Of a DNA stretch of 64,000 nucleotides, positions 1-64,000 are shown piece by piece. Below the pieces are notes generated by a model. That model was not told where the DNA came from, did no database searches, and saw nothing but the letters and a program-made list of their open reading frames with translations. Numbering within the stretch: the first letter of the stretch is position 1; the number at the start of each line of letters is the position of its first letter. Source of the stretch: Verrucomicrobiota bacterium (lineage in GTDB: Bacteria; Verrucomicrobiota; Verrucomicrobiia; Limisphaerales; SXTU01). The stretch lies in assembly GCA_016235545.1 (NCBI GenBank), contig JACRKB010000032.1, positions 190 to 64,189 on the forward strand. Direction: 5' to 3'. A program made the translations under genes and the position numbers.

Positions 1-1351
1 CGAACTCGCCACGGCGGAGGATGTGGACAGGCGTGGGCTTGGCAGTGTCGAAGACGGCGTGGATTTGCGGTGGCACGGGGCGGCGGGCGTTGATGGCGGC
101 GATTTCCTTGTCGAGCCGTTCCCACTCGGCCTTGTCGGGCGGCGTGAGCGCTGCGCGAACTTCGTCGGTGGTCAAACGCAGCAGCCGCTCGAAGCGCCCG
201 ACGAGGCGGCGCTGTTCCTCGGAGCGATTCTCAAAGGGCGTGCGCGCCGCGATCCGCGCCTCGGCCCGGAGTTCCGCCGGCACGCGCGGCAGGCGGGCTT
301 CGAGCAACTGGTCGCGGTAGAGGTCGCGGATGGCTAGCTGCGCTTTCTTCAGAGCAGCCACCTCGGCATCCAACGCGGCGAGCTGTTTCGCGTGCGTCAG
401 TTGAACGGATTTTGGAAGGTCGGTGATCACGCGGTCCTTGGGGCGCAGCCAGGCTTGCGGATTGAAGGCGGGCGCGAAGTGGGCGAGGAGGCTGAAATAA
501 TCGCGCTGGGTGAGCGGCTCGTATTTGTGGTCGTGGCAGCGGGCGCAGTTGAGCGTGAGGCCGAGGAGATTGCCGGCGACGGTCTCGACGGTTTCTTGGA
601 GGAGGATGTGGTGGATGTCAGGGGTGTTCGTCTCGTCGGCATCGGTCGTGTCTGCGGCGATGCGCAGAAATCCCGTGGCGGTGAGCAGCGTCCGCATTAC
701 CACGGTTAGGACATCAGCACCGCGCCAGTCCACAAGCTCGTCACCAGCGAGTTGCTCGATGAGGAAGCGATCAAAGGGTTTGTCCGCGTTGAACGACTCG
801 ATGACATAGTCACGATAGCGCCACTTGTCGGCAGCGACGGGGACGTTGATGGGATCGTTGTCATGGTCCAGCACATCCACGTAGCCGACGGCGTCAAGCC
901 ACCAGCGGGCCCAACGCTCGCCGAACTGGGGCGTGCTCAGGAGCCGCTCGACGGCGCGGCTCTCGCTTTCCCGCTTTCCCGCTTTCCCACTTTCTCCCGT
1001 GGCAGGCGAGTGGGTGTGAGAGTGAGAGGGTGTGAGGGCGGGAGCGAACGTGTCGGCCTCCTCCGGGCTTGGCGGGAGGCCGGTGAGGTCGAAGGTGAGG
1101 CGACGGAGCAGCACATTGGCGGACGCGGCGGGTGAGAGGCGCAGGCCGGCGGCGTCGAGCCGGGCGACGACGAAGGCGTCCACGGGGTTGCGGATGCGGG
1201 AGCCGTCTTTGACTGCTGGAATGCTCTGCGGCGAGAGAGGCTGGAATGCCCAGTGGTTGGAAGTGGCCGCGGCGGCGGCGCTGTCGGTCTGGGCTGCGAC
1301 GCAAAGCAGCGCGCACGAGGTGAAGCGCACAAGATGTTGCCGGAGTCGCAT
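1..1351 (-). CDS. DUF1549/DUF1553 (planctomycete cytochrome-c-like, PSCyt2/PSD1) secreted protein; 3' end runs off the window
   Basis: Manual translation from ATG at 1351 (absent from the ORF track because there is no stop in the window): signal peptide MRLRQHLVRFTSCALLCVAA, then HWAFQP, NPVDAFV, LLRRLTFDLTGLPP, FGERWARWWLD, YRDYVIESFNADKPFDRFLIEQLAGD and LGLTLNCARCHDHKYEP (CxxCH). Confidence 0.85.
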   Translation of the reverse strand, partial: MRLRQHLVRFTSCALLCVAAQTDSAAAAATSNHWAFQPLSPQSIPAVKDGSRIRNPVDAFVVARLDAAGLRLSPAASANVLLRRLTFDLTGLPPSPEEADTFAPALTPSHSHTHSPATGESGKAGKRESESRAVERLLSTPQFGERWARWWLDAVGYVDVLDHDNDPINVPVAADKWRYRDYVIESFNADKPFDRFLIEQLAGDELVDWRGADVLTVVMRTLLTATGFLRIAADTTDADETNTPDIHHILLQETVETVAGNLLGLTLNCARCHDHKYEPLTQRDYFSLLAHFAPAFNPQAWLRPKDRVITDLPKSVQLTHAKQLAALDAEVAALKKAQLAIRDLYRDQLLEARLPRVPAELRAEARIAARTPFENRSEEQRRLVGRFERLLRLTTDEVRAALTPPDKAEWERLDKEIAAINARRPVPPQIHAVFDTAKPTPVHILRRGEF

Positions 1352-1504
1352 GGTGGCCTGAGTCGCGGGAAGTTTCGCCAGCACAACGGCGAAAGCAACG
1401 GGGAGTTTTCCGGAAGCGCTCCAAAACGGTGGCCATCGGCCTCTGTTGAAGCGACTGCTCAAAACCAGACTTGCCCCGCCGGACCTGCGCGTCCGCGTTC
1501 CACT

Positions 1505-2008
1505 TCACTTCCCGCGCTTCGGAGATTTCTCGGCGGCATCGCGGCAGGCGATGGCTACGGCGGCAAGCTGCGTGAGGAAGGCTTCGCGTTCTCCATCCGG
1601 CAGGACGGTCAGGACACTGGCTTGCAGCTCGATGGCGAGCTGGCGCAGTTGCTTGTAGAGGAGCCTGCCAGCGGGCTTCACGCGGATACGGTAGGCTCGG
1701 CGGTCTTTCTCGTGCGCAAGTCGCTCGATCCAGCCGGCGGCCTCCATCCGCTCGACAAGCGAGGCGATGGTGTTCGGGTCGCTGCTCATCATCTGGGTCA
1801 GCTCGCCTTGCGTGATGCCTTTCGGATCCGCCTCGGTGAGGCAGCGCAGGGCGGTGAACTGGTCGGGCGTCGCCTTCGTGTGCGCGATGCGCCGGCGGAA
1901 AGCCTGGTTCAAGCCATACCAGGCGCGGCGGAGCAGGGGCGGCAGCCGTCGGCGGTCGGGCGAGTCAATCGGGGGGGCGGAACGTTTTGAATTTGGGCGG
2001 GCAGGCAT
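1505..2008 (-). CDS. MarR family transcriptional regulator
   Basis: TPDQFTALRCL...ITQGELTQMMSSDPNTIASLVERMEAAGWIER...DRRAYRIRV winged-helix signature; start trimmed to ATG at 2008. Confidence 0.9.
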   Translation of the reverse strand: MPARPNSKRSAPPIDSPDRRRLPPLLRRAWYGLNQAFRRRIAHTKATPDQFTALRCLTEADPKGITQGELTQMMSSDPNTIASLVERMEAAGWIERLAHEKDRRAYRIRVKPAGRLLYKQLRQLAIELQASVLTVLPDGEREAFLTQLAAVAIACRDAAEKSPKRGK

Positions 2009-2032
2009 GGGTCGGAAACTGGGTGTGCGGAT

Positions 2033-2051
2033 AATACGTGTCCGTAGTATT
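2033..2051. promoter_or_regulatory. Candidate MarR operator in the divergent marR/beta-propeller intergenic region
   Basis: AT-rich imperfect palindrome AATACGTGTCCGTAGTATT (AATAC/GTATT and TACG/CGTA arms) between the divergent starts. Confidence 0.45.
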
Positions 2052-2174
2052 TGGTTGCACTGCGCCCGGCACTGTGGAAAATCACCGCAACGCTGGGAAG
2101 AAAAATAGTTGCCGCCCGGTGTGTGTTTGCCAACGTAGCCGCCGCTTTTGCCATCGACTTGAACGCTTAAGGCC

Positions 2175-4502
2175 ATGAAACCACTCACCCCCGTCCTCCT
2201 CGCCTTGCTCTGCGCCTGCTCGCCGACGCAGCCCGCCTTCACCGCTCCCGCCGCCGGCCCCGTGAAGGGCTGGCTCGCGTGGCGCGGGCCCAACCAGAAT
2301 GGCTCCTCCGCCGAGAAGGGCCTGCCATCCTCGGTTGATCCGAAGAAGCCGCTCTGGACCGCCAGCTTCCCCGGCCAGTCCGCGCCGGTCATCGCCAACG
2401 GAAAGCTCTACATCATGGGCTACCTCGGCGAGGGCGCGGAGTTGCAGGAGGGTGTGCGTTGCCTCGACGCCGAGACGGGCAAGCTGATTTGGGAGAAGCG
2501 TTACACGGACTTCCTTTCCGACACGATTTACCTGCGCTACGCGACGAGCAGCCCGGCGGTGGACCCGGAGACGGGCAATGTCTATGCGCTCGGCACGCAG
2601 GGGTTGCTCAAGGCGTTCACGGCAGACGGCAAGGAGCTGTGGGGCTATTCGATGATGGAGCAGTTCGGGCGGCTCACGTTCCCGAACTCGCGCACAGCCT
2701 CGCCGCTGATTGACGGTGAACTCGTCATCGTGCGCGGCATCACCTCGAACTGGGGCAACCAAGGCGCTGCGGGCGACCGGCTTTACGCCTTCGACAAGAA
2801 GACCGGCGAACTCGTCTGGGCTTGCTGGTCGGGCGAGCGGCCCAAGGACAATTCCTTCTCCCATCCCGTGCTGACGTGGTTCAAAGGCAAGCGCGTCCTC
2901 ATCACCGCGACGGGTGACGGCAACGTGCTCTGCGCGAACGCCCGAACTGGCGAGCCCATCTGGCGCGTGCCGCTCTTCAAGGCGGGCATCAACTCCACCA
3001 CCGTCGTCCACAACAACGACAAGGTCGTCGCCATCTTCGGCACACCCTACGAGCCGGGCCAGATGGTGTGCATGAAGATTCCGCAGGTGGAGCCGACGCA
3101 CGCGACGAACGCGCCGGTGGTCGTCGAGCGGCAGGCGGTTGAGCTGTGGCACACGCCTGAGATTTCCACCTCCACGAGCCACCCGATTCTTGTCGGCGAC
3201 CGCGTGTATGTCGTGGCGGAGAAGGGCGACCTCTGCTGCGTGGATGTGAACTCCGGGAAGATTCTCTGGCGCGTGAAGCTGGGCATCGAGCAGCGCAACG
3301 CCGGCCTTGTCCACGCGGACGGCAAGCTCTACGTGCCCATGCTCGACGACCCCGCGAGCAAGGGGACAGGCGACAGCGAGACGGGCTCAAGCGGCGCGTT
3401 CTACATCATCGAGCCAAGCGACAAGGAGGGGAAGATTCTCAGCCATGTCGCACTAGAAGGCCGCTGCTTCGGCACCCCTGCGGTCTATGACGGCAAGGTG
3501 TATATGCAGACCACCAAGAAGCTCTACTGCTTCGGCAAGTCAGGCAGCAACCCCGGCCTGCCGCCTGAGCCTGCCCCTGTCAAGTGGCCGGCAGCCGGCA
3601 AGGCAACGCAGCTCCAAGTCATCCCAAGCGAGGTGCTGCTCAAGCCCGGCCAGACCGCGTCCTTCCGCATCCGGTCGCTCGACGCAAATGGGTTTGTCGT
3701 GCAGGACAACATCGACCCGAAGAAGGTGAAATGGGCCGGATACATCCCGCCGACGGCGAAGGTGCGCGCGAGCATGAAGGGCGCGTTCAACCCGAGCGGC
3801 CAGCTCGTCGCCGGGCCGGACGTGGTGCCCAGCGCGGGCGCGTTCGAGGGGACGCTGGAGGGAATGAAGGGCTACATCCGCGGCCGCGTGCTTCCGGGCC
3901 TGCCCATCAAGGAAGACTTCGAGGGCTTCGACGTTGCAGTGACGCATGAGACGGAGGAAGGCGTGAAGTTCGCCTATCCGCCGCTGCCGTGGATTGGGCC
4001 GCGCTTCAAATTCGAGGTGCGCCAGACTGACAACTCGAAGTCACTCGTGAAGACGATTGACAACAAGTTTTTCCAGCGCGCCTACGCATTTCTCGGCGAG
4101 CCGAGCTTGAAGAACTACACAGTGCAGACCGACGTGATGAGCGAGGGCAAGGCGCGCAAGATGTCCGAGGTCGGCCAGGTCAACCAGCGCTACCTCATCG
4201 TGCTCAAGGGCAACGCGCAGGAACTCGAGGTGAACTCAAACCAGGAGCGGCTCAAGGTCGCCGTGCCCTTCAAGTGGAAGGCGAACGAGTGGATGACTCT
4301 CAAGTCCCGCGTGGACGTGAAGCCCGACGGCTCCGGCGTGGTGCGCGCGAAGGCCTGGAAGCGTGGCGAGCCGGAGCCTGCCGCGTGGACCATCGAGGTG
4401 CCGCACAAGATAGCGCACCAGCAAGGCTGCCCCGGCCTCTACGGCTTCGCCCCGCAGGAGATGCGCGTCTTCATTGACAACGTCAGCGTGACGGCGAACT
4501 GA
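2175..4502 (+). CDS. PQQ-binding-like (BamB-type) beta-propeller lipoprotein with a C-terminal beta-sandwich domain
   Basis: Lipobox-like LLCAC, WLAWRGPNQNG, repeated CLDAETGKLIW / AFDKKTGELVW blades; 775 aa. Confidence 0.8.
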   Translation: MKPLTPVLLALLCACSPTQPAFTAPAAGPVKGWLAWRGPNQNGSSAEKGLPSSVDPKKPLWTASFPGQSAPVIANGKLYIMGYLGEGAELQEGVRCLDAETGKLIWEKRYTDFLSDTIYLRYATSSPAVDPETGNVYALGTQGLLKAFTADGKELWGYSMMEQFGRLTFPNSRTASPLIDGELVIVRGITSNWGNQGAAGDRLYAFDKKTGELVWACWSGERPKDNSFSHPVLTWFKGKRVLITATGDGNVLCANARTGEPIWRVPLFKAGINSTTVVHNNDKVVAIFGTPYEPGQMVCMKIPQVEPTHATNAPVVVERQAVELWHTPEISTSTSHPILVGDRVYVVAEKGDLCCVDVNSGKILWRVKLGIEQRNAGLVHADGKLYVPMLDDPASKGTGDSETGSSGAFYIIEPSDKEGKILSHVALEGRCFGTPAVYDGKVYMQTTKKLYCFGKSGSNPGLPPEPAPVKWPAAGKATQLQVIPSEVLLKPGQTASFRIRSLDANGFVVQDNIDPKKVKWAGYIPPTAKVRASMKGAFNPSGQLVAGPDVVPSAGAFEGTLEGMKGYIRGRVLPGLPIKEDFEGFDVAVTHETEEGVKFAYPPLPWIGPRFKFEVRQTDNSKSLVKTIDNKFFQRAYAFLGEPSLKNYTVQTDVMSEGKARKMSEVGQVNQRYLIVLKGNAQELEVNSNQERLKVAVPFKWKANEWMTLKSRVDVKPDGSGVVRAKAWKRGEPEPAAWTIEVPHKIAHQQGCPGLYGFAPQEMRVFIDNVSVTAN

Positions 4503-4543
4503 AAACTTTTCCGACGACAACACCGCTCCAAATCGAAACCAGC

Positions 4544-6130
4544 ATGAAACACCTCTCCATCATCACCGCCGCGCTGCTCACGGGCGGAATCATCTCTCAC
4601 GCGCAGGACTGGACCCAGTGGGGCGGCGCGCAGCATCGGAACATGTATTCCCCGGCCAAGGGCCTGCCGGACCGCTTCGATCCGGGCAAGCTCGTCAAGG
4701 GCACGGAGAACTACGACCCCGCCACGCAGAAGAACGTGAAGTTCACCGTGAAGCTCGGCTCCCAGAGCTACGGCAACCCCACCATCGCCAGCGGCCGCAT
4801 CTACGTCGGCACCAACAACGATGTGCCGCGCGACACGCGCCACCTCGGTGACCGCTCCATTCTCCTGTGCCTTGACGAGAAATCCGGCGCACTCAACTGG
4901 CAGCTCGTCGTCTCCAAGCTCAAGTCCGGCAAGGTCAACGACTGGGAAAGCCTCGGCCTCTTCTCCTCCGCCGTCATCGAGGGCAACCGCCTCTACGTCG
5001 TCACCACCCGCTGCGAGATTCTCTGCCTCGATGTCGAGGGCATGGCCAACGGCAACGACGGCCCTTACAAGGACGAGGCCAAATACGTCGTGCAGGACGT
5101 GCTTGGCGCGGACGGCAAGGCGGCACCTCCCATCCCGCCCGGCCCGAAGGACGCCGACATCATCTGGCGCTACGACATGATGGATGAGCTGGGTGTCTTC
5201 CCGCACAACGCCTCCAATTGTTCCATCCTCATCATCGGCGACATCCTCTACGTCTCCACCTCCAACGGACAGGACTGGACTCACGTCAACGTCCCCTCCC
5301 CGCTTTCGCCCAGCCTCATCGCGGTCAACAAGAAGACCGGCGAACTCCTCGGCGAGGACGATGCGAAGATTGGTTCCCGGCTTTTCCACGGCCAGTGGAG
5401 TTCGCCCTCGACCGGAAAGGTCAACGGCAAGGACCTCGTCTTCTTCGGCGGTGGCGAGGGCTTCTGCTACGCCTTCGACGCGATCCCAAGGAAGGAAGCC
5501 GACGGTTCGTTCCTGAAGACAGTCTGGAAATACGACGCCAACCCGCCCGAATACAAGGCCAAGGACGGCAAGCCCATCAAGTATCCCGCCGCCGAAGGCC
5601 CGAGCGAAATCATCGCCACGCCGGTGTTCTGGAAGAACCGCATCTACGTCGCCACCGGGCAGGACCCCGAGCACGGCGAAGGCGTCGGCCACCTCGTCTG
5701 CCTTGATGCCACCAAGACCGGCGACATCACCAAGACCGGCGTCCTCTGGGAGTTCAAGGGCATCAACCGCAGCATCTCGACGGTCTCCATCGACCCCGCC
5801 ACCGGCCTGCTCTTCGTCGGCGACTTCTCCGGCTTCGTCTATTGCATCGACTCCGAGACGGGCAAGCTGCACTGGAAGTATGACATGAAGGCGCATATGT
5901 GGGGCAGCACCATGGTCGCCGACGGCAAGGTCTATGTCGGCGACGAGGACGGCGACTTCGTGGTGCTCGCCGCAAAGGGCGGGGCGAAGGCCGAGGTCCT
6001 GAGCGAGTGCAACCTCGGCGCACCGGTCTATTCCACGCCCGTCATCGCCAACGGCGTCATCTACATCGCCAGCAACTCGCACCTCTTCGGCCTGCACGAC
6101 GCCGCAAAGGCGAAGGCACCGAAGCCCTGA
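4544..6130 (+). CDS. PQQ-binding-like beta-propeller secreted protein
   Basis: Signal peptide, DWTQWGG, repeated CLDEKSGALNW / CIDSETGKLHW blades; 528 aa. Confidence 0.85.
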   Translation: MKHLSIITAALLTGGIISHAQDWTQWGGAQHRNMYSPAKGLPDRFDPGKLVKGTENYDPATQKNVKFTVKLGSQSYGNPTIASGRIYVGTNNDVPRDTRHLGDRSILLCLDEKSGALNWQLVVSKLKSGKVNDWESLGLFSSAVIEGNRLYVVTTRCEILCLDVEGMANGNDGPYKDEAKYVVQDVLGADGKAAPPIPPGPKDADIIWRYDMMDELGVFPHNASNCSILIIGDILYVSTSNGQDWTHVNVPSPLSPSLIAVNKKTGELLGEDDAKIGSRLFHGQWSSPSTGKVNGKDLVFFGGGEGFCYAFDAIPRKEADGSFLKTVWKYDANPPEYKAKDGKPIKYPAAEGPSEIIATPVFWKNRIYVATGQDPEHGEGVGHLVCLDATKTGDITKTGVLWEFKGINRSISTVSIDPATGLLFVGDFSGFVYCIDSETGKLHWKYDMKAHMWGSTMVADGKVYVGDEDGDFVVLAAKGGAKAEVLSECNLGAPVYSTPVIANGVIYIASNSHLFGLHDAAKAKAPKP

Positions 6131-6167
6131 ACAACAATCCACCACAAACAATTCCTGACCTGACCCC

Positions 6168-7250
6168 ATGCCCATCCCCACCGTAGCCCCTGAACTCGTC
6201 GCCAAGGCCAAGGCCGAACTCGACGCCCACCTCCGCGAAATCGTCCAGTGGCATTTCAGCCCCGAGACCGGCTGCCCCTACTGGCTCGATTGGGCCAGCA
6301 AGAACTTCGACCCTCGCAAGGAAGTCGCGAAGATCGAAGACCTGCTAAAATTCGGGCATTTCGCCGACGAATCCCTGCGCGACCTCCAGCCCGAGGTTTG
6401 GGTGCCCGCCGCGTTCAAGGGCAAGCCGTTCAACATCTTCGAGACCGGCGGCACCACCGGCATGCCCAAGCAGCGCATCGGCTGGAACGACTACAAGGTG
6501 GATTACTCCGAGTTCAGCGAGAAGATTTCCGACGCGCACTTCCCGCGCGGCGGCGCTTGGCTGATGATGGGGCCGACCGGCCCCCGCCGCCTCCGCCTCG
6601 CCATCGAGCACCTCGCCAACGTGCGCGGCAGCTCCTGCTACTTCATCGACCTCGACCCGCGCTTCGTGAAGAAGCTCATCACCAACAAGCAATTCGACGT
6701 GGCCAAGCAATACATGGCCCATGTCGTGGACCAGGCCACCCTCATCCTCAAGCACCGCAAGGTCACCGGCCTCTTCACCACGCCCAAGCTCCTCGAGGCC
6801 ATCGCCGAGAAGGTCAACCTCTGGGACGCCGGCATTCGCGGCGTCTTCTGCGGCGGCACCTCCATGAAGCCGCAGGAAGTCCGCTTCATCGTCGAGGAGC
6901 TGCTCGAAAACCGCATCGGCTTCTACCCGACTTACGGCAACACGCTCATGGGCCTCGCTGCCAGCGTCCCGCTCCAGCCCGAGGACAACTTCAGCGTCAC
7001 CTACTACGCCCCGCAGCCCCGCGCAGTCCTGCGCGTCGTGAACCCCGACGCGACCGACGAGACCGTGGCCTACGACACCTGGGGCCGCGCCGAGCTCACC
7101 ACGCTGACGAAGGAATTCTTCATGCCGCGCTTCCTTGAGCGCGATGAAGTCATCCGCCGCGCCCCGCGCCCGCCCTACGCGTGGGACGGCGTCGGCGATG
7201 TGCGCCCCTTCGGCGCGATGACCAAGACCATCGTCGAAGGCGTTTACTGA
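6168..7250 (+). CDS. EhpF/EsmB-like atypical ANL-superfamily adenylating enzyme ('phenazine antibiotic biosynthesis protein'-like)
   Basis: WHFSPETGCPYWL N-terminus, A3-like loop ETGGTTGMPK, A5-like YGNTLMG; 360 aa, too short to include the usual C-terminal ANL subdomain. Confidence 0.7.
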   Translation: MPIPTVAPELVAKAKAELDAHLREIVQWHFSPETGCPYWLDWASKNFDPRKEVAKIEDLLKFGHFADESLRDLQPEVWVPAAFKGKPFNIFETGGTTGMPKQRIGWNDYKVDYSEFSEKISDAHFPRGGAWLMMGPTGPRRLRLAIEHLANVRGSSCYFIDLDPRFVKKLITNKQFDVAKQYMAHVVDQATLILKHRKVTGLFTTPKLLEAIAEKVNLWDAGIRGVFCGGTSMKPQEVRFIVEELLENRIGFYPTYGNTLMGLAASVPLQPEDNFSVTYYAPQPRAVLRVVNPDATDETVAYDTWGRAELTTLTKEFFMPRFLERDEVIRRAPRPPYAWDGVGDVRPFGAMTKTIVEGVY

Positions 7251-7272
7251 CAAGCCCAGTGGCGGACGAATG

Positions 7273-7313
7273 TTCTCCCTCTCCCGGCGGGAGAGTGCCG
7301 GGGTGAGGGAGAA
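7273..7313. repeat. REP-like palindrome (CCCTCTCCC...GGGAGAG...GGTGAGGG family)
   Basis: TTCTCCCTCTCCCGGCGGGAGAGTGCCGGGGTGAGGGAGAA just after the operon; related sequence at 52660-52780. Confidence 0.65.
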
Positions 7314-7690
7314 CGGCCCCGAGATCAGCAGTCGCAGGCTTCCGCTCACACTCTCACACCCGCCCCTCCCCTCAGTGCCGCCACCAATGGCCGGCTCGCG
7401 GGGGCTGCGGCCATGCTAACCCACGGGGTCGCGATCGCGTCGCGCCACCATTGGCAATCGGGCCTACTTCCGCGTCATGCACGCGGGGATTTTAGCACGC
7501 CACACGCGCCGCCCAAACCCAGTTACTCACTCGCCGGCAAAGGCTCTGTGGCCTGTTCAGGTGCTAACCATGCTCCGCTGATCAACGGGAGGATCAAGAT
7601 TAGGATCAGGATTACGAGCAGGAGACTAAAACCACCCCACACTTGACGCTCCCCCTGCCCCGCTTCTACGTTGCGCCCAATCAAAACCCC

Positions 7691-9079
7691 ATGAACTCCA
7701 CCGAGCCAGCCATCCGCGAGTTCGCCAACCGCATCACGGCGTTGCTCATCTTCCGCACCGCGCTGCGCTGCGCGACCGTGTGGCTGCTCGGCGTCGGCGT
7801 CGCCGTGCTCGTGGCACGAGTGACGGGCTTGGTGGCGTCGCACTGGCTCATCGGCGGGTTGGCGGGCTTGGTGCCCGTCATCGCGGGAGCAGCGTGGATC
7901 GAGTGGCAGCGCCGCCCACAGCTCGCCACCGTGCGCGCGGCAATGGACCGCCACAACCACTCCGGAGGTCTCCTCATGGCCGCCGCGCAGGCCGATGTCT
8001 CCGCGTGGCAGAACGGCTCAAAGCCGACGCAGCCCACCGTGCGCTGGAACAGCGGCCGGCCCATGACTCTCTTCTGCGCGGCGGCGCTCTTCCTCGGCGC
8101 GTCCATGATGATGCCGGAACGCTTCATCGTCGGCGCAGCGCAGCGTCCGCTCGACGTGGGCAAGCTGGTCACGGAATTGACCGAGCAAATCACCGCGCTC
8201 GAGGAGGAAAAGATTTTGCCGGAGGACAAGGCGCTTGAACTCAAGAAGGAACTCGCCCGCCTCGGCAAGGAATCCGCCGCGAAGGACCCCGCCAAGACCT
8301 GGGAATCCCTCGACCACCTCAAGCAATCCAACAGCGACCTCGCCAAGCAGGCCGCCGAGGAAGCCATCCAGAAGACCGACGCCATGAAGCAGGCCGAAAC
8401 CCTCGCCGCCGCGCTGGGCCTCCTGCCGGACTCCGCGTCCTCGCTGCTGGAGCGCGCCATGCAGGACCTCGCCTCGCTCCTCCAGCAGGCGAAGCTGGAG
8501 CAGGGCCTCCTCGCCGCGAAGCTCCCCGAGGAACTCCTCAAGGCCGCGAAGGAAGGCAAGCTCAACGCCGAGCAGCTCAAAGAATTGATGAAGGCGCTCC
8601 AGGCCAACAAGGACAAGCTGGGCGATGTCCTCAACAAGCTCGCGAACCTCAAGATGATTGACCCCAAGCTCCTCGAAGCCTGCAAGAACGCCGGCCAATG
8701 CCCGAACCCTGCCGGCCTCGCCGCCTTCCTCGCCGAGAACGGCGCGAACCTCGATTCCGTCCTGCTCGTCGTGCAGTCCTTCAGCCAGGGCGGCGTGGGT
8801 CGCGGTCGCGGCGACGCCCCGCTGACGTGGACCGACCCGTCGGACGAGTCGGGCATGAAGTTTAAGGACACCGCGCTGCCGATGGGGCCGCTCAGCGGCC
8901 TGAAGGACGCGCAACTCGTGGGCATCAGCCGCAGCGCGCCCGAGGTGACCGGCGACAAGGAAACCGCCTCAGCCGGTGCCCTCGCCGGAGCCGAAGCCGG
9001 CGGCGGCGCGGCGAACGTCCAACAACTCCTCCCCCGCCACAAAGGCGCGGTGCAACGGTTCTTCAAGCGGGAGAATTAA
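7691..9079 (+). CDS. Hypothetical membrane-anchored coiled-coil protein
   Basis: Three N-terminal hydrophobic segments, long K/E/L/A helical region, GVGRGRGDAPL motif and LLPRHKGAVQRFF C-terminus. Confidence 0.7.
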   Translation: MNSTEPAIREFANRITALLIFRTALRCATVWLLGVGVAVLVARVTGLVASHWLIGGLAGLVPVIAGAAWIEWQRRPQLATVRAAMDRHNHSGGLLMAAAQADVSAWQNGSKPTQPTVRWNSGRPMTLFCAAALFLGASMMMPERFIVGAAQRPLDVGKLVTELTEQITALEEEKILPEDKALELKKELARLGKESAAKDPAKTWESLDHLKQSNSDLAKQAAEEAIQKTDAMKQAETLAAALGLLPDSASSLLERAMQDLASLLQQAKLEQGLLAAKLPEELLKAAKEGKLNAEQLKELMKALQANKDKLGDVLNKLANLKMIDPKLLEACKNAGQCPNPAGLAAFLAENGANLDSVLLVVQSFSQGGVGRGRGDAPLTWTDPSDESGMKFKDTALPMGPLSGLKDAQLVGISRSAPEVTGDKETASAGALAGAEAGGGAANVQQLLPRHKGAVQRFFKREN

Positions 9080-9233
9080 CCTCCCCTTCGCAGGCTTAAG
9101 CCCGCGCTTCAGCGTTTTCTCCGACGCGCAGGCTGAAGAGTGCGACTACGACGCCTCCTCCCGCGCTCGACGGAGTCCTTTGCGCTCGACCCTGCTGGCA
9201 CCGGTGTTTAGCGTGCGCGCCTTTGCGGAACTC

Positions 9234-11003
9234 ATGTTGCACCTAAAACTTCAGACCAGTCTTCAGGCCGCCGTCCGCGCTGTGCTGCCGGATGCGGATG
9301 TCGCCAATGTTCTCGTGCGCCCGTGCCCGGATGCGCGGCACGGGGATTACCAGTCCAACGCCCTCATCGCGGTCGCCAAGCAGGGCAAGCTGAACCCCCG
9401 GCAACTTGCCGAGCAGGTGCAGGCGCGGCTCGATGTGACCGAGATATGCGATGCGGTGGAAATTTCCGGGCCGGGCTTCCTGAACTTCCGCGTGCGCCCT
9501 GCCGCGCTGGCCGGCGTGCTGCAAGCCGCCGCGCGCGGTGAACATCTCTTCTTCGCCAAGGCAGCGCAGCCGCGCACCGTGGTCATTGATTTCAGCTCGC
9601 CGAACGTCGCCAAGCCGATGCACGTCGGCCACATCCGCTCGACGGGCATTGGCGACTCTTTGCAGCGCGTCTTCCGCCTGCTCGGCCACCGCGTCATCAC
9701 GGACAATCACATCGGCGACTGGGGCACGCAGTTCGGCAAGCTGCTGCTGGGCTGGAAGCAAATCCTCGACCGCGACGCGCTGGCCGCCGACGCGATTGCC
9801 GAACTGGAACGGCTCTACAAGGTCATCAACGCAGAGTGCGACGCGACGCCCGCGCGGCTGGAGGAGGCGAAGCAGGAGCTGGTGAAACTCCAGGCTGGCG
9901 ACGCGGAGAACATCGCCGTGTGGCAGGAGATGATTCGCGTGTCGCAGGCGCAGTTCGACACGATTTACGGACGGCTCGGCGTGAAGTTCGACCACGCGCT
10001 GGGCGAGAGCTTTTACAATCCGCAGCTCGGCGCGGTGGTGAACGATTTGCTGGCGCGCGGCATCGCCCGCGAGAGCGAGGGTGCGGTGGGTGTGTTCAGC
10101 GATGGCTCGCTGCCGCCGAAGTCGGACCCGTTTCTCGTCAACCGCGACGGCGAGTGGAGTGCGGACCCGGCGCTCGTGCGCAAGAGCGACGGCGGCTTCA
10201 ACTACATGACCACCGATCTCGCGACGGTGGACTACCGGCTCAGGACGTGGTCGCCCGACGAGATTGTGTATGTGGTGGACGACAGGCAGGCGCCGCACTT
10301 CCGCAAGTTGTTCCTCACCTTCGCGCGCTGGCAGCCGGAGGCTGCGGCGAAGGTGAAACTGGTGCACGTGGGGTTCGGCAAGATTCTCGGCGAGGACGGC
10401 AAGCCGTTCAAAACGCGCAGCGGCGACACGGTGAAGCTCGGCGATTTGCTCGACGAGGCAGAGGCGCGGGCGTTGAAAGTCGTGACGGAGAAGAATCCTG
10501 ATTTGCCCGGCGCGGAGCGGAATGAGATTGCGCGCATCGTCGGCCTCGGCTCGGTGAAATACGCCGACCTGCTGCCCAACCGGCAGAGCGACTACCAGTT
10601 CAGTTGGGACAAGATGCTGGCGCTGCAAGGCAACACCGCGCCGTATCTGCTGTATGCCCACACACGGGTGCGGAGCATCCTGCGCAAGGGGGCGGAGCTT
10701 TCAGCGGTCAGCGGTCAGCAGCCAGCGGTCAGCTTGAACGCGCCGGATGAGATCGCGGTTGCGAAGCAGCTCTTGAACTTCGGCCTCGTGCTCGAGGCGG
10801 TCGCGGAGGAATACCGGCCCAACTTCCTGTGCAATTATCTCTACGATCTCGCGGGCCGTTTCGCGCGCTTCTACGAGAGCTGCCCGGTGCTCAAGGCCGA
10901 GGGAGCCGAGCGCGCCACGCGCCTGCTGCTGTGCGAGCTGACGGGCCGCGTGCTCAGGCAGGGATTGGAAGTGCTCGGCATCGAGACGACGGATCAGATG
11001 TGA
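9234..11003 (+). CDS. argS: Arginine--tRNA ligase
   Basis: GDYQSN, IDFSSPNVAKPMHVGHIRST (HIGH), DNHIGDWGTQFG, FKTRSG, GNTAPYLLYAHTR; start trimmed to ATG 9234. Confidence 0.97.
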   Translation: MLHLKLQTSLQAAVRAVLPDADVANVLVRPCPDARHGDYQSNALIAVAKQGKLNPRQLAEQVQARLDVTEICDAVEISGPGFLNFRVRPAALAGVLQAAARGEHLFFAKAAQPRTVVIDFSSPNVAKPMHVGHIRSTGIGDSLQRVFRLLGHRVITDNHIGDWGTQFGKLLLGWKQILDRDALAADAIAELERLYKVINAECDATPARLEEAKQELVKLQAGDAENIAVWQEMIRVSQAQFDTIYGRLGVKFDHALGESFYNPQLGAVVNDLLARGIARESEGAVGVFSDGSLPPKSDPFLVNRDGEWSADPALVRKSDGGFNYMTTDLATVDYRLRTWSPDEIVYVVDDRQAPHFRKLFLTFARWQPEAAAKVKLVHVGFGKILGEDGKPFKTRSGDTVKLGDLLDEAEARALKVVTEKNPDLPGAERNEIARIVGLGSVKYADLLPNRQSDYQFSWDKMLALQGNTAPYLLYAHTRVRSILRKGAELSAVSGQQPAVSLNAPDEIAVAKQLLNFGLVLEAVAEEYRPNFLCNYLYDLAGRFARFYESCPVLKAEGAERATRLLLCELTGRVLRQGLEVLGIETTDQM

Positions 11004-11079
11004 GCGGCTTTCAGCGCGGGCAGGGCCGCCGCGCCGTCGCTCACGTGTTCCGCATCGGGCGCGAGTCAGCTTTTGAACG

Positions 11080-11275
11080 GTCGCGTAGCGACCCCCTGAT
11101 GGTAGCCGTGGGTTTCAAACCACGGATCGGCGTCCGATAGTCATGCGTCGCGTAGCGACGCCGGAACGCCGGCCACGAAAGTGTGTGGAAGGCGGGTGGT
11201 TCAAGCGTCGCTACGCGACGCGGGTTGTCGTTGGCCCGAACCGCGGGTTGAAACCCACGGCTACCTTCAAACTCT
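11080..11275. repeat. Composite REP-like element
   Basis: GGTAGCCGTGGGTTTCAAACCACGG ... CCGCGGGTTGAAACCCACGGCTACC outer inverted pair enclosing GCGTCGCGTAGCGACGC / GCGTCGCTACGCGACGC palindromes. Confidence 0.75.
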
Positions 11276-11389
11276 CGCTCCTGCTCAAATCATGATTTGC
11301 GACCTTCCGCATCGAATGGCGTAGTTTCGGATTGCGTCGCAAATGGCATTCCGGCATTTAACTCGGCAGCACCAAGCAAGGGATACTTC

Positions 11390-12094
11390 ATGGGCGAGCA
11401 AGCAGAAGTCGGTTACAAAATCTGGGCAACGGACGATGTCGTCTATGGCCCGGTGGATATGCCAACGCTTGTGGAGTGGGTGAAGGACGAGCGCGTGGTG
11501 ACCGACACCTGGGTCTTCGTGTGTCACGATAACAAATGGAGCGAGGCCGGCAAAATGTCCGAGCTGCGCTCCGTCTTCAACGCGGTCCTGCCCGGCAGCG
11601 TCCCTGTCAGCCACACCCCGCTCGTCGCGGGCATCAAGCCGGGCGCGCTGCGGCGCGTGAAAATCCTCGGCGAGATGACCGACCAGCAGCTCGGGCGCTT
11701 CGCGCAGTTCATGGAGGTGGAGAACGCCCGGCAGTTTCACACCATCGTGACGCAGGGCGCCGTCGGCGACGCGATGTATCTCATCCTCGAGGGCGAGCTG
11801 CGCGTGCGGCAGTTGGTGGGCGGCAAGGAAACCGTCCTGGTCACGCTCAACGCCGGCGAGTTCTTCGGCGACATCTCCCTCTTCGACCACGGACCGCGCT
11901 CGGCGGACGTGGTGGCGAACAACCCCTCCGTGCTGCTCAAGGTTTCCGCCACCAACTTCCTGCGGCTCGTGCAGGAGGCACCTGAGCTGGCCACGCCGTT
12001 CCTCGTCGCCGTCTGCAAGACCCTCACCGCCCGCATCCGCGCGGACAACAAGCGCCTGCGTGACTCGATCAACATCGGGCGCGCGGCTCGTTGA
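11390..12094 (+). CDS. Cyclic-nucleotide-binding domain protein with N-terminal GYF_2-like domain
   Basis: VYGPVDMPTLVEWV...DTWVF N-terminus; QGAVGDAMYLILEGEL, GEFFGDISLFDHGPRSADV cNMP motif; no C-terminal HTH. Confidence 0.85.
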   Translation: MGEQAEVGYKIWATDDVVYGPVDMPTLVEWVKDERVVTDTWVFVCHDNKWSEAGKMSELRSVFNAVLPGSVPVSHTPLVAGIKPGALRRVKILGEMTDQQLGRFAQFMEVENARQFHTIVTQGAVGDAMYLILEGELRVRQLVGGKETVLVTLNAGEFFGDISLFDHGPRSADVVANNPSVLLKVSATNFLRLVQEAPELATPFLVAVCKTLTARIRADNKRLRDSINIGRAAR

Positions 12095-12171
12095 GCGGGC
12101 GCGGCGGGCACGCCCCACCCCATCACGCGCGAGGCTTGTGCGCTCCTGCTGATTCCGCAAAACTGCGCGCC

Positions 12172-13200
12172 ATGAACCGCCGCAACTTCCTGCAAGCCGC
12201 CGCCGTTTCCACCGCTGTCCTGCCCGCGCTCGGGGCCGAGCCGCGCCGCATCCGCATCGGCTTCCTCGGGTGCGGCCACTCGCATGGGATTTCAAAGGTG
12301 AAGCTCGCCCTGACCTCGCCCGACTGGGAGTGCGTCGGCATCTTCGAGCCGGACCCGAAGCCCCGCACGGCTGCGGAGAAACTGGGGGCCAAGGCGCTTT
12401 CGCAGGAACAAGTCCTCGCAGCCAGCGAGGTCATCGCCGTGGAGTGCGAGGCGAAGGACCGTTATCAAATGGCGAGAGCCGCACTGCTCGCCGGCAAGCA
12501 CGTCCACATCGAGAAGCCCCCGAGCGTGACGCTCGCGGAGTTCCGCGAGCTGCTCGGGCTTGCACAAGACAGGAATGTGCTGATGCAGATGGGCTACATG
12601 TGGCGCTTCAATCCCGGCATCAACGCCGCTCTCGAAGCCGCGCGGAAAGGCTGGCTCGGCGATGTGTATCTCGTGCGCGGCGTCATCAACACGAACATCT
12701 CCGGCGAGTCGCGCCGCTCCTTCGGCGAGATCGCCGGCGGCACGATGTATGAGCTGGGCTGCCATCTCGTTGACCCGCTCGTGCGACTGCTGGGCAAGCA
12801 CGCGAAGGTCACGCCCATCCTGCGCCACGACGCGAAGGACGCCGACCATCTCGCCGACAACTGCGTTGCCGTCTTCGACTTCAAGCACGCCCTCGGCATC
12901 ATCAGCAGCGCGACGATGCAGCCCACTGCCGGGGCACACCGGACGTTTGAGATTCAGGGGACAAACGGCGTCGCCATCGTGCGGCCGCTGGAGCAGCCGG
13001 TGTTGACCGTGGACCTCGCGAAGGAGGCCGGGCCATACAAGAAAGGCTCGCAGGTCATCAGCTTCCCACGCTACGAGCGCTACGCGCCGGAGTTTGCCGA
13101 ACTGGCCGCGTGCGTGCGCACCGGCAAGCCTCTGGGCGTCACGCCGGAGGAGGACGCACTGGTGCAGGAAGCTTTGCTGAAGGCCAGCGGAATGCACTGA
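12172..13200 (+). CDS. Gfo/Idh/MocA family oxidoreductase, Tat-exported
   Basis: MNRRNFLQ twin-arginine signal, IGFLGCGH, GKHVHIEKPP, YELGCHLVD. Confidence 0.9.
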   Translation: MNRRNFLQAAAVSTAVLPALGAEPRRIRIGFLGCGHSHGISKVKLALTSPDWECVGIFEPDPKPRTAAEKLGAKALSQEQVLAASEVIAVECEAKDRYQMARAALLAGKHVHIEKPPSVTLAEFRELLGLAQDRNVLMQMGYMWRFNPGINAALEAARKGWLGDVYLVRGVINTNISGESRRSFGEIAGGTMYELGCHLVDPLVRLLGKHAKVTPILRHDAKDADHLADNCVAVFDFKHALGIISSATMQPTAGAHRTFEIQGTNGVAIVRPLEQPVLTVDLAKEAGPYKKGSQVISFPRYERYAPEFAELAACVRTGKPLGVTPEEDALVQEALLKASGMH

Positions 13201-13301
13201 AGCGGGAGCAGCCGTGAGGGAGGACACTCTTGTCCCCCTGCCCTGATGGGTGAAACCAGAACTCGGGGACAGAAGTGTTCACTGAATTTCCAAAACAGCG
13301 C

Positions 13302-13329
13302 TTGCCAAGCCGCGCATCGTTTGTATTCT
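13302..13329 (+). promoter_or_regulatory. Putative sigma70 promoter for rpmE
   Basis: TTGCCA-N16-TATTCT ending 14 nt before the ATG. Confidence 0.4.
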
Positions 13330-13343
13330 GCGCGCCCTTTGAC

Positions 13344-13598
13344 ATGAAAACGGACATCCATCCGAAATACGAAGCCGCCGAGTTCCGTTGCGCCTGTGGC
13401 AACGTGATTGCCACCCGCTCCACCCGCAAGGCTGTCCTTCTGGGCATCTGCAACGTCTGCCACCCGTTTTACACGGGCCAGCAGAAGTTTGTCGATACCG
13501 CTGGACGCGTGGATAAATTCCAGCAGCGCGCCGCCAAGACTCAGGCCGCCCAGCTTGCGGTGGCCGATGCGGCTGCCGCCAAGAAAAAGAAGAAGTAG
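13344..13598 (+). CDS. rpmE: 50S ribosomal protein L31 (zinc-binding type)
   Basis: MKTDIHPKY...CACGN...[24 protein letters not shown]. Confidence 0.97.
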
Positions 13599-13612
13599 CT
13601 TTCCGCCACGCC

Positions 13613-13653
13613 ATCGCCCGCCAGGTTCACGCCCGGCGGGCGATTGCTTTTCT
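13613..13653 (+). terminator. Intrinsic terminator after rpmE
   Basis: ATCGCCCGCC / GGCGGGCGAT stem followed by TGCTTTTCTT. Confidence 0.6.
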
Positions 13654-13752
13654 TGCGCCGGGTTGACAATTGAGAGTTCAAAGCTGCGCTCTCAGCACCA
13701 CCTCCGCCCCTCAACTTTCAAGTCCCCTCTCTGAGCTTCCTCTCAATCTCAC

Positions 13753-14832
13753 ATGGAACTCCGCCCTCATATCGAGAAGTTCAACCGCCGCTTCGCGGAG
13801 GTCGAGGCTGCGTTGAGTGATCCCAAAGTCTTCGACATCCCGGCCCGCGCGCAGGATCTGGGGCGGGAATACGCGAGGCTCAAGGGCCTCGTCGCCACTG
13901 GCGCAGTGTATCTCAAGGCGCTGCGCGACCTCGATGAGAACCGCGCGCTGCTCGCCGCCGAGCCGCCCGACTCCGAGCTTGCTCTCATGGCCAAGGAGGA
14001 AGTCGCGCGGCTCGAAACGGAAGTCCAGCGTCTTGTCCTGGATGTCCAGCGCGGTGTCCTGCCGCCTGACCCGACTGATTCGCGCAACACCATCGTCGAA
14101 ATCCGCGCGGGCGCGGGCGGTGCCGAGTCCGCGCTCTTCGCCGCCGACCTCTACCGGATGTTCACGCGCTACGCCGAGACGCAAGGTTGGAAGATCGATC
14201 CGATGGATTCCAGCCCGTCGGACTTGGGAGGAATGAGGGATGTCACCTTCGGAGTCATCGGGCAGGATGTCTACAAGCGGCTCAAATACGAGAGCGGCGT
14301 CCACCGAGTCCAGCGCGTGCCCGCCACCGAGGCGCAGGGGCGCATCCATACCAGCACCTGCACCGTAGCCGTGCTGCCGGAGGCCGAGGAGGTGGACATT
14401 GAGATTCGCCCCGAGGATCTCGAAATCCAGGTCTGCCGCGCGGGCGGGCACGGCGGGCAGGGCGTGAACACCACTGACTCCGCTGTCCGCATCTTTCACA
14501 AGCCCTCCGGCACGGAGGTCCGGTGCCAGGACGAGCGTTCACAGCACAAGAACAAGGCCAAGGCGATGAAGGTGCTCCGCTCACGCCTGCTGGACCGAAA
14601 GATCGCCGATGAGAAGGCCAAGTATGAGGCGCAGCGCAGCTCGCAGGTCGGCACCGGCGAGCGCAGTGAGAAAATCCGCACCTATAACTTCCCTCAGAAC
14701 CGCGTGACCGACCACCGGATCGAGCTGACGCTCTACAACCTTGCCAACGTCATCGAGGGGGACCTCGACGGCATCATCGAGCCGCTGATGAATCACGATT
14801 TGGACCAGAGGCTCGCGGCGCTGCCGACGTGA
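13753..14832 (+). CDS. prfA: Peptide chain release factor 1
   Basis: EIRAGAGG, YESGVHRVQRVPATE (PxT codon-recognition motif of RF1), GGQ, RTYNFPQNRVTDHRI. Confidence 0.97.
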   Translation: MELRPHIEKFNRRFAEVEAALSDPKVFDIPARAQDLGREYARLKGLVATGAVYLKALRDLDENRALLAAEPPDSELALMAKEEVARLETEVQRLVLDVQRGVLPPDPTDSRNTIVEIRAGAGGAESALFAADLYRMFTRYAETQGWKIDPMDSSPSDLGGMRDVTFGVIGQDVYKRLKYESGVHRVQRVPATEAQGRIHTSTCTVAVLPEAEEVDIEIRPEDLEIQVCRAGGHGGQGVNTTDSAVRIFHKPSGTEVRCQDERSQHKNKAKAMKVLRSRLLDRKIADEKAKYEAQRSSQVGTGERSEKIRTYNFPQNRVTDHRIELTLYNLANVIEGDLDGIIEPLMNHDLDQRLAALPT

Positions 14833-14907
14833 GCCACTCTGGTCCAAAGTGAGGACTGGATGGCCGGACGCCGACTTTGGACTTTGAACCTTTGGACTCC
14901 CTTTCCC

Positions 14908-15504
14908 ATGATTAAGGCGCTCATCTTCGATTGCGACGGAACGCTCGCCGACACCATGCCGCTGCACTGGCACGCGTGGCAGGTCATCGCGCAGCGGCAC
15001 GGCATCCACTTCACCGAGGAACGCTTCTATTCGCTGGGCGGCGTGCCCTCGCGGGACATTCTCAAGATGCTGCGCGAGGAGCAGGGGTTGAACTACGACC
15101 ATCACGAGGTCTCGGTCGAGAAGGAGCACGCGTTCCTGCCCTTCATCCCGGCCGTGCAGCCGATTCACGAGGTCGTCGCCATCGCGCGCGAGCATCACGG
15201 CAGGCTGCCGATGGCCGTGGCAAGCGGCGGGAGGAAGCGCGTGGTGGAGGAAGTCCTCCTGCATCTGGGGATCCGCCACTGGTTTGCCGCCGTGGTCACG
15301 AGCGAGGACGTGACGCGGCAGAAGCCGGAGCCGGACATTTTCCTGGAAGCCGCGCGCCTGCTGGGGGTGGAGCCGCAGTTCTGCCGGGGTTTCGAGGACA
15401 CGGATCTGGGGATGACTTCCATTCGCTCGGCAGGAATGGACGCGGTGGATGTGCGGGCCTTCGCCAGCCCGCCGGCTCAGACGCGCTTTCCCTCCTCCTC
15501 GTAA
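14908..15504 (+). CDS. HAD-superfamily phosphatase (YqaB/beta-PGM-like)
   Basis: IFDCDGTLADT motif I, VASGG, KPEPDIFL, FEDTDLG. Confidence 0.9.
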   Translation: MIKALIFDCDGTLADTMPLHWHAWQVIAQRHGIHFTEERFYSLGGVPSRDILKMLREEQGLNYDHHEVSVEKEHAFLPFIPAVQPIHEVVAIAREHHGRLPMAVASGGRKRVVEEVLLHLGIRHWFAAVVTSEDVTRQKPEPDIFLEAARLLGVEPQFCRGFEDTDLGMTSIRSAGMDAVDVRAFASPPAQTRFPSSS

Positions 15505-15621
15505 TTCTGATCCTAATCCTGTTCCTCCCTTCCGAACCCAGCGGCAGAGCAGGATTAGGATTACGAGCAGGAAGGAAGGGTTCGTTCGTGTCTCAATGAA
15601 CCCGCCTCCGAACCTCGGCGG

Positions 15622-17064
15622 CTACACGAGCGGGAAGAGCTTCGCCAGCAGCATCACCACGCCGAGGCCGACCACGCCCATCATGCTCAACATCACGGTG
15701 AACGTGCTGAGGCATTCCTTCTCGGTGAAGCCGCTCACCTTGCAAATCACCCAGAAGCCGCTGTCGTTCATCCACGGTCCCATCTTCGAGCCGCAGCCTA
15801 TCGCCAGCGCCACCCAGACGGGATGGAAGCCCAGCAGTTCCGGCTTGGCCATGCCGCCGAGCATGCCCACTGCCGTGACCATCGCCACGGTGGCGGAGCC
15901 TTGCGCGATGCGCACCACAGCCGTAACCGCCCACGCCAGCGGCAGGATGCCGATGCTGTGGGTCGCCGACAATTCCTGGAGGCGCGGGCCGATGCCGGTC
16001 TGCTGGAGGACGCCGCCAAACGCGCCGCCCGCCGCGATGATGAGAATGATCAAGCCCGCCTCTTCCAACGCCACACCCACGCCCTTGTCCAGCACTTCGC
16101 CGGCCTTCTTCCCCTGCATCACCACGGTGCCCAGCGCGATAAGCGCCGCGATGCCCAGCGCGGTGGTCGAGTCGCCCAGCACGCGGATCACGTCCATCAC
16201 CGCCGGACACGAGGCAAAGAGGTTCGCGTAAAATTCCGCCCCGCGCGCCGTCTCCAGTGGAGTGGCCGCGCTGATGAGCAGCACCGGCAGGAGGATCGGC
16301 ATCACCGCGAGCCAAAAAGGTGGGAGAAGTTTCTCGTCCCGGTTCATCAATGTCTCCACATCGGTGAGCGATGACTTGGCGGTGTCGCGCAGCGGGATGT
16401 CCAGCCGGCGGTTGATCCAGCGCGCATAGAGCCAGCCCGAGGTGGCGGTGATGGCGCCCACCACGCATCCGGCGAGGATCATCAGGCCCATGTCCACGTT
16501 CAGCTCCTTGGCCACGAAGAGCGGCCCCGGCGTCGGTGGCACGAGGGAGTGCGTCATCGTCGCGCCCGCGATGATGCACAAGACATAGAGCGTGTAGTCC
16601 CGTCCCGTGCGCATCCGCATCGCCTTGCCCAGGGGAATCAACAGCAGGAAGACCGTCTCGAAGAAGACCGGGATGCCGAGCAGGAAGCCGCTGGAGATCA
16701 ACGCCAGCGGCGTGCGCTGCTCGCCCAGGACACGCAGGGTGGAGCGCACGATGCGGTCCGCGCCGCCGCTGTCCAGAATGCATTTCCCAACGATGGAGGC
16801 GAACGCGATCAGCACTCCGATGCGCCCCGCCGTGGCCCCGAACTCGCGGGTGACGCGCTCGATCACGGGCTGGCCAGCCAGCTTCTGGGCGGCCTCGGGT
16901 GTCAGTTTCTTGCTCAGCCCATGCTGGACAACGGCCGCAGCCGGCGTGAGCGCGGCCACGACGAGCGCGCCAAGCACGAGCGCGAGAAACGCGTGCAGGC
17001 GCAGCGCGAGAATGCCGCCGAGCACCACAACCATGCCGAGCAGAAATATCCAGAGCGGGTCCAT
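15622..17064 (-). CDS. GntP family (gluconate:H+ symporter-like) permease
   Basis: LRLHAFLAL, SGGADRI, GIPVFFE, THSLVPPTPGP, RIAQGSATVA, MNDSGFW. Confidence 0.92.
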   Translation of the reverse strand: MDPLWIFLLGMVVVLGGILALRLHAFLALVLGALVVAALTPAAAVVQHGLSKKLTPEAAQKLAGQPVIERVTREFGATAGRIGVLIAFASIVGKCILDSGGADRIVRSTLRVLGEQRTPLALISSGFLLGIPVFFETVFLLLIPLGKAMRMRTGRDYTLYVLCIIAGATMTHSLVPPTPGPLFVAKELNVDMGLMILAGCVVGAITATSGWLYARWINRRLDIPLRDTAKSSLTDVETLMNRDEKLLPPFWLAVMPILLPVLLISAATPLETARGAEFYANLFASCPAVMDVIRVLGDSTTALGIAALIALGTVVMQGKKAGEVLDKGVGVALEEAGLIILIIAAGGAFGGVLQQTGIGPRLQELSATHSIGILPLAWAVTAVVRIAQGSATVAMVTAVGMLGGMAKPELLGFHPVWVALAIGCGSKMGPWMNDSGFWVICKVSGFTEKECLSTFTVMLSMMGVVGLGVVMLLAKLFPLV

Positions 17065-17134
17065 AACGAAGTCAGCAAACCGGGTGACGCGCGAAGTGTT
17101 CCGATGGGGGAGGGATGTGTCGAGGCGGGAGTGA

Positions 17135-17528
17135 GAAGCCAGAAGTCAGAAGTCAGGATGGGGGAGACGCAAGTTGGTTCTCCGCTGTTTTCGGTGGAAT
17201 GAAAGCCAGCGGGCGGCGGCACTTCTCCCGGAGGGAGCTTGAAGCTTCGCCGGAGGATGAAGTGGAAGCTGGCGTTGCCCTTCAACGCAGAGACGCAGAG
17301 GACGCGAAGGAACGCAGAGGGTTTCAACACCAGCAGGGTTCAGCTTTTCGTGCCTTCGCCCAGCCCTTCTCTGCGCAACTCTGCGTCCTCTGCGTCTCTA
17401 CGTTGAAGGGAAACGCCCTCATGCAAGGGCATCGTTGTGGCTGATAACCCCGCAATCCATTCCACCGAAAACAGCGGGGAACCCGCAAGTTCGGCACTGC
17501 TGCCTTCTGGCTCCTGGCTTCTGGCTTC
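17135..17528. repeat. Triple-nested inverted-repeat element
   Basis: Arms 17135-17158/17505-17528 (heptamers, 4 mismatches in 24), 17177-17201/17458-17482 (1 in 25), 17271-17305/17383-17417 (2 in 35). Confidence 0.9.
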
Positions 17529-17536
17529 AAGGGGCC

Positions 17537-19459
17537 TCACTGATTCGTGAACAGCTCCCAGTCTCCCACTTGTGCGAGGAGGCGCAGCGGCTTGCCACGC
17601 GCGAGCGGACGGGAGCTGGTGAAGGAGCCCTTGAACCCCACCACCAGCACGCGCCGCTGGCCGGCGAGCAGGTTGCTGAAGATGGAGTCGTCCTTGAGCA
17701 CGCGGTCGCCGAAGCGGGCACGGTTGCCGGGAAACTCGAAGGGCATCCGGTGCTCTGGCAGGCCGGACAGCCAGGGCCGCCGCTCCGCGCTGATGACCGG
17801 GTGCGCGTAGAAGGGCAGCCCTTGCGGGATGCGGTGGCGCACGATGATCATGTCGCCCTCGCGGAACTCGCGCTTCAGGGCAAGACCCAGCGGCTTGAGC
17901 GTCTGGTTGCTGCGCAGGTCCGCCTCCACCAGCGGCGTGAGCGCCACCACGGCCAGGAGCGCAAGCGTGGCCAGTCCGCATGCCCAGCGGGTGCAAAGCG
18001 TCACCGACCATTTGCGGCTCTCCCACACGACGGCCCCGAGCAACATCGTGGCGGCGAGCGGTGTGACCTTCACCCACAGATGATCGTGGACTTTGAAGAC
18101 GAACCAGCACGCGATGGGAAAGGCAATGAGCGGGAGCAGCGCGGCGGCAGGAAGCGCACGCCACAGCCAAGCTTGCGGGCCGGCCTCCGACTTGGCGTGT
18201 GGCGGCACAGTCGATGAACCTGCCGGGTCGTGTGCCGGCGCTCCGAAGACGGCTGGCCAACGCAGCGCCACCAGTGCGGCGAGTGCGGGAAACATCGGCA
18301 GGATGTAGTGCATCAGCTTGGCGCTGTTGACCGAGAAGAGCACGAAGGTGAAGCCCGCCCAGACGCTCAACACCAGCCATGCCTCTTGCGTGCGCGCGTC
18401 CATCGACCGCCAGTGCGCGCGCCGCCAGAGCCAGCCCAGCAGCAGCGTCCACGGCAGGAATCCGACGGCGAGCACGGGCAGGAAAAACCAGAAGGGCTGC
18501 GCGCGGTTCTTCACCGCCGCCTGCACCGCGTGGCCGACGATCTGCCCCTTGACCATGAACTCGAACGAGTTCGGCACAGTTTCCCAGACCATCAGGAACC
18601 ACGGCAAGGCAAGCGCCACAAAGAGCGTCACGCCCGCGAGCGTTCCAAACAGCAAGATGCTCAAACGCGCGTCCGCAGTTCCGCTCCGCCACCAGAGCAA
18701 CCCGCCGAACGGGACAAGTGTGAAATCTTCGGCCCCGGATTTTGGGATGCGCTTGCAACGCCACCAAAGGAGCGCGCCAAAGGCGACGAGCGGAATCACC
18801 AAAGCAATCGGTCCCTTCGTCAGCGCACCGCCCGCCATCGCAGCCCACGCCGCAAGCTGCCAGCCGAAACTCCTTCGCGCTGCCAGCCCCTGAGCATCCG
18901 CCGCCGGATCCTCCTCGCCTGACTCCTGACTACCGCCCGCTGACTGCTGACCGCTGACCGCTGACTGCTCCTCGATTCCGTCGAGGCTCCGCCAGCTCTG
19001 CCAGAAAAAGTAAATTGCCCACGCGATGAACTGCGTGAGGAAGATGTCCGTCGTCAGCATCCGCGCCATCACCCAGTAGAGGGTGGACGTGCTGAGGAGG
19101 AGCACGGCCCAACGCGCCGCAGCCGCGCCCGCGATCGAGCGAATGAGGAGGAAGGTGGCCCACGCCGCGCTGAGGCCCGCGAGCGCCAGCGGCAGGCGCA
19201 CGGCCCATTCGTTCACGCCGAAGACGGAGAGCGACGCGGCGACGGCCCAGTAGGTGAATGGCGGCTTGTCGAGGTGCGGCACATACCAGATGTGCGGCAC
19301 GAGCCAGTTGCCAGTCTCGACCATCTCGCGGGCGATCTCGGCGTAGCGGCCCTCGTCCGGCTCGTTCAGCGAGCGAGTGCCGAGCAGGCCGAGGAAGAGC
19401 AGGAGCACGAATGGCAGAAACCACCAAGGCGGGCGTTGGTCGGAATCGGCTTGCGGCAC
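17537..19459 (-). CDS. ArnT/PMT-like (GT83/GT39) lipid-carrier-dependent glycosyltransferase
   Basis: PDEGRYAEIAREM, DKPPFTYW, LTKGPIAL, KLMHYILP; many transmembrane helices. Confidence 0.9.
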   Translation of the reverse strand: MPQADSDQRPPWWFLPFVLLLFLGLLGTRSLNEPDEGRYAEIAREMVETGNWLVPHIWYVPHLDKPPFTYWAVAASLSVFGVNEWAVRLPLALAGLSAAWATFLLIRSIAGAAAARWAVLLLSTSTLYWVMARMLTTDIFLTQFIAWAIYFFWQSWRSLDGIEEQSAVSGQQSAGGSQESGEEDPAADAQGLAARRSFGWQLAAWAAMAGGALTKGPIALVIPLVAFGALLWWRCKRIPKSGAEDFTLVPFGGLLWWRSGTADARLSILLFGTLAGVTLFVALALPWFLMVWETVPNSFEFMVKGQIVGHAVQAAVKNRAQPFWFFLPVLAVGFLPWTLLLGWLWRRAHWRSMDARTQEAWLVLSVWAGFTFVLFSVNSAKLMHYILPMFPALAALVALRWPAVFGAPAHDPAGSSTVPPHAKSEAGPQAWLWRALPAAALLPLIAFPIACWFVFKVHDHLWVKVTPLAATMLLGAVVWESRKWSVTLCTRWACGLATLALLAVVALTPLVEADLRSNQTLKPLGLALKREFREGDMIIVRHRIPQGLPFYAHPVISAERRPWLSGLPEHRMPFEFPGNRARFGDRVLKDDSIFSNLLAGQRRVLVVGFKGSFTSSRPLARGKPLRLLAQVGDWELFTNQ

Positions 19460-19855
19460 AGCGGAGTTTTAGCGGGTGAAGCGAGGAAGCGGAAGCGGCG
19501 AGTTGCGGGAAGTAGAGGACAGAGCGTGGCTGGGAGAGAATGGAGGACAGAGGAAAGCGTCGTGGCTGCTCGCAATCCTCCATCCTGTCTCAACCAGATT
19601 TCCCTGGGAGCGCAGTCGCATGGGCGCGGAGGGCTCGACCTTTGGGAAGCAGCGCCGAGGGGCGGAGCGCAAGGGGTTGAATCCGGACGCGGCGGGTCAC
19701 CCAACTAATAGTGGTTCCGGCATGAAATAACCGTTGTCGGCAGTGTGGGTTTTCCGATAGATTTTGCGGCGTCTCGAAGTCGGGTTGCCGTGCCGTTTCC
19801 AAGCGGTTTTTTCCGGTGGGTTTGCCGTGCTTCGCGACAGCATTTTACAGAACCA

Positions 19856-22314
<2,459 letters not shown>

Positions 22315-22323
22315 AGAAAGAAA

Positions 22324-22353
22324 TTGACGGATGTAGTCACATGTGACCACATT
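22324..22353 (+). promoter_or_regulatory. Toxin-antitoxin promoter with overlapping operator palindrome
   Basis: TTGACG (-35-like) at 22324; perfect palindrome GTCACATGTGAC at 22336-22347; ATG only ~7 nt after the -10-like CACATT. Confidence 0.6.
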
Positions 22354-22359
22354 GCAGCC

Positions 22360-22692
22360 ATGAAGACCAAACCACGCCCAACAAAACTCCCCGAACCGAA
22401 GTCGCAGACGATGGTGCTCAACGACGCCATCGCGATGCCCGAGCTTGGGCTGACGTTCCCCGTCCGCGTCGCCAAAGCCAAGCTCTCGGCCCTGCTGGAG
22501 TTGGTCGCTTCCGGGCAGGATGTGGTCATCACCTCGGATGGTGAGCCCAAAGCCAGACTTGTTGGCATCAAACAACGCGAGCGTGGCAAGGTGTTCCGTG
22601 GCATGGGGGATTACCTCATGAGCCAGCCCGTCCACGTTGGGCCCACGGCGGATGAAGTCATCCGCGAGGACCGTGACGCGCGGGGCTGGTAA
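22360..22692 (+). CDS. Phd/YefM family antitoxin
   Basis: VAKAKLSALLELVASGQDVVITSDGEPKARL; C-terminal ADEVIREDRDAR; directly upstream of a PIN gene. Confidence 0.85.
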   Translation: MKTKPRPTKLPEPKSQTMVLNDAIAMPELGLTFPVRVAKAKLSALLELVASGQDVVITSDGEPKARLVGIKQRERGKVFRGMGDYLMSQPVHVGPTADEVIREDRDARGW

Positions 22693-22694
22693 CG

Positions 22695-23144
22695 ATGTAT
22701 CTCGACTCCGCCATCATCGTGAAGCTGCTTGTCCGCGAACCGGACAGCGGGTGGTTCAACGAGCACCTCGACGGGTTGAAGTTTCAGACATCGGAGCTGG
22801 CGCTCACCGAAGTGCCCGCCGCTCTCTTGGCCAAGGAGCGCGCGGGTCAACTCACCGACCTGAAGCGCGCCGCCGCGCGCGTGCGGTTTGAGGAAATGGT
22901 CGAAGACGAGGCCCTCGTCCTGCTGCCGCTGAATCGCGCCGTCCTCCAGAGGGCCGCCAACATTATCCAAGCCTGTCACCCGCGCGTGCCCTTGCGGACG
23001 CTGGATGCCATTCACGTTGCGACCTGCGACTTGAGCAACTGCGCCCCGCTGTGCGCCACCGACAACCGGTTGCGCGCCGCCGCGCAGCATCTCGGCCTCC
23101 AACTTTTCCCCGATCGACCCGAAGACGTCACGATCGCCAACTAG
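22695..23144 (+). CDS. vapC: VapC-type PIN-domain toxin
   Basis: MYLDSAIIVKL, TSELALTEV, LRTLDAIHVA, TDNRL acidic PIN residues. Confidence 0.88.
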   Translation: MYLDSAIIVKLLVREPDSGWFNEHLDGLKFQTSELALTEVPAALLAKERAGQLTDLKRAAARVRFEEMVEDEALVLLPLNRAVLQRAANIIQACHPRVPLRTLDAIHVATCDLSNCAPLCATDNRLRAAAQHLGLQLFPDRPEDVTIAN

Positions 23145-23153
23145 CTTTTCCCC

Positions 23154-25826
23154 ATGCCCGACGAAACTCCACCCACTCCCACGCCCGCACAGACCGGCTC
23201 CGCCTACACGCAGGGCGAAAAAATCACCAAGATAAACGTCGCCGACGAGATTAAGAACTCGTTCCTCGACTACTCGATGTCCGTCATCATCTCGCGCGCG
23301 TTGCCCGACGTGCGCGACGGCCTCAAGCCCTCGCAACGCCGCATCCTTTACGCGATGCACGAGCTGTCGCTCTTCCCCGGGCGCAAGCACTACAAGTGCG
23401 CCAAGATTTGCGGCGACACCTCCGGCAACTACCACCCGCACGGCGAGGCGGTGATTTACCCCACGCTCGTCCACATGGCCCAGCCGTGGGTCATGCGCGA
23501 GAAGCTCGTGGACGGCAAAGGCAACTTCGGCTCCGTCGAGGCCGACCCGCCCGCCGCGATGCGTTACACCGAGGCCCGGCTCACGCACCTGGGCGCGGCG
23601 CTGATGCAGGACATGGACCGGGACACGGTGGACTTCGTCCCGAACTACGACGAGCGCATGACGGAGCCCACCGTCTTCCCGGCGGCCTTCCCGAACCTGC
23701 TCGTCAACGGCGGCACCGGCATCGCCGTCGGCATGGCCACGAACATGCCGCCGCACAATCTCGGGGAAATTGTGGACGGCATCTGCGCGCAGATTGACGA
23801 CCCGGCCATCACCATCGCGGGCCTGATGAAGTTCATCAAAGGCCCTGACTTCCCGACCGGCGGCTTCATCTGCGGCATCGAGGGCATCAAGAATTATTTC
23901 GAGACCGGGCGCGGCTCCATCAAGCTGCGCGGCAAAATCGGCAGCGAGGAATTGCGCGGCAACCGCGAGCAGCTCGTCATCACGGAAATCCCCTTCAACG
24001 TGAACCGCGCTGCGCTCGAATCGAGCATCGCCGACCTCGTGAACCAGAAAATCATCACGGACATCTCCGCGATGCGCAACGAGTCCGACGAGCACTGCCG
24101 CCTCGTCATCGAGCTCAAGCGCGACGCCCTGCCCAAGGTCGTCATCAACAATCTCTTTCAGCACACCCAGCTCGAGATTTCCTTCAGCGTCAACGCCCTC
24201 GCCATCGACCACGGCAAGCCCAAGACGCTGAACCTCAAGCAGCTCATCTCCGCCTACATTGACCACCGCCGCGAGGTCATCCTGCGCCGCACCCGCTTCG
24301 AGCTGCGCAAGGCCGAGGACCGCGCCGAGATTCTCGAAGGCCACCTTGTCGCCCTCGCCAACCTCGACGAGTTCATCCACATCATCCGCAGCAGCGACAA
24401 CAAGGAGGAAGCCCGCGTCAAACTCCTCGCGTTCGAATGGACGCGCGAGCAGGTCGAGCGCTGGGGCATTCTCATTCGTCGCGAAAACCAGCTCACCGAC
24501 GGTCGTTACTCGCTCGCCGAACGCCAGGTGGACGCCATCCTCGAACTCCGCCTCTACCAGCTCACCGGGCTTGAAATTGACAAGGTCGAGGCCGAATACA
24601 AAGCCCTCCTCGAAGTCATCAAGGACCTGATGGACATCCTCGCGAAGGAACCGCGCGTCATGGGCATCATGAAGGCCGAGCTGAAGGCCATTAAGGAAAA
24701 GCACGCCACGCCGCGCCTCAGCCAGATTGTCCCCGACGAAGGCGAGATTGCCATCGAGGACCTCATTGCCAACGAGGGCGTCATCATCACCCTCACCCAT
24801 GCCGGCCTGCTCAAGCGCACCGCCGTCTCCGCTTACCGCGCCCAGCGTCGCGGCGGCAAGGGCGTCATCGGCATGACCACGCGCGAAGCCGACACGCCCG
24901 AGGAGAGCGACTTCATCGAGCACCTCTTCACCGCCAGCACGCACGACTACCTGATGTTCTTCACGAACAGCGGCCGAGTGTATGTCGAGCGCGTCCACGA
25001 AATCCCCGACATGGGTCGCGCCTCGAAAGGCCGCAGCATTGCGAACCTCCTCGAACTCCAGGCCAACGAGAAAATCGCCGCCCTCATCCGGATCCAGTCC
25101 AAGACCGATGCCAACAAGGCCGACGTGACCTGGCAGCAGCCGGGCGAACTCTTCTTCGCCACGCAGCAGGGCACGGTGAAGAAGACCACCCTCAACGAAT
25201 ATGGGAACGTCCGCAAAGGTGGCATCATCGCCATCGGCATTGATGCAGCCGACAAGCTCATTGACGTCAAGCTCACGCGCGGCAGCCTCGTGGAGAGCGA
25301 CGAAGTGAAAGACCCCGGCGACGATGTTGTCCTCATCACCCACAGCGGCATGAGCATCCGCTTCAGCGAAGCCGATGTGCGCTCCATGGGCCGGGGCGCA
25401 GGCGGCGTCAAAGGCATCACCTTGGAAGCAGGAGATGAAGTCGTCGCCCTCGCCATCGTCGTGCCCGACGCGACCCTGCTCGTCGCCGGCGAAAATGGCA
25501 TCGGCAAGCGCACCTCCTTCGACGAATATCTCGTGCAATCCGAAAGCGGCGCGCGCAAGCAATCCCGCGGCGGCAAGGGCCGGATCACCATGAAAGTCGG
25601 CGACAAGACCGGCGGCGTGGTCGGCGCGCTCACCGTGCAGGATGCCGACGAAATCATGCTCATCACCGCCGGAGGCCAGATGGTCCGCATCCCCGTGCAG
25701 GGCATCCGCGAGGCGGGCCGCAACACCATGGGAGTGAAGCTCGTCAACCTCGACCCCGGCGACAAGCTCCTTGCCATCGCCCCCGTCATCAGCGAGGAGC
25801 GAGGCGAGGAAGCCCCATCCGCCTGA
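23154..25826 (+). CDS. gyrA: DNA gyrase subunit A
   Basis: RALPDVRDGLKP, YHPHG, AAMRYTE (catalytic Tyr), GyrA-box QRRGGKG, C-terminal pinwheel repeats. Confidence 0.97.
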   Translation: MPDETPPTPTPAQTGSAYTQGEKITKINVADEIKNSFLDYSMSVIISRALPDVRDGLKPSQRRILYAMHELSLFPGRKHYKCAKICGDTSGNYHPHGEAVIYPTLVHMAQPWVMREKLVDGKGNFGSVEADPPAAMRYTEARLTHLGAALMQDMDRDTVDFVPNYDERMTEPTVFPAAFPNLLVNGGTGIAVGMATNMPPHNLGEIVDGICAQIDDPAITIAGLMKFIKGPDFPTGGFICGIEGIKNYFETGRGSIKLRGKIGSEELRGNREQLVITEIPFNVNRAALESSIADLVNQKIITDISAMRNESDEHCRLVIELKRDALPKVVINNLFQHTQLEISFSVNALAIDHGKPKTLNLKQLISAYIDHRREVILRRTRFELRKAEDRAEILEGHLVALANLDEFIHIIRSSDNKEEARVKLLAFEWTREQVERWGILIRRENQLTDGRYSLAERQVDAILELRLYQLTGLEIDKVEAEYKALLEVIKDLMDILAKEPRVMGIMKAELKAIKEKHATPRLSQIVPDEGEIAIEDLIANEGVIITLTHAGLLKRTAVSAYRAQRRGGKGVIGMTTREADTPEESDFIEHLFTASTHDYLMFFTNSGRVYVERVHEIPDMGRASKGRSIANLLELQANEKIAALIRIQSKTDANKADVTWQQPGELFFATQQGTVKKTTLNEYGNVRKGGIIAIGIDAADKLIDVKLTRGSLVESDEVKDPGDDVVLITHSGMSIRFSEADVRSMGRGAGGVKGITLEAGDEVVALAIVVPDATLLVAGENGIGKRTSFDEYLVQSESGARKQSRGGKGRITMKVGDKTGGVVGALTVQDADEIMLITAGGQMVRIPVQGIREAGRNTMGVKLVNLDPGDKLLAIAPVISEERGEEAPSA

Positions 25827-25830
25827 GCCT

Positions 25831-25899
25831 CGTGCCGGCGACTTGCAGTCGCCGTCATCTGTGTGCACGACACCCGACGGCGAGTGCAACTCGCCGACG
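25831..25899. repeat. REP-like inverted pair (GCCGGCGACTTGCAGTCGCCG family)
   Basis: CGTGCCGGCGACTTGCAGTCGCCGTC ... GACGGCGAGTGCAACTCGCCGACG; same family occurs in-frame at 28282-28306 and 50601-50710. Confidence 0.75.
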
Positions 25900-25969
25900 C
25901 AGGTTCATGGGCAGCCGAACGCCCACCTTTTTCATTCTCTCCACTTCGCACCACGACTAGCCTGCTCGC

Positions 25970-26710
25970 GTGTTGCCGGAACGAAAATGGGAAGCTGAAC
26001 CGCTGCTGCGCTTCGTCGCGGGCGTGTGCTTCTGCCTCTCCATCGGCACACTGGCGACCAGCGCCATTCTCCCCGCAGCTGCCTTTGCCACGCAGGAGGG
26101 AAAGTTCTTTCTGTTCGTGAGCAACTCCATCGTGCTGCACGGCGGCACATTGCTGCTCGTGGCCATCTTCCTGCGCGAGCACGGCATTGGGTGGCGGGAG
26201 GGATTTGGCTTCAAGAGCGCCGGTCTGCTGCGCACGCTCTCGCTCTCCCTCGCCGGAGTCGTCATCGCGTTGCCGATGGCACTGGCGCTTCAGCAGCTTT
26301 CCGCGATGGGCATGAAGAGCGTCAGCGTGCAGCCGGAGGTGCAGTTGGTGGTGCAGACCTTGCAGGCGACACAAACCCTGCAACAGCGCGTGTTCTTCGC
26401 GTTCGTCGCCATCCTTGGCGCGCCGGTGGTCGAGGAAATCATCTTCCGCGGCATCCTCTATCCCGCCCTCAAGCAGCGCGGCTGGCCGCACCTCGCGCTC
26501 TGGGGCACGTCGCTTTTTTTCGCGCTCACGCACGCGAACGTGGCCACCTTCCTGCCGCTGACCTTCCTCGCGATGGTGCTGGTGTTCCTCTACGAGCGCA
26601 CCGGCAACCTCCTCGCGCCCATCCTGACCCACAGCCTGTTCAACGCGGCGAACTACTTCGCCCTCGTCTTTCAGTCCGAGCTGAAGGAGTTCTTCAAAGT
26701 GCAACCGTGA
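25970..26710 (+). CDS. CPBP/Abi family intramembrane metalloprotease
   Basis: APVVEEIIFRG, FALTH, THSLFN motifs; multiple transmembrane helices. Confidence 0.9.
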   Translation: MLPERKWEAEPLLRFVAGVCFCLSIGTLATSAILPAAAFATQEGKFFLFVSNSIVLHGGTLLLVAIFLREHGIGWREGFGFKSAGLLRTLSLSLAGVVIALPMALALQQLSAMGMKSVSVQPEVQLVVQTLQATQTLQQRVFFAFVAILGAPVVEEIIFRGILYPALKQRGWPHLALWGTSLFFALTHANVATFLPLTFLAMVLVFLYERTGNLLAPILTHSLFNAANYFALVFQSELKEFFKVQP

Positions 26711-27642
26711 AGGAGTTCGACCTCATCGCGCGCCTCAAGGCCACGCTCCCCACGCACGAGTCGGTGCTGGCCGGCGCGGGCGACGACTGCGCCGTGCTGG
26801 ACCTCGGCCTGCCGCACCATCTCGTGCTCTTCAAAACCGATGCTGTCGTCGAGGGCGTCCACTTCACCATCGACGCGCCTCCGGAAAAAATCGGCCACAA
26901 AGCGCTTGCCCGCTGCCTCAGCGACATCGCCGCGATGGCCGGCACGCCCACGCACGCCGTCGTCACGCTCGCGCTGCCAGAGAAGTTCGACACCGCGCGC
27001 ATCGAGGCAATCTACGCGGGGATGAACGCGCTCGCGCGGAAGCACGGCGTCGCCATCGTCGGCGGCGAGACAACCACCAACCCCGAGCGGCTGCTGCTCT
27101 CCATCGCGCTCCTCGGCACCGTGCCGCGCAGCCGCCAAGTGCTGCGCTCCGGGGCGAAGTCCGGCGACGCCATCTTCGTCACCGGCACGTTGGGCGGCTC
27201 GTTGATCGGGCGGCATCTCGAATTTGAGCCGAGGCTGGCGGAGGCTCGCTGGCTGGCCGAACGCTTCACCGTCCACGCGATGATTGATTTGAGCGACGGC
27301 CTTGCGGGTGACCTGCGACACATTCTCGAAGCCAGCGAAGTGGGTGCCGACCTGCTGGCGAGCGCCATTCCCATCAGCCGGGCCGCCAAACTTCAGACAC
27401 GCGAGGAATCCTCCGCCAAGCCACCGCTGCTTGCCGCACTCACGGACGGCGAGGATTTTGAACTGCTCTTCACCGTCGCCAGCCGGACAGCCGTGCCGCT
27501 TCTGGACGCGTGGAAGGCGCAGTTCCCCGACGTGAAGCTCTCGTGCGTCGGCAAGATCACGTCCGCACCTGGCCTGCGCCTCCGCGACGAGCGCGGACTG
27601 CGCGAGTTCAACCTGCGCGGCTTTGAACACTTTTCGAGTTGA
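26707..27642 (+). CDS. thiL: Thiamine-monophosphate kinase
   Basis: GTG start overlapping the upstream stop (GTGA); EFDLI, GAGDDCAVL, VEGVHF, LSDIAAMAG, IDLSDGL, GEDFELLFT. Confidence 0.95.
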   Translation: MKEFDLIARLKATLPTHESVLAGAGDDCAVLDLGLPHHLVLFKTDAVVEGVHFTIDAPPEKIGHKALARCLSDIAAMAGTPTHAVVTLALPEKFDTARIEAIYAGMNALARKHGVAIVGGETTTNPERLLLSIALLGTVPRSRQVLRSGAKSGDAIFVTGTLGGSLIGRHLEFEPRLAEARWLAERFTVHAMIDLSDGLAGDLRHILEASEVGADLLASAIPISRAAKLQTREESSAKPPLLAALTDGEDFELLFTVASRTAVPLLDAWKAQFPDVKLSCVGKITSAPGLRLRDERGLREFNLRGFEHFSS

Positions 27643-27782
27643 GCCACAGATGAACACAGGCGAGAAGCTTTGTCAGGAGGGCAGGAAGGCAGGAGGGAAA
27701 AGGCGGTCTATGGCCTTTGTTTCCTGGCTTCCAGCCCTCCTTATGAACTCTTTTTCTCCTTCATCTGTGTCCATCTGTGGCT
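27642..27782. repeat. Double-nested inverted repeat between thiL and tsaE
   Basis: AGCCACAGATGAACACAG (27642) / CTGTGTCCATCTGTGGCT (27765) enclosing AGGAGGGCAGGAAGGCAGGA / TCCTGGCTTCCAGCCCTCCT. Confidence 0.8.
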
Positions 27783-27783
27783 G

Positions 27784-28242
27784 ATGAAAGTGTGCCTCAC
27801 CAATTCGCCGGAAGAGACCGCCGCGCTCGGCGAGGCGTGGGCGAGAGAAACTGCGCATGGCTGGACGTTGGCGCTCTGCGGCGACCTCGGCATGGGCAAG
27901 ACACAGTTGGTGAAGGGTCTCGCGCGTGGGCTGGGCATCACGGCGCGCATCGCCTCCCCGACCTTCGCGCTTGTCAACGAGCACACCGGCGGACACCTGC
28001 CGCTCTTCCATCTCGACCTCTACCGGCTCGACACCCGTGCGCAAATCGCCGGCGCGGGGCTGGACGAATACTTCTTCACCCCGCGCGGCGTGACGGTGGT
28101 GGAGTGGGCGGAGCGGTGGTTCGGCACCGCTCCGAGTTCCGAGTTCCGAGTTCCGAGTTTCTCCGGTCGGCTGCGCTGGGTGAAGCTCACATCTGAAAGC
28201 GAGACGACACGGCGCATCGAGTATGAAGATTTTGGCTCTTGA
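27784..28242 (+). CDS. tsaE: tRNA threonylcarbamoyladenosine biosynthesis ATPase TsaE
   Basis: GDLGMGKT, SPTFALVNE, HLDLYRL, VEWAE. Confidence 0.95.
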   Translation: MKVCLTNSPEETAALGEAWARETAHGWTLALCGDLGMGKTQLVKGLARGLGITARIASPTFALVNEHTGGHLPLFHLDLYRLDTRAQIAGAGLDEYFFTPRGVTVVEWAERWFGTAPSSEFRVPSFSGRLRWVKLTSESETTRRIEYEDFGS

Positions 28243-28939
28243 GTTCTCCTCCGCCCGGCGCGGCGCGGCGGTCGTCGAGGTCGTGCCGGCGGTTTGCAAT
28301 CGCCGACTAGACGCATCGTCAGCCACAGAAGGGGACAGCACGTCAGCGGCGCGGGGCGGGCGTGTCCTCGGGCTTGCCGTGGCTGAGGGCATCGTGCCGG
28401 GGCCGTTCGAGTTGATTGAGTCGGCCCTGCGATCGGCGGGAGTCGAGCGTGAGCAGGTCGAATGCATCGCGGTTGGGCTGGGGCCGGGATCTTACACGGG
28501 CATCCGATCGGCCATCGCGCTGGCGCAAGGCTGGCAGCTCGCGCTCGGGGTGAAATTGCTGGGCATCAGCACCGCTGAAGTGCTGGCGAGCACGGCGCAG
28601 GCAGCGGGTGTGGCAGGCCGCGTCACCGTGGTGATAGATGCTCTTCGCGAAGAATTTTACTCGGCCAGTTACGAAATCACAGCGGGTGGCTGGCGTGAGA
28701 CAGCTCCGCTGCGACTGCTCAAACGCGAAGCCGTCGAGGCGCTGGCGGCAGCTGGCGAGATTCTCCTCAGCCCGGATGGGAAATGCTTGCCTGCTGGAGC
28801 CAAGCTGGTTTTGCCTTCCGCTGCCGAACTCGGGCGGCTGGCTTCCCTGCGCGACGACTTCCAACCAGGCGAAAAGCTGGAGCCGATTTACTTGCGCGAG
28901 ACGAGCTTCGTGAAGGCACCTGCACCGAGGTTTTACTGA
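28223..28939 (+). CDS. tsaB: tRNA threonylcarbamoyladenosine biosynthesis protein TsaB
   Basis: MKILALEFS, AVGLGPGSYTGIR, LEPIYLR; overlaps tsaE. Confidence 0.92.
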   Translation: MKILALEFSSARRGAAVVEVVPAVCNRRLDASSATEGDSTSAARGGRVLGLAVAEGIVPGPFELIESALRSAGVEREQVECIAVGLGPGSYTGIRSAIALAQGWQLALGVKLLGISTAEVLASTAQAAGVAGRVTVVIDALREEFYSASYEITAGGWRETAPLRLLKREAVEALAAAGEILLSPDGKCLPAGAKLVLPSAAELGRLASLRDDFQPGEKLEPIYLRETSFVKAPAPRFY

Positions 28940-29224
28940 ACTGGAGCGCGGACGCCAAAGTCCGCCGGAGCCGACACCATCCGGTTTCAACCCTGACTCC
29001 AAAGTCGGACTCGATCCTTCGGCGAGGAACGCGGCCTTCAGGCCGATGAAATATGCGCAGGCCAACTGGTTGCCGAATGCGCTTTTCCTCCCGAGCCAGC
29101 TGCGACGTGAACGCCCCGCTCAGTGCGCCTCTTACGGGTCCCCTGCGGTTCCGATTTCGGAACTCGTGGTTGGTTTCCCAAGAAGGCCAGGCTCCAACCA
29201 GGCGCGGAGGGCTGGCACTTCTCT

Positions 29225-30385
29225 CTACCTTTTCCTGGGGTTTGTCAGCTCAAAGGTCGCCGCCATGCTGAGATGCTGGGCCTTCCTTCCGGCCTGCTCC
29301 GCCTCTGCGTGGATGGGGATCAAGCCATTCCTGCTGCAATAAATGTTGTCCAGACGCATCCACGCGGGGATATGCGTGTTGCCGGGAAAAGTCGCGCCCA
29401 CGCCTTGCCCGCGTTCGTTGAAGGCTTCGATCCAGTTTTCGCGGTAGTGCCGGTAGGCCTGTCCGTGCGTCGGCACGTTGAAATCGCCGCAGACGATGAA
29501 CGGGACTGAGAGGGAGCGTGTGGCGGAAACCATTTTTTGCGCGAGATCGAGCTGATGCCGGAAAAACTTTGAGTTCTCCTCGCGGATCTTGTCGCCGTGC
29601 CCTCCCTCGCGCCCCAGCAGCGCGGAGAATGCGCCCAGGCCCTTCATTGCGTTGATCTGGTCGCGAGGTGTCGGCATGTGGACGACGAAGACCAGAAGGG
29701 ATTGGCCGTGTGCCTCCACTTCAAACCACGCCGCCACCCGGCGCCGGGTTTCGGCAGGGTCGGGCCACGGCAGCGCGTCGGCGGCGCGGATGGGAAATTT
29801 GCTGATGAGCATGAACTGGTCCTTCACCACGATGTAGCGGTCGGGATACATCTCCGCGAGCTTGGGCCCACGACCGGCAGCGGTGTCCTGCAACGCGATG
29901 ATGTCCGCCTTCTGCAGGTCGGCAAAATCCTTGAAGCCAGTCTCGCTGGCCTGGCCGATGTTGTTGGTGACGATCTTGACGGTCGGACCGATGGGGACCT
30001 GCCATCCGTGCCATCGCAGATCCATGAAGCCAAAAAGCACCACAGGGATGCACAGCGCCTGCGGCAGTAGCAGGCGTGCGTAAAACAGCAGCGACGGAGG
30101 CGCGAGCACTGCCACCGGCAGCAGCCAGCCCCAGGGTGGCAGATACATCCCAGTGCTCAGAAACTGGTGGGTCTCCGCGTGGTATTCGAGTCCGTAGAGG
30201 ATGGCCAGCAGCGCCACGCAGTAAATCACCGTCAACGCCGTCAGTGTGAAGCGCGTCCACGTCAGGAGCCGTTGCATCATGGTCACTCCGCTTCCGTGAA
30301 GCACGCCGTGCTCGCGCGGACGGGAGTAGTGCGCATCGGGCTGCGGTTCATCGGTGTTGTCGGGGGGATAGTCACGTGCGGCCAT
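29225..30385 (-). CDS. Membrane-anchored endonuclease/exonuclease/phosphatase family protein
   Basis: Three N-terminal transmembrane segments, VTNNI, ADIIALQD, VVHMPTP, CGDFN, ATFP, RLDNIY; start uncertain (30385 or 30280). Confidence 0.8.
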   Translation of the reverse strand: MAARDYPPDNTDEPQPDAHYSRPREHGVLHGSGVTMMQRLLTWTRFTLTALTVIYCVALLAILYGLEYHAETHQFLSTGMYLPPWGWLLPVAVLAPPSLLFYARLLLPQALCIPVVLFGFMDLRWHGWQVPIGPTVKIVTNNIGQASETGFKDFADLQKADIIALQDTAAGRGPKLAEMYPDRYIVVKDQFMLISKFPIRAADALPWPDPAETRRRVAAWFEVEAHGQSLLVFVVHMPTPRDQINAMKGLGAFSALLGREGGHGDKIREENSKFFRHQLDLAQKMVSATRSLSVPFIVCGDFNVPTHGQAYRHYRENWIEAFNERGQGVGATFPGNTHIPAWMRLDNIYCSRNGLIPIHAEAEQAGRKAQHLSMAATFELTNPRKR

Positions 30386-30523
30386 AAGTGTCGTTTCCAA
30401 TGAACGGCCAATCAGCCGTGCCGTCCTGCTTGGTGGCGCAAAGAAGTAGTCGGCGGCAGTGCGGATTGCACGGAAAAAGAAGCGCCTCAAGAGGGACGCT
30501 CCGGCCTTTGCGGTGCGCCACCG

Positions 30524-30727
30524 CTACTCGTTGATCCCGCTGTGTGAAAAATCCCTCTCCTCCGGCAGCCATGTCTCTTCCAGCTCTTCCCATCGGGAAA
30601 GTTTGCGAGCTCCACCGGGGGCGCTGTCATCGGCGATGGGAACTCCGGGTGGCGGGATGCTCAGTGGGAACAATGCGACAGCAGGCGGCGCTTCGGGTGG
30701 TGGCGACGATGATGGCTGCGTGCTCAT
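30524..30727 (-). CDS. Small hypothetical protein, 67 aa, Pro-rich, ending FSHSGINE
   Basis: ATG start, isolated in an otherwise non-coding gap, same orientation as its neighbours. Confidence 0.45.
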   Translation of the reverse strand: MSTQPSSSPPPEAPPAVALFPLSIPPPGVPIADDSAPGGARKLSRWEELEETWLPEERDFSHSGINE

Positions 30728-31013
30728 GTCAGCAATTTCTTCTAAGGAACTCCGTGTAAGTTGTTCACGAATCTCATTCGCGCAAGGGGCAATTTTTCGC
30801 AGCCCGAATCTTGGCGGTCTCCCAACGGCCCTTGCTTGTCCCCCGGGCGCAAATCAGGAATTGCGAACCTCTCATTAGCACACGGCTTCAGGGTGTTGGT
30901 GCATGAGCACGATGGCCAGGCGTTTCAACGGCTTTTGCAAACCGCCCAGCAAGCCATCTGGGGCAGACTGCTGAATTCCTGAGCCGCAAGCCGAATTCGT
31001 CGAGGCCAACCCT

Positions 31014-31739
31014 TCAGCCGATCCCTCGCCGCATCGACTCCAAACGGTAGGTTCCCATGATGCACTCGTCCACAGCTCCGCGTTCTTTGAGCAGAGCGGT
31101 AGTCAGCGTCGTGCCGCACGCGGTCCGCAGCCGTTCGGCAGAGGTCCCCTCGATCAAGAGCACCCAAGACGGGACCTCGGTAGCATTGTTACGCGCCTGC
31201 TGCTCCACGGTTTTTATCCCGGAGCCCGCCGCATCCGTGACGCCCAGGTGCGCACTCAGGACGCCGACGCAGCCCAAAAGCGCGGGGAACGCCTCGGCCA
31301 GCAAAAACCACTGCAAGGATTCAGCGCGGGCCTCGGCAACAGACAAGCGCAGCGTGGCGATCATGCCGCCATGGCCCATGCCCTGCGAGCCGGCCACGCG
31401 GCACAAGCCCCTCGACACGTTGCGAAAATACGGAAGAGCTTGTTTTGTCCAAGGCGTCGGAGCATTGAGCCGGGCAAGATACGCCTCGCCGACAAGAACC
31501 TGAAACGTGTCCACCTCGTAGAGGTTGAAGTAGTCTTGGCCATCACCCTCAACGCGGAGGTAGCGCCGGCCGCGCCGGAAGCCGGGGATGGCGAGGCGCT
31601 CGGGCATGTGCTCCCGATCATGCCATTGGTAAAAGGTCTCCAGGCCCTCGGGAGCGAGGTCGTGCCAGATGGCGACGAAGGCATCACCCGCCAGTCCGTT
31701 TGCCTGCTGCGCGTTCATCGGTGTCATAAGAGGCGTCAA
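31014..31739 (-). CDS. EthD/DUF4286-like dimeric alpha-beta barrel protein
   Basis: FYQWHDREHMPERLAIPGFRRGRRY, YFNLYE, YLARLNAPTPWT. Confidence 0.75.
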   Translation of the reverse strand: MTPLMTPMNAQQANGLAGDAFVAIWHDLAPEGLETFYQWHDREHMPERLAIPGFRRGRRYLRVEGDGQDYFNLYEVDTFQVLVGEAYLARLNAPTPWTKQALPYFRNVSRGLCRVAGSQGMGHGGMIATLRLSVAEARAESLQWFLLAEAFPALLGCVGVLSAHLGVTDAAGSGIKTVEQQARNNATEVPSWVLLIEGTSAERLRTACGTTLTTALLKERGAVDECIMGTYRLESMRRGIG

Positions 31740-31814
31740 CCCGTGTAGGAATTTGCTTTCTGGCTGCGGCGCAGCTCCGTCGCAGAAGGTCGCCCTTCCC
31801 CGATGCAGTGTGGG

Positions 31815-32903
31815 TTACGGTTTGGGTTGCCTCGATCGCATGAACTCGGCGATCTGCTCGATGGCTTCCCGGGACTCCGGAAGCCCCCGAATCTGGAACA
31901 CGTGGACCATGCCCGGCCAGACTTCGAACCTCACAGGGATCCCGTCCGAACGAGCCTTCTTTGCCACTCGGACACTGTCGTCACGGAGCATTTCGTGCTC
32001 GCCGACCTGAATGAGCAACGGCGGGATGCCGCGGTAGTCGCCAAAAACAGGAGAAGCCAGTGGGTTGCGGGGATCGATCTTGGCCAAGTAGCGGTCCCGG
32101 AACTCGGGCATGGTTCGCGCACTGATAATGGGGTCATGAACGGTTTTCAGGGACTCGCTCGCCAGCGTGAAGTCCGTGGCCGCCGACAGAGCGATTCCTC
32201 CCGCCGGGAGCGGCCGCTTCCGGTCTCGCAGTGCCAGCAGCGTTGCCAAAGTCAGGTTGCCGCCCGCCGAATCCCCGGCGATGAATGTGGCCTTGGCGGG
32301 ACTGGGGCCGGACGGCCCGTTCCCGATCAACCAATCGTGAGCGGCGATACAATCCTCAAGCCCGGCGGGGAAGGGATGCTCCGGCGCGAGCCGGTAGTCG
32401 GGCAGGAGAACGGCACACTTGGCCGCCACCGAGATGTCGGCCGCCAGCGCAAGATAGTTTCCTCCCGACCCCGAGACCCAGCCGCCGCCGTGCAGATAGA
32501 GGAGCCGCAGATCGGGGTTCGCGCCGGGCGCCAGAACCCATTCACACGGAATCTCCCCGACCTTCGAGCGAATGAGCCTGACGCCGTTGATGGTGGGCTC
32601 GCGGCGGGCGCCCATGCCAGCACGCAAGCCTTTGAGATCGAAGTCGGCTGCGCCGAAGGGCGGATTCTTGCGCCGACTTTCAAGGTATGCGACGCCTTCG
32701 GGAGAGACCACCCGCTGCTTGTCTGCCGACCCTTCCGACGACGACGGAATGCTGCCCTTGTCCTTCTTGGAACTTGCAGCAAAAACTGTCTGAGCTGGGA
32801 CTTGCTGAAGAGCCACCTGCGGCTCTGGCAGGTTGTCGGCCGCTACAGACGCGCCGACAGCTACCACGAAGAGGAGCAGCGCGGTGCAAGAACAGCGTTT
32901 CAT
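31815..32903 (-). CDS. Secreted alpha/beta hydrolase (HSL family esterase)
   Basis: Signal peptide, LHGGGW, DYRLAPEHPFPA, GDSAGG, GMVHVFQ. Confidence 0.92.
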   Translation of the reverse strand: MKRCSCTALLLFVVAVGASVAADNLPEPQVALQQVPAQTVFAASSKKDKGSIPSSSEGSADKQRVVSPEGVAYLESRRKNPPFGAADFDLKGLRAGMGARREPTINGVRLIRSKVGEIPCEWVLAPGANPDLRLLYLHGGGWVSGSGGNYLALAADISVAAKCAVLLPDYRLAPEHPFPAGLEDCIAAHDWLIGNGPSGPSPAKATFIAGDSAGGNLTLATLLALRDRKRPLPAGGIALSAATDFTLASESLKTVHDPIISARTMPEFRDRYLAKIDPRNPLASPVFGDYRGIPPLLIQVGEHEMLRDDSVRVAKKARSDGIPVRFEVWPGMVHVFQIRGLPESREAIEQIAEFMRSRQPKP

Positions 32904-33143
32904 CACAAGGCTCCATTTTGGTGATGAGCGGGGTGATGCTCGCATAATTGACAGAAATTTGGTTTTGGAATTCGGAGCGGGTCTTGAACCATTGGAGTTG
33001 CTATCAGCCTACTTCTCCCCGTTGTCCTGCGCGTGGAGCGCGACGAGTGAGAGCACGAAGGACAAGGCGAAAGGGAAGGGTTTCACGCACGAGAATTTGC
33101 CAGCTTGAGGCGGAGTGACAATGCGAAAGTCCATCCCCGATTT

Positions 33144-34493
33144 TCATTCCCGCTTCCGCAAGCAATACAGCTTCGTCAGCGTCCGGATGAGCAGGCGGTC
33201 GCCGGCGATGGCCGGGGTGGCCATGCACATTTCATCGAGGGGGTTCTTGTGGAGCAGTTGGTATTCGGGGCCGGCGGCGAAGACGTAAGTGTCGCCATCT
33301 TCGCTCAGCGCGAAGATCTTTCCGTTCGCCGCCCACGGTGACGCGGTGAAGGCGGTGTTGCCCCCGGGGCGGATGCGTTGCTTGTCGTAAACCGGTCCGC
33401 CGGTGCGCGCGTCGTGGCAGCTCAGGAATCCAAAGTCGAACAGCACATAGAAGTGGTCTCCATAGATGAGCGGCGAAGGATTGTAGGGCGCGGCGACCGG
33501 CTGCGACCATGCGATGAACGCGTTGCTCGTCTCGCCTGGCTTGAGGCTGATGTCGCCGGACGCGCCAGGTTTGATGGCGAACACGGGCCGGGTCTTGTCG
33601 CCCACGTAACCGGAACAGACGTAGAGCAGGCCGAATTTCGAGAACGGGGTGGGGATGACAATCGTGGACATGCCGCCAAGCTCCCAGAGCAGTTTGCCGT
33701 CGAGGTCGTGGGAGCGGACGCGTTTGGTCCCGCAGGTGATGAGTTCGGTGCGCAACTCGTTCTGCCAGACATAGGGCGTGGCCCAGTTGCTTTTCTCGTC
33801 GCGTTCCACGCGCCACAGTTGGCGTCCGGTCTTCGCGTCTAGTGCGACGGCGAAAGATTTTTCGTCGTTGTCATTCACGATGAACACGAGGCCGCCATGG
33901 ACCACGGGCGAGGCAGCCGAGCCCCAGCCGTAACGCGTCTTAACCGGCGGCCAGTTGGTCTGCCAGAGTTTCTTGCCGGCCATGTCGTAGCAGAACAGAC
34001 CCACGTTGCCGAAATAGGCATAGACGCGCTCGCCATCGGTGATGGGCGTTTCGGAGGCGTAGCTGTTCTTGACGTGCAGCCGATTCAGCGGGGCGGCGCG
34101 GTGCGCCTCCTGGCGCCACAGTTCACGCCCGGATTTGAGGTCATGACAGAGGGTCAGCCAGCGATGCGCCGCCGTGGGAATCTCTTTGCGCTCACCACCG
34201 AAATAGAGGCCCTTCTTGGGCGGCTCGACTTCACCTTCGCTTGTCACCGTTGTCACGAACACGCGATCGCCCCAGACGATGGGCGCGGACCAGCCGCGTC
34301 CGGGCACCTCGATCTTCCACGCGACGTTCTCGTTCGTGCTCCAGCGGTCGGGCAGGTCCGGGTTGTCAGCCACGCCCAGGGCACCGGGTCCTCGGAACTG
34401 GGGCCAGTTGCTGACAGCGGCACAAACAGACGCGGCGGATAAAACGAGCTGGAGCCCAATAATGACTCGGCAGACATGGCGCGGGAAACTCAT
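33144..34493 (-). CDS. PQQ-binding-like beta-propeller secreted protein
   Basis: NWPQFRGP, NVAWKIEVPGRGWSAPIVWGDRVF, ALDAKTGRQLW. Confidence 0.88.
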   Translation of the reverse strand: MSFPRHVCRVIIGLQLVLSAASVCAAVSNWPQFRGPGALGVADNPDLPDRWSTNENVAWKIEVPGRGWSAPIVWGDRVFVTTVTSEGEVEPPKKGLYFGGERKEIPTAAHRWLTLCHDLKSGRELWRQEAHRAAPLNRLHVKNSYASETPITDGERVYAYFGNVGLFCYDMAGKKLWQTNWPPVKTRYGWGSAASPVVHGGLVFIVNDNDEKSFAVALDAKTGRQLWRVERDEKSNWATPYVWQNELRTELITCGTKRVRSHDLDGKLLWELGGMSTIVIPTPFSKFGLLYVCSGYVGDKTRPVFAIKPGASGDISLKPGETSNAFIAWSQPVAAPYNPSPLIYGDHFYVLFDFGFLSCHDARTGGPVYDKQRIRPGGNTAFTASPWAANGKIFALSEDGDTYVFAAGPEYQLLHKNPLDEMCMATPAIAGDRLLIRTLTKLYCLRKRE

Positions 34494-34793
34494 GAGCGCA
34501 GTCTTGTGAGGGCACGGCTTGTCAGCAAGCAAAAGAGCCGACGCAAACCTCCGAAAAGATTGATTCACTTGATCCGCTTCAGTGCTGCCCTCAGCCACGC
34601 TTGAACCGCGAAGCGTCCGAATGGCGCGGCCGCCCGCCGCATCGCGGGCGGATGCTCATTCACCACAACCGCTCCGGCCGCACGGCACAGCCGCTCGCCT
34701 CCTCCCCCGCACACGAGGCCGGATGCGGTTCACGTCGGGAGCCTGAGGCGTGATGTTGCTCATCAGGAACTTCCCCCCACCGCGTCCGTTTGA

Positions 34794-34934
34794 TGCCATT
34801 TCGGAATGAGATTCGGTGGAATGGCAATGAACCACGACGTGCGCTGACTCCCTCCCCCTTCCTCGGAGGAAGGGAGAAGGCGCGCGTCGTGGCATCCTGT
34901 TTGCATTCCACCGACCGGCATTGGGAATTGGTAT
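34794..34934. repeat. MITE/REP-like element with imperfect terminal inverted repeats
   Basis: ATGCCATTTCGGAATGAGATTCGGTGGAATG / CATTCCACCGACCGGCATTGGGAATTGGTAT; 34866-34930 aligns ungapped to 52765-52829 (57/65 identical by eye). Confidence 0.7.
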
Positions 34935-35035
34935 GATTCCACCGGGTTTCGGCAGCGCTCAGCCAGTCATCTTCGGCCCGTCTGTCGCAGATATGGCCAG
35001 CCGCGCCGACTTTCCAGAGAGGGACGAGCCACGCG

Positions 35036-36592
35036 TTACCTGCGTGGAGGGGTGCTGATGAAGTTCTCCGCGTCGTCCGGGTTACCGCTGCCCTTGTATT
35101 TCGCCACGTGCGGAAACGGGAAGAGTGGACGGGTGCGAATGACCTTGCCGCTCGCGTCGCGCTTCTCTGCCATGAGCTTCTCCGGTGCCTGGCCTTCCTC
35201 GACCCAGCGGAGGATGGCTTCATTCAAGCCAGTGGGGGTTGCGCCCGCGCCGCGGAAGCCGTGGTCCACGCCGGGCACAAGGAACAGCCGGGCGAACTCG
35301 GCGGTCTTCGCTTCGCCACCCATGCGTTGCTGCAACCGCCGGTAGTAATCAATGCTGCCCGCCGCCGGAATCAGCTGGTCGGCAAGCCCGTGGTAGATGA
35401 TGACCTTGCTGCCGCGGTCACGGAAGCGGGTGAGATCGGGGTCGTCGGTGCCGATCACCGCGCCGTATTGCTCCACGGACTTGGTCCAGAGCTGCTCAAA
35501 GCCCGCGTGGTTCAGCGTGGTCCAATCCCACTTGGCATCTTGCGCCAGAAAGTAGATCCAGTAGTCGAGCGAGATGCTAAACGGCCTGCCCTTGAGCGGC
35601 GAGCCCGTGGTGCCGGCATATGCGAACATGTCCGCACCGCGTTCCAAGCCATGCCACATGAAGCTGCCATCACGCCGGCGCGGGCCTTGCCAAATCTTGC
35701 GGATCACCTCGGCGTCGGGGGCTGTGAACGTCTCCCCGCCCACCTTGGTGCCCACCAGTGCCTGCGGGTCGTAGGCGCAACGAAGCGGATCGTCGATGAC
35801 CCCGTCCTTCACGCCGTCATCCGTGTCGCTGGCGGCGATGGCAGCGGCGGTGGCAGCGTCCAGTTTTGCCTTCGACACGAAGTTCGACGTGGAGAGCATG
35901 ACCACCTCGGGCCAGAGGCCCGCGGGCACGAAGCGCTGCCAGTTGATCGCGGGGCAGGCGGAGAGAATGCCATCGTAGTCCTCAGGGAAGCGTTGCGCCT
36001 CCATCAGGCCCTGACGTCCGCCTGTCGAGCCGCCGACGAAATACGAGTAGCGCGGAGCCTTGCCGTAAAACGCCTTGGTGACCGCCTTGCCCACCACGGT
36101 CATCTCGTGGATGCCGAGATAGGCGTTGTCAATGATGCCCTGCCAGTTCTGCCGCCCGGTCGCGTCGAGCGCGAAACTCCCGCTGCCCCCCTCGTGCCCG
36201 GTGTCCGTCGCCCCGGCCGAAAAGCCCCGGGCCACCGGGCCGCGCACGCTGCCGGGGTTCCCCCCGACGAAGCCGCCGCCGCCCGTGCCTTGAAAGCGCC
36301 CGTTCCAGTTCGTCAACGGCAGCCCGACCCAGACCTTGATGCGGTTGGTCGCCGGTGGATGCGTGACGATGGCGGTCACGAGACAGGTGTTGAGCTTCTC
36401 ATCCACCACCACCGACTCGATCGTGGTGTTCGGCAGCAACAGCCGCTTGAGGGCTTCCGGGGCGCATACCGGTGCCAGCCCCGGATACAGCCGTGATTCT
36501 GCGGCGGGCGCAGCCGTCAGAGCGTTCGCGACCAAGAGCACGGACAGGAGTCGGCGGATTCGAAGGCAAGTCAGGCAGCGTGGGAGGTTCAT
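35036..36592 (-). CDS. Tannase/feruloyl esterase family alpha/beta hydrolase, secreted
   Basis: NWNGRFQGTGGGG, TDTGH, GGSTGGRQG, PEDYDGI, YHGLADQLI, RLFLVPGVDH, WVEEGQAP, RTRPL. Confidence 0.92.
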   Translation of the reverse strand: MNLPRCLTCLRIRRLLSVLLVANALTAAPAAESRLYPGLAPVCAPEALKRLLLPNTTIESVVVDEKLNTCLVTAIVTHPPATNRIKVWVGLPLTNWNGRFQGTGGGGFVGGNPGSVRGPVARGFSAGATDTGHEGGSGSFALDATGRQNWQGIIDNAYLGIHEMTVVGKAVTKAFYGKAPRYSYFVGGSTGGRQGLMEAQRFPEDYDGILSACPAINWQRFVPAGLWPEVVMLSTSNFVSKAKLDAATAAAIAASDTDDGVKDGVIDDPLRCAYDPQALVGTKVGGETFTAPDAEVIRKIWQGPRRRDGSFMWHGLERGADMFAYAGTTGSPLKGRPFSISLDYWIYFLAQDAKWDWTTLNHAGFEQLWTKSVEQYGAVIGTDDPDLTRFRDRGSKVIIYHGLADQLIPAAGSIDYYRRLQQRMGGEAKTAEFARLFLVPGVDHGFRGAGATPTGLNEAILRWVEEGQAPEKLMAEKRDASGKVIRTRPLFPFPHVAKYKGSGNPDDAENFISTPPRR

Positions 36593-36825
36593 AGTTCAGA
36601 GGCGTGTTACTGGAACTTGAGCGCGATGACAACTGCCGTGTTGCTGGTGTTGCTGGAGCAGTCCGCACACGGCGTCAATCGAGTGACAGTGGGCGGAGAC
36701 TTACTCACTCCGCGCTCTCTTGGCCGCAATTGCTTCTCTTTGCGTTTTTTGCGGCCATTCCATTTCAGAGTTCGGGCTAAAGAAGCGCGCTTGTTTGCCG
36801 ATGATCCCCGGGCGACGCGCACTGC

Positions 36826-38793
36826 ATGTCTCACGCCCCACAAGCCCCACTTGCGCGCCCGCCTGACGGCGGCGCTTCCGTCCCGGCTTCGGAGCCGACA
36901 CAGGGCGGTGCGCCCTTCCGTTCCACGGAGGCGTTCTACCATGTGATGGTGGACAACCTGCCGCACTTCGTGTTCCGCAAGGATCCGCAGGGCCACTTCA
37001 CCTACGCCAACCAGCTCCTGTGCGAAAACCTCGGAAGAGACCTGGAAGAACTGCTCGGCAAGACGGACTACGACCTGTTTCCGCCGGAATTGGCGAAGAG
37101 ATACCAGGACGGCGACCAGCGCGTCATGGGCTCGGGCCAGAAACTTCAGGCCACAGAGGAATACCGCCTGCCCGATGGCACCCAGCGCTTCATCGAATCC
37201 ATCAAAGTGCCACTCTTCGACCCCTATGGGCGCGTCGTGGGTGTGCAAGGCGTCTTCTGGGATGTCACCGAGCACAAGCAAGCCGAGGAGTCCATCCGCG
37301 AGCAGGCCGAACTGCTCAATCTCGCCGGAGACGCCATCATTGTGCGCGATTCCCGGGGCCACACAGCCTTCTGGAACCGGGGTGCCGAGCGCCTCTACGG
37401 CTGTAGCGCCACCGAGGCCAAGGGCCAGCCCACAGCCGCACTCACCGGCGGGGATGCGGACAAGCTCATGGAGATCGAACTCAGTCTCCAGACCCGCGGC
37501 GAGTGGAGCGGGGAGCTTAAACAGAAGTCCCGCTCCGGCACCGAGCTGACCGTGATGAGCCGCTGGACGCTCGTGCGCGACGCGCAGGGCCAGCCCAAGT
37601 CCGCACTCATCATCAACACCGACCTCACCGAGCGCAAACGCCTCGAAGCGCAATTCCTCCGCGCACAACGCATGGAAGGCGTCGGCACCCTGGCCAGCGG
37701 ACTCGCGCATGACCTCAACAACATCCTAGCCCCCATCATCATCGCCGTCCCCCTGCTGCGCTGCAAACTCACCGAGGGCGAAGCCAACGAGATCGTCACC
37801 ACCATCGAGAGCAGCGCCCAACGCGGAGCCAGCATCATCCGCCAGCTCCTCACCTTTGGCCGAGGCGTCGAAGGCGAGCGCATCCCAGTCACCGTCCGCT
37901 ACCTCATCCAGGACACCATGAAGATCGCCCGCGAGACCTTCCCGCGGAGCATCCGCCTGCGCGCCCTCCTCCCCGACGACCTCTGGTCCGTCCTGGGCGA
38001 CCCCACCCAGATTCATCAAGTCCTCCTCAACCTCGCCGTCAACGCCCGGGACGCCATGCCCGCCGGCGGGGAACTCTGCTTCGTCGCGCAGAACCTCGTG
38101 CTGGACGAGCAATACGCCGCGATGAACATCAAGGCAAAACCCCTCCCCCATGTCCTCATCCGCGTGCAAGACACCGGCTCCGGCATCCCCCGCGAGTTGC
38201 GCGACAAGATTTTCGACCCCTTCTTCACCACCAAAGAGGTGGGCAAAGGCACCGGGCTGGGACTCTCCACAGTCGTTGGCATCGTCAAATCCCACGGCGG
38301 TTTCATCGAACTCGACACCGAGCTGGGGCGAGGCACCGCCTTCAGCATCTACCTCCCCGCCCTGCCAGACGCGCAGCCCATCGAGGGCATCGTGGACATC
38401 CTCCCCTCACCCAACGGCTCCGGCGAGTCCATTCTCGTCGTGGACGACGAGGAAAGCGTGCGCGACACGACACGCAAGATGCTCGAACGCCACGGCTACC
38501 GGGTGCATACGGCAGGTGAAGGCTCCCAAGCCCTCGCCCTCTTCTCCACGCGCCTGGGAGAAATCAGCCTCGTCATCACCGACGTGGACATGCCCGTGAT
38601 GGACGGCCTGGCCCTCGTGCGCGTCCTGCGCAAGATGTCACCCGACCTCCAGATCATCGCCTCCACCGGCCTCAGCACCGACCAACGCATCGGAACCCTG
38701 CGTGACCTAGGCATCCAACAACCCCTCTTCAAGCCCTACACCGCAGATGAACTGCTCCAAGCCGTCCACGCAGCACTGCACAAGGCCGGGTAG
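36826..38793 (+). CDS. Cytoplasmic hybrid sensor kinase PAS-PAS-HisKA-HATPase-REC
   Basis: AHDLNNIL H-box, NLAVNARDAM, DTGSGI, FFTTKEVGKGTGLGL, C-terminal ILVVDDE...ITDVDMP. Confidence 0.93.
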   Translation: MSHAPQAPLARPPDGGASVPASEPTQGGAPFRSTEAFYHVMVDNLPHFVFRKDPQGHFTYANQLLCENLGRDLEELLGKTDYDLFPPELAKRYQDGDQRVMGSGQKLQATEEYRLPDGTQRFIESIKVPLFDPYGRVVGVQGVFWDVTEHKQAEESIREQAELLNLAGDAIIVRDSRGHTAFWNRGAERLYGCSATEAKGQPTAALTGGDADKLMEIELSLQTRGEWSGELKQKSRSGTELTVMSRWTLVRDAQGQPKSALIINTDLTERKRLEAQFLRAQRMEGVGTLASGLAHDLNNILAPIIIAVPLLRCKLTEGEANEIVTTIESSAQRGASIIRQLLTFGRGVEGERIPVTVRYLIQDTMKIARETFPRSIRLRALLPDDLWSVLGDPTQIHQVLLNLAVNARDAMPAGGELCFVAQNLVLDEQYAAMNIKAKPLPHVLIRVQDTGSGIPRELRDKIFDPFFTTKEVGKGTGLGLSTVVGIVKSHGGFIELDTELGRGTAFSIYLPALPDAQPIEGIVDILPSPNGSGESILVVDDEESVRDTTRKMLERHGYRVHTAGEGSQALALFSTRLGEISLVITDVDMPVMDGLALVRVLRKMSPDLQIIASTGLSTDQRIGTLRDLGIQQPLFKPYTADELLQAVHAALHKAG

Positions 38794-38814
38794 TGGAAGG
38801 ACTCAGCAGCAGGA

Positions 38815-39212
38815 AAAGAGGAGTCAGCAGCCAGAAGTCAGAAGTCAGAAGTCAGAATGGGGAGTGACGAGGCCCGACACTGTTGCTCTCCTCCCTCGGT
38901 CTCCTGTCTTCTGTATTCTGGCTCCTTTCTTCTGACTTCTGGCCTCTCTACCAGTAGTCGCAGGCTTTAGCCTGCGCGCGGTGAGGGGAGAGATGGGACA
39001 TACGACCCCGAGTGGCCAAGCCCTGAAAGGGCGGCAAAAAAAATGTTCCGCCCCTTCAGGGCGGCGAGGCTTCGTTCCTTTTACCCAGGGCGTTGCCCTG
39101 GGCTGTTATGTGGAAGGCCTTCAGCCTGTGACTTCGGAACCCGGGATGAGGGATGCAGTTGGAGCTGCCAGCCCTTCATCCCTCATACTTCATCGCTCAT
39201 ACTTCATCCCTC
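38815..39212. repeat. Cluster of three repeat families between convergent genes
   Basis: (AGAAGTC)n / TTCTGAC-type arms at 38830-38945; REP-like GCCCTGAAAGGGC..GCCCCTTCAGGGC..CCCAGGGCGTTGCCCTGGG at 39019-39105; (TCATACT/TCATCCC)n at 39143-39212. Confidence 0.75.
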
Positions 39213-39219
39213 CCCCCTC

Positions 39220-40152
39220 TCACGAGCCAAACGCCTTCAAGTCCGCCTCCGCTGCCTCAAGCTCCTGCTCCGTGTCCAGCTCCAGCCCATGCACAGGGTC
39301 GAATTGCAGCAGCAGCGCCCACTCCGGCAGCTCGTCGTAGGGCGTGGTGATCACTCGCTCGCCCCCGATGCCTTCGCTGGCCATGTGCGCGAGCGCGTCC
39401 GCGAAACCCACGACGGCTGCGAGGAACCCGTGGTCTCCACCGTCCATTTTCAGCAGGCGCTGGTCCGTCGGGTCGTGATGAAACCACACGGCGGCGCGCA
39501 CGTGGGGATGGACTTGCAGGCAGTGGCAGAGCGCCGCGCCGACCTGGGTGTGGTCGAGGCCGAGGATTTCGCGCTCGGCGATGAAGTGACCTCGCTTGGC
39601 CATCCACGCGCGTTGGAGGATGCCCTCAAATTCCCGGGGGAAGTGGTGTTCGATGAGCAGCTTGCCGGAGTCGTGCAGCAGACCGGCCAGGTATTCCATG
39701 CCGCTGGACTGGCGGAACGCGCGGGCAATCTGGTCGCAGAGCCGGGCGACCAGCAGGCTGTGCAGCCAGAAGCGCTGCCAGTCCACCTTCACGCGCAGAT
39801 GATTGAAGCGCTCCATCACGCCCAGCGACGTGGCCAGTCGGCGGATCTCCTGCGTGCCCAGCCGCAGCCCGGCGTCGGGGATGCTGCGCACCACGCCGCG
39901 TCCGTAACGCGATGTGGAGGCGGCGCGAAGGCAGTTGGCGGCCAGCCCCGGCTCCTTGCTGATGAGGTCCGTGAGTTCATCCATGCCCACGTCATCATCC
40001 TGCGCCAGCCGCGTCAACTTGAGCACGGCGGCGGAGAAGGAGGGAAAACTTCCGCCCGTGGCGAAGACATCGAGCAGCCGGTCCCGCGCCCAGAGCTGCG
40101 AGGGGCGGGAGACTTGGAGGTAGGAGGCGAGTGAGAGGGCAGGCGGTGGCAT
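39220..40152 (-). CDS. HDOD domain protein
   Basis: ISKEPGLAANCLRAAS, FWLHSLLVA, AGLLHDSGKL, EREILGLDHTQVG, FHHDP; start trimmed to ATG 40152. Confidence 0.88.
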   Translation of the reverse strand: MPPPALSLASYLQVSRPSQLWARDRLLDVFATGGSFPSFSAAVLKLTRLAQDDDVGMDELTDLISKEPGLAANCLRAASTSRYGRGVVRSIPDAGLRLGTQEIRRLATSLGVMERFNHLRVKVDWQRFWLHSLLVARLCDQIARAFRQSSGMEYLAGLLHDSGKLLIEHHFPREFEGILQRAWMAKRGHFIAEREILGLDHTQVGAALCHCLQVHPHVRAAVWFHHDPTDQRLLKMDGGDHGFLAAVVGFADALAHMASEGIGGERVITTPYDELPEWALLLQFDPVHGLELDTEQELEAAEADLKAFGS

Positions 40153-40160
40153 GACGGGGG

Positions 40161-40252
40161 GAAGTATGAGGTATGAAGTATGAATGATGAAGGATGAACG
40201 GTGAGTGTTCAGCAACGCCGCATTCATCCTTCATACTTCATACTTCATAATT
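40161..40252. repeat. Heptamer tandem inverted-repeat hairpin
   Basis: GAAGTATGAGGTATGAAGTATGAATGATGAAGGATGAA / TTCATCCTTCATACTTCATACTTCATAATT. Confidence 0.8.
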
Positions 40253-40265
40253 TTCCCGATTTGCA

Positions 40266-41399
40266 TCACGCCTCGACATAGATGGGTTCCTTCACGCCGG
40301 AGAGCGCGGCGAAGTTGCGCAGCCGTTCCAGCAGGCTGGGTGTGATACGGTTCCCGGCGGCGAGGATGAGCAAGCCCCCGGTCGTGGTGACATCCGAGAC
40401 GAGCACATGGCCGGGCTTCAATTCTTTGAAGGTGATGCTCGCGGTCGGCTTTGCTGCGCCCGCGCCCAGCACGGCGGCGACGGCATCCAGCATCTCCGGG
40501 TCGTAGCGTCCGGCGCGCGTGCGCAACTGCGCGATGGAATCGAGGCGGGAGTTGCCACGGGCTTCCAGTTGCGCCATGTCCACGAGCACTTTCAAAAGGC
40601 GCGCGCCGTCGGGAATCTGCTTGCCCCCCGGAGCGTCCAGAGGGAAGCCCGCGCCGTCAAAATGCTTGCTCTGGAACAACACAATCCGCGCGACCGGCTC
40701 CAGTCTCGGTATGTGCGCGAGCAAGTTGCTCCCCGCCTCCGGCACGCGGCGCACCATCGTCTCCTCCGCCGCCGAGAGCGCCGATCCAAGGCGCGCACGC
40801 ACGGCCACTTCCGCCGGGAGCGTGACCTGACCGAGGCCGTGGAGCATGGCGGCCATCTCAAGTTCCCAGACATTGGGCAGCTTCAATGCCTCTGCCACGG
40901 CGCGCATCTGCTCGCGAAGCACCTGCCCGCGCCCGAATGTCTCCGGGTCCAGCAATGAGAGGATTTCGGTGAGCGCGCGCACGCTGCCGTTGAGCGTGTG
41001 CTCCAGCAGCTCGCGCTCGGCGGTGATGAGACGGTGCTGCTCCAGCGCGGCGGTCAGCGTGGTGGCGAGCCGGTCCGGCGGGCAAGGCTTGGTGAGGAAG
41101 CGGAAGATGTTTCCCTCGTTCACGGCATCCATTGCGGTCTGCTGGTCGGCGTTGCCGGTGAGCATCACGCGCACTGTGTCTGGCCAGCGCTGCCTCACGC
41201 GTTGCAAGAGTTGGAGGCCGGTCAGCCCCGGCATCCTCATGTCCGAGACGATGACGGCAAAGGGGCCGCCCTTCTCCAGCAACGCGAGCGCCGGCTCGCC
41301 GCCCTCGGCAGTCTCGATTTGGAACTGGCGGCGCAGGCCGCGCTGAAAGCCGGCCAGGACATTCGCCTCGTCATCCACGCATAGGATTTTTTCAGTCAC
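40266..41399 (-). CDS. Response regulator REC plus degenerate HD-GYP-like domain
   Basis: ILCVDDE, VSDMRMPG, FLTKP; LHGLGQ in place of LHDIGK and QSKHFDGAGFP in place of HHERxDGxGYP. Confidence 0.85.
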   Translation of the reverse strand: MTEKILCVDDEANVLAGFQRGLRRQFQIETAEGGEPALALLEKGGPFAVIVSDMRMPGLTGLQLLQRVRQRWPDTVRVMLTGNADQQTAMDAVNEGNIFRFLTKPCPPDRLATTLTAALEQHRLITAERELLEHTLNGSVRALTEILSLLDPETFGRGQVLREQMRAVAEALKLPNVWELEMAAMLHGLGQVTLPAEVAVRARLGSALSAAEETMVRRVPEAGSNLLAHIPRLEPVARIVLFQSKHFDGAGFPLDAPGGKQIPDGARLLKVLVDMAQLEARGNSRLDSIAQLRTRAGRYDPEMLDAVAAVLGAGAAKPTASITFKELKPGHVLVSDVTTTGGLLILAAGNRITPSLLERLRNFAALSGVKEPIYVEA

Positions 41400-42610
41400 A
41401 AGCCTCCTCCCGCTTGCACGCTTGCACGGCAGCCCTCCTGCCACGGGCCCACGCGCCCGGCCTTGCCCACGCGGACCAGGTAGTCGCTGTCAAACTCCGG
41501 GCGCCGGCCCGCCACGGCTTCCTTGTCCAGCTCGTAGGCCAGCACGTTCGCGGCGTGGACCGCCGTGAGCGGGCTGAAGGCGTTCTCGAGCGTGCGGCCC
41601 GGATGATGATGATAGGAGACGCACTCCACGACAGGCACCGGGAGGCCCCACAGTCCGAGCAAGTAGCCGCCCACATCCGCGTGATTGCAGCCAAACACGC
41701 CGTGCTCCGCCGCAGTGAAGGAGAGGCCGCCGTCCTGCGCCAGGCGCATCGCCCGCTCATACTGCGCGCTGAAGTTCGCAGCCAGCACGAGCTTGCCGGC
41801 GTCATGCAGAAGCCCGCCGATGAACGCCTCGTCCACCAGCTTCACGTCCGCATTCTCCATGCGCGCGATGTGTTTGGCGCAGGCGGCGGTGATGAGGCTG
41901 TGGTTGCGCAGCGCGACGAGGGAGATGCCGCCCAGGTCCGTGCTCTCGTATTGCGAGAACGTGTGGAGCGAGAGCACGAGCGCCTTGATGGTGTCCAAAC
42001 CCAGGTAGTTGACCGCGTCGGATGCGTTGGCCACCCGTCGGCGCAGGCCGAAGAAGGCGGAGTTCACCAGCTTGAGCACTTGCGCGGACATGCCCACGTC
42101 CTGCGCGATGATTTCGCCGACACGTGCGAGCGAAGCGTCTGCGGATTGCAACTCCTCGACCACCCGCAGGTAGATGACGGGAAGGCTCGGAAGCCGGCTC
42201 ATCTGCGAGACGAGGGATTTGACCTGCTCGTTGTCCAGCGAATCGCCCAGCGCGACCGCACGCTGCACCGTGGCCTTGAGCACCTCGGGTTCACAGGGCT
42301 TGTGCAGATACTGGTGCGTGGAGCCGACGGCCTTGAGCACAAGGTCATGGTCCGCGTGGCCGGAAAGGATGATGCGGACTGTCTTGGGGAAACGCTTCAT
42401 CACCTCGGTGAGGAGCTGCGCGCCGTTCATGCCGGGCATGCGCATGTCGGAGATGACCACGTCCACCGGCACGGAGGCCAGCCGCTCCAGCGCGAGCGCG
42501 CCCGATTCGACAAACTCCATGTCCCACTCGTTGCGCATGGGCCGCAGCATCCGCTGCAAGCCCTGGAGGACCATTGACTCGTCATCCACGAAGAGCACGC
42601 GCTTCTTCAT
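41396..42610 (-). CDS. Response regulator REC-HDOD
   Basis: VLFVDDE, ISDMRMPG, LPSLP, VLKLVNSAFFG, GLLHDAGKL, YHHHP. Confidence 0.92.
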   Translation of the reverse strand: MKKRVLFVDDESMVLQGLQRMLRPMRNEWDMEFVESGALALERLASVPVDVVISDMRMPGMNGAQLLTEVMKRFPKTVRIILSGHADHDLVLKAVGSTHQYLHKPCEPEVLKATVQRAVALGDSLDNEQVKSLVSQMSRLPSLPVIYLRVVEELQSADASLARVGEIIAQDVGMSAQVLKLVNSAFFGLRRRVANASDAVNYLGLDTIKALVLSLHTFSQYESTDLGGISLVALRNHSLITAACAKHIARMENADVKLVDEAFIGGLLHDAGKLVLAANFSAQYERAMRLAQDGGLSFTAAEHGVFGCNHADVGGYLLGLWGLPVPVVECVSYHHHPGRTLENAFSPLTAVHAANVLAYELDKEAVAGRRPEFDSDYLVRVGKAGRVGPWQEGCRASVQAGGGL

Positions 42611-45174
42611 GCCGGCCTCACTTCCCCGGTGCCCGGCGCCAGCGGCAGGCGCACGATGAAGGTGGTCCCCTTGCCCATCTCGGTCTCGAAGGTGATCGTC
42701 CCGCCGTGCTTGTCCACGACCACGGAGCGTGCGATGGCCAGCCCCTGCCCCGTGCCCTTGCCCACTTCCTTGGTGGTGAAGAACGGGTCGAAGACCTTGC
42801 CTCGCGCGTGTTCAGGTATTCCCGTGCCGCTGTCGCCAATGCGCAGCACGGCCCAGTCGCCCTCGCGGCGGGTGCGGACCGTGATGAGGCCCTTGCCCCC
42901 GGAACTGCCGAGCGTGCCGGCAATGGCATGTGCGGCGTTGACTATGATGTTGAGCACGACCTGGTTGAACTCGCCCGGCAGGCACGGCACCGGCGGCAAT
43001 GAAGTGTCGAAGTCAGTTTCCATGTCAGCGAGGTATTTCCATTCGTTGCGCGCGACGGTGATCGTGCTCTCGATGGCGCGGTTCAAATCCACCGGTGTCT
43101 TGTCCTCCGAGCCGGGATGCGAGAAGTCCTTCATCGCCCGGACAATGCTCGACACGCGCTCGACACCCGCCAGCGACTCGCCAATCGCGCGGGGGATTTC
43201 GCCTTGCAGGTAGCCCACGTCCGCCGTCTCCACTGCCTCCTCGGCGGCGGTGATGATCGTCGGCGTGGGGCCGCCGTTCTTCGCAGCGGCGAGCAGGTTG
43301 CCGTGCGCGTCCAGCAGCGCCCCGAGATCGCGGAATGCATCCTGCAAGAAACGCAGGTTGTCGCCGATATACTGCGTGGGCGTGTTGATCTCGTGCGCGA
43401 TGCCGGCGGCGAGCTGGCCGATGGATTCGAGCTTCTGCGCGTGGCGCAGTTGCGTCTCCAGCGCACGCCGCTGAGTCACATCCACGGCCAGCAGGATGTA
43501 GTTGAGGCGGTTCTCCACGTCCGGCTTGCTGGGCGTGACGCTCAAGTTCAGGAAGACGTCCTGATTTGGGGAATGCACGACGCGGAAGTTGTCCAATTCG
43601 AGGTGGCGGTCCGTATGCACCGATTCGCTGATGACGCCCATGAGCCTTTCCCAATCCCAGGGAATCGGCAGCGCATGGAATGGCTGCCCTATCACCGCCG
43701 CGGCTGGAAGGCCGAAGGTTTGCGCTGCCGCCTCGTTCCAACGCGCCACGCGGCCCGCCACGTCCACGCCGATGAGCACGGCGGAAATCGAGGCGAAGAG
43801 CTTCTCCGTCTCCGTGTGCATGCGGCGCATCTCCTCCTCCTGCTGCTTGCGCTCTGAGATGTCGAAGATGACGCCGTCAAGCCATCGCACGCTGCCGTCC
43901 GTGTCGAAGGCCGCCTGCCCCTTCTCATGCACCCATCGGACCGTGCCATCGCAGCGCACCAGCCGGTAGTCGGCCACGTAGGGCTGCCGGCGGTTCAGAC
44001 CGTCCTGAATGGCCTGCACGATGCCAATGTCGTCCGGATGGATGATGGACTCGAACGTCTGGGTCCGTTCCTTGGTGAACTCCGAACTGGCGTAGCCGGA
44101 CAACTCCCATATCAGGTCGCTGATGAATTCGATGCGCCGCTCCGGCGGCGGCGTGCAGCGATAAACCGCGCCGGGAATATTTGAAATGAGCGAGCGGAGA
44201 CGCTCATCGTTCTCGTGCGCAGCCGCCTCGACGCTCTTGCGCGCCGTCACATCACGCGCCACCAGGACGAGCTTCTCCACATCGCCACGTTCGCTGCGGA
44301 TGGCGGAGCCGGTGGACTCGATCGTGCGCCACGAACCGTTCTTGTGCCGCATCCGGTATTCCACCTGGTTGTAGCCGCCTGATGCGACGGCCTCGCTCGT
44401 CGCGGCGGCCACGCGCTCCCGGTCGTCGGGGTGGACCTGTTCGAGTGAATCGGTGCTGTTGATGTCGGATTGCGTGTAGCCCAGGACAGACCTGTAGGAC
44501 GGGCTGTTGTAAAGCCGGTGGCCGTTCACATCCACGACGGAGATGAGGTCGGCGGCATTGTCGGTGATGAGCCGCAGCAACTCCTCGCTCTGCCGCAACT
44601 GCGCCTCGGACTTGCGCCGCTCTTCCAGCTCCCACTTCACCTTGTCGAGCGCCTTGCGCGCGGCCTCGGTGCGCTCGAAGACAACGCTCTCCAGATTGGC
44701 CAGGTGGCCTTGCGCCTCGATGAAATGCTGCCACTTGGAAGTCATCGCGTTCGCAAGTTGCAGCACCTCCAGCATCTCAAAGGGTTTCTTGAGGATGATG
44801 AGCGAGTCCGTGTGGCCGAACGTCGCCAGCACCTTGGCCATCGCCGCGTCAGCCGCGCCGCTGCAAAGCACGATCTGCAATTCCGGCGAGATGTGCCACA
44901 GACGCCGCATCGTTTGATAGCCGTCCAGGCCGGGCATATACATGTCCACAAACGCCATCGCAAATGGCTGGCCGGAATTCTCCGCCACACGCGCATGCAC
45001 CTCCGCCTCCTCGCCCGTGTTCGCGCTGCTCACTTGATACGGCTCTGCGGCCGGCACATGCCCCTTGGTTGCCGAAGCCGGGATGGAAAGAATCCGGCGC
45101 ATGACGGAGTGGACCTGCGGGTCGTCATCCACGATCAGCACACGGCGGTTCTTTTCTGTCGGCAGGGCGCTCAT
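42607..45174 (-). CDS. Cytoplasmic hybrid histidine kinase REC-PAS-PAS-PAS-HisKA-HATPase
   Basis: N-terminal VLIVDDD..FVDMYMPG; VHPDD/IHPDD PAS domains; AHEINTP; NAAHA; FTTKEVGKGTGQGL. Confidence 0.92.
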   Translation of the reverse strand: MSALPTEKNRRVLIVDDDPQVHSVMRRILSIPASATKGHVPAAEPYQVSSANTGEEAEVHARVAENSGQPFAMAFVDMYMPGLDGYQTMRRLWHISPELQIVLCSGAADAAMAKVLATFGHTDSLIILKKPFEMLEVLQLANAMTSKWQHFIEAQGHLANLESVVFERTEAARKALDKVKWELEERRKSEAQLRQSEELLRLITDNAADLISVVDVNGHRLYNSPSYRSVLGYTQSDINSTDSLEQVHPDDRERVAAATSEAVASGGYNQVEYRMRHKNGSWRTIESTGSAIRSERGDVEKLVLVARDVTARKSVEAAAHENDERLRSLISNIPGAVYRCTPPPERRIEFISDLIWELSGYASSEFTKERTQTFESIIHPDDIGIVQAIQDGLNRRQPYVADYRLVRCDGTVRWVHEKGQAAFDTDGSVRWLDGVIFDISERKQQEEEMRRMHTETEKLFASISAVLIGVDVAGRVARWNEAAAQTFGLPAAAVIGQPFHALPIPWDWERLMGVISESVHTDRHLELDNFRVVHSPNQDVFLNLSVTPSKPDVENRLNYILLAVDVTQRRALETQLRHAQKLESIGQLAAGIAHEINTPTQYIGDNLRFLQDAFRDLGALLDAHGNLLAAAKNGGPTPTIITAAEEAVETADVGYLQGEIPRAIGESLAGVERVSSIVRAMKDFSHPGSEDKTPVDLNRAIESTITVARNEWKYLADMETDFDTSLPPVPCLPGEFNQVVLNIIVNAAHAIAGTLGSSGGKGLITVRTRREGDWAVLRIGDSGTGIPEHARGKVFDPFFTTKEVGKGTGQGLAIARSVVVDKHGGTITFETEMGKGTTFIVRLPLAPGTGEVRPA

Positions 45175-45187
45175 CGGAACGGTTTGC

Positions 45188-48100
45188 TCATGCGGCGACA
45201 GGTTGACCGGCCTCCTCCATGGCCTCCGACAGCACGCGCGCGGCGGTGGGCAGATGTGGACGAAGCGCCTCGAGGCGTTCGTTGATGGTCGCCAGCAATT
45301 CACCCGCGCTGAACGAAATCAGCCGGCGATACCAACGAACGAATTCCCGGCTCACCGCAGCTTCCCCGGCGGCAAAGGACGCGGTCTCGGTTCCCTCCAC
45401 CAACTCCAGCAGCAGGCGCGCCGACTCGTGGATGGCATTTCCCCTCTGCGAGCTGCGGCGGAGCAGCGCCAGCGCCTCGCTGCTCTGCTGCGACAGCATC
45501 AACGCCTCCGCCCGCTGCACGAGCACACCGTTGTGTTCGGGGAAATGAGCAACGGCCTCGCCAGTCCAGTCAGCCGCGAACTCGATGAACTCGGGCCGGC
45601 TCAAGGCAAGCTGCCCGCCCAGCAGCCACACATGCGGCTCTTGCGCCGCGTCGCCAACCATCGCGTGCAACGTTTGCAGCGCGTCCACCACGCGACCGCG
45701 CTCGCCCAGCCACCGTGCGAAATCAAATCGCGCCGCCCGCGCTCCGGCATCCTCCGCAAGCGCGGCCAGAAACGCCTTCTCTGTCTCGGCGTGTTGCCCC
45801 GCGCCCCACCGGCACAGCGCGAGCACATGGTGCGGCCCGGCCTTGCGGATGTCGCGGTTCACTGGCGAGAGCGTCGGCTCATCGCGCTTCGCGAGACACT
45901 GATGCATCTGCCCGGCCCCATCAGAGAACTGCTTCAGCTCCAGCGCCGCCAGGCCGGCCATGAAATGAATCGAGGCCGTCAGCCCGCCTTGCTGCGCAAG
46001 CGGTGATTCGACCACGCGCAGCACCTCGGCGAACTCCTTCGCCGTGTGAAGGTGGCAGACATATTGGGTCAGCAATGCTTCGCGCAACTCGGGCACAACG
46101 TCTTTCTTCGGCAGCCCCGCGAGCTGACTGAAGGCTGAACGGTAGTGTTCCAACCCTTCTCGCAACTGCCCGGAGCGCACCAGCTCCAGGCCCATGTTCA
46201 TCAGCAGCATCGGTTCGCCCGGCAGTTCCTCGATGGCCCGTCGCAGCAGCCGTAGATTTCGCTCTATCTTGTTCCGGTCCGCGATGACCTCCGCGCTGTA
46301 GCCGTGGTGCCGCAAGGTTGCCGTGCCCAGGCGCGTCTCCATTCCCCATGCCTCGCACTTCACGAGGATGCTTGGGAACACCTGCTCATGGACGCGCCCG
46401 TAGAAGAACAGGCCCGGCGCGTTGCGCCACAGGCGCGGCACGTAGCACTGCCCGTCCTCTTCTTGCCCGACGTTTTGCAAACGCAGCCGCACGGCCAGAA
46501 CGTCGGCCGCTGCCATGTCCGCCCGCAACTTCGCGTGCTCGCAGGCCGGCAGCTCCTCGTCCGCATCGAGGAACATCACCCAGTCCCCGGTCGCGTGCGC
46601 AAGCGCCGCATTGCGCGCCGCGCTGAAGTCGTCCTCCCACGGATGCGAATACACCTCCGCCCCGCGCATCTTCGCGATTTCCACCGTGCTGTCGGTCGAG
46701 CCGGTGTCCACCACGATGAGCTGGTCCGCCAGGCCCCGCACAGAATCGAGGCACTGGCCAAGAAACTTTTCCTCGTTCTTGGCGATGACGAAAATGGTCA
46801 GGCGCGGCTGCCCGGCCTTTGCGGGCAGCGCGGGCCAGCGGACGTTCGAGACGCGTCCGCGCGACTGCAGAGCCTTGTGAAATCTCTTCGCGGCCCGCCA
46901 ATGCGGGACAAGCTGGCGCGCGCGCGCCGCACACTCGCGCGCCATCGCCACATCGCCGGCAGCCTGCGCCGTCTCCGCAAGCAACAGCCACGCCTCGGGG
47001 TGGAACGGGCGCGCCTCCAGCGCCATCAGCGTCTCAGTCCACGCGGCGAAGTGTTGACCCCGCTGCAATGCCGCGCGCGCCACCGTCAAGTCACCGACCC
47101 GGCCCACCGGCGGCAGCTTGAGCTGAAACGTCGGCAGGCTTCCACTGGCGGTGTCACCACCCCGCGCCACGTCCGTGATGAACGGCGCGGGCGCGGGCGC
47201 CGGAGCGGCGCGCTGCCCTTCACCCGCGAAAGCCAGCAGCAGTTTCTCCCACTCGTCCCACTCGCGCTCGCGCGGAAAGTCCTTCGCCGTCGCCAGCCCG
47301 CCTTGCACCAGGCGCTCGCGCAGAGAGCGGTCGCGCATCAGCTTTTCCACCGCCTCCGCGATGGCCTCGGGCGAGCCCACCGGCACGAGCAGGCAGTTCA
47401 CGCCTTCGCGGCAATACTCCCGCGCGCCTGGCGTGTCCGTGCAGACCACGGCTGCGCCGGCGGCCATCGCCTCTTGCGGCGGGCGCGGGCAGGAGTCGTA
47501 GTGGGACGCGTAGATGAGAATGTCCGCCGTGCCGAAGAGGAATGTCTTGAGTTCATCCGCCGGCGCGACGTGAAACTCGCAGGGAAACTTCGCAAAAATC
47601 TCCGGCCCGGTGCCGGAGATGCGGACAGCGGTGAAGTGCGGGCAGCGCTTCGCCAGCAGCGTCAGCGCGTCGTGGATTTCCTGAATGCCCTTGAACGTGA
47701 GCGGCTCCTCCCGCGTGCCACGCGAGTCCGGCCCAACTATGAGGAGGCGCAGCTTCGAGCCTGGCAAGGCGCGCGACAGCGGGCGGAAAACCGTCTGGTC
47801 CGTGCAGACCGGGAGAATCGCGTCGGCCTTCCGGCCCGTCGTGCGCTCGACCGCGCGGGCGAGGTTGTGAGAATTCGCCACGAAACGCACGCCCGGTGCC
47901 TGATACGACAGGCCCGACAGCTCGCGCAGCAGCCGATGCTGCTCCGTGTCCGGCAGCGTCGCATCGGCGAAGACATACTGGTCGCCCTGTGCGTAATAGA
48001 CCTTCACCGGCGCGGTGACTGCCTTCAGCTCGTGTGTGTTCGTGAAGTAGGTGCTCACCACCACGTCGCTGGGCGGAACGGACGTCGCCATCCCCTGCCC

Positions 48101-51100
48101 TTCCGGCACGCGCACCACTCGCACCTGAAACTGAAACCAATCCGGCTTCTCCGTGCGCGTGACGATGGTCACGTCGTGACCCTTGCGCCGCAGCTCCTCC
48201 GCCTGCCGCAGCAGCGTCTGGTTGCCGCCAGTCACGCCGAGAATGCTCTCGATGAGATAGGTCACGCGCAGCGTGCGGTCCGGTGTGGCTGCGGCTTCAC
48301 GGGGCGGCGAGGCCGGCACGGCACTGCCTTGAGCAGCGCGCAACGCACTTTCCTCCACCCTCTCATCAGCACCGGGCTTCAGCCCGGTGGAGTGCGCGGG
48401 CGAGGCAGCAGCCGTTTCAACGGCTTCTGCCCTGTCATTTCCGCCCCCGCACAGCACCGCCAGATTCTCCTTCGCAATCGCGTTGTCCGGCTCCAACTCC
48501 AGTGCGCGCGCGATGACGAGCCGTGCCGTCTCCCTGTCGCCCGCGTGCTGAAGGCAGAACGCCAGGCCCAGCAGCGTGTCCACGCAGTCGGGTGACTGTT
48601 GCAAAATGCGTCCGAAAACCTTCGCCGCATCCGCCCAGCGGCCAGCCTCGCGGTTCAGCCGCGCGAGCAGGCGCAGCGCGTCGAGATTCTCCGGCTCCAA
48701 CTCCAGCGCACGCGCCAGCGCCGCTTCGAACTCCTCGACGCGGCCAAGCTGCACGGCCGTCGTGGCCAGCTTCAAGTGCGCAGCCGCGCTCCGTGGCTTG
48801 TGCCGGACCGCCAGCACAAATTCCACTCGGGCCGGCTCCAGTTCGCCAAGCTGGAACAGCACGCTGCCCAACGCTTCGCGCAGCTCGCCAGACTCCGGCA
48901 GCAGCGCAACCGCCTGGCGAAGCGCATCCCGTGCGCCGGGCAGGTTGCCTTGGCTGAAGTGCGTTTCGGCGCGGGCAATGTGTTCACTCACAAACACAGC
49001 CGGACGCTGCGCCTCCGCCTCCGGTGCGACGCGTGCCCACACCTGCGACGCCCACTCGTGCGACGCGGCGTCGTAAGTCTTCGGATGGTTCAGCACGATG
49101 CGCGCGCGCAGCTCCGCATCGCGCTTCGCCGCCGTGGTCAGCATGCTGCCGGCCTTGATGCGATAGCGGAACAACGGCTCGGCAATCTTCCGCGCCTTGA
49201 ATCCTCGCTCCGCAGCGCCAATCCAAAAATCCCAATCCTCGTAGCCCCAGACCAGGTTCGGATTGTAGCCTCCCACCGCATCGAAGACCTCACGCCGGTA
49301 GAGCGAGCAATAGTTGAGCTGGTTGAGCGTCGCCAGTTTCGCGAGGGAGAACTCGCCAGTCTGAAATACGCCGTCGGCATCCCCGAAGCGCAGCAGGTCG
49401 GTGAAGACGATGTGCGTGTCCGGGTTGGCTTCGAGCACCGCGACCGTCTTTGCGAGGAAGTCCGGCGCGAGCCCATCGTCGGCGTCGAGCGGGAGAATGT
49501 GTTTGCCCAGTGCGAGGGCGATGCCGTTGTTGCGCGCCATCGCAAGGCCTTGGTTTGGCTGGTTGAGCAGGTGGATTCGGTGCGATGGATTTTCGCGAAT
49601 CAGCCGCTCTGCGACCGCGCTGGTGTCATCGGGGCTGCCGTCGTTGACGATGATGATTTCCCACTCGGCGTGAGTTTGAGCGAGCACGCTGGCCACGGCC
49701 TCGGGCAGCAGGTGCGCCTGCTTGAAGCACGGGATGACGACGGACACGAGCGGCGGGCAGGCCGACTTCGCGACGAGGAGCAGCTCGACTTCCTGATGGC
49801 AGGCGTTCGGGGTGAAGCCGTCGTAAGCGGCCACGTTCACTCGCTGGCCCTCGGCGAAGAGCCGCGCCAGCGTGGCGGGCGAAAGCTCGTTGCGCGCGCC
49901 GGCACGGTTGTTGAAGTCCGCTTGGACCTTGTTGACCGGCGCGCAGAACGTGAGCGACTGCGGCACGCAGAGCAGCAGCGGATGCGACTCGCGGAAACGC
50001 GGCGCGCTCTCGGCGAGGCGGGCTTCGAGCGTGTTGGGATTATTGAAGTCGAGCGACTCCAGCAGCGGGCGCAGGTCTGCCAGCCGGTAGAGCGAGCTGG
50101 AGACTTCAAGCGGATATGCGAAGTCGCAGTCCGCACCGGGCCACGCGAAGGCGAGCGTGGCCGCGCCGGGTTCAGCGAATGTCGGCAGTGCCTGCGCACG
50201 GTTGAGCGGATAGCAATAGGTCGTGTTCCGGCCCAGCCGCAGGGAATGGCCCACCGCGCGCGGCTCGATGGCGAGCTGGGCGCTGAGTTCAGCGAGCGTG
50301 AAATCGCGGACGAACAAGTTGTCGTCCACGAGGAAGAGAACTTGGTCCGCACCGGCAATGGATTGAAGCAGGTCGGTCTTGAAGCGCTGCTCGGCGATGA
50401 ACTCGGCGGCGGGATACTCACGGGTGAGCGCGGCGTATTGGACACGGTGCGCGGTGTCGCTGGCACAGTGAAGGACACGCAGCTTCGCGCGCCCGGCGTC
50501 GCGGCAATGGCGATAGAACGAGCGGATGGTGGCGTCGAGCTGGAGCGCGCGGTCCTTCGAGAAGATGACGGCGGTGATGGCGGCTGGCTCCAGCGGCTGT
50601 GCCGACGACTTGCAGTCGCCGGCGGTTGGAGCAACCGCAACTGGACTTGGTGCGTTGCAGCAGCCACTGGTAGCGGGGGATGCGACAGACGGCGACTGCA
50701 AGTCGCCGGCACGGGTGCGGGCGTGAGCGAGGCGGAGATACAACTCCTCCCAGCGGTCCACGACGGAATCCCACGTCAGCTTCTCCTTCCACTCGCGGTG
50801 TCCGGCTTCGGCGAGCTGGACGCGAAGGCTCTCGTTGTCGAGCAGGTGCGAGGCTTGCGCGGCCATGTCGTCGGGCGCGCAGACCACGCCGCCCTGCCAC
50901 TCGCGGACGTTGCCGCAGTCGGTGGAGACAAACGGCAGGCGCGCGGCCTTCGCTTCGATGATGACCAACGGAGACGCCTCGACGTGCGAGCCGAACAGGA
51001 ACACGTCGGCACTGCGGAACGCGGCCACAACATCTTCGCGCGGCACACCGGTGAGGAAGCGCACGTTCAGGCCGGCGGCCTGCGCACGCAGCGCGGCGAG

Positions 51101-54100
51101 CGTGCCGCCGTCGTGGCCGATGAAGACCATCGTGAAGTCCGGCCGGGCCATGCGGCGGACGGTTTCGAGGACGCGCTCCTGGCCTTTGCCCGGCATGAAG
51201 TTCGCCACGCACAGGCCGAAGTGGCGCGTGGTGAGGCGATACTTCTCCCGGAAGTTCACGGCCAGCGGGCGCGTGAACTCGTCGGTGTCCGTGCCGTTCG
51301 GGATGACGAGGCCGTTCTTCAAGCCGAGGCGTTCGCCGAACGCGAAGTCCTGGTAGGTCGCCGAGTGATAGACCGCCGCGTCGTAGAGCGGCAGCACCGC
51401 CGGCAGGAAGTCCTGAAAGTAGGCGCGAAACTGCGGCCAGCGCAGCGTGCCCGCGTCGGCGAGCGCCGAGTAGCCGCACGGCGCAAGGACGTTGGCGCGG
51501 CGCGGGCGAAGCTCTTGAAGCAGCGGCATGGCGAGGTCGGTGGCCCATTGCTGCGCGGCGTAATTCATCATCACGTCGCAGTTGAACTCGCGGAGGAACT
51601 GCTGGTAACGGGCGAACTCGCCGTTCACGCCTTCGGCCAGTTTGCCGCTGACGGCGAACTCAACGATGCCGACGCCGTTCAACTCGCGGAACGCGCGGTC
51701 CGGCAACTTTGTCGTCGCCACCGTCACGCGATGGCCACGGCGCGCGAGCCGCTCGGAGAGCTGCTGGACGACCAGCTCCGCACCGCCGGTGTGCGGGGCG
51801 TAGAACTCGACGGTGTGCAGGAGGTTGAGGCGCGTTGAGCCGCCGGCCCGGCGCGGGGTGCGCGCTTCCGGCGTCGTGGCGCGGGAGGCGACCTGGCCGG
51901 CCTGGTAGTCGGCGCGGATGATGGCGGCGAGTTCCTCCTGCTGCTGCGCGCGCGTGCTGCCGACGCTGGCGGGATGCAGCCGAATGCGGTGCAGGACTTC
52001 GGGCAAGTTCGCCAGCTCGAAGCCGGCGAGCAGCGCGCGGGCGAAGAAGTCGTAGTCGTCCACGGAGCGGAACGCCTCGCGATACGGGCCGACCTGCTCG
52101 AAGACGGCGCGACGAATTAGCGCGGCGCTGTTCACCATCGAGTTCAGCTTGCCGAAGGTCGCACGAATGCGGGCTGGCTCGTGCTCCAGCGGCGGGCAGC
52201 CTAGGGATTTGCCGGTGTCGTCGAAGTATTCCGCGAAGCAACCAATGGCGGCGATGTCAGCGTGCGTCTCCAGGTGGGCCACGAGCTTCGCGAGCTTGTC
52301 CGGCAACGACAGGTCATCGCTGTCGTGGTTGAGCAAATAGCGCGAGCCGGGGTGCGCGGCCATGACAGCCTCGTTGCGCGCGGCGACCTCGCCGCGATGC
52401 GACAGGGCCAGCACGCGGATGCGTGGGTCGCGCTGCGCGTAGTCGCGAGCGATGGCGAGCGTGCGGTCGGTCGAGCCGTCGTCGGCGAGGAGGATTTCAA
52501 AGTCACCGAAGGTCTGGGCCAGCAGCGAGTCGAGTGTGGTCGGCAAGTAGTGCTCGCGGTTGTAGGCGGGGATGAAGATGGAGACGAGCGGCGGGCGTGC
52601 GCTGAGGGTGGTGGCCGTCGCGACTGGTGCGGCGCACACCGCCGCAGTCCGACTCCCGCTCGCTTCCTCGGAGGAGGGGAGAGGGTTGGGGTGAGGGGTG
52701 ACGTGCGGAGGCGTTGGCACCTCCCACCCCTCATCCGGCCTGCGGCCACCTTCTCCCCTCCTCCGAGGAAGGGAGAAGGCGCGTCTCGTGGCGTTCGGTT
52801 CGCATTCCGCCGACTGGCATTGGGAATTGCTAATAGTCAGCGCGCCGTGGAGTTGTGTGAACTTTTCCATCCAGATGCTGTGCAGGCGGGTTTCGCTGGC
52901 GGAGGCATCCACGAGGTTCTCGCGGAGGATGTCGGCCACGGCGGTGGCAAGCTCGCCGGGCGAACGCATCACGACCTTCACGGCGGTGGCGGTGACGTTG
53001 CGCGTCATCTGCCATTCGCCGAGCTGGCAGTGGACTTCGCCGAAGCCGAGCGCGCCGAGGACGCGCTGGTATTTGGCTGGATACCAGCCGTCGTAGTGGA
53101 CCGCCCAGGCGGCCTCGTGCGAGCCGAAGAGGTGGCGAAGGACGACTTGTTTTTGAGCGAAGCTGGGCTGCGGCTCCGTGAGCAGACGCGCAGAAGCCTC
53201 GGCGTCGGGGGTCTCGATGGTCAGGCGACCGCCGGGCTTGAGCCAGCGTTGCCAGCGGCAGAGCAGCGCGAGCGCGGTGGGGCGGTCGAAGTGCTCGAAG
53301 ACGTGGTGCAGCCGGACTTCGTCCACGCTCGCGGCGGGAAGGTCGAGGCGGATGATGTCGGCGAAAATGTCCGCCGCGACGCTGGTCTGCACGGTGTGCT
53401 CGGCGGGCGGGAAGTCCACGTTCACGTAGCCATCGAAGCGCTGCTCGCCGCAGCCGAGGTGCAGGCGCAGTGGGGCGCCGGGCTGCCAGAGGTGCGCCTG
53501 CTGAAGTTGGGCCAGAAAGCTGCGCTCAGCGGAGCCGCCGCCGGTCGGCTTCCAGCGCGGCTTCGACGCCGGGGCGGGGTGCAGGTCGCGGAGAAATTTT
53601 TCAAAAAACGCCGTGGTGGAATACTCACGCACGGCGCGCTGATGGGCGCGCTCGGCGATGGCGGCGTAGCGCGGATAGTCGGCAAGGATTGCGCGCAGGA
53701 TGTCTTGAAGGCGGTCCGGCTCGAAATAGACAAACTCGGTGCCCGGCTCGAAGTAGCGCTCGACGAGATTCCACGGGTCGCGCTGGCAGAGGATGAGCGA
53801 GCGGCAGAAGGCGGCCCCGAAGAGCCGCGACTTGAGCTGCGGTGCCGGCCATGTCTGGTCGGGCGCGGCGGCGAGGAGTTCCGCGCTGCCGGGCAGCGGG
53901 AGCTGGGAGAAGGCCGTGTTCTCGCGCCAGTGCGCGTGTCGCGCGACGTTTTCAATTTGCTGCCGGGTGACGAAGAGCTGGTTGTGAACAAGTGTGACGC
54001 GGGAGCGGGCGATGAGGGAGAGCTTCTCCTGATAGCTGCAATTGAAGTCTGTCACCGCCGGGTGCCGGAGCTGCGAGACGAAGCGATGGCGGAACGGCGC

Positions 54101-54535
54101 GAGGTCGCGGATGAGCCTGTCAATGCCGGCGGCATGGACGCCGCCGGTGTAAATGACATCGAACTCCTTCGCGCACGGCGCTGGCGTGTGGCGCTCGTTG
54201 AAGGGGAAGAACGCGGGCGTCCAGCGGTCGGTCTCTCCCCGGCGGTTGAGCCACTCGGCGGTGAAGGGGCAGAGCGTGAGGACATTCGCGAAGCGCTCGT
54301 CGCGGTCGAGGTGATGGAAGTCGGTGGCAGACTCGGGCACCAGGAACCGGTTCGGCTCCTCGAGTTCGAGATAGACCGCGCGCTCATCGGGTGGAAGCGC
54401 GTCGAGCGCCTTGAAATCGAAGTGGCCGGCGAAGAAAGCAAAATCGCCGGCGGTCTGGCCGGCGAAGCGGGTGAAGTCGAAGTAGCGCGCGGGGTCCTCG
54501 GGGTAGGTCCGCGCATGGTCGGTGATGACACGCAT
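45188..54535 (-). CDS. Giant (~3,115 aa) multidomain glycosyltransferase: GT-B-like / SAM methyltransferase / GT2 / GT4 / GT-A-like / GT2 / TPR / GT4 / GT2 / TPR
   Basis: Single open frame; LHLGCG..HVFEHF (methyltransferase), VSIFIPAYN..DDGSTD..DSDD, FRSADVFLFGSHVEASPLVIIEA, IFSKDRALQL..FLVDD, VSVVIPCFK..NDGSPD..LDADD, ADILIYASHYDSCPRPPQEAMA, IAKNEEKFL..DTGSTD..LDADE..VHEQ, TPR helices. Confidence 0.9.
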   Translation of the reverse strand: MRVITDHARTYPEDPARYFDFTRFAGQTAGDFAFFAGHFDFKALDALPPDERAVYLELEEPNRFLVPESATDFHHLDRDERFANVLTLCPFTAEWLNRRGETDRWTPAFFPFNERHTPAPCAKEFDVIYTGGVHAAGIDRLIRDLAPFRHRFVSQLRHPAVTDFNCSYQEKLSLIARSRVTLVHNQLFVTRQQIENVARHAHWRENTAFSQLPLPGSAELLAAAPDQTWPAPQLKSRLFGAAFCRSLILCQRDPWNLVERYFEPGTEFVYFEPDRLQDILRAILADYPRYAAIAERAHQRAVREYSTTAFFEKFLRDLHPAPASKPRWKPTGGGSAERSFLAQLQQAHLWQPGAPLRLHLGCGEQRFDGYVNVDFPPAEHTVQTSVAADIFADIIRLDLPAASVDEVRLHHVFEHFDRPTALALLCRWQRWLKPGGRLTIETPDAEASARLLTEPQPSFAQKQVVLRHLFGSHEAAWAVHYDGWYPAKYQRVLGALGFGEVHCQLGEWQMTRNVTATAVKVVMRSPGELATAVADILRENLVDASASETRLHSIWMEKFTQLHGALTISNSQCQSAECEPNATRRAFSLPRRRGEGGRRPDEGWEVPTPPHVTPHPNPLPSSEEASGSRTAAVCAAPVATATTLSARPPLVSIFIPAYNREHYLPTTLDSLLAQTFGDFEILLADDGSTDRTLAIARDYAQRDPRIRVLALSHRGEVAARNEAVMAAHPGSRYLLNHDSDDLSLPDKLAKLVAHLETHADIAAIGCFAEYFDDTGKSLGCPPLEHEPARIRATFGKLNSMVNSAALIRRAVFEQVGPYREAFRSVDDYDFFARALLAGFELANLPEVLHRIRLHPASVGSTRAQQQEELAAIIRADYQAGQVASRATTPEARTPRRAGGSTRLNLLHTVEFYAPHTGGAELVVQQLSERLARRGHRVTVATTKLPDRAFRELNGVGIVEFAVSGKLAEGVNGEFARYQQFLREFNCDVMMNYAAQQWATDLAMPLLQELRPRRANVLAPCGYSALADAGTLRWPQFRAYFQDFLPAVLPLYDAAVYHSATYQDFAFGERLGLKNGLVIPNGTDTDEFTRPLAVNFREKYRLTTRHFGLCVANFMPGKGQERVLETVRRMARPDFTMVFIGHDGGTLAALRAQAAGLNVRFLTGVPREDVVAAFRSADVFLFGSHVEASPLVIIEAKAARLPFVSTDCGNVREWQGGVVCAPDDMAAQASHLLDNESLRVQLAEAGHREWKEKLTWDSVVDRWEELYLRLAHARTRAGDLQSPSVASPATSGCCNAPSPVAVAPTAGDCKSSAQPLEPAAITAVIFSKDRALQLDATIRSFYRHCRDAGRAKLRVLHCASDTAHRVQYAALTREYPAAEFIAEQRFKTDLLQSIAGADQVLFLVDDNLFVRDFTLAELSAQLAIEPRAVGHSLRLGRNTTYCYPLNRAQALPTFAEPGAATLAFAWPGADCDFAYPLEVSSSLYRLADLRPLLESLDFNNPNTLEARLAESAPRFRESHPLLLCVPQSLTFCAPVNKVQADFNNRAGARNELSPATLARLFAEGQRVNVAAYDGFTPNACHQEVELLLVAKSACPPLVSVVIPCFKQAHLLPEAVASVLAQTHAEWEIIIVNDGSPDDTSAVAERLIRENPSHRIHLLNQPNQGLAMARNNGIALALGKHILPLDADDGLAPDFLAKTVAVLEANPDTHIVFTDLLRFGDADGVFQTGEFSLAKLATLNQLNYCSLYRREVFDAVGGYNPNLVWGYEDWDFWIGAAERGFKARKIAEPLFRYRIKAGSMLTTAAKRDAELRARIVLNHPKTYDAASHEWASQVWARVAPEAEAQRPAVFVSEHIARAETHFSQGNLPGARDALRQAVALLPESGELREALGSVLFQLGELEPARVEFVLAVRHKPRSAAAHLKLATTAVQLGRVEEFEAALARALELEPENLDALRLLARLNREAGRWADAAKVFGRILQQSPDCVDTLLGLAFCLQHAGDRETARLVIARALELEPDNAIAKENLAVLCGGGNDRAEAVETAAASPAHSTGLKPGADERVEESALRAAQGSAVPASPPREAAATPDRTLRVTYLIESILGVTGGNQTLLRQAEELRRKGHDVTIVTRTEKPDWFQFQVRVVRVPEGQGMATSVPPSDVVVSTYFTNTHELKAVTAPVKVYYAQGDQYVFADATLPDTEQHRLLRELSGLSYQAPGVRFVANSHNLARAVERTTGRKADAILPVCTDQTVFRPLSRALPGSKLRLLIVGPDSRGTREEPLTFKGIQEIHDALTLLAKRCPHFTAVRISGTGPEIFAKFPCEFHVAPADELKTFLFGTADILIYASHYDSCPRPPQEAMAAGAAVVCTDTPGAREYCREGVNCLLVPVGSPEAIAEAVEKLMRDRSLRERLVQGGLATAKDFPREREWDEWEKLLLAFAGEGQRAAPAPAPAPFITDVARGGDTASGSLPTFQLKLPPVGRVGDLTVARAALQRGQHFAAWTETLMALEARPFHPEAWLLLAETAQAAGDVAMARECAARARQLVPHWRAAKRFHKALQSRGRVSNVRWPALPAKAGQPRLTIFVIAKNEEKFLGQCLDSVRGLADQLIVVDTGSTDSTVEIAKMRGAEVYSHPWEDDFSAARNAALAHATGDWVMFLDADEELPACEHAKLRADMAAADVLAVRLRLQNVGQEEDGQCYVPRLWRNAPGLFFYGRVHEQVFPSILVKCEAWGMETRLGTATLRHHGYSAEVIADRNKIERNLRLLRRAIEELPGEPMLLMNMGLELVRSGQLREGLEHYRSAFSQLAGLPKKDVVPELREALLTQYVCHLHTAKEFAEVLRVVESPLAQQGGLTASIHFMAGLAALELKQFSDGAGQMHQCLAKRDEPTLSPVNRDIRKAGPHHVLALCRWGAGQHAETEKAFLAALAEDAGARAARFDFARWLGERGRVVDALQTLHAMVGDAAQEPHVWLLGGQLALSRPEFIEFAADWTGEAVAHFPEHNGVLVQRAEALMLSQQSSEALALLRRSSQRGNAIHESARLLLELVEGTETASFAAGEAAVSREFVRWYRRLISFSAGELLATINERLEALRPHLPTAARVLSEAMEEAGQPVAA

Positions 54536-54599
54536 AAAGTTTTTCGGGCTGGGTGCGCCAGCCCGGTTGCAATCGCTCAATCCACGGCGGGAAGAGGTT

Positions 54600-55637
54600 T
54601 TAGTTGCGCTGTGCGCGGCGCACGTCGCGCACCCAGGCGAGGCCCAGCTCGAAGACGACGGGCGGGATGTAGGCCTTGCCTTGCAGGCCGAGGTAGAGGC
54701 GTTCGAGCTTCTCGACGATGTCGCCGTCGCCGAGCTTTAGTTCGAGAAGGTCGCGGCAGAACTGCGGTGTGTGCTCCATGCCGAAGACCTCGTCCTTGAG
54801 GTTGCGCCACCGGCTCTGCGGGTTGCGTTCCTGCCAGACGTAGGGCTTGCCGTAATGCACATGGTAGTCAGTCTCCATCATGATGCGCTCGGCGATGTAG
54901 GAGGCCCAGATGTCGTCGTAGCGGCCCACGCCGACGAGGACCATGAGCAGCGGGGCCAGCTCGGCGACGAAGCCGGTGTTCTGCGTGTTGAACGGCGAGA
55001 AAGTGCCGCGCTCGACGCTCACGCCGGTGTGGAGCAGGTCGGAGAAGTGCTGGACGAGCGGCTGGTTCGTGATGCGGTCCATCGCGTCAATGTCCGGGTC
55101 GCCGAGCCACAGGCCTGCGGCGACGCCGACGCGACGGTTGGTGCAGGGGCGGAGCTGGAACGGCGCGGCGGGCTGGCGCTGCTCGTAGGAGAAGCCGCGA
55201 TGAAAGACATTCGGCAAGAGCATCGTGCCGATGTTGAACCAGCCGCCGGGAAGCTGGCAGTTTGATGCGGAGATGCCGGAGTAGGGGGCGTTGAAGACCT
55301 TGTCGAAGCTCGTGAAATAGTCGTCGCCGACCGGGAGGTTGTCGTCGTCAATCGAGATGATGACCTCGGCCTTCTGGCGGATGGCTTCAAGCAACGGGAG
55401 GTTGCGCCGCATGATTTTGTTCCAGCCGATGATTTCGGAGGACTCGTAGCCGAGGTTCGCCTGGTCCTCGTCGCTGAGATACACGGCGTTGCCGAGGGAC
55501 TCGACGAAACGGCGGGTCTCGGCGTGCGGCGTCTTCTTGTCGCCAGCCACGATGATGGACACGTCGGGGCCGAGCTGGCGGTAGCGTTCGAGAACTTTGG
55601 GAACGAAAATGGTGGTGGTGATGAGGGCGGTTTTCAT
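54600..55637 (-). CDS. RGP/UDP-arabinopyranose mutase (GT75) or STELLO/DUF288-like protein
   Basis: IVAGDKKTP, ISIDDDN, FHRGFSY, GLWLGDPDIDA, PFNTQNT, GRYDDIWASY motifs; start trimmed to ATG 55637. Confidence 0.75.
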   Translation of the reverse strand: MKTALITTTIFVPKVLERYRQLGPDVSIIVAGDKKTPHAETRRFVESLGNAVYLSDEDQANLGYESSEIIGWNKIMRRNLPLLEAIRQKAEVIISIDDDNLPVGDDYFTSFDKVFNAPYSGISASNCQLPGGWFNIGTMLLPNVFHRGFSYEQRQPAAPFQLRPCTNRRVGVAAGLWLGDPDIDAMDRITNQPLVQHFSDLLHTGVSVERGTFSPFNTQNTGFVAELAPLLMVLVGVGRYDDIWASYIAERIMMETDYHVHYGKPYVWQERNPQSRWRNLKDEVFGMEHTPQFCRDLLELKLGDGDIVEKLERLYLGLQGKAYIPPVVFELGLAWVRDVRRAQRN

Positions 55638-55667
55638 GCGGGGCGGAGAGGAGTTGACTTGGTGAAA

Positions 55668-55698
55668 CGCGGCCCCGCCCACAGCGGGCGGGGCCGCG
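55668..55698 (-). terminator. Strong hairpin between flagellin and the GT75-like gene (partial terminator or mRNA stabiliser)
   Basis: Perfect 13-bp stem CGCGGCCCCGCCC-N5-GGGCGGGGCCGCG with only a short TTT tail on the minus strand. Confidence 0.6.
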
Positions 55699-55723
55699 CC
55701 AACACCCAACGAACACAACCAAA

Positions 55724-56527
55724 TTACTGCAACAGCCGGAGCACGCTCTGCGGAAGCTGGTTGGCTTGCGCGAGCATGGCGGTGCCGGACTGGACAAGGA
55801 TGTTGTAACGGGCGTAGGCGGTGGATTCGTCAGCGACGTCCACGTCCTTGATGCGCGAGCTGGCGGCGGTGAGGTTCTCGCGGCTGACGGCTACCTGCTC
55901 GGCGGTGCTGTTGAGCCGGGACTGAAACGCGCCGAGGTTGGCACGGTCGCTGGCGAGCTGGGTGATGGCCGTTTTCACGGTGGTCAGCGCGGCAGCGGCT
56001 GAAGCAGCGGTGGCCACCGAGGCGCTGGTCGCGCCCGTGTAGGCGGCGATACCCAGGTTGATGCCGGACATCGAGAAGGTGTTGCCTTCCGAATCCACGG
56101 TGACACTCAGCGAGGCGGACGCGAACAGGCTCACGCCGTTGAAGTCCTTGCTGGCCGAGCTGGTGACGAAGCTGGACAACTGGCTGAACTCCGACTGATA
56201 GAGGGACCGGTCGGTGTCGGTCTTCGTCACATCCTGCGCGAGGATGGAAAGCTCGCTCATGCGGTCGAGGGCACGGCCGATCTTCTGGAGGAAGCCATCC
56301 TGCGTCTGCGTGAACGAGATTGCGTTGCCGAGGTTTGACTTCGCGGCGGCGAGACGGTTGACCTGCGCGTCGAGCTTGAGCGAGACAGCGAGGCCTGCGG
56401 CGTCGTCGGCGGGGTTGGTGATTTTGGAGCCGGAACTGAGACGGTTCAGCGACTTGCCGAGCATGCTCTGGCTCTCCTGAAGGTTCCGGGCAGCGGACTG
56501 CGCCTGGATGTTTGTGTTGATGACCAT
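55724..56527 (-). CDS. fliC: Flagellin (minimal, D0/D1 only, 267 aa)
   Basis: MVINTN, RLSSGSKI..ADDAAGLA, RANLGAFQSRL, SRIKDVDVA, AMLAQAN..VLRLL. Confidence 0.97.
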   Translation of the reverse strand: MVINTNIQAQSAARNLQESQSMLGKSLNRLSSGSKITNPADDAAGLAVSLKLDAQVNRLAAAKSNLGNAISFTQTQDGFLQKIGRALDRMSELSILAQDVTKTDTDRSLYQSEFSQLSSFVTSSASKDFNGVSLFASASLSVTVDSEGNTFSMSGINLGIAAYTGATSASVATAASAAAALTTVKTAITQLASDRANLGAFQSRLNSTAEQVAVSRENLTAASSRIKDVDVADESTAYARYNILVQSGTAMLAQANQLPQSVLRLLQ

Positions 56528-56542
56528 AGCGGTGATGACTGG

Positions 56543-56833
56543 TTATGTTTTTTGGGTGGGCTCGACCGGTGAAACAGTCACCAGGCGGGATTTTGCCGGA
56601 GGGCAAAGGGGTTCGTTTTGAGGCGAAAGCTTGGGCAGCGGGGCTCGGCCATGCGTGAGCGCGGCCTGGTTGCTCTGCTGGATTTCGAGATATAGTTCCT
56701 CGCGGTGGATGGGAACGTCGGCAGGAGCGGTGATGCCCACCTTCACCGTGTCGCCGTCCACCCGGATGATCTTCACTGTGATGCGGCCATCAATGATGAT
56801 GCTTTCACCGAGTTTGCGGGCAAGGACGAGCAT
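56543..56833 (-). CDS. csrA: Carbon storage regulator CsrA
   Basis: MLVLARKLGESIII..VKVGITAP..IHREE. Confidence 0.95.
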   Translation of the reverse strand: MLVLARKLGESIIIDGRITVKIIRVDGDTVKVGITAPADVPIHREELYLEIQQSNQAALTHGRAPLPKLSPQNEPLCPPAKSRLVTVSPVEPTQKT

Positions 56834-56836
56834 GGC

Positions 56837-57268
56837 TCAGGCGGTGACGGAGATGGGCTGGCAGACGGGCAGCTCGGCAGCGTTGAGCGGGACGATCTGT
56901 TTGCCAATCAAAGTGCGACGGTTGACCAGCACGGGGCCCTTGAGATTGACCGTGGCGTTGTTCTGGCCGCGCAGAGTGACGAGGTTGAAGACGAGCGCGT
57001 CCTCCGGTGCGCGGAGATCGAGGAACCTCACATCCTCGTCGCTGATCTCAGGCTCGTAGTCTGCCGCGACCGCTGTCGGGGACACGACCACGAAGGCGAG
57101 ATTCGGCTGGTCAAGCACCTGCAACCACAGGAAGGGCGCCTCCTCGGGCCGCGACAACAGGACGTAGCGTTTGAACTGCTCGAAGCCGAGCAGGCCCAGT
57201 GGAAGTTGGAGGACGTTCTCGTCACGCACCGGCACCTGATCGATTGTTGATATTTCAGAGGTCTTCAT
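56837..57268 (-). CDS. fliW: Flagellar assembly factor FliW
   Basis: GLLGFE, PFLWLQ, LAFVVVSP, TVNLKGPVLVN; adjacent to csrA and fliC. Confidence 0.93.
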   Translation of the reverse strand: MKTSEISTIDQVPVRDENVLQLPLGLLGFEQFKRYVLLSRPEEAPFLWLQVLDQPNLAFVVVSPTAVAADYEPEISDEDVRFLDLRAPEDALVFNLVTLRGQNNATVNLKGPVLVNRRTLIGKQIVPLNAAELPVCQPISVTA

Positions 57269-57293
57269 AGTCTTGCGTCGTCTGGCCACGTTC

Positions 57294-57309
57294 AGCAGTG
57301 CTCGTGCCA
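57294..57309 (-). promoter_or_regulatory. Sigma54 (-24/-12) promoter for fliW-csrA-fliC
   Basis: Minus strand reads TGGCACGAGCACTGCT versus consensus TGGCACG-N4-TTGCW, 25 nt upstream of the fliW ATG. Confidence 0.7.
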
Positions 57310-57601
57310 CGGGAGAAAATCGGGCTTTGCGTTCGGAAAACCAACGAATCCACGGGATTCGGATCTTGGGCTAGGCAATTTCATCCGCGCGAGGGGTGAA
57401 AGTTTCCCTGCCGTGTGGACATGGCCTCTCGCTTGAAACAATCGGCGGATTTTCTCTTCAGGCCCACCGTGCTGCTGCCGATGACTGGTTGGAACTCGCG
57501 CCTCTGCCGCAGTTCGCAACCGCCTGCGGAGAATGCTCTCCGGCAGGCAGCGAGCACGATGCAGGCGCGGTCTGCGGCGGCGCAGACAACCAACTGGCCA
57601 T

Positions 57602-58132
57602 ATGCTTTCAACCAGCCGGGCAGGCTACGAGCAGCGCATCATCCCCATCGGCGGGCTCCTGGTCTGCGACAACCCAAAAGTCGTCCTCTGCTCCCACGCC
57701 ATTGGGATGGGTGTGGTGCTCGCGGCCTGCGACCCAGTCGCGCGCGTCGGCGGCCTCTTCCATGCCTTGCTGCCGGAGGCGCAGGCGCATCCTTCGCGGG
57801 CAAAAGAGAAGCCCGGCCTCTTTCTGGACGCCGGGCTGGAGGCACTCGAATCAACCATGCGGGCAAGCGGCGCGGTCTCATCCCGGATCCAATACTTCGC
57901 CTCCGGAGGCACTCAGGTCATGGGCACAAGCGGCAACCTCAACATAGGCCTGCGCAACACTGACACGCTTCACCGCTTGCTGGCAGCCCAGGGAATCACG
58001 CTCACCGGTGCAAACCTCGGTGGCTATTCTTGTCGATCGTTCTATCTCGCCATCGAATCCGGGGCAGCCAGCGTCATGCTCTCCGGCCACCTCCAAGAAC
58101 TCCCGTTATGTCCCCCATTGACGACTACCTGA
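57602..58132 (+). CDS. cheD: CheD-like protein lacking the catalytic Cys
   Basis: DPVARVGGLFHALLP, SGGTQVM, NIGLRN, LGGYSCRS; IGMGV in place of LGSCV. Confidence 0.75.
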   Translation: MLSTSRAGYEQRIIPIGGLLVCDNPKVVLCSHAIGMGVVLAACDPVARVGGLFHALLPEAQAHPSRAKEKPGLFLDAGLEALESTMRASGAVSSRIQYFASGGTQVMGTSGNLNIGLRNTDTLHRLLAAQGITLTGANLGGYSCRSFYLAIESGAASVMLSGHLQELPLCPPLTTT

Positions 58133-58956
58133 GCCGGGTCAAACACCTGCCGCCCGCCCCGCGCATCCTGCCGGAGCTGCTCCAGCTTCTGCGCCACCCC
58201 GACGTGGACGCCGACCAGGTCGTCAGCCTCATCAAATACGACCCGGCCCTCACCGCCGGCGTGCTCCATCTCGCCAACAGCGCCTACTTCGGCTCCGCCC
58301 GCCCGGCGGAAGATTTGAGCGAGGCCGTGACCCGGCTTGGCTTTCAGCAAGTCTATATCCTGGTCGCCGCCATCAGCGGTGCCCGCAGCCTGGCACCCGC
58401 TCAAAAAGGCTACGGCATGGGCAGCGGCGACCTCTGGCGGCATTCTGCCACAAGCGCTGTTGCCGCCCAGATCATCGCCAAAGACCTTGGCGACGATATG
58501 GACCTGGTTTTCACCGCCGCCCTCCTGCACGACATCGGCAAGATTGTGCTCTCGGACACATTGGAGTCCACCTACGCAGTCATCGTGCGCGAGACATCGC
58601 TCAACCGCTACCCGCTCCTGGAGGTCGAGCGGCGCATCCTGGGCTTCGACCATGCGCAAGTGGGCGGCCGCCTGCTGGCCAAGTGGAATTTCCCCGCCAA
58701 CCTTGTCGCCGCAGTCGAGCACCACCACCAGCCCGACCAGGCAGGCGAACACACTCGGCTCGCCGCCTACGCCCACATCGGCAACCTCGTCGCCTACGCC
58801 ATGGGCCAGGGCTACGGCAACGCTGCTTACGCTCTTGAACCCAGCCCCGCCGCGTTCCAACTACTTGGGCTGGCAGAAGACTCGCTGACGGAATTCATGA
58901 TGCGCACCTTTGATCAGATGGGCATCATTGATGCGCTCTTCCGGGTGAAGCCGTGA
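58108..58956 (+). CDS. HDOD domain protein
   Basis: LPPAP, YDPALTAGVLHLANSAYFG, LWRHS, ALLHDIGK, GFDHAQVG, HHHQP; overlaps the cheD-like 3' end. Confidence 0.92.
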   Translation: MSPIDDYLSRVKHLPPAPRILPELLQLLRHPDVDADQVVSLIKYDPALTAGVLHLANSAYFGSARPAEDLSEAVTRLGFQQVYILVAAISGARSLAPAQKGYGMGSGDLWRHSATSAVAAQIIAKDLGDDMDLVFTAALLHDIGKIVLSDTLESTYAVIVRETSLNRYPLLEVERRILGFDHAQVGGRLLAKWNFPANLVAAVEHHHQPDQAGEHTRLAAYAHIGNLVAYAMGQGYGNAAYALEPSPAAFQLLGLAEDSLTEFMMRTFDQMGIIDALFRVKP

Positions 58957-59008
58957 TGCAGCGCGGTCGACCCGGGCCACACTGAAGCTGAAACTGCGCG
59001 CGCCCCTT

Positions 59009-59944
59009 TCAGCGCAGGTAATCCAAGAGCGACTGGTTCAGGATGCTCCCGCCGGTTTGCAGCGCCGCGCGATACGCGTTCTGAGTTTCGTTCAGGCGCA
59101 CAAGCGTCTGGGCCAGATCCGCGTCCGCCTCGCCGGAGATGAGCTTCTCCACGGACAGCGACCGGCTGGCCGCGAGGCTGTCCGTCACCTCCAGCCGCGC
59201 CTGCACCGCGCCATTCTGCGCGATGTGAAAGAGAAAGTTGTCCTCGTCGCGCTGGAGCGCTGGGAGATCCGTGCCGTTCACCGCCGCCGCGTTTCCCGCC
59301 AGCAAATTGTTTTGCAGCGCGATGAGGTGGTTGAAGAAATCCGCCCCGGCCCCGCTGTCGGTGAACAGCCCGCGCGGCCCGGAGCCGCTGGTGTTCGCGC
59401 CAGCGACCTGCGCAGACACCGTCGAGCCCGCCGAAACCTCCGCCGCCGCCACGCTGGCGTTGCCCTGATACGTCACCGCCGTGACCTGGCCGCCGCTGCT
59501 CGTGCTCACCGCGAACGCGGGCTGGTCGTTCCTGGTGCCGGCAAAGACGTAGTCGCCACGGTGCTTCGTGTTCGCAAGCTGCGCCGCCTGCTGGATGAGC
59601 TGCGTCACCTCCGATGCGTAGTTGCGCAAGTCCGCCGGCGACCGCGTGCCATCGGCGAGCACGGCGATTTCGCCGGCCCGGTCCGAGATGCGACGCAGCG
59701 CGGACATGGCGCTGTAACTCACCGTGGCCTGCTCCTTGAGCGCGGCGGTGTTCTTGCGGTGCTGCTCCACCGTGCGCGCCTCGGCCTGCAAATCCAGCAC
59801 CCGGCGCATCGCGCCCGGGTCGTCTTCTGGCTGCGAGATGCGCTGGCCGGTGGCGGCCTGCTCCTGCAGGCGGTTCTGCCGGTTTGAGAGCCGGGAGAGC
59901 TGGCCCACCAGGCTTTCGGAGAACATGGTGCCGGTGACGCGCAT
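59009..59944 (-). CDS. flgL: Flagellar hook-associated protein 3
   Basis: MRVT..ATGQRISQPEDDP, YVFAGT, SLLDYLR. Confidence 0.93.
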   Translation of the reverse strand: MRVTGTMFSESLVGQLSRLSNRQNRLQEQAATGQRISQPEDDPGAMRRVLDLQAEARTVEQHRKNTAALKEQATVSYSAMSALRRISDRAGEIAVLADGTRSPADLRNYASEVTQLIQQAAQLANTKHRGDYVFAGTRNDQPAFAVSTSSGGQVTAVTYQGNASVAAAEVSAGSTVSAQVAGANTSGSGPRGLFTDSGAGADFFNHLIALQNNLLAGNAAAVNGTDLPALQRDEDNFLFHIAQNGAVQARLEVTDSLAASRSLSVEKLISGEADADLAQTLVRLNETQNAYRAALQTGGSILNQSLLDYLR

Positions 59945-61362
59945 TATCGTTTCATGTTGACCACCACATCCAGCATCTCGTCCACGGTCGAAATCAACTT
60001 GGCCGACGCGGCGAACGCCTTCTGATACTTGACGAGTTCAGTCATTTCCTCATCAAGCGACACTCCGCTCACCGACGCGCGCTGCCGGCCGAGCATTTTA
60101 CCAACGGCTTCCTGATCGCTCACCTGCTCGTTCGCCGACGCGAGCGACTGGCCCAGCGCGGCCACAGTCTGCGCGTAGTCCTGCTGCAACGTCTGGTTGC
60201 CCAGCGTGGCGAGCCTTGTCTCAGCCAACTGCGCCAGCGCCAGCGCGACTTGGTTGTCACCTGCCGCGCCCGCGACCCCCGCGGCCTGCACCAGCGCCGG
60301 GTTGGCGGTGAGCGTGGCGTTCACCGAGATCGTCGTGGCGGATGTGCCGCTGAAGAACGCTGCCCCGGTGCTCCCCGTCAGGCCGAAGCCCGCGCCATGC
60401 AGCGCGTTGACCCGCGTGATGAGTTCGGTCGCCTCTGCGTTCAGCTTGTTCTGCAAGTCGGTCAACGCCCCGTCGCGCGCGTCAATCTCTCCCTGCATCG
60501 CACCACCCGTGAGTGTCAGCGCCGTGCTGCTGGTCGCGGTGCGGACGAGCAGCGCGCCGGTGCCGGGGTCGAAAGCTTCCAGCGTGTCGTTCACCGTCTT
60601 GCCCGTCACCACGGCGGTGCCGCTGACGGAAAGATTCAAACTGCCGGATGGATCCTCCACGGCATCGACCTTCACGAGCTGCGCGAGCGCTTCAAGTTTC
60701 TGCTGGCGCAAGTCCCGCAGGTCATTCGCCGCGCCCCCGCCGACTTCCGAGTTCAAGATGCTGTCGTTCAACGAGGCGATGCCTGAGAGCAGTCCGTTCG
60801 CGGCGGCCACGTCGTCCTGCAACTGCTCGTTCAGCAGGTTGCGGAGCTGGCTCAACCGCTGGTCCGTCACGTTGAAACGGCTCGCCAGCGACTGCGCCTT
60901 TTGCAAGAGCACCTGCCGGTCGGCGATGGAAGTCGGGCTTGTCGCCACGCTCTGGAAGGCGTTGAACAAGTCCTGCAACCCATCCGCGAGACCGCGCTGC
61001 GCGCCGGCGGCGGCCGCGCCTTCCGCGCCGCTGGCTTGCCGGTCAATGCCCTGGCCCAGCTCCGCCTGCGCGTATTGCAATGCCTTCTGCTGCGCGAGCC
61101 AGTAGCCGCTCACGCTCGACTCACCACTGATGCGCTGGTCCAGAAGTCGGTCGCGAATCTGCTCGACCAGAGTGACCTGCGCGCCAGTGCCCACCGGCCC
61201 GAGGGGCGTCGGCAGGGCGCTGCTGGTGCTGAGCCTCACGCGCTGGCGGGCATAGGCGGGGTTGTTGACGTTTGCCAGGTTATGCCCAGCCGTCTCGATG
61301 CCCTGCTGCTGCGCTTGCAGCGAGCGCGTTCCCATTCCGAGTGTGCCAAAAAGTCCGAGCAT
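59944..61362 (-). CDS. flgK: Flagellar hook-associated protein 1
   Basis: GHNLANVNNPAYARQR, ANDLRDLR, VSGVSLDEEMTELVKYQKAFAASAK. Confidence 0.95.
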   Translation of the reverse strand: MLGLFGTLGMGTRSLQAQQQGIETAGHNLANVNNPAYARQRVRLSTSSALPTPLGPVGTGAQVTLVEQIRDRLLDQRISGESSVSGYWLAQQKALQYAQAELGQGIDRQASGAEGAAAAGAQRGLADGLQDLFNAFQSVATSPTSIADRQVLLQKAQSLASRFNVTDQRLSQLRNLLNEQLQDDVAAANGLLSGIASLNDSILNSEVGGGAANDLRDLRQQKLEALAQLVKVDAVEDPSGSLNLSVSGTAVVTGKTVNDTLEAFDPGTGALLVRTATSSTALTLTGGAMQGEIDARDGALTDLQNKLNAEATELITRVNALHGAGFGLTGSTGAAFFSGTSATTISVNATLTANPALVQAAGVAGAAGDNQVALALAQLAETRLATLGNQTLQQDYAQTVAALGQSLASANEQVSDQEAVGKMLGRQRASVSGVSLDEEMTELVKYQKAFAASAKLISTVDEMLDVVVNMKR

Positions 61363-61462
61363 GAGCGGGGGGAATTATGAAGGAGGAGGGAGGAAGGAGG
61401 AACGGAGCGCGGCCATCGAGGGAGTGCTTGGGAATGGTTTTATGTTCATGGCGACTCCGGCC

Positions 61463-61960
61463 TTAGCCGATGGCGTCGTAGAGCGCCCGCGACGGCAGGG
61501 CGGGTGAAGCCATCCTGCCGGCGTGGCCGTAGGTGAGCGGCCGGGTCTGTGGCACGAGCGAGCCGATGAGGCTCTGCATCAGCTCCACCGAACGGCTCAG
61601 GAGAATGTGGTTCTGCCGCGCGCGCTGCTGCACTCGGCGGAGCAGGTCGTTGTTCTCATCCACGAGCGCCTGCACCAGCGGGCGAAAGCTCGCGGGCAGA
61701 CGCGGGATCAACTCCATAAACGGGGCCTCATCCCGCAGCCCGAATGTGCGGGCCAACGCCGTCCGGCACTCCTCGCGCAGACGGCGCGCGCCCTGCATCA
61801 CGCTGCCCTGCTCTTGGAGGTTCATGACGGTCGGGAGCAGATCGTCGGTCACACGCGCGCAGACCTGTTCCTGCTGCTGGTCAAGCAGTGCAAGCATCCC
61901 GCCGTATTGCTGCAGTTCGTCGCGCAGCGCATCTATGAGGTGTTGAAGTGCGTCAGTCAT
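61463..61960 (-). CDS. flgN: Flagellar export chaperone FlgN-like
   Basis: 165-aa helical protein with ARQNHILL directly upstream of flgK. Confidence 0.7.
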   Translation of the reverse strand: MTDALQHLIDALRDELQQYGGMLALLDQQQEQVCARVTDDLLPTVMNLQEQGSVMQGARRLREECRTALARTFGLRDEAPFMELIPRLPASFRPLVQALVDENNDLLRRVQQRARQNHILLSRSVELMQSLIGSLVPQTRPLTYGHAGRMASPALPSRALYDAIG

Positions 61961-62300
61961 GAGCGGTGGCTCCGGAAGCCTTCGGAGCGGAGGTGTTCTG
62001 TCGGTTGAGGTCGCGGTTCAAGCCCTTCGCCAGCCCGATTCCGCCCGCCTTCGTGAGGTTGTCCGCCAGTTGGTTCACAACCATGTCCTGATAAATGCCG
62101 GCCTGCGCCGATTGCCTGGTGAACTCGGACTTGAACACGGGCTTCATGCCCTCGCCCAGAATCTGGCGCAGCAGAATCGCCTCGAACTGCCGGCCCGCCT
62201 CCGCGACTTTCTGCACCTCAGAAAGCCGCGCATTTCCGGCGAGCCTGTCCAGCGGCAGGTGGGTCGCGTTGACGCGCGGTTGGAGGGAAATGGGCTCCAT
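61953..62300 (-). CDS. flgJ: Rod-binding FlgJ (short, no muramidase domain)
   Basis: AGRQFEAILLRQIL..IYQDM..GIGLA; follows flgI. Confidence 0.85.
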   Translation of the reverse strand: MEPISLQPRVNATHLPLDRLAGNARLSEVQKVAEAGRQFEAILLRQILGEGMKPVFKSEFTRQSAQAGIYQDMVVNQLADNLTKAGGIGLAKGLNRDLNRQNTSAPKASGATAHD

Positions 62301-62301
62301 A

Positions 62302-63522
62302 TCAGCGGATGAGCAGCTCGGCCTGCAGGGCGCCGGCCTGTTTCATTGCCTGGAAAATCGCCATCATGTCGCGCGGAGTGACGCCGAGTGCGTTGAGCGC
62401 GCTGGCGACCTTCTCGACTGTTGGGAGCTCCGGCAATGTGACCATGGCGGACTTGTTCTCCGTCACGCTCGTGTCGGTGCGGGTTGTCACCGCCGTCGTG
62501 CCCCCCTGCGAGAGCGGCGTCGGCTGTGAGACATCCTGCGACGATGCGATGTTGATGGTGAGGTTGCCGTGCGAGACGGCACAGTGGGAAATCCGGATGC
62601 GCGAGTTAGCGACGATCGTGCCGGTGCGCTCGTTGATGACGATGCGTGCCGGCATATCCGGCGTGACTTCGATGACTTCCAGGCGCGCGATGAAGTCCAC
62701 CGGCACCGACTCCGTGCCGCGCGGCATCGCGACACGCACAGTGGTCATGTCCATCGCCTGGGCGGAGTTCGTGAAGACCAGGTTGATGGCAGCAGCCACC
62801 CGCGCGGCGGAAGTGAAATCCGGCTGGCGCAGCAGCAAGTCAATCTGGTTGTCACGCACGATGGTCGAGGGAATCTCGCGCTCCACAAGCGCGCCGCCGA
62901 TGATCTGCGCGACGGTGGGGTGATTCTTTTGGACGGTCGCGCCACCCGCCCCGCCCGCCCCGCCAATGAAGCCGCCGACGGAGAGCGCGCCCTGCGCCAC
63001 GGCATAGACCTTCCCATCCGCGCCGGTCAGCGGCGTCTGGAGCAGCACGCCGCCCTGCAGTGTCTTGGCATCGCCCATCGAGGAGACATTCACGTCAATG
63101 CGCGAGCCAGGCTTCGCGTAGGCCGGGATCTCTGCGGTGAGCATGACGACAGCGACATTCTTCGAGGAGAGTGTGGCGGCAGGCACGGAGAGGCCGAAGC
63201 GCTGAAGCATGTTCGCAACTGCCTGCCTCGTGTAGATGGGGTCTTTGTCACCCTCGCCTGCGAGGCCGGTGACAAGGCCGAAGCCGACAAGCTGGTTGTC
63301 CCGTGCGCCGGCGATGATCGCGATGTCCTTGAGTCGGGTGCCGGCAGCGGCGGGGAGGACGAGAACGAGCAGCAGTGCAAGCGCGACGAAGGTGTTCCGT
63401 GCTCCGTGCTCCGTGACTCCTGACGGACGTGATCGAACTGCTTCACGCAACACGCAACACCGAGCACGCAGCTCCGTCCGGAAAAGGCCAGACAGACTGA
63501 GTTGATGGGATGCGCTGCTCAT
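62302..63522 (-). CDS. flgI: Flagellar P-ring protein
   Basis: RLKDI..RDNQLVGFGLVTGL, KNVAVV, GDAKTLQGGVL, IVINERTGTIV, MKQAGALQAEL. Confidence 0.96.
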   Translation of the reverse strand: MSSASHQLSLSGLFRTELRARCCVLREAVRSRPSGVTEHGARNTFVALALLLVLVLPAAAGTRLKDIAIIAGARDNQLVGFGLVTGLAGEGDKDPIYTRQAVANMLQRFGLSVPAATLSSKNVAVVMLTAEIPAYAKPGSRIDVNVSSMGDAKTLQGGVLLQTPLTGADGKVYAVAQGALSVGGFIGGAGGAGGATVQKNHPTVAQIIGGALVEREIPSTIVRDNQIDLLLRQPDFTSAARVAAAINLVFTNSAQAMDMTTVRVAMPRGTESVPVDFIARLEVIEVTPDMPARIVINERTGTIVANSRIRISHCAVSHGNLTINIASSQDVSQPTPLSQGGTTAVTTRTDTSVTENKSAMVTLPELPTVEKVASALNALGVTPRDMMAIFQAMKQAGALQAELLIR

Positions 63523-63531
63523 GGTGGCTCC

Positions 63532-64000
63532 TCAGAACGGTGTGACCTTTTCCCAGAACTTCGTGAACCACCCGCGCTTCTGCGAGTCAGACACGGCGCC
63601 CTTGCCGATGATCTTGATGGTGGCGTCCGCGACGTTGTAGCTGAACACGGTGTTGTTGGCCTGCACGTCGTCGCCGCGCACGGTGCCACGGAGCACGATG
63701 TCCTGCTGCTCGCCGGCGGAGAACGTGTGACGGGTGCCCTCGACGACGAGGTTGCGATTGGGCAGCACGTCTATCACGCGCACGGCGACGCGCGTGGTGA
63801 TCGTCTCGCTGTTCGCTATCTGGCCACCACCGTCGAAGCTGTTCTTGTTGTCAAACTTCAACGCGGGATATTTGCCGCCCTTGGTGAGAAGGCCTGATGC
63901 CGCCGGGCCATAGAGGAAGCTCGCGATGCTCGTGTCCGTGGAGCTGGTCTTCGCCGTCTTTGTGCTGGTGCTCTTCGCGTTGCTGGTGCTCTCCGCGACC
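63532..64000 (-). CDS. flgH: Flagellar L-ring protein; 5' end outside the window
   Basis: VRVIDVLPNRNLVVEG, LRGTVRGDDVQANNTVFSYNVADA, QKRGWFTKF. Confidence 0.93.
   Translation of the reverse strand, partial: VAESTSNAKSTSTKTAKTSSTDTSIASFLYGPAASGLLTKGGKYPALKFDNKNSFDGGGQIANSETITTRVAVRVIDVLPNRNLVVEGTRHTFSAGEQQDIVLRGTVRGDDVQANNTVFSYNVADATIKIIGKGAVSDSQKRGWFTKFWEKVTPF

Follow-up and report, generated by a model that had tools for sequence, protein, structure and literature searches.

Palindromic repeats that are mostly intergenic elsewhere in this verrucomicrobial genome lie in frame at three domain junctions (L1, L2 and L3) of a giant glycosyltransferase gene, within the 64,000-nucleotide stretch of DNA analysed here (the window). 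We consider it likely, with a probability of about 0.75, that all three are secondary, tolerated insertions into pre-existing inter-domain tethers of an already fused giant enzyme. The in-frame insertion is real, and is a kind of event that has been described previously. The gene provides a clean, multiply controlled case in which selfish palindromic repeats appear to become protein sequence in a free-living, GC-rich bacterium, with three unrelated repeat families in one gene and dozens more cases in the same genome.

Non-autonomous palindromic repeats, abundant between the genes of this genome, would supply the inserts. They are small and of three kinds: L1 is a long-hairpin, MITE-like element of ~190 nt, L2 a REPIN-like doublet of REP units, and L3 an element of ~80 nt with two hairpins. 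Inserts that broke a fold, shifted the frame or added a stop codon would be lost, and stop-free inserts in a disordered tether would survive and be translated, lengthening the protein by 25-64 residues with a high content of Pro, Ser, Ala and Gly. The giant gene may be a large insertion target because it has many tethers, and the insertions would have followed the fusions and been close to neutral.

A giant gene at a flagellin locus and its linkers

The giant multi-glycosyltransferase open reading frame (45188..54580, minus strand) is a single stop-free frame of 3130 codons from a TTG at 54580. Translation probably begins at the ATG at 54535, for a product of 3115 aa, and the collection protein P0002 is called likewise. 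All Pfam domains were matched within this one translation. The domain order is GT-like domain, methyltransferase, L1, GT2, GT4, L2, unnamed domain, GT2, TPR, L3, GT4 and a conserved TPR-GT2-TPR C-terminal module. By Pfam there are six glycosyltransferase-type regions (three GT2-type, two GT4-type and the N-terminal GT-like stretch) and one methyltransferase. Downstream lies a hybrid sensor kinase gene (42607..45303, minus), which is also a neighbour in genus relatives at 73-76% amino-acid identity, and upstream lies a flagellin gene (55724..56527, minus), with a gene for a 372-aa RGP-like glycosyltransferase (54600-55718) in between. This neighbourhood suggests that the giant protein acts on flagellin.

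In 30-codon windows, codon log-odds are clearly negative only at the three linkers (aa 595-645, 1295-1325 and 2055-2085), where the minima are -0.28 to -0.39; three more codon windows are marginal (-0.02 to -0.05), and the signal is strong on both sides of each repeat-bearing linker. Since repeat DNA is in frame and free of stop codons at three domain junctions, it should be translated as linker, and the reading frame, the codon scores and an AlphaFold2 model all point to read-through of the three elements.

The first-pass annotation had placed in-frame repeats at four junctions, and its reading holds for these three. At the fourth, 47145-47170, where it saw a weaker remnant, the segment 47130-47190 matches only itself and folds no better than chance (z = -0.96; 37 of 200 shuffles fold as well). 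We therefore reject 47145..47170 (minus) as a repeat: it is single-copy and unstructured, and encodes a conserved protein motif, GGD-S/T-AS...FQLKLPP, kept in all four relatives aligned there. These residues open the conserved stretch of the C-terminal module, at the place where homology to same-genus giants begins: at aa 2463-2475 in four of five, and at aa 2348 in the G002 giant (L013).

L1 (52645..52832, minus; aa 583-646) separates the methyltransferase from GT2 and is a truncated copy of a long-hairpin, MITE-like element of ~190-240 nt. The reported ungapped match of 52765-52829 to intergenic 34866-34930 was reproduced at 57 of 65 positions, and the repeat search extends it to 91 nt at 82% identity, the intergenic copy (34843..34933, no strand assigned) being the right half of an L1-type element. 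Several of the 76 family loci in the genome, L1 included, are near-full copies at 87-90% identity, and an alignment of 16 copies shows that full ones carry long imperfect inverted arms. The copy in the giant gene is without ~50 nt of one arm, and a target-site duplication is not definable without an empty site. Its RNA folds at -112.3 kcal/mol (z -7.1), and three of its six frames are stop-free. AlphaFold2 (alignment A1) gives pLDDT <50 and no secondary structure over fragment residues 228-298 (aa 588-658), with both flanking domains mostly above 90, which predicts that the L1 peptide is disordered, outside folded cores and between two confident domains.

L2 (50597..50712, minus; aa 1290-1328), between GT4 and the unnamed domain, is a REPIN-like doublet of two inverted 21-nt REP units at 50601-50621 and 50690-50710 with a 68-nt spacer. 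The full inverted pair described earlier is indeed present, its arms being complementary at 20 of 21 positions and matching the family unit at 20/21 and 21/21. Each unit is an imperfect palindrome with a 10-bp stem and a 3-nt loop, and the element folds at -67.9 kcal/mol (z -7.3). At two mismatches or fewer the 21-mer has three matches in the window against none in 100 shuffles. One of them, 25834-25854, belongs to an intergenic L2-type doublet (25830..25899, no strand assigned) found by both repeat search and 21-mer match downstream of an 891-aa open reading frame, called gyrA in the first-pass annotation.

L3 (48356..48431, minus; ~aa 2051-2075) lies between TPR and GT4. Both palindromes noted there were found, and together they form a two-hairpin element of ~75-80 nt that folds at -47.8 kcal/mol (z -4.9) and occurs at 38 loci, itself included. 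One intergenic copy in the window, at 74% identity, spans 30868..30938 (no strand assigned; C270:31057-31127).

The repeat families across the genome

A genome-wide match of the linkers returned 76, 109 and 38 loci for L1, L2 and L3, mostly intergenic, so that none is single-copy. Short repeats with at least eight copies make up 16.4% of intergenic bases versus 1.7% of coding bases, the coding calls behind these genome-wide counts being crude codon-score gene calls. On the same calls, 68 open reading frames contain, in frame and with coding signal on either side, 79 repeat segments of non-coding-like composition. The host genes are functionally unrelated, and most such segments fall between domains in 12 other host proteins that have Pfam hits. 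For annotation, this implies that unusual low-complexity tethers, and likewise N-terminal extensions, are often repeat DNA in genomes of this kind; for protein evolution, that new sequence can enter at disordered tethers.

The L2 family is the most numerous, with 180 units at three mismatches or fewer, 33 of them exact, against two in a shuffled genome. Neighbouring pairs account for 91 units, and 44 of the 47 pairs are inverted. Most pair spacers fall into two size classes, 20-27 nt (29 pairs) and 46-50 nt (12 pairs). By a flank test, 20 of the 109 L2-type loci are embedded in coding sequence, the giant gene among them; 46 have no open frame, 30 have an open frame without coding flanks and 13 are at contig edges. 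The same reading frame is used in five of six embedded doublets genome-wide, giving AGDLQSPS...GDCKSPA-like peptides.

No GTAG or CGTC tag adjoins the L2 unit among the copies inspected. None of the three PF01797 (Y1 transposase) genes is flanked by L2-type units, and a cognate RAYT gene could have been missed because the genome, a metagenome-assembled one of 311 contigs, is 95% complete. Inverted copies of another repeat family lie on either side of one PF01797 gene (C202:1267-1719). In a family other than L2, found in the giants of relatives, GTAG does adjoin the stem.

Junctions in related giants and the competing readings

Related proteins carry the argument for the order of events. The motif-to-motif distance across L1 is 180 aa here versus 108-128 aa in all six giant relatives that have this junction, in which the repeat is absent. 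Twelve stand-alone methyltransferase-GT2 proteins (478-536 aa) show an alignment gap over the inserted columns, and a thirteenth has an unrelated 25-aa linker at that position. The L2 tether measures 72 aa here versus a bare 43 aa in three of seven relatives (P0006, P0007 and P0008). At both sites, relatives thus keep one domain order with and without the repeat, the pattern that had been named in advance as pointing to passive insertion only. Likewise, among orthologous giants of the genus, one junction has repeats in G011 and G002 and none in G015, with flanking domains identical in kind. Additionally, giants built from these module types, 1624-4616 aa long, are widespread, which suggests that the fusions are older than the repeats.

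Several observations sit less comfortably with this order. No empty-site allele of the giant gene was seen, the nearest relative being P0003, a protein from another assembly that is 76% identical and was compared as protein. At the L2 site P0003 carries a peptide pair that resembles that of L2 in degenerate form; set against it, the near-perfect arms of L2 fit an old insertion poorly, unless the arms were homogenised or the element inserted twice. Moreover, purely passive insertion does not predict that L3 and the REP pair of the G002 giant sit exactly at sites of module presence or absence.

The latter observation is the starting point for a reading in which the repeats are active recombination or insertion points, offering portable homology or transposase-made breaks for the deletion, insertion and exchange of glycosyltransferase modules, and hence flagellar glycan diversity. 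Such repeat-driven module swapping, proposed in the first-pass annotation, is unlikely overall, and part of it stands. Swaps and losses do occur at linkers, two of them with a repeat. Relative to P0003, the protein has an extra TPR module ending at L3, and relative to P0004 and P0005, two GT2 modules are missing at the L3 site. At one genus junction, G015 has a DUF268 methyltransferase module and G011 an FkbM module, and G002 has nothing but the inverted REP pair. The upstream part of the giant and the RGP-like gene also have no counterpart in same-genus giants, though flanking genes are 76-91% identical. However, repeat-free lineages break at the same boundaries (aa ~350, 655-664, 900-918, 1288-1305, 1836-1864, 2084-2104 and 2487-2513), and no repeat marks this genome's own cassette boundary, at aa 2471. 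No repeat lies beside the swapped module in G011 or G015, where blastn gave no hits on three flanks and three short ones on the fourth. Three of the four repeat-bearing junctions in genus relatives are stable, their flanking domains being unchanged across all three genomes, and the cases are too few to test statistically. A bolder version, in which a whole flagellin glycan pathway is fused in one giant whose N-terminal cassettes are swapped between species, with REP and REPIN copies in the tethers driving module loss, gain and exchange as a domain-shuffling engine behind surface-glycan variation, we hold to be improbable. If repeats did promote module exchange, the finding would matter more.

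There is little chance that the insertions have been kept for a function, whether as mRNA hairpins that pause ribosomes or protect or segment the 9.4-kb transcript, or as a means of adjusting how long the tethers between catalytic modules are. High hairpin stability (z -4.9 to -7.3), near-perfect L2 arms and the frame shared by five of six embedded L2-type doublets speak for such a role. Yet relatives manage without the repeats, the genes that host them are unrelated in function and the linkers contain no terminator-like site; the frame bias rests on few cases, and the purging of harmful peptides would account for it just as well.

Very improbable, too, is the proposal that separate glycosyltransferase genes became fused by read-through of REP-containing intergenic spacers after stop codon loss. 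In its favour, DNA of this sort is typical of spacers; on contig C262 a separate GT2 paralogue is closely preceded, in the same frame, by an L1-type copy; and no relative compared shows the TPR-to-GT4 junction that carries L3. Against it, many distant relatives and the stand-alone two-domain proteins described above have fused L1 and L2 junctions that lack repeats, and the breadth of the giants places fusion before the repeats.

That a metagenome assembler misjoined or misfilled the sequence at repeats, or that the frame is a decaying untranslated pseudogene, is barely conceivable: Logan contigs break at L1 and L2 in this fragmented assembly, none listed bridging either and depth there being raised by other copies, so that exact length and frame at those two sites rest on one assembly, but strand, frame and stop-free state are kept throughout L1, L2 and L3, the collinear alignment with P0003 (aa 16-1863) takes in both L1 and L2, L3 is spanned without gaps by single Logan contigs from runs X1 and X2 (two studies), and each linker has strong coding flanks.

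Likeness to known repeat and glycosyltransferase systems

Under the preferred reading of tolerated insertion, the closest precedents include intragenic REPs, reported for Opitutus terrae in 2013 (Di Nocera, De Gregorio and Rocco, PMC3733652). By the account given there, some GTAG- and CGTC-tagged REPs form in-frame parts of genes and contribute 20-30 aa. As in that description, the repeats studied here are short GC-rich palindromes that occur in many copies, chiefly between genes, and frequently as inverted dimers. They differ in that the L2 unit has no tag and L2-type units do not flank the Y1 transposase genes, and in that three different families, including a 188-nt composite element, share one gene. 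In REPIN-RAYT systems, as far as the account of Bertels and Rainey (2011, PMC3116915) extends, units likewise stand in inverted neighbouring pairs; here, in contrast, the search found no cognate RAYT for the L2 family, and the spacer in the giant gene is an odd 68 nt.

Rickettsia palindromic elements are described in a review of MITEs (PMC10969869) as 100-150 nt long and in frame in unrelated genes, where the fold tolerates the added peptide and insert-free orthologues exist. The parallel drawn with them at first reading is apt, given multi-copy palindromes in frame in an intact gene, homologues without the insert and a predicted position outside folded cores. It is a likeness of description. 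Here the phylum is different, the genome is that of a free-living, GC-rich bacterium, and the repeat families are presumably unrelated. Additionally, the inserts here concentrate in the tethers of a multi-domain enzyme.

The giant protein itself resembles FlmG of Caulobacter, which in the account of PMC7591256 joins TPR and glycosyltransferase modules and is encoded beside flagellin genes, a likeness of architecture. Unlike FlmG, the giant is about five times longer and holds many glycosyltransferase regions and a methyltransferase in one chain. With their conserved C-terminal module and species-specific N-terminal array, such flagellin-locus giants merit study in themselves. Of 17 related verrucomicrobial loci examined, 16 have an open reading frame of 1624-3312 aa that ends in the TPR-GT2-TPR module, and 11 have FliW or CsrA encoded within 10 kb.

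The giant gene and its in-frame repeats

The giant glycosyltransferase gene lies on the minus strand at 45188..54580 as a single stop-free frame of 3130 codons, and the same protein is present in the protein collection as P0002 (3115 aa, start ATG at 54535). All Pfam domains were found in this single translation: a GT-like domain (aa 249-329), a methyltransferase (aa 378-495), a GT2 (aa 663-889), a GT4 (aa 932-1260), an unnamed domain, a second GT2 (aa 1613-1813), TPR (aa 1867-2035), a second GT4 (aa 2117-2450) and a C-terminal TPR-GT2-TPR tail whose GT2 part covers aa 2601-2675. The gene is set in a late flagellar cluster in the order FlgI, rod-binding protein, FlgN, FlgK, flagellin-like gene, FliW, CsrA, flagellin (55724-56527), RGP-like glycosyltransferase (54600-55718), giant gene, hybrid sensor kinase (42607-45303) and HDOD response regulator. 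The sequencing runs containing this stretch are groundwater metagenomes.

A codon log-odds score trained on long ORFs of the genome and read in 30-codon windows has a mean of +0.31 per codon over the giant ORF. The only clearly negative stretches (minima -0.28 to -0.39) are aa 595-645, 1295-1325 and 2055-2085, with three further windows marginal (-0.02 to -0.05). Thus, the linkers L1 (52645-52832), L2 (50597-50712) and L3 (48356-48431) are non-coding-like DNA with strongly coding sequence of the same frame on either side, and we infer from that frame that these stretches are translated as part of the giant protein. A terminator and promoter scan of 45000-55000 placed no site at the three linkers.

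The first-pass annotation had described palindromic repeats at four domain junctions of this gene, and L1-L3 bear out three of them. At L1, positions 52765-52829 match the intergenic element at 34866-34930 at 57 of 65 ungapped positions, the value first estimated by eye, and a repeat search in the window extends the match to 91 nt at 82%. Sixteen aligned genomic copies define a long-hairpin element ~190-240 nt in length; the copy in the giant gene (~52645-52832) is missing about 50 nt from one arm. Genome-wide BLASTN of the linkers, as the annotation had proposed, found L1 at 76 loci of the 5.0-Mb genome (the best 87-90% identical over 177-194 nt) and L3, whose two palindromes belong to one element of ~80 nt, at 38 loci, both counts including self. 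The fourth site (47145-47170) did not hold up as a repeat remnant: it is single-copy, with only its own match genome-wide, folds no better than shuffles (z -0.96) and codes for GGD-S/T-AS...FQLKLPP, a motif kept in all four relatives aligned there. Predicted RNA folding is strong for L1 (-112.3 kcal/mol, z -7.1), L2 (-67.9 kcal/mol, z -7.3) and L3 (-47.8 kcal/mol, z -4.9). No Rfam family reached its gathering score in the window, and below threshold just hairpin (miRNA-precursor) look-alikes appeared at L1 and L2.

L2 is an inverted pair in which arm 50601-50621 is complementary to arm 50690-50710 at 20 of 21 positions. Its 21-mer has three matches in the window at up to 2 mismatches (0 in 100 shuffles) and 180 genome-wide at up to 3 mismatches (2 in a shuffled genome). 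Half of these units (91/180) lie in 47 neighbouring pairs. Of these pairs 44 are inverted, and most spacers measure 20-27 or 46-50 nt; the spacer of the pair inside the giant gene is 68 nt. This predominance of inverted neighbouring pairs with preferred spacer lengths is REPIN-like behaviour. L2-type units flank none of the three Y1 transposase genes in the genome. Separately, one Y1 (RAYT-like) gene (contig C202, 1267-1719) lies between inverted ~42-nt repeats of a family other than L1-L3 (C202:1139-1842), a REPtron-like arrangement.

In-frame repeats across the genome

Of intergenic bases, 16.4% fall in short repeats with at least 8 other copies; for crudely called coding bases the share is 1.7%. 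A first census found 187 open-frame repeat segments whose 300-nt flanks both carry coding signal; as this included paralogous coding families, only segments with a negative in-frame codon score were retained, leaving 79 non-coding-like segments in 68 ORFs (for example C4:7776-7968, C48:3008-3154, C188:6143-6314 and C92:30051-30286). The giant gene holds three, the highest count of any ORF. Three segments in 9.4 kb exceed the genome-wide rate about 17-fold (Poisson P about 0.001), a post hoc figure for a gene chosen for its repeats.

Pfam searches of 14 other host ORFs gave hits in 12, where the segments fall mostly between domains, as in the loop at the centre of an MFS transporter, the tether joining kinase and receiver in a hybrid kinase, AddB and FtsX-type proteins, and the inter-ABC linker of an ABC-F-type protein, which carries a 78-aa repeat insert. 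A few lie inside domain envelopes (CheW-like and glycoside hydrolase domains). Among six embedded L2-type doublets, five share the reading frame that yields AGDLQSPS...GDCKSPA-like peptides. Other repeat peptides recur in this genome as GARTPTSAA...ADVGVRAP, VGRDSVEPS...SSVGKWGSTESHP and VGDDVRSL...LLTSSPT. Additionally, 7-nt tandem repeat tracts occupy intergenic positions of the window (7585-7623, 15546-15572, 17122-17163, 17497-17528, 38807-38939, 39175-39218 and 40223-40252), and similar heptamer tracts are in frame in other ORFs, reading VQSSKFKVQS or SQLSTLNSQ.

The evidence fits mobile palindromic repeats inserted secondarily into pre-existing disordered tethers: repeats would enter tethers already present in the giant protein, and copies that are in frame and stop-free would survive. 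This is an already known kind of event, to which the giant gene adds another case. REPs inside genes have been reported in several species, with REP dimers encoding 20-30 aa, and the authors suggest that modular proteins accommodate these REPs in flexible loops or linkers (Di Nocera et al. 2013, PMC3733652); in-frame Rickettsia palindromic elements are summarised in a 2024 MITE review (PMC10969869). What is notable here is the presence of three repeat families within one 9.4-kb gene, the recurrence of in-frame repeats in orthologous giants of the genus, and a hypervariable N-terminal array in a flagellin-locus enzyme.

Module exchange at the tethers

Giants occupy the same position in three other species of the genus (G015, 3018 aa; G011, 3082 aa; G002, 2706 aa), each with the kinase gene next in order. 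Their flanking genes share 76-91% identity with those of the window (flagellin 91%, FliW and CsrA 85%, kinase 76%, HDOD regulator 91%), while in four of five comparisons homology of the giants within the genus is confined to the last ~650 aa (66-77% identity, from aa 2463-2475); for the G002 giant the alignment starts at aa 2348 (57% over 804 aa). These loci lack a counterpart of the RGP-like gene. Among 19 other genomes of the genus, the C-terminal module is present in only six and the window's N-terminal array in none. Because only the C-terminal part is homologous between such conserved neighbours, the N-terminal array (about 2470 aa against four of the five giants) is a species-specific glycosyltransferase cassette within one ORF; together with the RGP-like gene, the region without a counterpart spans 47170-55718.

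The giants of G015, G011 and G002 also contain non-coding-like repeat tethers, with 161-250 blastn hits in the window's genome and peptides like GARTPTSAAP...ADVGVRAP and SLPLPAGEGRGEGE. One junction carries repeats in G011 and G002 and none in G015, between flanking domains identical in kind. Another holds a DUF268 methyltransferase module in G015, an FkbM module in G011 and an inverted REP pair alone in G002. The L3 junction is variable: 295 aa with TPR and L3 in the window's protein, 79 aa with neither in the nearest relative (P0003, 76% identical), about 819 aa with TPR and two further GT2 modules in P0004 and P0005, and 310 aa with one further GT2 in P0006.

Module exchange at tethers in this giant gene family is real and striking. 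The first-pass annotation had suggested, as one of two alternatives, that the repeats act as recombination points for it, and in two cases a repeat does sit where a module was lost or gained: at L3 in the window, and at the inverted REP pair of G002. However, the same boundaries serve as break points in lineages without repeats, the cassette boundary in the window's genome is not a repeat, and no repeats adjoin the swapped modules of G011 and G015 save 3 short hits on one flank. On the strength of the two cases, repeat-aided shuffling keeps a low probability.

Of 17 related Verrucomicrobial loci, 16 have the C-terminal module at the end of an ORF of 1624-3312 aa; at the exception (L022) the longest ORF (1282-6882) ends before the module match at 10001-11887. 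Eleven of the 17 loci have FliW or CsrA no more than 10 kb away. These associations support, but do not prove, a role for the giants in flagellin glycosylation.

Insertion at L1 and probably at L2

Assembly error is an unlikely source of the three repeats in the gene: all three preserve strand and frame without stops, P0003, from another assembly, is collinear over aa 16-1863 across L1 and L2, the gene call of the source likewise gives one protein, and single gap-free Logan contigs span L3 in two runs (X1, 47521-48894, 0 mismatches; X2, from a different study, 47970-49462, 5 mismatches). The Logan contigs listed include no piece bridging L1 or L2, since such contigs end at repeats, and the exact lengths of these two thus come from one assembly. 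Among the three Logan joints listed, none is an empty-site allele of L1-L3 or skips exactly a repeat; their shorter sides are just 21-22 letters and lie away from repeat edges. One contig of a third run (X3) links the L2 arms through 26 different letters in place of the 68-nt spacer (50621-50690); it most likely derives from a different REPIN copy, one whose spacer is of the commonest length (20-27 nt), and not from an allele of L2.

At L1 the motif-to-motif distance is 180 aa, against 108-128 aa in all six giants having the junction (P0003, P0006, P0007, P0009, P0010 and P0011), none of which contains the repeat peptide. The methyltransferase-GT2 pair also occurs as stand-alone proteins of 478-536 aa, aligned here in both orders (13 methyltransferase-first, 16 GT2-first). 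Twelve of the 13 methyltransferase-first sequences are gapped over the ~75 columns occupied by the window's protein, and the thirteenth has an unrelated 25-aa stretch there. AlphaFold2 on this alignment (mean pLDDT 83) gave pLDDT mostly above 90 for the domains on both sides and below 50, with no secondary structure, for fragment residues 228-298 (aa 588-658). Because relatives and stand-alone proteins lack L1 and the model places a disordered stretch between the domains, L1 is an insertion, which added ~55-70 aa to the short tether between the halves of an old two-domain unit.

The history of L2 is less clear-cut. Its tether is 72 aa in the window's protein, 43 aa in P0006, P0007 and P0008, 48 aa in P0011, 76 aa of unrelated sequence in P0004 and 422 aa in P0005, where an entire FkbM module is inserted. 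In P0003 it is 60 aa with a degenerate look-alike of the L2 peptide pair (AGGSSAPS...DGGCKPSA; aa about 1240-1290), which suggests either a shared insertion of greater age or a second hit. Beside this look-alike, the near-perfect arms of L2 could reflect independent insertions, arm homogenisation or chance.

The further proposal that separate genes fused through REP-bearing spacers is rejected at L1 and L2, because domain order is the same with and without the repeats. Inteins, introns and programmed frameshifts were dropped as identities of L1-L3, the frame being continuous and the segments free of such features. Elsewhere in the genome, an L1-type copy is in frame at the 5' end of a separate GT2 paralogue (C262:20767-20886), 39% identical to the GT2 following L1 in the giant gene; this probably reflects an over-extended ORF start.
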